DNA from: Macrostomum lignano
Lineage: Eukaryota
Length of the DNA: 64,000 nucleotides
Assembly (NCBI GenBank): GCA_002269645.1
Contig: NIVC01002446.1
Span: 1 to 64,000 of the forward strand
Reading direction: 5' to 3'
Below the pieces are notes generated by a model that saw only the letters and a program-made list of their open reading frames with translations, ran no database searches and was not told the DNA's origin. The translations under genes were made by a program, and so were the position numbers. The first letter of the stretch is position 1. Each line of letters opens with the position of its first letter. This document shows positions 1-64,000 of the stretch, piece by piece.

Positions 1-1157
1 CGCTTGGCAGCGATTGCGGCTCAGCGCGGTCTGCCGGGTTGTCCTCGCCTTTGCGGTATGTGCAGCTTGAACGTGAATTGCTGGGCTGCAGCATGATACG
101 CTCGAGCCGGGGCGGCGGCCTTGAGTCTGCTCTGTAGATCCCGAGCAGCGGCTTGTGGTTGGTGTAGATATCGAAAGTGCGGGCAGCCTTCCAGGTAAAA
201 GGCGAACTTCAAGCAGCCGAACTTGACGCAGGGCCTCGCGCTCAATCTGGCTGTAGCGCCGTTCGACGTCGCCGGGGACAACGATGAAGCGAACCTCCTG
301 GCTGTCCTGGCGGTTGTCACCTGCAGGCTGCAGGCTCCCAGGATGCTGAGCGGTTCTGAAGAGCGGAAGGCGAATACCTTTTCTGCGAGTTGTCTGCAGC
401 TGCGGGGGTCGCGGAAGTTTCCGCCAGGCTCTCTCTGTCAAGATATTGCAATCGGCCCCGCTGTCGACCAGGACTTCCAGCTGCGTTGAGTCGACTAGCA
501 CTGTTGTGCGGGCGCCCGCTGTAGCCGTCCCGTGGCCGCCACGGTCAGACAGAAGATGCTGCCTCCGGCTCTGAGCTGTCGCTGTCGCCTGCAGGGCGCG
601 ACGGCCTCCAACGGCCGGGAGAGGCAGGCCCTCGCCAGGTGGTTTCGCTTGCCGCAGCGCTTGCACGTCTTGCCTATGCTGCGTTGCATGTGCGATGGCC
701 TGGGACTCCGCATCTGATGCACGTGGCTTGCTTGCCTGGCTGCTGCTTGGCTGGTCCCTTAACTAGGCGCTCTACTGATGAGGCCGCTGCACCAGTGTCT
801 CGAAGCCGAAGTCGCTGTACCGCCGCCTCGTTTGATTCCATGAGGTTGCCGGAGTCTCTGCTGTCTCCATGGCTCTGGCCACCCGAAGCGCCTGCTCCAG
901 GTCGACATTGTCGATCGCTAGCAGCTTGCGGCGAAGCTTCTCTGAACTGCAGCCGGCGATCACCTGGTCACGGATCTGGGTGTGGGTGCTGGGGTCTGTT
1001 CGCAGGTCCAAGCGCGCTGGGCTTGGTAAGTTTAGCTGCGACGCCATTGTAGTGCTCGTAGTCCGCTTGGCGGTAAGAATCTTGGCCTCTAAGAGCCGTA
1101 TATTTGCGATATATATTCACGCAGCTGCCGACGTGCAGCAATGAGTTACGTAATACA
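1..1157 (-). mobile_element. Degenerate, internally deleted Ty3/Gypsy LTR retrotransposon (continues past window start)
   Basis: The minus strand reads in order: gag-like IRDQVIAGCSSEKLRRKLL...LEQALRVARAME (772-1047); zinc knuckle CKRCGKRNHLARAC (~620-665); protease LVDSGADCN (~435-470); then RNase H-like ERRYSQIEREAL..KFAFYLEG..FDIYTNHKPL..QFTFKLH(Y)RKGEDNPAD across several frameshifts. Confidence 0.88.
1049..1157 (-). repeat. Candidate short 5' LTR (~110 bp) followed by primer-binding site
   Basis: On the minus strand it starts TGTATTACG and ends ...CACTACA, followed 1 nt later by TGGCGTCGCAG (PBS-like, complementary to a tRNA 3' end ...GCCA). The partner LTR is outside the window. Confidence 0.55.
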
Positions 1158-1289
1158 TTGGGGGGTGCTGAGCACGTTGGCTAGAGAGCAAGAGAAAGTG
1201 CATTGTACACGCATAGGCTGCGCACACATTTGCGTAACTGGAAAGTGAGTTGTGAGTAAGAAGTTGTCGCAATAATAAAAATTTTCTCT

Positions 1290-1590
1290 TGTTTGGAGGG
1301 TGGAACTTTAGACTGTTCTGGTGACAGTTGCTGACTGTTGCTTCTGGTGGTGCCGGTGTCCGCAGCGTCCAGGAGGTGAATGGTCGCTTGCCGGTAGCCT
1401 GGTAGCGGACGAGCTGGCAGAGATTCTCGGGCATGAAAGCGTCGAAGAGATCCGTGTTGGGGCCAAGGTGGGATCCGCATTCTCAACACCGGAGAGGCAG
1501 GATGGGGTAGCTATGGGGTAGTCCTAGAGGTAGCAAGGCCTAGCGAAGCAACCGAGACCTAAGGGCCATGGTGACGAAATGACGCCATGG
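1290..1590 (-). pseudogene. Disrupted coding fragment homologous to 63040-63400
   Basis: VTMAL...HLGPNTDLFDAFMPENLCQLVRY...LRTPA with in-frame stops; aligns to the copy at 63.2 kb. Confidence 0.5.
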
Positions 1591-2122
1591 ACACGCACTG
1601 TTAAAATTTTGCAGCATCGCATTGCTCAGTCATCGAAGCGGTTACTTTTTAATAGATAAAATTAGTTTTTACCCCAGGACGAGCCTGCTCGGGTTATGCA
1701 AATGCAAGACTGGGTCCATCTGGCTGCATCCTCCTCGTGGCCGAGCTTCCATTCTCGCAATCAACCCTCCTCTCCCGCCGCCCCCCCCACCAGACCGCGT
1801 TCTCATCAGCGAAACTGTTAACAAAAAACACCTCCCTAGGGGCGATGCGGTCGAGTTGATGGTCCGGGGTAAGTTTTCTTGAGGAGGGGAGAGGGGAGAA
1901 ATTTTTTAGAGTCGCGCGCCTCACGTCGGATGAGAGCTGAGGAGCTCGTGCGCGAGAGACCAGAGGGGATAAAATCGAGGCCCAGTCTTCGTTTTTCATT
2001 AAAAAGGCTCCGCTAGACAGCCAAGATCGAGCCAGATGGTCCAGATCGGGCAGACCTCTTATGGGCATCCTTCAATCTCTTCCAGACCCCTTCTCCTGAT
2101 GACTGGGCCTGCTCTAATCTGC

Positions 2123-2129
2123 TCGCAAC

Positions 2130-2196
<67 letters not shown>
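2123..2196. repeat. (CT)n microsatellite
   Basis: Uninterrupted CT run. Confidence 0.97.
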
Positions 2197-2199
<3 letters not shown>

Positions 2200-2429
2200 T
2201 CTCTTTCTTTTACTCAAACAGGCGGGACCAGTAAATCTGGCCGACGCTGCAAAAAGCAAAAAAAGCAGTTGGTCTGGCGGTCTTGAACCAAACCAATTTG
2301 CAAATAAGCAGATGCTTTAGAAGCCTTGCTGTTGCTTTTAAAATTGGTTCGACTATATCTTTTTTGCATCCTGTTTGCTTTTTTCTTCATCCCAATTGGT
2401 GCGTAGCCGTCAGCAGTCTGCAGTCTGAT

Positions 2430-2690
2430 GTGGCCACAGACACCAGCTAATGCTGCTAATGCTTGAGAGCAGCAGAAGCTACAGTCTATGGTCTGAACCC
2501 CGGGGTTAGGGCCACAGACACCAGCTAATGCTGCTAATGCTTGATAGCAACAGAAGCTACAGTCTATGGTCTGAACCCTAAGATTAGGGCCACAGACACC
2601 AGCTAATGCTGCTAATGCTTTAGAGCAACAGAAGCTACAGTCTATGGTCTGAACCCTGGGATTAGGGCCACAGACACCAGCTAATGCTGT
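2430..2690. repeat. ~80-bp minisatellite, ~3.3 copies
   Basis: GGCCACAGACACCAGCTAATGCTGCTAATGC...GGTCTGAACCC repeated. Confidence 0.9.
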
Positions 2691-3759
2691 TCTTAGTCTC
2701 AGTTAATAATCTATAGATTGTAAATATGAATTTTTTAAGGCATTTTTATCGGGTTGAGCTCAGAGTAAAGAATGCTATAATTGGATTGAATGCATAATTG
2801 GCCACAACAATTTGTAATAAATTCAGATATTTCCAGATTAGAGGTTCCGACAGCCAAATAACGGATGCAGCAAAATCTGCTTTTTCTGACAGCAGCAAAC
2901 TACAGCCGCATAATCCAGCCTCACCTCGCTTTGGCGCCAACTGGCTGCGGAAAATTTGGGAAACAAATAAAACTTCACTTGGCCGCTTCCAGCTTCCAGA
3001 GGTGAGGAGGGGGGGGGGGTAGTCGTCCCGTTCTACCTGTTGTTTTTTGCAGTTTTGGCTACTCCCAAAAAACAGGGGAGACCGCCTTCCTCCATCCGTC
3101 TCTGCCCGCCCGGATGCAACCGATTGGGGAATTGAGTGGGGGGATGGAGAGCCAGGGAAGCTGTGTGGAAGTCCCGGGCTTGGGAAAACCCGTTGGGCCA
3201 GGTTAACTAATAATTAATGAGCCCGGAGCGCCCTCAGTGCAGCAGACTCCGTATTGTGACAAAGCCAGTCCGGAAGGGGGCTGCACCGGCGCACGGGAGA
3301 AGAGAGGCGGACAGAGCCGGCAGGGCGGCTGAATACGTGGCTCATTTTTCCGTTTCCTATAAAAAACGGCAAATCACCGACTCCAGCTTGGGCTTCTGGA
3401 GCGGCGCGAACGAGCTTACAAAGAAAAGAAGAAGAAGGGCGACACAGCTGGAGACCAGAGGCGTCGTTCAAGGACCTCGACAACCCCGAAGTTCCGAATT
3501 GGACAGAAAGCGCTCGAAGCCGCCCAGTGAGTGGCCGTCTCCCTCCGTCTCTCTCTCTCTCCCCCCCTCTCTCTCTCGCCCTTGAGCTTGGAGGAGACCC
3601 GTCGGCCTTCCTGCCAACCAACCGAGCCGGGCCAGTCAGAAGCAGACGGAGCCAGAGCCAGAAGACGGCTGCAACAGGAGAAGAAAGCAGAAATAGATTT
3701 CAGAAGAAGCTAATTTTGCCAGACTTGTAGATCTGCAACGAAAAGACTTCAGAGCTGAA

Positions 3760-27402
<23,643 letters not shown>

Positions 27403-28009
27403 CTAATATAACTCGTGCTCCAGTCGAAACAATACTTGTAATATGTAATTATGTACCAACTATACTCGACGTAGGATAGTACATTATATCGAGATTAAAA
27501 CTATTTTAAAATTCAAATGTTCCTATCTCGATGGCCAGTTTGAATTATATAGGTTGTACAATGTACAGTACAGTGGTTTTCTGTTTGTCACGCAGCTGTT
27601 GTACAGTTCAGCTAGCATTCGCTTTTCATAGTTCTCTCAATAATTGATGCTGAACGCAAATAATACTCCCCTGATTGCCATCTAGAGAGGATTTCACAGG
27701 GTACAATACACCCAAAGCCATTTAGGAAAATATGGCATGTTATTTCTTGTTGTTTTATAAACTCACCTGGGAAAGCTCATTCCCAGAGATTGCTCGTAAA
27801 AAGCCTACTCTCGAACGAGAAGCACTCTTCCTTATTATTGCCTTCAGTTTATATTGAGGGGCTATTTGCAACGAGACGGACTTTAACAGTGCTTGTCAGG
27901 ACTAATTTCATTAGCTGAGATGACTGACGGTAGTGATGAGGAGCCCATTTGAGCAATTTCCTCGTTTTAGTTTATGATGAACAGGTAAATTTAGCAGCAG
28001 AAGGTAATG

Positions 28010-28420
28010 GTGGCGGCCCAGCAACTGAGGGTCTGGGGGACTGGCTCAGCAACTGAGGATCTGGGAGGCTGGTCCAGCAACTGAGGATCTAGGAGACTGG
28101 CCCGGCAACTGAGGATCTGGGAGGCTGGCCCGGCAACTGACGATCTGGGAGGCTGGCCCGGCAACTGACGATCTGGGAGGCTGGCCCGGCAACTGACGAT
28201 CTGGGAGGCTGGCCCAGCAACTGAGGGACTTGGGAGGCTGGCCTAGCAACTGAGAATCTGGGAGGCTGGCCCAGCAACTGAGGATCTGGGAGGCTGGCCC
28301 AGCAACTGAGGATCTGGAAGGCTGGCCCAGCAACTGAGGATCTGGGAGGCTGGCCCAGCAACTGAGGATCTGGAAGGCTGGCCCAGCAGCTGAGGATCTG
28401 GGAGGCTCGCCCAGCAACTG
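28010..28420. repeat. 28-bp minisatellite
   Basis: GGAGGCTGGCCCAGCAACTGAGGATCTG unit. Confidence 0.95.
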
Positions 28421-29039
28421 ATGATGAGACAAGGGGACGAAACTTTAAGACATAAATAACCTTGAAACTACAACACTTATTCGAGTAAATAATTGCTGTT
28501 TAAAAGTGACAAAACACATGATTTTAACAAATAAAATGGTTAAATATCACCCGGAAGGGGCTGCGGCTGAGTACCGGTAGACAGATAGACATTTTCTCTC
28601 CGATAATATATTTGTTAATTTGTAATATTTATTTATACCTAGGACAAGTGTTCAGAAAAAAATGAAAAGCCAAGGGGATTCCACTATTAGAAAAAATTAA
28701 ATTATGTGCAGAAAATTAAAACGCACATACGCTTATTATTACTACTTAACGCATAACACATAAGTAGTACGAAAAGAGCATCTTGGCCTTTTAATTTAAT
28801 GCAATTTAGTGAACCTTCCGACGGCCAATAGTTATAGCCACTTCGATTCCATTAGAAGCCAAAAAGGCCCTCAGCCAGATTGACTAATACGAGTATGATG
28901 GATGTTAGCAGCTAAACATTTCTGCAAATAGATTTGATTATAGATTGCAACTTGTACGTATTTTTTAATTGACAAAGCTGTCGGTAACAGAGGCTGTCAT
29001 GCGAGATTTCCCTGACGCTAACCTGTAGGCGTTAACTGA

Positions 29040-29630
29040 ACGACCCGGAACTTAGAAGTGCATCATTCTTAACTTTACCCAAAAGTACACCAATAATCTC
29101 ACCCGGAAGTACATCCTCAGTCTCAACCGGAAGTTACATCCTCAATCTCAACCGAAGTTATATCAATAATTTCAACCGAAAGTGCATCCTCAATTACAAC
29201 CGGAAGTTACATCAACTCAACCGGAAGTACATCCTCAGTCTCAACTGGAAGTTATCTCAATTATCTCACCGAAATTCCATCAATAATCTCACCCGGAAGT
29301 ACATCAATTATCTCACCCGAAAGTACATAAATAATCTCACCCGAAAGTACATAAATAATCTCACCCGGAAGTACATCCTCAGCCTCAACCGGAAGTTAGA
29401 TCAATAATCTCACCCAAAAGTACATAAATAATCGCACCCGGAAGTACATAAATAATCTCACCCGGAAGTACATCCTCAATCTCAACCGGAAGTTACATCA
29501 ATAGTCTCAACCGGAAGTACATTCTTAATTTCAAACAAAATAGCCTTCTTAATCTAACCCAAGAGTCGATAACCTTAATATCAATTTGAACTTCCTGAAT
29601 GCCATAGTTAATACGAACCGGAAGTACGCC
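29040..29630. repeat. Degenerate ~24-bp tandem repeat built on CCGGAAGT
   Basis: AATCTCACCCGGAAGTACAT / TCAACCGGAAGT units. Confidence 0.85.
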
Positions 29631-29723
29631 AGTAAGCCAGGTTAACGCCAGTCATAAAACAATAAATTGTGTTCCCAAAAAGCAGAGAGAGAAGCAGCCT
29701 CGTAACAATTGCAACGCAAAGCC

Positions 29724-32700
29724 TTACTGCTCAGTCTTCTGCTGAGCAGCAGCTAGAGAAGCGAGTTCGGCTCGCACCTCATCAACGCAAGAGTCCCTAT
29801 CTACCAGTCGCTCTTTTCGGCTGGCAATGCAGCGCAGTTTCACTTTATTGTCGCGCAGCTCGGACTCGCCAATAATCAGCGCGATCGGCACTCCGGTGTC
29901 CTCGCAGTATTGAAATTGAGTCAGCAATTTTGGATTCGAGCGCAACGAGTGGGCGGCTGGGAGGCCGGCGCACCACAACTGGCCGCACAGGCGAAGCCGC
30001 TCCTCTAACAGGTTCTTCTGGGCGCTGCACACGTACACCTGGACAGCGGGGACGGGTGGGGTGCGGGTGTCACAGTGCTAAGGACCTGAGGACAATCGGA
30101 GTGCTAAGAGGGGGATATGAGGACAATGGAGTGCCAGAGTGAGGGATTTGAGGACACTGGAGTGCCAGATTGAGATATCTGAGGACACTGGAGTGCCAGA
30201 TTGAGGGATCTGAGGACACTGGAGTGCCAGATTGAGATATCTGAGGACAATGGAGTGCCAGATTGAGATATCTGAGGACACTGGAGTGCCAGATTGAGGG
30301 ATCTGAGGACACTGGAGTGCCAGATTGAGGGATCTGAGGACACTGGAGTGCCAGATTGAGGGATCTGAGGACACTGGAGTGCCAGATTGAGGGATCTGAG
30401 GACACTGGAGTGCCAGATTGAGATATCTGAGACACTGGAGTGGCAAATGAAGGGTTTAGAGCACCAGGAACCAATTTCTTGGGAGGTCACTTAGTAGTTC
30501 AATCCCTGTGGAGAAAACAATCCAGATAAAATCAGCTCACCTGAGTGGCAGTGGTCCGTATCTTCTGCTCCTTAGCCTTGTGCATCTGCTCCAATATAGT
30601 AAACAATCGTTCAACCCCGATGCTGAGTCCAACGCACGGTATGTCCTTCTTAGTGAACATGCCGACCAGTTTGTCGTAGCGACCGCCGCCGGCCACGCTG
30701 CCAACGGTGACGTTGCAGTCCGGCGTTGGCTCCAGTACAGCCTCATAGATCAGGCCGGTGTAGTAGTCAAGGCCGCGGGCCAGGCTCAGGTCAAATCGGA
30801 CTTGATCAGGGCAGCCTAACAGGCCCAGGTAGCGAAATAGTCGACTCATGTCGTCTAGGGCTTGCGTTACCTGGATTGGAGACAGTGGGAGTTTGAGATT
30901 GAGACTTTGAGATTTCAATGCTGACCAATCAGAGAGCTCCATTATGATTTCTAACCTGCTGACCAATCAGAGAGCTCCATTATGATTACTAATCCACTGA
31001 CCAATCAGAGAGCACCATTATGATTTCTAATCCACTGACCAATCAGAGAGCTCCATTATGATTACTAATCCACTGACCAATCAGAGAGCTCCATTATGAT
31101 TACTAACCTGCTGACCAATCAGAGAGCTCCATTATGATTTCTAACCTGCTGACCAATCAGAGAGCTCCATTATGATTTCTAATCCACTGACCAATCAGAG
31201 AGCTCCATTATGATTACTAATCCACTGACCAATCAGAGAGCACCATTATGATTTCTAATCCACTGACCAATCAGAGAGCTCCATTATGATTACTAATCCA
31301 CTGACCAATCAGAGAGCTCCATTATGATTACTAACCTGCTGACCAATCAGAGAGCTCCATTATGATTTCTAACCTGCTGACCAATCAGAGAGCTCCATTA
31401 TGATTTCTAATCCACTGACCAATCAGAGAGCTCCATTATGATTACTAATCCACTGACCAATCAGAGAGCTCCATTATGATTACTAACCTGCTGACCAATC
31501 AGAGAGCTCCATTATGATTTCTAACCTGCTGACCAATCAGAGAGCTCCATTATGATTTCTAACCTGCTGACCAATCAGAGAGCACCATTATGATTTCTAA
31601 TCCACTGACCAATCAGAGAGCTCCATTATGATTACTAATCCACTGACCAATCAGAGAGCTCCATTATGATTTCTAACCTGCTGACCAATCAGAGAGCTCC
31701 ATTATGATTTCTAACCTGCTGACCAATCAGAGAGCTCCATTATGATTTCTAACCTGCAGACCAATCAGAGAGCTCCATTGTGATTTCTAATCCACTGACC
31801 AATTAGAGAGCTCCATTATGATTTCTAATCCACTGACCAATCAGAGAGCTCCATCATGATTTCTAATCCACTGACCAATCAGATAGCTCCATTATGATTT
31901 CTAATCCACTGACCAATCAGAGAGCTCCATTATGATTTTTTAACCTGCTGACCAATCAGAGAGCTCCATTATGATTTTTTAACCTGCTGACCAATCAGAG
32001 AGCTCTGGAATATGTCTTGTTCGCTGACCAATCAGAGAGCTCATATCACTGACCTGTCAAGCTTTTTGAAACACCAACAACAAGCTCCAAGCCTCACCAT
32101 CGCATTCCCCTTCAGTGCGGGATTCTCTCTCAGCTGATCGACAAGATCGGCGCTCCCGCGCGGTGTCAGCACCAGCTGTCGAATCCGTTCGATAGGCTCG
32201 TCCGCCAGGCCTTTGTCCGACATCTCTTTGGCCACTTCGTCCCAGCTGCACTTGTCCAGCTTGTCAACTGCCGAGCAGATTGGCCGAAACAGTGCCTCGG
32301 ACACGCCGCAGCACTGGAAGATGCCGTCTAGCAGCAGGCGGTGATTCACTCGGACAGTGTAGTTGGAAAAGCCCAGGCCGGACAGGACCTCGGTGAGGAT
32401 GAGCACGCACTCGGAGTCGGCCAGCATCGGTTCGGATTCGCCAGCGATATCAAAGTCGCACTGGTAGAATTCCCTATAGCGGCCGCGGGTCATGGCTGGC
32501 TGGTCCCGTCTGTACACCGGGCCGATCTGGTAGCGCCGCATCGACTGCAGCTTGTTCATGGCCACGTAGCGGGCGAACGGCACCTGCGGCGAGCGACAGG
32601 GAGATTATAGAAAAAGGGAAAAAGACTGAGGGGATAATGGGAAAGTGACTAGGGGATTATGGGGATAGGGGAAGAGACTGAAGGGATTATGGGGATAAGG

Positions 32701-33410
32701 AAGCGACTGAGGGACTATGGGTATAGGGGAAGTTACTGGGGGATTATGGGGATAGGGGAAGCGACTGAAGGTATTATGGGGATAAAAGAAGCTACTAAGG
32801 GATTATGAGGATAGGGGAAGCGACTGAGGGATTATGGGGATAAGGGAAGAGACTGAAGGGATTATGGGGATAGGGGAAGAGACTGAAGGGATTATGGGGA
32901 TAGGCAAGAGACCGAAGGGATTATGGGGATAGAGAAAGAGACCAAAGGATTATGGGGATAGGCAAGAGACTGAAGGGATTATGGGGATTGGGAAGAGACT
33001 GAAGGGATCAATGGGGATAAGGGAAGAGACTAGGGGATTATGGGGAACCATGAACCAAAGCAGTGACTCACGGTGAGATCATAACGCAGACTCAGCAGTT
33101 CACCCCCCTGATCGCAGATATCATAGATCAGTTTAGAGTCCTCTCCATATTTGCCAGTGAGCACCTCCTTCAGCTCAGCGCCGGGTGTCTCCAAGCACTC
33201 GGCGTCGTGACTTTTGAAAACGCGAACAATTTTTTGCAGCACATCCTCGCGAACGGACATCTGCACTGGCGGGCGATCGTGCATGCCTTTGGGCACTTTC
33301 AGCACCAGCTTCTGGCGCTGCTGAGGCCGCTGCTGCTGCTTGGACTTATCGCCATCATCAGGCTGTGCAACAACAGGAGCTTCACTAACAACTGCAGCAT
33401 CGCTAGACAT
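29724..33410 (-). CDS. HARS: Histidine--tRNA ligase (class II aaRS), 4 exons, ~489 aa, no WHEP domain
   Basis: Exons 33410-33072, 32583-32098, 30870-30541, 30038-29724, all phase-0 GT-AG. Motifs [11 protein letters not shown]|[61 protein letters not shown], and anticodon-binding domain [12 protein letters not shown]. Confidence 0.96.
30085..30445. repeat. 31-bp minisatellite in HARS intron 3
   Basis: GAGGACACTGGAGTGCCAGATTGAGGGATCT unit. Confidence 0.95.
30920..32040. repeat. 38-bp CCAAT-containing minisatellite in HARS intron 2, ~29 copies
   Basis: CTGACCAATCAGAGAGCTCCATTATGATTTCTAACCTG unit. Confidence 0.97.
32600..33045. repeat. ~29-bp minisatellite in HARS intron 1
   Basis: GACTGAAGGGATTATGGGGATAGGGAAGA unit. 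Confidence 0.92.
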
Positions 33411-33664
33411 GATTCTAATGCGCCCGGTTGATTGGTTGCTAGGAAACAATATTGATTTGGTAATCTGTGACGCTGCAACCGCTAGTTGTCTGATTGATGC
33501 CGGCTTGTATAGCAGGCTGGAGGTCAGTGTTGTAGCTATAGTTGCATGCAATGTAGAGAAATAGCTCAATGCTTGCTTGCTATAATTTTAGAATGAGCTC
33601 TACTGGTGTGGCCTGTGGGACATTAAACTAGCACTAGGGGCGCTGGGGGTTGAATATCATTGAT

Positions 33665-33676
33665 AAAGATAGATCT

Positions 33677-33726
<50 letters not shown>

Positions 33727-33859
33727 CTTTAGATAGATGGATAGATAATTAGATAGATAGATAGATAGATCTTTAGATAGATGGATAGATAAGATAGATA
33801 GATATATAGATCTTCAGATAGATGGATAGATAATTAGATAGATAGATAGATAGACAGAT

Positions 33860-33922
<63 letters not shown>

Positions 33923-33943
33923 AAGACAGACAGACAGACAGAC

Positions 33944-34022
<79 letters not shown>

Positions 34023-34050
34023 TAGATAGGTAGATAGATAGATAGATACA
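33665..34050. repeat. (GATA)n/(GACA)n compound microsatellite between RPL38 and HARS
   Basis: Direct reading. Confidence 0.96.
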
Positions 34051-34292
34051 AGCAGCAGACTGGACATAAGCTACAAAACACAGAAATAAGTGTCAAACAC
34101 CAACTCCGCACAAATTCCATCAGCAGAGCTATTTCAAGGCTAAGCAAACGCACTCTACTCTTAAGTGTGGCAGCGTGTCAACTCAATGTATTGACCAGTT
34201 GCTGTAGCCAAACAGCCACTACAATCAAGCTTAACGCAGCAATCATTTGAACACAAATGAGCAAGCTGTCACTCAGGAACTGGCGCCACAAT

Positions 34293-34565
<273 letters not shown>

Positions 34566-37500
34566 TCAGCCAAGCCAACCCTGCGGCTTAGGATTTGGCC
34601 CCCTTTTTTCAATATGCAATGGCTTGGCCAAGTGGGTTTAGCATATCTTTATATTATTATCCATTAAAACATGAGTTGCAGTGATAATTATACATTATGT
34701 CCTTAGAATTTTTAATAAACTTGTTTTTTATTGCTATTCCATTTAAACAAGAAATGAAGTTAAGATAAACATTTCTTATGAAAATTGGACCAACAATAGA
34801 GATTCTTTGTCTTTGTGTAAATATTCTTCTATAGATATCAACATGAGAACAAATCTTAATTCTTCCTCTTATAAAAAATCTACTATATAAAGGAATAATT
34901 ACATATTTTATAAAGCTGTTTTGATATTTTTCAGAATGCCTATAGTTCAGTTTTTCCAACTAGCTATTGAAATGCTATTTTAAACATTTTATTAATGTCA
35001 ACATATGGACAAATTAAAAAAAGCAAATAATGAGTAACATATTAAATATTGAAAATGTCAAAATATTAATGCTTAAACACTTAAGCATCGAATGTAACAA
35101 AGAAGTATATGAATTCAGATTGATTTGACACCAAGAACATAAATTATATTCCTTAAATTAAAACTTTTCTAAAGGGTTTTTATATCCTGTAAACAAACTT
35201 TAAAAAGCTGTTTATAAATTTTATTGTTATTCTTGGACTCAATCACTTGTGTTGGGCTTTGTTTTAATCTGAATAGAATTGAATTGAAACTTTGAGCAAT
35301 CTTTAATGTTTGTAATAAAATAAACAATTGTCATAAACATACATGCGCAACAGTCGGCCAATCTGGCTGACTAATTTGGCGGCCAACCAAGGTAAGTTGC
35401 AAAAATGCCAACCCAAAAAATATCTAAGTAGTACTAAGTAGATGACGAGGCATTTTGCCTTAATAAGATAGTTACTCCTGCTGTTTACCCAAAGTTGTGT
35501 TAATTTTGCCTGAGGGCTTCTTTTATATGTAGCTTGTAAGTTGCATTTTTGGCCAAAAACTATGTTGCATTTTTGTTAAAACTAAGTTGCACAGTTGACA
35601 GATTTTGGAGGTTGCACATGTATGGTCATAAAGATACTATAACTATACTAAATAAACTTGCCTCCTATTGGAATAAATGCACATATGGCATATGATTATC
35701 CACCATACAAAGTTGTTAAATTTTGGTGCCTAAAATTTAAGCACCACACTATTACAAAATTTGCTATATTCATATATAAAATTTGCCACACCTAAGCATA
35801 ATATTTATAAACCTGTATTGCATACCCATAGGATCTGAAATTGTATTCCAATAGGCCATAGTTAGGAAGGTGTCCTATACATTAGAATTTTCTAGTGTGC
35901 ATTAGCCCTTCATAGTTCATTAGGCCTAGCATATATATTTAGCATGCATGAATCTTAAAAAAGTTGTATTTGGCATATAAGAAGTGATAAACAAAGCTAT
36001 TTGAAAATAAGCACAAATATTGTAACAAAGCTTTAACAAAGTTTTACTACACAAAAGGTAGAACATTTTGAAGAAAAAGGTTGCAGTTATAAAGTGAGTG
36101 ATAATTTATGTATTAGAATGGTATTTAATTGAAGTTTTTGTAAAGGAGAAATAGACACAACACTTATTTTGTTATAATGTACATTTAATATCAAACATAA
36201 CAATGGAAAAAATTATTTGATTGTTGCAATGCAAAAAGGTTCTTTATTGTTGCAACACAAAAATAATGTCACATAATTTTGAAATTTTGGTGTACATGAC
36301 AAAGACAAAGTCACATTTGACTTTATCTTAATCTTTCCCTCCTAGTCTATCAATATTAACCATGAGCCATAATTACTAATAAGTGATAACTACTACCAAT
36401 TGTGGGTTTATTTTTTGTGTGCAGACATATATGCCCAACACCCACATACATGCGCAACCTTGGGAATCACCTAGCCATTTCTATTGGCAACATATACATG
36501 TATGTTGCTATTGGCTAAGAGCAGTCACGTGACTACTATTCCATCCAATAGCAACTTACATGTGTGTGTTGCAAATAGAAATGGCCAGGTGAATCCCTAG
36601 GTTGCGCCCAAGCATGAACACTCATCCAACCTGTCTGAACCAGATGGGTGAAATGGCCACCGGCCAAGGTAAGTTACAAAATTGAAAATGTGATAAATGA
36701 AAATTTGGGGATAGAAAGAAATTAAAAGAAGAGAAAGGGAAAAGAAAGAAGGGAGAAAAGAGAGGGGAAAGAGGAGAGAGAAAGAGAAAGAGAAGAAAAG
36801 AGAAAAAGGCAAGAAAAGTCATATACAAAGTGAAAATTAAGTTGCAATTGGGAGAACTAAGTCAAAATTGAGAGGAACTAAGTTGCAATCAGGAGGAACT
36901 AAGTCACAAATCTGGACAAATCTAAGTTGCACTAGACAGGTAAAATTTTGAGGTTGGGCATATATGTGCACAGAGTGTGCATATGCACCCTAAATTTTAA
37001 AATTGCACTCTGAATGAAAAGTGGATGCAGTTTAGGTGTAGTCTCATAACCTTTTTTCCATTGAAGCCTTATTTGCACTGCCTTTAACTAAGAAAAAGGA
37101 GAAGTTGCATTCTGAGCCTTAAATTGCATTCTGAAAATGAGCATAGGGTGCAATTTTGCACTTTGTCTCTGGCAAAAAAGAAAACCCTGTACCAATCGTA
37201 CTGTGGTAAAGTTGCGCGTCTGAGAAAAAGTAGAATTAAGAAGGTGAGCGAGTCTGACAATGCCTGACGCGAGGCGAAACATGTCGCATACAAAATGATA
37301 ATGCTCACCTTCTTAATTCTACCTGTACCAATCCTATCAATCCCTTCATTTGTAAGCCCTTAATTATAGCATAAAGAACCAATTGAATTCCTGTATGCAA
37401 TGTACATAGCATAGGCCAAAAATATTATTATTAGTATATATTTACAGGTAATTGCCAAGTTTCATTCATTAAATTATTTTGACTCTAGAAAAGTACTGTA

Positions 37501-37859
37501 CAAACTATTTTAAGTACAGCATAGCATGCAGCATAGCCTTGCTAAATTTAGGACTTTACTTTGGGTTATTTGTTATTTGTCAACTTGTTAAAGATCATTG
37601 ATGTTTAGACTTGACCATAGACCCCTTTTTAAGTAAAAAAATGTTCAAATGTTCTTGCCATAGACCAAGGGTTAGCAAACTTTTCAGTGCAGGCCAGATT
37701 GGACAAGGACAACTAGCTGAGATGGCAAGCCAGAAAAAAATACACAACAAATTAAGGCTATAAATGACAATTTGGTATCTTACAGAATTGTTTGATAAAT
37801 TATTTTTTGCTTATATTTGATTATTTTTTAATTTTAGAGTAAAAAATATGAAACAAGTG

Positions 37860-38358
37860 AAAAATCAAATAGTTTAACATATACTAGCAGCTAAATTGTT
37901 TGTTATAGTCAATTGCTACATTATGATATGAGGTTACTACTTGAAAGTTAAACAGTGGCACAATCCAACTTTAGGCCACTAGTCATCTAGCTATCCAAAG
38001 AGTAGTAGTCCAAAATCAGAAAAGTAAGCAATGGCTTAACTTGAATCCTAGTATTGGTAGCTTGGCAGCTAATTTTTCAATCTTAAATGCATCTCCCTTT
38101 AAAAGTTCCCCTAGCCCTACATTGTCACAGCCTTTTGACCATATATATGCATATTAATACTTTGTATGCATAAAACTAATACTATTTTAAGAATTCCTGA
38201 TATCAGTGCACAAATTCAAATATTGTAGAGAGATGTCTTGGATAAAATTACCTAATGACACTATTACCCAACATTAAAGTAGTACCCTTGTGTCGTAATA
38301 TATCAATTGTCTATAACAAACAATTTAGCTGCCAGTACATGTTAAACTATTAGATCAT
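37860..38358. mobile_element. MITE-like element with ~60-bp imperfect TIRs, nested in the hAT element
   Basis: AATAGTTTAACATATACTAGCAGCTAAATTGTTTGTTATAGTCAATTG (~37869) is inverted at ~38304-38351. Confidence 0.6.
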
Positions 38359-38364
38359 TCACTT

Positions 38365-39721
38365 GTTTCATATGGTCCGTCTGTGTCTATCTATGTGATA
38401 GATTAAAGAAAGAATGGCTCAACCAATTTTCTTCAAACTTGCACAGTTTGATTAGAAATTTTTCTATGACGGTACATGCAACATGGCTAAGAAATTGCTC
38501 ATTACTAAAGGGATTAAATATTCATCAAACATGCTTTTTGCAAAGGTCAAATAGCTCTTTCAACTTGAAATTCATTGTAAGAATGCTAAGAAAAAACTGA
38601 CTAGTTGAATTCTAATTCTAAAATAGATTGCATCATAATAGGCTTTTTATTTATTGTCTATATACTGGCTGAATTTTGACACTGAATTGAACTGTGTCAC
38701 AGTATTGAAAACACAGTAGGGGCCCATGGAAGCATAGCACAATACTTGATTTATATTGCATAACCATATTGCTAACTTTAATAAAGATTGGTACTGACTT
38801 ACCTAAGAAATTGATTATGTCATAACTGCTTTGTGTGACTTTTACTCAATTGACTTGGTGTGAGTATTGAATTATAAGTGCTACAAATTCATTTATAAAC
38901 TCAATGAGAACTAGCTTAGATGTGAATGCACTGGACTACTAATGCAACATTCAATAACCAGGGTTTGAATCTTAGTAGGGTAAAAGTAGTTTAATTTTTT
39001 ATTGAAAGCTTTTATTAAAGAGCTAATTAAAAAGATTTATATTACCAAGGATTACTGCACTTGAGTGACTAAGGATTACTGCACTTGAGTGACTAAGGAT
39101 TACTGCACTTGATAGACCAAAGATTACTGCACCTAAAATACCAAGTATTACTTTACTTGATAGACTAAGGATTATTATACTTGATAAACTAAAGATTATT
39201 GCACTTGATAAACCAAGGATTCTTTTTATCTAGGGATGCTTACTATCTACAGAATGTTTACTATCTGGGTGGATACTTGCTATCTAGGTGGATGCTTGAT
39301 ATCTAGGGGGATACTTGCTATCTAGGTAAATACTTGTTATCTAGGTAGATACTTGCTATCTGGGTAGATGCTTGCTATCTAGGTAGATATTTGCTATCTA
39401 GGTAGATGCTCATTATCTGGGTGGATGCTTGCTCTCTAGGGGATGTTTTCTATTTAGGGGGAATGTCTATTATTGTTATGAAACATTATGACTATGTTAT
39501 TGTCTTTCTATTAAGTTTAGAAAAAAGAAAGATTCATAGTAAACATCAGTGTCCATGACAATTGTACTCAAATAAAGTGATTTATAAAACTGAAGATTAG
39601 AAGGAATTGGTTCTTGACTTAAGTCAAGAAACTGTGCTTTTTTAATTGTTTTCCATGAACTATTTCTGCTCCTTGCTTTGCTTATTGGGCACCCCAAAGG
39701 AGGGCCACACTAGATTGCTAG
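38365..39721 (+). mobile_element. Older Helitron-like non-autonomous copy
   Basis: 38370-38900 aligns to 41185-41700 and 46670-47200; ends in a GC-rich segment plus AGATTGCTAG|T like the other copies. The 5' terminus is eroded. Confidence 0.72.
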
Positions 39722-41809
39722 TTTGGACTCTAAAAATAGAAAGGAATCAAATTCTAACAAAAAATAATTTAATGAACAATTCTATAGGATAGCCAACAAT
39801 TTTAGATGTTAGACCAAATACAACCAACAATACCACAGTTGAAATTGACATAGGAATTTTTAAGGTGAAAGATAATTTTGCTTGTAAAGTTGAATGTTTT
39901 AACACAAAATTGATTTGTTAGCCATTTTTACATTGTTTAACAATTTGACAATCATTATTCGCATTTTTATGCAGAACAATCCATTACTACAAACAATGCA
40001 TTGTTTTTAGGATCGTCAAACAGAAAAACAATGCAAAGAATCAGCGGTCGCAGCACGTGACAACGATTTGTCTATGGCTCGCGCCTACTGGCGCTCGCCA
40101 GACAATTGTTGTCACGCACTGGGACTGCTGATTATTTATCCATTGTTAGATAGTAAGAGTGCCGCAGGCTGGACTTAAAGATGTTGCATGCCGGATCTGG
40201 CCCGCAGACCGCAGTTTACCAACCCATGCCATAGACTATTGTAGCTTTCTAGTGTCAGATATATTAGGCCCGATAACAAATTCCTATGGTCACCGTGGGG
40301 ATAAACTGCCAAAAGTTAAAGACAAATTTATATTTTCATAGGGGGGGGGGCTAACTTGTTTGCCCTAATTAATTAAACCCAAGCCAAGATCGAAAGAAAG
40401 TAAACTCAGAAAGCTTTGGCCTAGGCCAACATGACTTACGCCCTATTATAATTTAGACTTAGGATCATGCGCGTGCAGTGACGAAATAACGAGCGTATTT
40501 TTAAATTTAACAAAATTTTACGCTTTTATAATTTATAAAGGTAAATAAATTAAACAAAACTTAGAATGAACTCTAAAAACACTTTCACTTGAAATTATAA
40601 CACACTTCCATTCAAAAATAATTTAAAGAAAAGACTCTCCTAACTTTACTTGACCGCTGTGAATGCATATCTATTTAACAAGTTATTTTTATACCTACCA
40701 AAAATACATCAAGTTTTTATATACGCGCAGTGGGCTACAATTAAAAAAATCTCGGTTGTTTTCAGGAATTTAAAGCTGTAAAAGTTCGAGACGAATTCTA
40801 ATAAAGAATAATCATATACATATACTGCCCAAGGACGACTTAAGTAGAAGGACGGGAAACCTCGTTTCTTAGAAAATTTTTGAAGGCACTTTTTCCCGAA
40901 AAAATACACTACGGAGATAGGAAATTTTCATTTTTTCAGCACAAAAATTGCTATTACTTTTGATAGGAGGCAGATCCAGTGCTCATCTTTTGATATGTTG
41001 TGCCTTTTTTATTGCTCTATCGATATTTATAAAGCTTTTAGTTCAGAAAATTAGGATTCTATGTCAATTTTTTATTCTACGTACATTTCCTGTATCTGAA
41101 AATCACAAAAATGCATGACACAGCTCCAATATTTGCTTTTATGAACCTATTTTATCATCTCTGTTACAAATCCTATATACTAAAAATGGTCTGTCTGTGT
41201 CTATCTATCTATCTATCTATCTATGTGATCGATTAGAGAAAAAATGGCTGGACCGATTTTGTTCGAACTTGCACTGTTCGATCAGAAATTTTCCCGTGAC
41301 GGTACATGCATCGTGGCTAAGAAATTGCTCAATGCTAGAGGCATTAAATATTCGAAAAACATGCTTTTTTGCAAAGGTCAAGCAAACTTTTTGACTTGAA
41401 ATGCATTGTAAGAATGCTAGAGAAAAAACTGACTGGTTGAATTCTGATTCTGAAATAGATTGCATCATAACTGAATTGTAACTCCGACTTGAATTGAAAA
41501 TGCAGTGTGGAAGCCTAGCACCAGACTTGATTTAAATTGCGTAACCATATCCTATATACTAAAAATGTGATGTCTATATATATATATATGTGATAGATTA
41601 GAGAAAAAATGGCTGGACCGATACTGACTGACTGAGAAACTGATTATGTCATAACTGCTTCGTGTGATTTACTCTATGCTTGGATTTTAAACTGTTGAAT
41701 TATATATATATGTGCAAAATTTGATGCGACGATGGTTCGAATTTTCATAGAATATAATTTTTTCAATTAAAGCTTTTCAACGTCAGGAAAACTAAAAGAC
41801 TTTTTAAAA

Positions 41810-44800
41810 AGAAGCGTCATGTAAAAATCATAGAAGCGTCATATAAAAATCATAGATGCGTCATTTAAAAAATCATAGAAGCATCGTATAAAAATCATAG
41901 AAGCGTCATGTAAACAATCCTAGAAGCGTCATGTAAACAATCATAGAAGCGCCATGTAAAAATCATAGAAGCGTCATGTAAACAATCATAGAAGCGTCAT
42001 GTAAACAATCATAGAAGCGTCATGTCAAAATCATAGAAGCGTCATGTAAACAATCATAGAAGCGTCATGTAAAATCATAGAATCGTCCTGCCAAAATCGT
42101 AGAAGCGTCATGTAAACAATCATAGAAGCGTCATATAAACAATCATAGAAGCGTCATGTAAACAATCCTAGAAGCGTTATGTAAACAATCCTAGAAGCGT
42201 CATGTAAACAATCATAGAAGCGTTATGTAAACAATCCTAGAAGCGTCATGTAAACAATCATAGAAGCGTCATGTAAACAATCATAGAAGCGCCATGTAAA
42301 AATCATAAAAGCGACATGTAAAAATCATAGAAGCGTCATGTAAAATCATAGAATCGTCCTGCCAAAATCGTAGAAGCGTCATGTAAAAAATCCTTGAAGC
42401 GTCATGTAAACAATCATAGAAGCGTCATGAAACAATCATAGAAGCGTCATGTAAACAATCATAGAAGCGTCATGTAAACAATCCTAGAAGCGTCATGTAA
42501 ACAATCCTAGAAGCGTCATGTAAACAATCATAGAAGCGTCATGTAAACAATCCTAGAAGCGTCATGTAAACAATCATAGAAGCGTCATGTAAAAAATCAT
42601 AGAAGCGCCAAGTAAAAATCATAAAAGCGTCATGTAAACAATCATTCAAGCGTCATTTAAACAATCATAGAAGCGTCATGTAAACAAGCATAGAAGAACG
42701 TAAACAATCATAGAAGCGTCATGTAAACAATCATTCAAGCGTCATTTAAACAATCATAGAAGCGTCATGTAAACAAGCATAGAAGCGTCATGTAAAAATC
42801 ATAGAAGCGTCATGTAAACAATCATAGAAGCGTCATGTCAAAATCATAGAAGCGTCATGTAAACAATCATAGAAGCGTCATGAAACAATCATAGAAGCGT
42901 CATGTAAACAATCATAGAAGCGCCATGTAAACAATCATAGAAGCGTCATGTAAAAATCATAGAACCGTCATGTAAACAATCATAGAAGCGTCATGAAACA
43001 ATCATAGAAACGTCATGTAAAAATCATAGAAGCGTCATGTAAACAATCATAGAAGCGTCATGTAAACAATCATAGAAGCGTCATGTAAAATCATAGAATC
43101 GTCCTGCCAAAATCGTAGAAGCGTCATGTAAAAAATCCTTGAAGCGTCATGTAAACAATCATAGAAGCGTCATGAAACAATCATAGAAGCGTCATGTAAA
43201 CAATCATAGAAGCGTCATGTAAACAATCCTAGAAGCGTCATGTAAACAATCCTAGAAGCGTCATGTAAACAATCATAGAAGCGCCATGTAAACAATCCTA
43301 GAAGCGTCATGTAAACAATCATAGAAGCGTCATGTAAACAATCATAGAAGCGCCAAGTAAAAATCATAAAAGCGTCATGTAAACAATCATTCAAGCGTCA
43401 TTTAAACAATCATAGAAGCGTCATGTAAACAATCATAGAAGAATGTAAACAATCATAGAAGCGTCATGTAAACAATCATTCAAGCGTCATTTAAACAATC
43501 ATAGAAGCGTCATGTAAACAAGCATAGAAGAATGTAAACAATCATAGAAGCGTCATGTAAACAATCATTCAAGCGTCATTTAAACAATCATAGAAGCGTC
43601 ATGTAAACAAGCATAGAAGCGTCATGTAAAAATCATAGAAGCGTCATGTAAACAATCATAGAAGCGTCATGTCAAAATCATAGAAGCGTCATGTAAACAA
43701 TCATAGAAGCGTCATGAAACAATCATAGAAGCGTCATGTAAACAATCATAGAAGCGCCATGTAAACAATCATAGAAGCGTCATGTAAAAATCATAGAAGC
43801 GTCATGTAAACAATCATAGAAGCGTCATGAAACAATCATAGAAACGTCATGTAAAAATCATAGAAGCGTCATGTAAACAATCATAGAAGCGTCATGTAAA
43901 CAATCATAGAAGCGTCATGTAAACAATCATAGAAGCGTCATGTAAACAATCATAAAAGCGCCATGTAAAAATCATAAAAGCGTCATGTAAACAATCATAG
44001 AAGCGTCATGAAACAATCATTCAAGCGTCATTTAAACAATCATAGAAGCGTCATGTAAACAAGCATAGAAGAATGTAAACAATCATAGAAGCGTCATGTA
44101 AAAATCATAGAAGCGTCATGAAACAATCATAGAAGCGTCATGTAAAAAATCATAAAAGCGTCATGTAAAAATCGTAGAAGCGTCATGTAAAAATCATAGA
44201 AGCATCATGTAAAATCATAGAAGCGTCATGTAAAAATCATAGAAGCGTCATGTAAAATCGTAGAATCGTCCTGCCAAAATCGTAGAAGCGTCATGTAAAA
44301 AATCATAGAAGCGTCATGTAAAAATCATAGAAGCGTCATGTAAAATCATAGAATCATCCTGCCAAAATCGTAGAAGCGTCATGTAAAAAATCCTTGAAGC
44401 GTCATGTAAACAATCATAGAAGCGTCATGAAACAATCATAGAAGCGTCATGTAAACAATCATAGAAGCGTCATGTAAACAATCCTAGAAGCGTTATGTAA
44501 ACAATCCTAGAAGCGTCATGTAAACAATCATAGAAGCGTTATGTAAACAATCCTAGAAGCGTCATGTAAACAATCATAGAAGCGTCATGTAAACAATCAT
44601 AGAAGCGCCATGTAAAAATCATAGAAGCATCATGTAAACAATCATAGAAGCGTCATATAAAAATCATAGAAGCGTTATGTAAAAATGATAGAAGCGTCAT
44701 ATAAAAAATCATAGAAGGGTCATGTAAACAATCATAGAAGCGTCATATAAAAATCATAGAAGCGTCATGTAAACAATCATAGAAGCGTCATGAAACAATC

Positions 44801-45480
44801 ATAGAAGCGTCATGTAAACAATCATAGAAGCGTCATGAAACAATCATAGAAGCGTCATGTAAACAATCATAGAAGCGCCATGTAAAAAATCATAGAAGCG
44901 TCATGTAAACAATCATAGAAGCGTCATGTAAAAATCATAGAAGCGTCATATAAAAATCATAGATGCGTCATGTAAAAATCATAGATGCGTCATGTAAACA
45001 ATCATAGAAGCGTCATGTAAACAATCATAGAAGCGTCATGTAAACAATCATAGAAGCGTCATGTAAAAAATCATAGAAGCGTCATGTAATGAATCATAGA
45101 AGCGTCATGTAAACAATCATAGAAGCGTCATGTAAACAATCATAGAAGCGTCATGTAAAAATCATAGAAGCGTCATGTATAAAATCATAGAAGCGTCATG
45201 TAAACAATCATAGAAGCGTCATGTAAAAAATCGTAGAAGCGTCATTTAAAAATCATAGAAAGCGTTATTTAAAAAAATCATAGAAGCGTCATGTAAAAAA
45301 TCATAGAAGCGTCATGTAAACAATCATAGAAGCGTCATGTAAAAAATCATAGAAGCGTCATGTAAAAATTATAGAAGCGTCAAGAAAAAATCATAGAAGC
45401 GTCATGTAAAAAAAGTCATAGAAGCGTCATGTTAAAATCATAGAAGCGTCATGAAAAAATCATAGAAGCCTCATTTAAAA
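41810..45480. repeat. 21-23-bp satellite (~3.6 kb) inside Helitron unit 1
   Basis: AATCATAGAAGCGTCATGTAAAC unit with variant higher-order blocks. Confidence 0.97.
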
Positions 45481-46391
45481 ACTAAGGAAAGTGTCATTTA
45501 AAAAATTAAGAAGCATCATGGTAGAATAAAAGAAGCGTCATGTCAGACATGAAGGGTGTCATGTAAAAATAAATGCAGCTATAATGCTGTGCTGGGGAGA
45601 AAAACTGAGACGTTAAGGCTCTCAGAGAATAACTGAGATTACGGGGGGGGGGGGGTTGCTGAGATGTCAAAGCAAAAGTCAGAAGCTACTTCAAAGTTCA
45701 TGTACTTTACTCAATTTTTTTATTACATTCTTTGTTGGCTCGCCACGGGGGGGGTCGCTGATAGAAGAAGAGTCATGTAAAAAATAAAAGTAGCACTATG
45801 TATACATAAAAGAAAAGTCATGTCGAAGTTAAAAGATTCATTTGGGAATTGCTATGATGTCAAAGCTTGGAGGGAATCGTTACAGTGCTGTGATTCTTAA
45901 AGAAGGAATCACTAAAATGTCAAGGCTTAGGGGAGAAGAATTGCTGAGATTCAAGGCTTTAGGTTGGGTTAAAGTTAGGTTTAGGTCAGGTGTGGGTTGA
46001 GGGTTATATTTTATCGGGTTTCAAGGTTAACGGGGGATTTTTCAGATTTCAAGGTTTATGGAGGCCATCGCTGACATGTCAAGGCTTACGGGGGAATAGC
46101 TGAGATGTCAAGGCTCACGGGGTATAAATGAGATTTCAAAGCTAAAGTCAGAAGCTACATGTAAACAATCATGTAAAGTTTATTGAAAACTTTTTATTAC
46201 ATTATTTGATGCCTCCTCAGGGGAGGGATCGCTGATAAAAAAAGCGTAATGTAAAAAATAAAAGAAGCTTCATGTCGAAGTTAAGAGATTCATTTGGGAA
46301 TCCCTACGATGTCGAGGCTTGCAGGAAATCGCTATAATGCTGTAGCAGTGCTATAATGACTCTTAGAGAGAATTACTGAAATTTCAATGCT

Positions 46392-46425
46392 TTAGGGTTA
46401 GGGTTAGGGTTAGGGTTAGGGTTAG
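46392..46425 (+). repeat. Interstitial (TTAGGG)5 tract
   Basis: Five perfect TTAGGG plus TTAG; a degenerate version at ~45958-46005. Confidence 0.9.
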
Positions 46426-47269
46426 AAGGTTGACAGATATTTTTAGATTTCCAAGGCTTATTGGGGGCATTGCTGAGATGTCAAGGGGGGGAGTTGATAT
46501 GTTAAAGCTTGTGGTGGGGAATTACTGACATGTCAAGGCTTACAAGGTTTGACAGGAGATTTTTTAAGATTTCAAGGATACATGTAGCTTATTAAAAAAA
46601 CGTGTAGCGATTGCATTTCTTTGGCTCCCCAACGGGGGGCGTAGATTGCTAGTCCTATATACTAAAAATGAGTTGTCTGTGGGTAGGTAGGTAGGTAGGT
46701 ATGCGATAGATTTCAGAAAAAATGGCTCAACCGATTTTCTTCAAACTTGCACCATTCGATCAGAAATTTTCCTGGGACGGTACATGCATCTTGGCTAAGA
46801 AATTGCTCAATTTTAAAGGGATTAAATATTCGAAAAACATGCTTTTTTGCAAAGGTCAAGCAGCTCTTTCGACCTGAAATGCATTGTAAGAATGCTAGAG
46901 AAAAAACTGACTGACTGAATTCCGATTGTGATAAAGATTGCATCACAACAAGTTGAAAACAGTACCGAAGAAATGCACACACGACTTGATTTAAATTGCG
47001 TAACCATATTGCTAACTTAAATTGAGACTGATACTGGCTGACTGAGAAATTGATTATGTCATAACTTTTTACTCCAATTGACTTGCTGTAAGAATTGAAT
47101 TATAAGGGCCACAATTCATGTTCTCCAATTGAAAAGAGATAGCCCTGATGCGAACAGACTGGAATGCTAATGTAGCGACCTGGGTTCGAATCATAGTAGT
47201 GCAAAAAGATTTTTTTATTAAAACACCTTAAAAACACAACAAAACTGCTAAACATCAAAGAAGCGCAAT

Positions 47270-49650
47270 GTCAAACATAGAAGAGCCAACATATCGAACA
47301 TAAAAGAGTTACCATGTCAAACATAAAAGAGCTACCATGTCGAACATTAAAGAGCTACCACGTCGAACATTAAAGAGCCACCATGTCGAACATAAAAGAG
47401 CCACCATGTCAAACATAAAACAGCCACCATTTCGAACATTAAAGAGCCACCATTTCGAACATTAAAGAGCCACCATTTTGAACATTAAAGAGCCACTATG
47501 TCAAACAATTAAGAGCCACCATGTCAAACATAAAAGAGCCAACATGTCAGACATTCAAAAGCCACCGTATCAAACATAAAAGAGTTACCATGTAGAACAA
47601 AAAAGATCCACCATGTCAAACATTTAGGAGCCACCATGTCAAACATAAATGTGACTTTGTGTCAAACATTAAAGAGCCACCATTTCGAACATTAAAGAGC
47701 CACTATTTCGAACATTAAAGAGCCACCATGTCGAACATAACAGAGCTACCATGTCAAACATTAAAGAGCCACCATGTCAAACATTCAAAAGCCACATTGT
47801 CAAACATTAAAGAGCCATTATGTCGTACATTAAAGAGCCACCATTTCGAACATTAAAGAGCCACCATGTCGAACATAAAAGAGCCACTATTTTGAACATT
47901 AAAAAGCCACCATTTCGAACATAGAAGAGCCACCATGTCGAACATTAAAGAGCCAACATGTCAAACATAAAAGCGCCACCATGTCAAACCTAAACGAGCC
48001 ACCATGTCAAATATTTAATAGGCACCATGTAAAACATATAAGTGACTTTATGTCAAACATAAAAGAGCCACCATTTCGAACATTAAACAGCCACCATTTC
48101 GAACATTAAAGAGCCACCATGTCGAACATAAAAGAGCCACTTTTTCGAACATTAAAGAGCCACCATTTCGAACATTAAAGAGCCACCATGTCGACCATAA
48201 AAGAGCCACTATTTCGAACATCAAAGAGCCACTATGTCAAACATAAAAGAGCCAACATGTCAAACATAAAAGAGCCAACATGTCAAACATTTAGGAGCCA
48301 CCATGTCAAACATAAATGTGACTTTGTGTCAAACATTAAAGAGCCACCATTTCGAACATTAAAGAGCCACCATTTCGAACATTAAAGAGCCACCATGTCG
48401 AACATTAAAGAGCCACCATGTCGAACATAAAAGAGCCACCATGTCAATCATTAAAGAGCCACCATGTCAAACATAAAAGAGCCACCATTTTGAACATTAA
48501 AGAGCCACTATGTCAAACATAAAAGAGCCAACATGTCAGACATTAAAAAAGCCACCGTATCAGATATAAAAGAGTTACCATGTAGAACAAAAAAGAGCCA
48601 CCATTTCAACAAAAAAGAGCCACCATGTCAAACATGAAAGAGCCACCATGTCAAACACAAAAGAGCCAACATGTCAAACATAAAGAGCCACCATATCAAA
48701 CATTTAAGAGCCACCCTGTCGAATATCAAAGAGCAACCATGTCGAACATTAAAGAGCCACCATGTCTAACATTAAAAGTCACCATGTTAAACATTAGAGA
48801 GCCACCATATCAAGCATAAAAGAGCCACCATGTCAAACCAAAAAGAGCCACCATGTCGAAAATTTAAGAGCCAAAATGTAGAATATAAAAGAGCCACCAT
48901 GTCAAACCTAAAAGAGCCACCATGTCGAACACTTAAGAGCCACAATGTAAAATATTAAAGAGCCACCATGTAAAACAAAAGAGCCACCATGTTAAACATA
49001 AAAGAGCCACCATGTAGAATATTAAAGAGCCACTATGTTGAACATTAAACAGCCACCATGTCAAACCTAAAAGAGCTACCATGTCAACATAAAAGAGCTA
49101 CCATGTCAAACATTAAACAGCCACCATGTCAAACCTAAAAGAGCTACCATGTCAACATAAAAGAGCTACCATGTCAAACATTAAACAGCCATCATGTCAA
49201 ACCTAAAAGATCCACCATTTCGAACACTTAAGAGCCACAATGTAGAATATTAAAGAGCCACCATGTCAAACATTTAAGAGCCACCATGTCGAACATAAAA
49301 GAGCTATACCATGAAGAACATTAAAGAGCCACTTTGTCGATCATTAAAGAGCCACTATGTCAAACAATAAAGAGCCACCATGTCAAACATTTAAGAGCCA
49401 CCATGTCAATTATATATGTGTCTTTATGTCATACATTAAAGAGCCACCATTTCGAACATTAAGGAGCCACCATGTCAAACATTTAAAAGCCACCTTGTCA
49501 AACATTAAATAGCCACTTTGTCGAACATTAAAGGGCCACTGTGTCAAACATAAAAGAGCCACCATGTCAGACATTAAAAAGCCATCGTTTCAAACATAAA
49601 AGAGTTGCCATGTAGAACATAAAAGAGCCACCATGTCAAACATAAAATTT
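47270..49650. repeat. 21-bp satellite (~2.4 kb) inside Helitron unit 2
   Basis: AAAGAGCCACCATGTCAAACAT-type unit. Confidence 0.96.
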
Positions 49651-49734
49651 ACACAATTTCAAACGTAAAAGTAAGCGAATTTTAAAGGAGCCACTATAAT
49701 GCTAAGGAAATTGTCGCACTAGCTACTTATTGTC

Positions 49735-50375
49735 TGGTGGATGCTTGCTATTTGGGGATGCTATCTATGTAGGGGATGCTTGCTATCTGGGGGATGCTTG
49801 CTATCTGGGGGATGCTTGCTATCTGGGGGATGCTTGCTATCTGGGGGATGCTTGCTATCTGAGGGATGCTTGCTATCTGGGGGATGCTTGCTATCTGGGG
49901 GATGCTTGCTATCTTGGGGATACTTGCTATCTGGGGGATGCTTGCTATCTGGGGGATGCTTGCTATCTGGGGGATGCTTGTTATCTGGGGGATGCTTGCT
50001 ATCTGGGGGATGCTTGCTATCTGAGGGATGCTTGCTATCTGGGGGATGCTTGCTATCTGGGGGATGGTTGCTATCTAGGGGATGCTTGCTATCTGGGGGA
50101 TGCTTGCTATCTGGGGGATGCTTGCTATCCGGGGGTTGCTTGCAATCTGGAGGATGCTTGCTATCTGGGGGATGCTTGCTATCTGGGGGATGCTTGCTAT
50201 CTTGGGGATGCTTGCTATCTGGGGGATGCTTGCTATCTGGGGGATGCTTGCTATCTGAGGGATGCTTGCTATCTGGCGGTGCTTGCTATCGGGGGGATGC
50301 TTGCTACCTGGGGGATGCTTGCAGTCTGGGGGATGCTTGCTATTTGGGGTCGATGCTTGAATGCTGTCTGAGGAT
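49735..50375. repeat. 18-bp minisatellite inside Helitron unit 2
   Basis: GGGGATGCTTGCTATCTG unit; a degenerate 20-bp relative at 39225-39460. Confidence 0.96.
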
Positions 50376-52343
50376 GCTTGCTGTCTTGGGATGTTTTGTT
50401 TTTAGAGGGAATGTCTGTTGTTGTTTTTTGAAGGTTTTATTTCGCTGTCTATTTGTTTTTTGTAAAAAACAAGGATTCTATCCAGATGTCCCCCATCGGG
50501 GGGCGAAGATTGCTAGTATTTGCTAAACAGTCAGTTAAGAATGATAAAATAGACTTCTAAAACCAAAGAGCCGAGCCGTGGCATTCTAATGTATTTCAAT
50601 CACAAGACACGTGAAAATATACGGAGAATAAAAAATTTACATAGAATCCTAATTTTCTGAACTAAAAGCTTTATAAATATCGATAGAGCAATAAAAAAGG
50701 CACAACATATCAAAAGATGAGCACTGGATCTGCCTCCTATCAAAAGTAATAGCAATTTTTGTGCTGAAAAAATGAAAATTTCCTATCTCCGTAGTGTATT
50801 TTTTCGGGAAAAAGTGCCTTCAAAAATTTTCTAAGAAACGAGGTTTCCCGTCCTTCTACTTAAGTCGTCCTTGATACTGCCACGCAGTCACTTGTCAAGC
50901 TCGGACAGCTAAAAGGGTAATGCATAAATTTCGACGGAAAGTTCTTGTGGTTTTCTAAAACACATGATTTCACTCACTCAGAAGCAGATATCAAGCAACT
51001 TTAGTCCCTAAAAAAGCTCTCGCCTCAAAGTCATCTGCCAACCTACTAACACTGATCATTTGCTGGCCTAATAAATAGGCCATTAGATCGGCCTTTTGGT
51101 TCTTCATCGGAGTGGAAGGATTTGTTTGCCAGAGAGTTCGACAGCGTTAGAATAGGTGATAATCGGATGGAGCGGTGTCAGGGCTGTAAAGTGGATGAGG
51201 CAGAATGCTTGATCACCTTAGCTTATTTCTATGGTCGCCGAATTTTTTAAAATGAAAGTAAGCGTAGTTTTGGCGCGGCTTGTCTAGTCGAGGCCAAGTA
51301 GAAGTTTACATTAGCGAGCAAATACGGCGGGGCGAGATGCTGCTAAACCATGGTTAAAGCCCAAGTGGATGCCAACTTAGCCCCTAAATTGAAGCGATCG
51401 ATGTAACAGAGCAGCGCTTCAACTGTAGCTCTAACTGTTTCGCTAGTAAGATTAACTAGCGAAAGTGCCGCTCTGATACATGTAACACCACTTCCATTTC
51501 GGAACTTAGTTGACATCCTCTTTAATGTTACTTTCACTAATGTCAGTAATTCCCGGGGTACGAGATAACCCCCGTGACTGCTCAACGAGCTTGGGCTTGT
51601 GCAGTCAGCCAGCAACGTATGAATGTAGGTGCGTCTGTGCTGCACCAATCGCGTCTCATCGACGATCACCACGGTAGCATATTTCTATCTTCTATTCAGT
51701 AGCATTTGTAGCATAAAGAGTCATGCATATTTAAGAAGCATTATATTATCATCGAAAGAGATTATCTATTGCTCATATTTCCAGCTAGGGTTTTGGTCAA
51801 GGCTCAGCGCTTTCCTTGGGCGTTCACGCCCATACAAGATTCATTCCGGCGCCGATGCGCGGCGTCGTTTCAGAATGCCGCCCAGCAGTCCGCGGTTATT
51901 CCGCTTCGAGTTGCTTAATTCGTCGCTTCCAGAAAGTTGCGCTCTTGTTCCACAACAAGACGACGCATCTTGAAAGCCCGAATACGAATGCAGTTGTTGC
52001 TACCAGCGTAGGAGGGAGCACACAGTTGTTGTTGATTTGCATCGGACGTTTGACATGCTCGAAAAACAAGTTGAGCCGCTGGCGGACGAGCGTGTCATCG
52101 AAGCGGCACTCTATAATAGCAGCGCCGGCCTGGTACGTCCAAGTGAACTGTAGCGCCGTTGATGACTCCAGTTGGCGGGCAGACAAAATCATCCACGCCG
52201 AATTAATCAACTTGACATTTTGTCAAGTGTCTTCTGGCTGACTTCAGCGACTTGGACTCTGTTGGTTAATGTTTTCTCCCAGACACTTGGGTGCGCCCTG
52301 AGACGCTGTTTTTATGACCTTGCAGTTTATGATCAGCTTTTAT

Positions 52344-52766
52344 TATAGTATTTGTCATGCTATCTCAGCCTAGAGACATCCAAACTCAGCCAGCCCATCT
52401 CAACAGTGCGATTTTTTACGTAAGCCAGTCAAGTTTTACCATAGACATGCTTCTTAAGGCCATGCTATCTCAGCCTGGGACATGCAATCTCAGCCACTTT
52501 TCAGATTCTTACTGACTTTTCTTGCTGCGTTCATTCATTGCTGTTTGTTGCCATTTCATGTCACGTTACAGAAATGATAGCATTGAGATCTGTTTGCAAT
52601 TGAAATCTATATTGGCTGAGATTGCATGTCCCAGGCTGAGATAGCATGGCCTTAAGAAGCATGTCTATGGTAAAACTCGACTAGCTCGAGCCAAAAAACG
52701 CATTGCGGAATGGGGCTGGCTGAGTTTGGATGTCCCTAGGCTGAGATAGCATGACAAAAGCTATAT
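52344..52766. mobile_element. MITE with ~145-bp TIRs
   Basis: TTTGTCATGCTATCTCAGCC...CATGCAATCTCAGCCA (52351-52497) is inverted at 52613-52758. Confidence 0.8.
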
Positions 52767-52986
52767 TAATCAGCCTTTATAGATTATAATTTATAAACCA
52801 TTATCGCAAAAATGCACTAAGGATGGTCTCGCCCACCGCCTGGAGCAATGTCTGCAGAACTTGCCCATCACAGAACGAGAGGCAGCATAGAAAAAACAGG
52901 ACAACATGTTGAAGTGAAATTTTTTGCTATTATTGAATTATAAATACGGCCTAGATAGAATATGTAGCAGTCTTTTTAGAAATCTT

Positions 52987-53180
52987 AGGCCGTATGCAGA
53001 AAGCTTAGTCCAGACTAGCTAGTCCGGACTTGGGTAGTTCAGTCTATAGTCTATGGTCCAGCTACCCTAGTTCTGTCTATAGTAGACCGGTCTAAATTTG
53101 TGTTTCTGCATACCAAATCCTAGTCTAGACTAGCTTTTCAAGACCGGACTACCCTAGACAGAGCTTTCTGCATACGGCCT
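52987..53180. mobile_element. 194-bp MITE
   Basis: Perfect 19-bp TIR AGGCCGTATGCAGAAAGCT; flanked by CTT/CTT (or TCTTA/TCTTA if the TIR starts at GGCC). Confidence 0.82.
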
Positions 53181-54455
53181 CTTATCTGAGGCTTGGTGCT
53201 TCGCATTATGGCACAAACGCATGTAAGCGTTGGATTTGAATGCAATAGCATTCGTCAGTATTTTTATGTTTGATGAACACTTTGTTCCTTTATCGTATTT
53301 TGCTTGTTAGTGGTGAAAGTAAAAAAACAGGTAAAAAAGAGAAAAGCGACAAGTGATTTGCTTTTGAGCACATTCAATAATTTTTCTGCTAAACGACACA
53401 AACTGCGATAATTCCGCGTATACTACTTAACTAGTAATTTGGTGCTACATTAGGCAAAGATAATAAATATACTAATTTAAACAGTGCTGATGTCTAACGC
53501 TTTTTTTACACAAATTTACTGTACAGGAGTTGAATATAGGACAGTTAAAATTGTACAAAGACGCAGCTAGACAGGCATTTATAGCTATACTCAATTTCTG
53601 GGCGTTGCGCTCATTAGAAAGAAGATACGAGCAGAAAGAAGGTACTATATATTTTTAGACATGACAGCTTTGTGCAAAGTTAGTTTTAGATCAGAAGTTC
53701 TCTTTTTTCATACGGTTTAAGTCTATGATAGCTCCTACATCGCAATTTTAAGCAAAATAATTATGAACATTGTTTAACCTAACATTGTTTAACTAATAAA
53801 AATAATATAATACTAGTATGATAGGGTTGGTTAGCCAGGCGGCCATCTACCAGCCAGACAAGTGTTACATGTAATATTTGGACCGCACTTTGTATTTGTG
53901 ACTGCTTCGTCACGTTCGAGTCTTTTCGCACTCACCGACGAGCAATCAACTTCATAGATTGGAAAGCTCGATGCTGTGACATGAGCGAGGCCAAGAGCAT
54001 AGAGTTGGAGCCTAGGATTTGCAGTTAATTTCTATGTATTTGCACTGTTCATGTATCTTACATTTACATGAACACATTACATGAAACTGGGGCTGTCTAA
54101 TCAATGTCAGCTGGCTGGTAAACACTGACTGGCAAATTTCTGGCTGGGAAAACTGCGTAGACCCTGTGCAGCTTTTTTTGGTTATTCAGGTACAGAAATG
54201 CAACGAAAATATACAAGTACAGCATCGCACAGCACCCATCAGCAGTTCCTCGTTCAAAGCTTCATGCCGATTAGCAAATAACAAACAAGCAAAAATGGAG
54301 GAAAGCGTCAAATCGGACACGATTTCGAACACAACCGCTTGGCCCAGATCTAACTCGTAGCTCGTACATTGGATACAAAAGCCAAACAGCAGTTGATGTG
54401 AACAATGTTCAAAGCTAAAATTATGAGCTTACAGTGCATCCAGTCAATCTAAAGT

Positions 54456-55829
54456 TTATTGGCGATCGCAACAATCGTAAAACTGTTCATAAACAAAACA
54501 GGTGCATTCGAAGCTGCAGTAATCACGATAGCGTTGCTGCAAATCCGTAACTCCCAGGCTAGTGTCGTGGATTTCGTCGGCAAAATTTTTTATCATCTCG
54601 CCACACGAGTTAAGCTGCCTGACCCAAAGTTCTACCTCGGATGCAGAATTTTGTGATTGAGGCGCGGAGCCATCTGTGAGCCAATTAAACGGAGGAATTG
54701 AGCGAAGCCAATCAAGAAACGGTTTCTTGATCGAATCAAATAAACTTATTTGCGTCTCATCCCTGGCGGGTGTGTAACTTTTCCTAAGTTTCTCGACATC
54801 AGTAATAGTTGTCTCGAAATCATCCTTGAAGCTCTGGACAGCGGATGAAAATTCGCCAATGGCCTGTCTGAACGAATCCAGCTTTTCCATGAATTCTGTG
54901 TGCTTATCCGGTGACGGGCTTTGTTGAAACTCCTGCAACAGCCTGAAGACTTCCCTGCTGTCCTTAGCATAAGTGGCAGCTGATAAGCGAAGTTGTACAA
55001 CCGAGTTTGTTATCGCCTTTGTGTTAATTCCGGAGATCTCTAGCTTCGGAGCTACGTGGTTCCACCTTTCAGCTATTATTTCTAAATCATTCGGGTGTAT
55101 ACCTTTTTGCAGAAGCGATAGGGTTCTTGCGTCTTTGATGAGTTTAACGGCTTTTTTGTAAAAGAGTGTGATTTCAAAAGTTTTTTTTGCTCCGGCACTT
55201 TTAAAATCAGCAAGCTGCGCCTCTTCGGGCAGACTCCGAATCTTACTAAAGGTTTCGTTGAACTTTTTCGCAGAGAAAATTATCTTATATGTGACTCTCT
55301 CCCAAGAGGCGAATGACTTGCTTGTTGATCCAAATAACTGTCCTAAAGCGCTTTTCTCTGCGTTAAGGAAATCTAAGAACTTTTCACTCTCCGCCTTTCC
55401 CTTTAAAAGCTTCTCTGTGTGCTCGGTTTTGCTTTGCTGCTCCAGAAGCCAGATACAAATCTCTAGTTGGCTGCACAACAGACTGATCACCTGGTCTTTT
55501 GAAAGCTCCATTACTTTATTAAGTAGTTCGGCATTCTCACCAAAGTCCGTTAGTCTGCTAAGAATATCATTGGCAATCTGTATGACTTTTCGAAGTTCCT
55601 GTTTAAATACGAAGAATTCCATTTTTTCAGGGACTCTATTTTCTTCCATTAGACCGTTGACCTGGATCTCAGCTACTGGCCTCAATATTTCACACAGGCT
55701 GGGTCTCACCTCAGTCAGCAGAAGTATGATTTTCAGTGCTGACGCGACAGCTTTAGCGTCGAATGACGGTTTGGGCTCCTCCGGCTTCGGCTCCGGCTCC
55801 GATGTCTTCTTGAACCATATATTGCCCAT
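54456..55829 (-). CDS. Intronless 457-aa helical protein of unknown function (paralog A), MG- start
   Basis: Uninterrupted ORF; first ATG at 55829 (MGNIWFKK), the track start at 55889 is TTG. TATAAATA on the minus strand at ~55937-55944. Homologous to 57822-59171. Confidence 0.82.
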   Translation of the reverse strand: MGNIWFKKTSEPEPKPEEPKPSFDAKAVASALKIILLLTEVRPSLCEILRPVAEIQVNGLMEENRVPEKMEFFVFKQELRKVIQIANDILSRLTDFGENAELLNKVMELSKDQVISLLCSQLEICIWLLEQQSKTEHTEKLLKGKAESEKFLDFLNAEKSALGQLFGSTSKSFASWERVTYKIIFSAKKFNETFSKIRSLPEEAQLADFKSAGAKKTFEITLFYKKAVKLIKDARTLSLLQKGIHPNDLEIIAERWNHVAPKLEISGINTKAITNSVVQLRLSAATYAKDSREVFRLLQEFQQSPSPDKHTEFMEKLDSFRQAIGEFSSAVQSFKDDFETTITDVEKLRKSYTPARDETQISLFDSIKKPFLDWLRSIPPFNWLTDGSAPQSQNSASEVELWVRQLNSCGEMIKNFADEIHDTSLGVTDLQQRYRDYCSFECTCFVYEQFYDCCDRQ

Positions 55830-56749
55830 AATATCTATTTTACTTTTGTTAGCAGCCTTGCAATGCAACTTGATATTGGTATGCCACAAAAGAGTCTGTG
55901 TTTGTTAAATAAGTAAGCATGAAACATCTCTCTCAACTTATTTATAAGTTAAGAGAGATGTTATAAGTAAAATGAGTAACTATCCAATGTACAATGGCTT
56001 CTTTGAACGTCGCATAGCTCGTAGACGATTTTTTAACGTCTTATTCGTATCGCTACTATGGGTAGCACAATGCGCTTCGTGTATCGTTTTTTACGAGCTT
56101 AGCTACGATAAAAGTAATTAAGCCAATCAAACTCACGGCTAAAACTAAATCTCTGCGCGTGTTTTACAAGTCTGAATTACGAGTGTGCTCTGCTATCAAC
56201 TCCCGCAATCAATCGTGAGCTTATGTTTTATGCATCGCAGCGGAATTTGATAAAATGCTGTGTAGGATGCAGTACGAGGCAGATCAAATGCAGTACGAGG
56301 TTCTTTACCAGTTACATGGTCAGTTTAAAGCAATTTTTTAAATATGAATACTCACGAGGAACAAATTAACGAAGATTTAGCTGAACATCCATGGTTTCAG
56401 GGGGACATGTGTGTTGCGGGCTCAAAGGGCGACAGTCGGAACGCAGCTGACCTGCAGCTGACCCCTGAAACACAAAACCCAAATCAATTTCTGTACATGA
56501 ATTCACAAACACATGACCGCTTGAAGAATCTAAACTGTATGGCCTTTTTGGCCTCTCTGCAGAGATAATAGCCGGAACAATTATCGAAAAATGCTCGTAA
56601 GCAGCACTACTTTTAGTAGCACATAATCAAACAACAGAAGAGTCAATCGCCCCAATTTACGAGCTAAATATCTAAAAATAAACGATGCATTTGGTTCAAT
56701 TTTGTTGACTAATAAACCAATAGTATATAGACTTTATATAGTGACTTTT

Positions 56750-56990
56750 TGAACTACATCTGCCGTGTCAGTCTGGAAGCTGGGCTGGGATCTGCACCCA
56801 AAAAAACTTTTTTGCTTCATCTCTGCTCGGAAGTGCAACAAACCGATTCGGTGAATTTTCTGTAGCTAACTGTGTACCCAGCGATTTGTCATTCTTAGCG
56901 TCGTAGAAATTGAGAAAAAAATCACCCCGTTAGCTGCTAATTGATTCGCTGCAGAATGGCACGACCGATTTTTTTAGGAAATATTGGGAA
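56750..56990 (+). repeat. Dispersed repeat, second copy at ~63698-63900
   Basis: AACTACATCTGCCGTGTCAGTC(T/C)GGAAGCTGGGCTGGGATCTGCA...GCAGAATGGC shared. Confidence 0.8.
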
Positions 56991-57264
56991 AGCTTTCAGC
57001 TAAAAAAATGAAGCCGAAAGTTGAGCTGCAGACAAAACGGTTAAGAACCGACTGAACTGCAACAAGAGGCCACGGACATGTCAATAACGCAGAGTGCATC
57101 CTTCGAGCACAATCCAGAACCCGTTGTCCTTTTTATCTATCATCGTGAAAATTTTAATAGGAACCTTTGCGATCTTGACAGAATATTTTATTATAACTAC
57201 TACTTATTAGTACTACTGTTTGATTAGGATGCTTAGAAGTGGTTCGATATATTTTTATAGCACT

Positions 57265-57465
57265 TGCAAAACGAATTTTTATCAAAGAAGCTGCGTCCAA
57301 AGTGAAATTTAAAGAAATAGCGTGGGAGCATAGTGTAGTTATTTTTGAGCATTTGTTTGAATCGGAAAAGACGAAAAAGCATTTCAACTTCTATTTCAAC
57401 GCATTTAAACAAAAACGATAGCCTAAAAACCTTCTTTTAATTTGAAATTGTAATTGAAATACGTT
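57265..57465 (+). repeat. Dispersed AT-rich repeat, second copy at ~61946-62165
   Basis: TTGCAAAAC(G/A)AATTTTTATC(A/G)AAGAAGCTGC...ATAGCGTGGGAGCAT...GTAGTTATTTTTGAGCATTTGTTT shared. Confidence 0.8.
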
Positions 57466-57821
57466 ATAGTTGGTCTCATCAAACACACCGCCCCACTTTC
57501 TGGCACAATTTGGCAAAAGTTCGGTTTCTCTAAAATTTCTGATGGGACAGGCCAAAGCCGTCGAGAATTAGGAGTCCGCAACCCCAAGGGGCTCCAATAT
57601 TGGTGTCTTGGTCTACTGGGTAGGTGCCTCTGTCTCTACCTGTCTCTAATAGATCTTCGAAGGCTAAGCCAATAGATAGACTACTAAGAGGTGGCAAAAG
57701 TTGAACTTCTAGAGCCAAACGGACCATGTTCTTTAAACACATACTCGTAAAAGGTTTCAAAACAGAATTAAGAATAATAAAAGTGTTCGAGTCAGGCTTC
57801 AAAACAGACAGACAAGGACAG

Positions 57822-59171
57822 TTAGTGCGCATCGAAGTACAAGTCACCACCTGAATAGTAACAACCTCTGTCGGTTGCGATGCTGCGATGCAACTCGTTG
57901 ACTCCCTCGAAGCCAGTGCGAGCTTCTTCGGTATTTTCTATTATCCGCTCGAGAAAACATCTTAGCAAATTATCGCAGACAACAACCGGCTCTTCCCTAG
58001 TGATCATTTGACATACGAGTTTTCGTATTTTCGACCAAATCCATTTAAAAGGGTTGGTAAAGCCTTCATCGTTTGTATAATCCCGAAGTTTGATTTTTCC
58101 GACTGCTTCGATCGTTTTCTCTATATTTTCCCGCAAAGCATTGACTTCGCAGCACAATTCACATCTCTGTTTCTTGAGCAGTTCGAGTTTATCTTTTAAT
58201 TTTCTTTGAATCTCAGGCGTTGGAGCTTTCTGGAATTCTTTCATCAGATTGCAGACCTCTTGATTGTATTTTCCAACGGTGACAGATACTGAACCCAGTT
58301 GTTTAATAGAACTTGTTACTCTTTCGGAATGGATTTTCAAGCTTGGAAATGATTTTAGCCATTCGCTCGCGTGATTCCATTCTTCGGTTAGTTTTTGGTA
58401 TTGCAATTGCTGATGACTGCTCTGTATAATTGATAAATTTCTTACAGTTTTTATTGTCTGCGGCGTTTGGATGCTGCTGTCACCAGCACATCCTGTAGTG
58501 CACTGTGTCGTTCCGCAGCCCCATCCAGTCGCCGCGTCAAACATAAATGTCGACTGGATCAAATCAGCCACATCTTTGCTCTCAAAGTCGCACAAGCGAG
58601 CCTCTTCAGTCAACTTCGGTAGATCCGCCAGACAGCTGTTAAACTGATCTACGGATGACATAACCTTGAGTGCGGCATCCTTCCAAAGTATAGCATGCGT
58701 GTCTATGCCGAAATTAAAAAAGTTAAGCCACGTGTCAAGAAACTGAAGCAGCTCGTCGCCCGCTTCCTTTGCGTTAAGAAAAGTTTCTGTAAGTTTCTTT
58801 CTGTTTGTGTCTTCTAGAAGCCAGATACAAATCTTCAGCTGACTGTTCAGTAGCTCGGCCAGCACTGTCTCGTTGGGGCAGCCGCTTTTCAGTTGTAAAT
58901 TGATTTGTTCGAACTGCTCCAGTTTGTCATAAATATTTTTGGCAGTTTCCACGACTTCGACCAGTCGATTTTTGAACATTACAAATTGATGCTTGGTGGA
59001 AATGTTGGTATTATTATTAAAATCCTGGATCAGCTCATCCATTGAAAGCGATACGAGAGGCTTCAGGCACTCGACCAGGCGGAATCTCACCTCATCGAGC
59101 CGAATAATAACGCTTGCTGTCGGCCTGGTGGCCTTAGAAACGACCGACGGCTTCGATTGCGAGCTTCCCAT
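57822..59171 (-). CDS. Intronless 449-aa helical protein of unknown function (paralog B), MGSSQS start
   Basis: Uninterrupted ORF sharing blocks with paralog A: LDEVRFRLVECLKP/LTEVRPSLCEILRP and LLNSQLKICIWLLE/LLCSQLEICIWLLE. Confidence 0.84.
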   Translation of the reverse strand: MGSSQSKPSVVSKATRPTASVIIRLDEVRFRLVECLKPLVSLSMDELIQDFNNNTNISTKHQFVMFKNRLVEVVETAKNIYDKLEQFEQINLQLKSGCPNETVLAELLNSQLKICIWLLEDTNRKKLTETFLNAKEAGDELLQFLDTWLNFFNFGIDTHAILWKDAALKVMSSVDQFNSCLADLPKLTEEARLCDFESKDVADLIQSTFMFDAATGWGCGTTQCTTGCAGDSSIQTPQTIKTVRNLSIIQSSHQQLQYQKLTEEWNHASEWLKSFPSLKIHSERVTSSIKQLGSVSVTVGKYNQEVCNLMKEFQKAPTPEIQRKLKDKLELLKKQRCELCCEVNALRENIEKTIEAVGKIKLRDYTNDEGFTNPFKWIWSKIRKLVCQMITREEPVVVCDNLLRCFLERIIENTEEARTGFEGVNELHRSIATDRGCYYSGGDLYFDAH

Positions 59172-59714
59172 GACTTATTGTAGTTTCCTTAACTAATTGT
59201 ATATTTTATTTGATACGCTATATCAGTCTGTTTGGTTTGCAATGCCCAGACATTAAGTATAGAGCTAGTTCCTTGTTCTTTCAGACTGGTATTATAAGTC
59301 AGTGTTCACTGCCAGTGCCAGACAACACTGAACAGACAAAGACCAAGGAAATTGAAATCGTCATCCCTGGCGGAGGGAGTAGGAATAAGACTTCACTATA
59401 GCTTAAGACCATGAGGAAAAACTTGTTTAGAAATGTACACTGTACTTGCCTAACACGGAACAATACGCTTTACGATGGTCAAATTCTTTTACGGTCCCAT
59501 ATTACTACTATTATTCGAGTACAGTAGTACGCGCATAGATGTACTGACCAATGGGCAATGGCCATTCCATATAGCAGTACAGAGTAAGTTCCCCCTAGGA
59601 TTCGACAATATGTACGTCTGAAGCAGATAGAGTCGAAGCGATTTCGCTAGTGGCTGCAATTTCTCGTTCTTAGAGACAGAATGCATTTAACTGCGCGGTC
59701 TGTCTCGAAATTCT

Positions 59715-60875
59715 GTCTGTCTGCCTGTCTTACTAGTCTGTCTTCGTGATGCTGTCTGCCTGTCTTACTAGTCTGTCTTCATGATACTGTCTGCCTGTCT
59801 TTACTAGTCTGTCTTCGTGATGCTGTCTGCCTGTCTTTACTAGTCTGTCTTCGTGATGCTGTCTGCCTGTCTTACTAGTCTGTCTTCGTGATGCTGTCTG
59901 CCTGTCTTATTAGTCTGTCTTCGTGATGCTGTCTGCCTGTTTTACTAGTCTGTCTTCGTGATGCTGTCTGCCTGTCTTATTAGTCTGTCTTCGTGATGCT
60001 GTCTGCCTGTCTTATTAGTCTGTCTTCGTGATGCTGTCTGCCTGTCTTACTAGTCTGTCTTCATGATGCTGTCTGCCTGTCTTACTAGTCTGTCTTCATA
60101 ATGCTGTCTGCCTGTCTTTACTAGTCTGTCTTCATAATGCTGTCTGCCTGTCGTACTAGTCTGTCTTCATGATGCTGTCTGCCTGTCTTTACTAGTCTGT
60201 CTTCATAATGCTGTCTGCCTGTCGTACTAGTCGTCTTCATGATGCTGTCTGCCTGTCTTACTAGTCTGTCTTCATAATGCTGTCTGCCTGTCTTACTAGT
60301 CTGTCTTCATAATGCTGTCTGCCTGTCTTACTAGTCTGTCTTCATAATGCTGTCTGCCTGTCTTACTAGTCTGTCTTCATAATGCTGTCTGCCTGTCTTA
60401 CTAGTCTGTCTTCATGATGCTGTCTGCCTGTCTTTACTAGTCTGTCTTCATAATGCTGTCTGCCTGTCTTTACTAGTCTGTCTTCGTGATGCTGTCTGCC
60501 TGTCGTACTAGTCTGTCTTCATGATGCTGTCTGCCTGTCTTACTAGTCTGTCTTCATAATGCTGTCTGCCTGTCTTACTAGTCTGTCTTCATAATGCTGT
60601 CTGCCTGTCTTACTAGTCTGTCTTCATAATGCTGTCTGCCTGTCTTACTAGTCTGTCTTCATAATGCTGTCTGCCTGTCTTACTAGTCTGTCTTCATGAT
60701 GCTGTCTGCCTGTCTTTACTAGTCTGTCTTCATAATGCTGTCTGCCTGTCTTTACTAGTCTGTCTTCATGATGCTGTCTGCCTGTCTTACTAGTCTGTCT
60801 TCATGATGCTGTCTGCCTGTCTTACTAGTCTGTCTTCATGATGCTGTCTGCCTGTCTTACTAGTCTGTCTTCATG
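59715..60875. repeat. 35-bp minisatellite, ~32 copies
   Basis: GCTGTCTGCCTGTCTTACTAGTCTGTCTTCATGAT unit. Confidence 0.96.
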
Positions 60876-60879
60876 ATAC

Positions 60880-61665
60880 GAGAGGTATGAGAGAAGAGAT
60901 GAGTGGGAGAGAGATATGAGTGGGAGAGAGATATGAGAGGAGAGAGGAGTGGGAGAGAGATATGAGAGGAGAGAGGAGTGGGAGAGAGATATGAGAGAGG
61001 AGAGGAGTGGTAGAGAGATATGAGAGGGGAGAAGAGTGGGAGAGATATGAGAGGGGAGAGGAGTGGGAGAGATATGAGAGGGGAGAGGAGTGGGAGAGAT
61101 ATGAGAGAGGAGAGGAGTGGAAGAGAGATATGAGAGGGGAGAGGAGTGGGAGAGATATGAGAGGGGAGAGGAGTGGGAGAGATATGAGAGGGGAGAGGAG
61201 TGGGAGAGATATGAGAAGGGAGAGGAGTGGGAGAGATATGAGAGGGGAGAGGAGTGGAAGAGAGATATGAGAGGGGAGAGGAGTGGGAGAGATATGAGAG
61301 GGGAGAGGAGTGGGAGAGATATGAGAGGGGAGAGGAGTGGGAGAGATATGAGAGGGGAGAAGAGTGGGAGAGATATGAGAGGGGAGAGGAGTGGAAGAGA
61401 GATATGAGAGGGGAGAGGAGTGGGAGAGATATGAGAGGGGAGAGGAGTGGGAGAGATATGAGAGGGGAGAGGAGTGGGAGAGATATGAGAAGGGAGAGGA
61501 GTGGGAGAGATATGAGAGGGGAGAGGAGTGGGAGAGATATGAGAGGGGAGAGGAGTGGAAGAGAGATATGAGAGGGGAGAGGAGTGGGAGAGATATGAGA
61601 AGGGAGAGGAGTGGGAGAGATATGAGAGGGGAGAGGAGTGGGAGAGAGATATGAGAGGGAGATGA
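60880..61665. repeat. 27-bp purine-rich minisatellite (29-bp variants)
   Basis: ATGAGAGGGGAGAGGAGTGGGAGAGAT unit. Confidence 0.96.
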
Positions 61666-63039
61666 TATATCAAGAGACCGCATCACTAGCTAGATATTAA
61701 TCAGCTTCTATCACTAGTGTCCCTATAGCAAAGTGAGAACAAAAACTTTTACAAAGACAGCGCAATAGTTACTGATTAGTTTTATTGTACCGAATCATAC
61801 GAGCGTAATGGTTCTCATCACAATGGTTCTCTGAGCTAAGTGTGTCAAAAATGTCAACCATCTGACCTCTTACTACGCTCGTAACTCGGCAGCTTATTAA
61901 TATCAAAGAAAAGGTCTTGATTAATATCAAAAAAGATTGATAGCTCTTGCAAAACAAATTTTTATCGAAGAAGCTGCAGCTAAAGTAAAATAATAGCGTG
62001 GGAGCATGATGTAGTTATTTTTGAGCATTTGTTTTAATCAGACAGAAAATACATACAGTAAAATTTTTATTTCAACGCATTTCAACAATAACAATCGAAA
62101 ACAAGTTTTCGCATTATTAAAAAACCTTGCTTTTTTATTTGAAAAAGTACGAAATACATTATAAAGGTAACTTATATTTCTTATAGTACTATAGCGAATG
62201 AAGTCTTTATTAATTATTTCTGCACTAAGGCGGAAGGCCTTTTAATTTCAATAGATGGTGTGGCAGCCACAGCACTTAAATAATCGGTAAGATTCCCAGC
62301 CAATTATTTATTCTCATCTTTACATACGACCATCTCCCAGTTGCAGTCAACCCCTTCACAGTGTTCTGAAAAATCATCTGACAAAACTTGCTCGCCCTTG
62401 CTGTGTGATCACTCACTCACTCCATCACTCCATTTCTTCATTTTCGCTCGCCCACCCGTTTTGCTTGCTACTGTTTGACCCTTAGTCTACCTGACTCCCC
62501 TGAGTGATGTCACATCCTACCTAAATTGACTCGTCCCCATCCACTTCTTTATTTTTGCACACGATCTCCACGTGATTATCTAAAAAGCACTATTTTTAGC
62601 AACGGTACAGTGACGTCAGAACTCCTGATGGCCAGAGTGAGACTGCCATGGCCATAGCCTTGGAGAGCATCACGTGATTAACCTTGTTTGACATTATTTT
62701 GCAAGGCCAGTCGAGAGGAAGCAAAAATTTGTGGAAATCTGTTGACCCTTGAGCGCTTGTATAGGTGCGTTCTCAAGCTCATACCGCTTGCAGAATTTAA
62801 CTGGGACTTTTGGCCTCCATTGGACGAGAAAGAGTCGAACACTACAGAGATCATCACTCTAAAAAACGTAATTCCGTAATTATTTACGCTTGTAGGTGGC
62901 ACTACTATTAGTAGCGCACTATCAAATAAAAGCAGAGTCAATCACCCCAAGGGATTTTATAGTGACTTTCTGAACCTTTGAAGCAAATCGTATTTGATAA
63001 GCATAATAGGTATTGGCTGAATACAATTAGCAGTGTGAT

Positions 63040-63399
63040 GTTTAACTACGTTTAACTACTGAAGTACTTGACTTCAGCTGCAGGGGCTCCGGGCATCCGG
63101 ATACAGCGAGGAGACGTCGCCGCTCATTCTGCTGACCTCTGGCGACCACGGGCAGCTGGTGCTGCGGTGCCGCACAAGGAGATCCGGTGATGCCGGTGTC
63201 CGCAGCGCGGTCCCCCTCCGCCCGGTAGCAGGTAGCGGACGAGCTGGCAGAAATTCTCAGGCCTGAAAACGTCCGAAAAGTCCCGGTTTGGGCCGAGGTA
63301 CATGTAGGGTGAGCCTGTCCTGAGTAAGGGTGGGCCATTCAGATGCTTAGCAAAAACTTCATGGCCCGAGAGTGCCATGGTCACCGCCCTGATGTCCAT
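63040..63399 (-). other. Short coding-like segment of unknown family, homologous to 1290-1590
   Basis: [22 protein letters not shown]...[23 protein letters not shown]; a frameshift relative to the other copy before LRTPA. Confidence 0.45.
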
Positions 63400-64000
63400 T
63401 CGGTTGAGTCGAAGTTGGCTGGCTCAACCATACATTATATTGTAATTTGTTGACTCTTGATGGGAACAATGTCGTATTTTTTTAACAACACTTGACAAAT
63501 ATATAAGAGTACGTACATGTAGATTCAAAGTAACAAAAGCAGATCTTCTCTGATTTATAGATAGTTATGCAAAGTTTATTTTTCGTGTTTGTAATAATAT
63601 TAGTCAGAATAAGTTTGCGTTTATTGCGTATTAATGGTTATGACAAATAGCAGAGCGATCCCAGACAAGACAGGCGCGCGATAATGAGCGGAAGAAGTCA
63701 ACTACATCTGCCGTGTCAGTCCGGAAGCTGGGCTGGGATCTGCATCGGGTACTCCCGGAAGTGCAACAATTTGCTTCTGTGAATTTTTTGTAGCTGACTG
63801 AATTGCTCGGTAGTTAATCATCGTTAGATTAGACATTGAAAAAGTCAACTCTTCAACTGAAATGTGATCCGCACTGGCTTTGCAGAATGGCTCGACCGAT
63901 TTCCCCAGAAAAAATCGGACAATTTCCAGCCATTTTTTAGCAAAACTTCAACCGAGAATATACGAGCGTAGTTATAAATATTAAAAAGGATAAGAACCGA

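Follow-up and report, generated by a model that had tools for sequence, protein, structure and literature searches.

The window analysed here comprised the initial 64 kb of contig NIVC01002446.1 from Macrostomum lignano. As the original prediction had described, two uninterrupted, co-oriented single-exon open reading frames (ORFs), A and B, were found on the minus strand, together with the following features.

57822..59171, minus strand: gene A, intronless coding sequence of 449 aa, predicted all-alpha, N-terminus MGSSQSKPS
59151..59171, minus strand: putative N-myristoylation consensus, A codons 1–7 (M-G-S-S-Q-S-K), followed by a basic, acid-free stretch
58812..58844, minus strand: family signature SQLKICIWLLE in A, residues 110–120, within a long helix of the N-terminal bundle; near-invariant block of the six-sequence alignment
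57999..58052, minus strand: Trp-rich amphipathic segment of A, PFKWIWSKIRKLVCQMIT, residues 374–391, in the poorly modelled C-terminal third (from the alignment)
59292..59299, minus strand: TATA-like motif ACTTATAA, ~120 nt before the A start codon; candidate promoter element, read from the sequence
54456..55829, minus strand: gene B, intronless coding sequence of 457 aa from the first ATG, predicted all-alpha, N-terminus MGNIWFKK
55440..55472, minus strand: family signature SQLEICIWLLE in B, residues 120–130 (from the alignment)
54678..54722, minus strand: Trp-rich segment of B, PFLDWLRSIPPFNWL, residues 370–384 (from the alignment)
55961..55968, minus strand: TATA-like motif ACTTATAA, ~130 nt before the B start codon; candidate promoter element
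54674..55709, minus strand: GT..AG interval of 1,036 nt inside the B ORF, called an intron by GenBank model BOX15_Mlig005982g1 (PAA57777.1)
54455..54460, minus strand: AATAAA overlapping the B stop codon; putative poly(A) signal, likewise read from the sequence
55830..57821, no strand: A–B spacer, 1,992 bp, without a family-matching ORF

The listed 477-aa version of the B ORF, starting from a TTG at 55889, was a product of a bacterial start rule. It was found that A and B were colinear paralogues with 27% identity over 365 aa (E 4e-38), in line with the predicted strong divergence; 628 of 1,218 aligned nucleotides differed and there were 14 in-frame indels, with both frames open. The motif expected to be shared was present in both proteins as SQL[K/E]ICIWLLE, with Lys in A and Glu in B. 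No further family copy was detected in the window by tblastn. The predicted intron-rich background was also observed, the histidyl-tRNA synthetase (HisRS) gene in the window having at least four exons and the species average being 4.9 introns per gene (PMC5730564). The supposed "transposon nest", on the other hand, turned out to consist mainly of minisatellite arrays (mostly 18–35-bp units), and the window was free of transposon-type ORFs reaching 200 aa.

The A–B pair was also present on two sister contigs, one of which, L001, carried a third A copy (A''). Intact A-type copies of 447–451 aa were found on L002, L001 (two) and L003, and a B-type protein 58% identical to B (B', PAA62292.1) was encoded on L001. 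A LINE was located between the copies on L001. The copies lay in conserved flanks and were not dispersed; the same flanking context on the sister contigs implied that copy number tracks genome duplication, not transposition. Sliding identity of the A–B spacer to L001 was 91–98% down to about window position 56100, and then collapsed. The octamer ACTTATAA was common to the upstream regions of A and B, with ACCTATAA upstream of B', and a tandem repeat took the place of the A'' promoter region. A second ACTTATAA copy was observed before B, 12 nt downstream of the motif at 55961..55968.

Three family proteins were annotated in M. lignano, all B-type and deposited as "hypothetical protein"; one of them, PAA82453.1 (BOX15_Mlig018364g1), deposited on a sister contig, matched B at 100%. 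The sole GenBank model on NIVC01002446.1 was PAA57777.1, whose splicing causes a frameshift and leaves a product of 53 aa (boundaries, length and phase were recomputed). The splice acceptor of this 1,036-nt interval was missing in B', so the event was not conserved. Because B models were present on all three contigs and the GenBank annotation of the assembly relied on RNA-seq and transcriptome evidence alone (PMC5730564), it was concluded that B is transcribed. A was unannotated on all three contigs, no transcript model was deposited for its copies, and the exact A proteins were not found in the protein collection searched. Since the annotation discarded transcripts overlapping repeats (PMC5730564) and A abuts minisatellites, the missing A models are not evidence of silence.

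The copies differed by 130–628 nucleotide changes and 6–14 in-frame indels, yet all six family ORFs (four A-type, B and B') were open, at nucleotide divergence up to 24%. An open frame was retained in 0.4% (A/A''), 0.005% (B/B') and 0% (A/B; 0 of 20,000) of neutral simulations, with ORF-maintenance p values of 0.004 for A/A'' and 5e-5 for B/B'. Eighty columns were invariant over the six-copy alignment, and B was better conserved (63–89% identity) than its downstream flank, which was unalignable (≤57%). A and B are thus almost certainly a real coding family. The dN/dS check gave 0.39–0.87 among the A copies and 0.78 for B/B', the values for A/A'' and B/B' (0.72–0.87) being close to neutral; the overall range of 0.4–0.9 pointed to genes that are coding, constrained and, as predicted, fast-evolving. 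One allele-like B copy was interrupted once, by a transposon insertion, suggesting dispensability.

A and B encode soluble proteins of ~450 aa that are predicted to be alpha-helical over nearly their whole length, in agreement with the helical character proposed for them. Both AlphaFold (AF2) models were all-helix (A, pLDDT 56 and pTM 0.41; B, pLDDT 64 and pTM 0.49), but they were weak because the alignments had only 2–3 sequences, and fold-based arguments are therefore not firm. Only the model of the N-terminal ~190 residues was fairly confident, showing a long four-helix bundle of antiparallel helices (residues 21–160 of B at pLDDT 72–93); the helix at the A signature spanned 101–119/121–152. 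No signal peptide, hydrophobic hairpin or transmembrane-grade stretch was found in either protein, the maximum Kyte-Doolittle 19-residue mean being 1.05 (A) and 1.41 (B), which bore out the expected lack of a transmembrane helix. The Trp-rich segments did exist and aligned with each other, at pLDDT below 50. Their hydrophobic moments (0.49–0.59 in A; 0.25–0.62 in B, depending on register) placed them among the more amphipathic 18-mers, but not above several core helices. The Cys/Tyr-rich C-terminus, proposed as a further common feature, was not conserved, B' having no Cys there.

Searches of 1.84 billion representative proteins (1.84e9), 5.8 billion clusters (5.8e9), Pfam, PDB sequences, and IMG/VR viral and JGI metagenome contigs returned only M. 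lignano B-type entries; there was no Pfam family, PDB sequence, prokaryotic or metagenomic protein match. Lineage specificity was thereby upheld, and on present data A and B appear to form a very small, taxonomically restricted ("orphan") family, arranged as a tandem pair and found in M. lignano only. The searched collections seemed to contain no other Macrostomum proteome, so the restriction to a single species may reflect sampling; restriction to Macrostomum or Macrostomorpha is quite probable. Foldseek gave no natural or viral relative of the weak models. The best matches were ~196-residue designed four-helix bundles (maquette/reaction-centre proteins, PDB 8d9p and 6z0c; TM 0.49 normalised by target, probability 1.00, E 0.06–0.09), which resembled the N-terminal ~190 residues of B with four or five helices of 25–52 residues. 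At 11–15% identity and with under half of the protein covered, this match to designed proteins is one of generic topology in the models, not homology. BAR and F-BAR domains, elongated helical modules acting at the cytosolic membrane face, are similar in kind, and F-BAR domains (PACSIN, FES, srGAP2, GAS7) and arfaptin were in the Foldseek lists, but with probability ≤0.38, rmsd above 35 Å and TM ≤0.24 by target (≤0.16 by query); Pfam showed neither a BAR nor an FCH match for A or B.

The pair had been proposed to be immune or membrane-disrupting effectors, like alpha-helical pore-formers or ApoL/MLKL, which insert after a conformational change. A and B do resemble ClyA/HlyE and Hbl/Nhe toxins, ApoL and MLKL/HeLo in their size class, in being highly helical and in perhaps associating with membranes, and the predicted lipidation motif in A, the Trp-rich amphipathic segment, the fast evolution, the tandem duplication and the repeat-rich region are consistent with such a role. 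Nevertheless, the lack of a signal peptide, hydrophobic hairpin or tongue, and a Trp segment no more amphipathic than bundle helices, argue against it. No sequence or profile match to ClyA/Hbl/Nhe, ApoL or MLKL/HeLo families was obtained, Pfam and PDB sequences giving none for HlyE/HBL, ApoL, MLKL_N or HeLo even at E up to 1, and the suggested structural comparison placed none of these proteins among the top 50 PDB matches of the weak models. The repeat context was minisatellites, as over much of the window. The effector role was accordingly judged improbable. Still less credible was the proposed viral or horizontal origin, or domestication from a mobile element, for instance as a helical protein resembling a myristoylated Gag/matrix protein or a nucleoprotein. 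Retroviral Gag/matrix proteins also combine a Met-Gly myristoylation signal with a helical body, and helical intronless ORFs in an intron-rich genome, a GC3 of 0.48 against 0.54–0.75 in neighbouring HisRS exons, and the LINE on L001 would fit. However, A and B contained no Gag, capsid, zinc-knuckle, RT, integrase or transposase domain and had no adjacent pol; LTRs or TIRs were not found around them; BFVD gave no structural match (E ≥0.009, TM ≤0.23) and IMG/VR no relative. With only three annotated proteins in the species, the copies were few, syntenic and followed genome duplication.

It might instead be supposed that these are young or decaying ORFs of little or no function, open by recency, with the near-neutral dN/dS reflecting relaxed constraint. 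The interrupted B copy, the repeat in place of the A'' promoter, and a sole local model that is a frame-shifting splice form, with A unannotated, are compatible with this, but the A/B simulations, the B/B' test, the 80 invariant columns and the conservation of B above its flank made it a poor candidate. A better one, though on balance fairly unlikely, is that A and B are rapidly evolving reproduction-related genes encoding structural or membrane-associated proteins of testis, sperm or other reproductive tissue. Macrostomum reproduction-related genes diverge faster than other genes, and their counterparts in other species are more difficult to detect (PMC7336406). Sexual selection driving fast divergence would explain the missing homologues, and the dN/dS range, the B/B' identity, the tandem duplicates and the change in copy number agree with it. 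Many other gene classes are equally compatible with fast evolution and lineage restriction, and the three gene identifiers were not found in the main texts searched or in the supplementary files examined for five M. lignano papers. This explanation is compatible with a scaffold mechanism.

The best reading was a lineage-restricted, cytosolic helical-bundle pair of which A is predicted to be lipid-anchored to membranes. Both N-termini had been taken for putative myristoylation signals, that of B being the weaker. Gly2 was invariant in all six proteins, and on a PROSITE-type N-myristoylation pattern the four A copies all fitted, with net charge +4 over residues 2–25, whereas B and B' failed at position 6 (Phe/Tyr) and had net charge –1. 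Myristoylation of A, at Gly2 during translation, is thus rather likely, and the membrane association predicted for the whole family would apply to A. Myristate and the basic, acid-free first 25 residues would dock A on the cytosolic membrane face. This myristate-plus-basic-patch mechanism resembles that of SH4-type N-termini (Src-family kinases) and MARCKS-type switches, a likeness of mechanism only; beyond the first ~25 residues A is unlike these proteins, and the B-type proteins fail the pattern and are net acidic. B-type proteins have kept Gly2 and not the rest of the motif; if they reach the same membrane site at all, the route might be an association of helix bundles with A, or else the aromatic-basic N-terminus that they themselves carry (IWFKK). 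Taken as a whole, genuine orphan paralogues that are soluble and helical, with A lipid-anchored, and that act as scaffold or adaptor rather than pore-former were the best explanation, at somewhat below an even chance. The likeliest role, possible but in itself doubtful, would be that of a non-enzymatic peripheral-membrane scaffold or adaptor in a Macrostomum-specific cell type.

The two co-oriented, uninterrupted ORFs of the original prediction, said to be colinear yet strongly diverged, were recovered by ORF scanning where they had been predicted to lie, and are referred to here as the paralogous genes A and B:

57822-59171, minus strand: gene A, uninterrupted ORF of 449 aa with the N-terminus MGSSQSKPS
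54456-55829 from the first ATG, minus strand: gene B, uninterrupted ORF of 457 aa with the N-terminus MGNIWFKK

The two genes are separated by 1,992 bp. Their products were aligned colinearly by BLASTP with 27% identity over 365 residues (E of 4e-38), and no third family copy was found in the window by tblastn. Both proteins are acidic (pI 5.6-5.8). The maximum 19-residue Kyte-Doolittle means of A and B were 1.05 and 1.41, respectively, which are under the usual TM threshold of ~1.6 and agree with the predicted lack of a TM helix. The ORFs, their colinear paralogy, the absence of a TM-grade stretch and the near-all-helical structure prediction confirmed the core observation. It had also been correctly noted that the background is intron-rich: the M. 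lignano mean is 4.9 introns per gene (PMC5730564), and the histidyl-tRNA synthetase (HisRS) gene in the window (29724-33569, minus strand), with tRNA-synt_His and HGTP anticodon-binding domains, has at least four exons. The GC3 of the HisRS gene was 0.54-0.75, compared with 0.48 for A and B. The G+C content shows a sharp drop, from about 50% to about 34%, where the HisRS gene has its 5' end (33500-34500), and an (AGAT)n microsatellite at 33667-34048 adjoins this step.

The window matches contig NIVC01002446.1 of assembly GCA_002269645.1 at every base, and the two share their coordinates. The same A-B arrangement with the same flanks was found on two other contigs, NIVC01001953.1 (L001) and NIVC01000469.1 (L002). 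L002 was 95-99.8% identical to the window; its A (451 aa) is intact, and its B is broken once by a 1.3-kb transposon. On L001, A' (448 aa) is accompanied by B' (450 aa; PAA62292.1), which is 58% identical to B, by a LINE and by an extra copy, A''. This third A-type copy (L001 18032-19375, 447 aa) was confined to L001 and was 77-80% identical to A; the ORF between B' and A'' (L001 14588-17395, minus strand) is that of a non-LTR retrotransposon, 935 aa long with Exo_endo_phos and RVT_1 domains. Across the upstream flank, A and most of the spacer, L001 and the window were 96-98% identical, but 5' of B the identity fell to <85% near 56100 (about 56000-56200). Beyond this point B was 63-89% identical and the downstream flank was unalignable. 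The switch marks where a boundary left by recombination or gene conversion separates the homogenised part of the locus from the older one. Because the window and L001 loci are mosaics of a recently homogenised and an older part, dS was 0.075 for A/A' and 0.34 for B/B'. Extra chromosome copies were reported to account for 180 Mb of duplicated blocks (>=95% identity) in the M. lignano assembly (PMC5730564); the copy number of the family tracks the duplicated genome, not transposition. Short direct repeats in the A-B spacer (56752-56872 and 57310-57419) were 79-98% identical to 63700-63800 and 61986-62095, in swapped order; they either belong to a dispersed repeat or remain from the duplication by which the A-B pair arose.

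A and B are genuine genes, on which coding constraint is present but loose. B and B' differed at 311 of 1,320 aligned nucleotides, and all nine indel events between them were in frame. The open frame survived in only 0.005% of neutral simulations with the B/B' substitution number; the corresponding value was 0.4% for A/A'', and none of 20,000 simulations kept the frame for A/B. The alignment of six proteins (four A-type, B and B') contained 80 invariant columns. Nei-Gojobori dN/dS was 0.39-0.60 between the most similar A copies; it was 0.72-0.87 in comparisons with A'' and 0.78 for B/B'. These values bore out the predicted fast evolution. Such near-neutral ratios would also be expected of decaying ORFs, as would the transposon in one B copy and the damaged promoter of A'', where the upstream 230 bp are a 17-bp tandem repeat replacing the region with a TATA-like motif in the other copies. 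This explanation is contradicted by the frames, which stayed open far beyond neutral simulation, and it is almost certain that A and B belong to a real coding family. The idea that B is under positive selection, judged against neutral flanks, was rejected, since B was more conserved than its own downstream flank. The high B/B' divergence was attributed to an older split (dS 0.34), and identity jumps abruptly at about 56100.

The GenBank annotation of the M. lignano assembly was built solely on RNA-seq and transcriptome evidence, and its pipeline threw out transcripts overlapping repeats (PMC5730564). A GenBank model of B was present on all three contigs, and from these RNA- and transcriptome-derived models it follows that B is transcribed. 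No deposited GenBank product was found for any A copy on the contigs examined. As the pipeline discards repeat overlaps and A abuts minisatellites, the missing model should be regarded as absence of evidence, not as silence of the gene. The identifiers Mlig018364, Mlig005982 and Mlig030117 were not mentioned in the full-text literature or the supplementary text of M. lignano papers searched. Despite the intact B ORF, the sole model on the window contig, BOX15_Mlig005982g1 (PAA57777.1), is a frame-shifted product of 53 aa, from which the following interval is removed:

54674-55709, minus strand: GT..AG interval of 1,036 nt within the B ORF, spliced out in BOX15_Mlig005982g1 with a shift of the frame

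The donor-like GAG/GTGAGA is common to B, B', A and A'', and is kept because it encodes a conserved Glu-Val-Arg. The acceptor was found in the window B copy alone and was absent in B', indicating that splicing of the 1,036-nt interval is minor or aberrant; conserved regulated splicing within B was rejected on this ground. The full-length B protein (PAA82453.1) is deposited on L002, where the B copy is interrupted by an inserted element:

L002 10417-11711: hAT-like non-autonomous element of 1,295 bp with 14-bp perfect terminal inverted repeats and an 8-bp target-site duplication

A target-site duplication of 8 bp is typical of hAT elements, and this one also bears G-rich subterminal repeats. 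It is labelled an intron in GenBank, although inspection of the junctions showed that no GT-AG placement was possible. Owing to this label, it is the interrupted copy that bears PAA82453.1.

Myristoylation at the Met-Gly start had been proposed for both proteins. The PROSITE-type N-myristoylation pattern, G-{EDRKHPFYW}-x(2)-[STAGCN]-{P}, was matched by all four A copies (MGSSQSK), in which a basic, acid-free stretch follows (net charge of +4 in residues 2-25). It was failed by B (MGNIWFK) and B' (MGNHLYS) owing to Phe/Tyr at position 6 and a net charge of -1 in residues 2-25; Gly2 is retained in both, but not the rest of the motif. The pattern thus supports the proposal for the A type only, and the motif makes N-myristoylation of A moderately likely. 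Similarly, membrane association is plausible for A only, in view of its motif and basic N-terminus, as the B type fails the motif. The Trp-rich amphipathic segment described originally is real and aligned among family members, but its hydrophobic moment (0.25-0.62) is comparable to that of several bundle helices. The Cys/Tyr-rich C-terminal end was not kept in B'. In the upstream regions, a ACTTATAA motif was located 120-130 nt 5' of the start codons of both A and B, and ACCTATAA was located 5' of B'.

With input alignments of 2-3 sequences, A and B were modelled by AlphaFold almost entirely as helices, consistent with the helical character suggested before. The pLDDT and pTM were 56 and 0.41 for A, and 64 and 0.49 for B, in which residues 21-160 reached a pLDDT of 72-93. 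In the part modelled with confidence, long helices (25-53, 70-103, 111-162 and 171-195) form a bundle. The best Foldseek matches were ~196-residue designed four-helix bundles (TM of 0.49 by target, probability of 1.00, E of 0.06-0.09); against PDB and BFVD no match, from a natural family or otherwise, reached E <=0.001. On these models, a long four-helix bundle makes up the N-terminal end of the proteins, more helices follow at ~240-360, and the C-terminal third is poorly defined. Comparison by hhalign of the N-terminal part, the middle and the C-terminal part gave no convincing internal duplication, the best being the N-part against the C-tail with 24% probability.

Searches for relatives returned B-type proteins of M. 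lignano only, as expected for the lineage-specific family that had been suggested. A HMMER search with an A+B profile against 1.84 billion representative proteins yielded B' and the 53-aa B fragment only. In word-indexed searches of 5.8 billion clusters, query A gave no match, query B gave itself and B' only, and the six-sequence profile gave only B at E up to 0.5. Pattern scans of IMG/VR and JGI metagenomes gave no confirmed relative. In Pfam, the six members showed scattered sub-threshold matches of coiled-coil type, including DUF4698, DotZ, a tape-measure family and MutS_III, and none was common to more than two of the six. The UniRef label of B, 'DHC_N1 domain-containing protein' (dynein heavy chain N-terminal region 1), could not be reproduced, as Pfam DHC_N1 was unlisted even at E up to 10. 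The best PDB-sequence profile matches were a myosin/EB1 coiled-coil fusion (E of 0.006) and the long helix of influenza HA2 (E of about 0.02); kinship with either was rejected because the alignments showed heptad and composition similarity. Given the coding constraint and the lack of a homologue beyond M. lignano in collections that apparently hold no other Macrostomum proteome, A and B constitute a taxonomically restricted (orphan) coding family. It is probably restricted to macrostomids, with a range that may be the species, the genus or the order. Bacterial, viral and other-animal origins were not supported. The family is new and largely unannotated, and of a kind common in flatworm genomes.

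A pore-forming or immune, membrane-disrupting effector had been proposed for the pair. Alpha-helical pore-forming toxins possess a hydrophobic beta-tongue or helical hairpin, whereas A and B do not (maximum Kyte-Doolittle means of 1.05 and 1.41), and no signal peptide was found. No ClyA/HlyE or Hbl/Nhe family in Pfam was matched by the six members at E up to 1, nor was any such chain among PDB sequences at E up to 1 with single sequences or profiles, and none appeared among the best 50 PDB matches in Foldseek for either of the weak models (pLDDT of 56 and 64). ApoL, the MLKL N-terminal bundle and HeLo were likewise unmatched in Pfam, PDB sequences and the best 50 Foldseek matches. The family proteins also differ from BAR/F-BAR proteins, with no Pfam BAR or FCH match and with Foldseek F-BAR matches at probability <=0.38 and TM <=0.24 normalised by target. 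The effector reading is therefore unsupported. Rapid divergence fits a role in reproduction as well: reproduction-related genes of Macrostomum have been found to diverge rapidly and to be difficult to trace from one species to another (PMC7336406).

A viral or horizontal origin had also been considered possible, and the pair had been placed next to a 'transposon nest'. This nest turned out to be mainly minisatellite arrays, with no transposon-type ORF >=200 aa in the window:

41810-45543: minisatellite, 23 bp x 166
47250-49647: minisatellite, 23 bp x 104
49733-50359: minisatellite, 18 bp x 35
59717-60877: minisatellite, 35 bp x 33, directly upstream of A
60926-61659: minisatellite, 27 bp x 27, upstream of A

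The 35-bp and 27-bp arrays give rise to long spurious ORFs in both orientations. They are found ahead of A on the two sister contigs too, with different copy numbers. A viral, horizontal or mobile-element origin, for example from a Gag, matrix or nucleoprotein gene, is unsupported: no Gag, capsid, zinc-knuckle, polymerase or integrase domain was found in A or B by Pfam, no LTRs or TIRs bracket the genes, the window contains no RT or IN ORF, the copies are low in number and syntenic on the sister contigs, and BFVD structures and IMG/VR were negative. Elsewhere in the window, a segment of ~9.3 kb (41171-50517) that is not in L002 consists largely of the two 23-bp arrays and the 18-bp array, with 32-39% GC and a strong A-over-T skew. 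A near-palindrome with 157-nt arms (52340-52496 and 52613-52769, 89% complementary, 116-nt loop) lies ~1.7 kb downstream of B and is also present in L002; it may be a foldback or MITE-like element.

The results established that A and B are soluble helical proteins whose genes form a pair that is constrained, evolves fast and is restricted to one lineage; B is transcribed. With regard to the mode of action of the pair, an N-myristoylated A might bind the cytosolic membrane face with the help of its basic N-terminus. B, which has no such motif, could act with A through helical-bundle association or through its own aromatic-basic N-terminus. The pair might then function in a Macrostomum-specific cell type as a scaffold or adaptor without enzymatic activity, a scaffold role that we consider possible but doubtful. 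It seems improbable, though conceivable, that A and B are the first members of an undescribed macrostomid-restricted fold or family and work on the cytosolic side of the membrane as a module of two components, with A anchored by myristoyl and B recruited by helix-bundle pairing, and with a membrane-remodelling or cell-type-organising role (e.g. in sperm) that has no counterpart in other animals.

An unusual ORF pair in a very repeat-rich, neopolyploid flatworm genome thus proved to be real constrained genes with no relative among roughly 15 billion proteins, and the more exciting readings, as toxin, immune or viral genes, were removed. The finding has some value for the M. lignano annotation, in which A is absent from GenBank, the intact window B has just a 53-aa frame-shifted model and a transposon was taken for an intron. 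As orphan genes are common in flatworms, the family would be no surprise to a specialist, and its biological interest is modest. If A and B do form a lipid-anchored two-component scaffold in a lineage-specific cell type, they would be an example in which the function of orphan genes is tractable, given the transgenic and in situ tools available for M. lignano.
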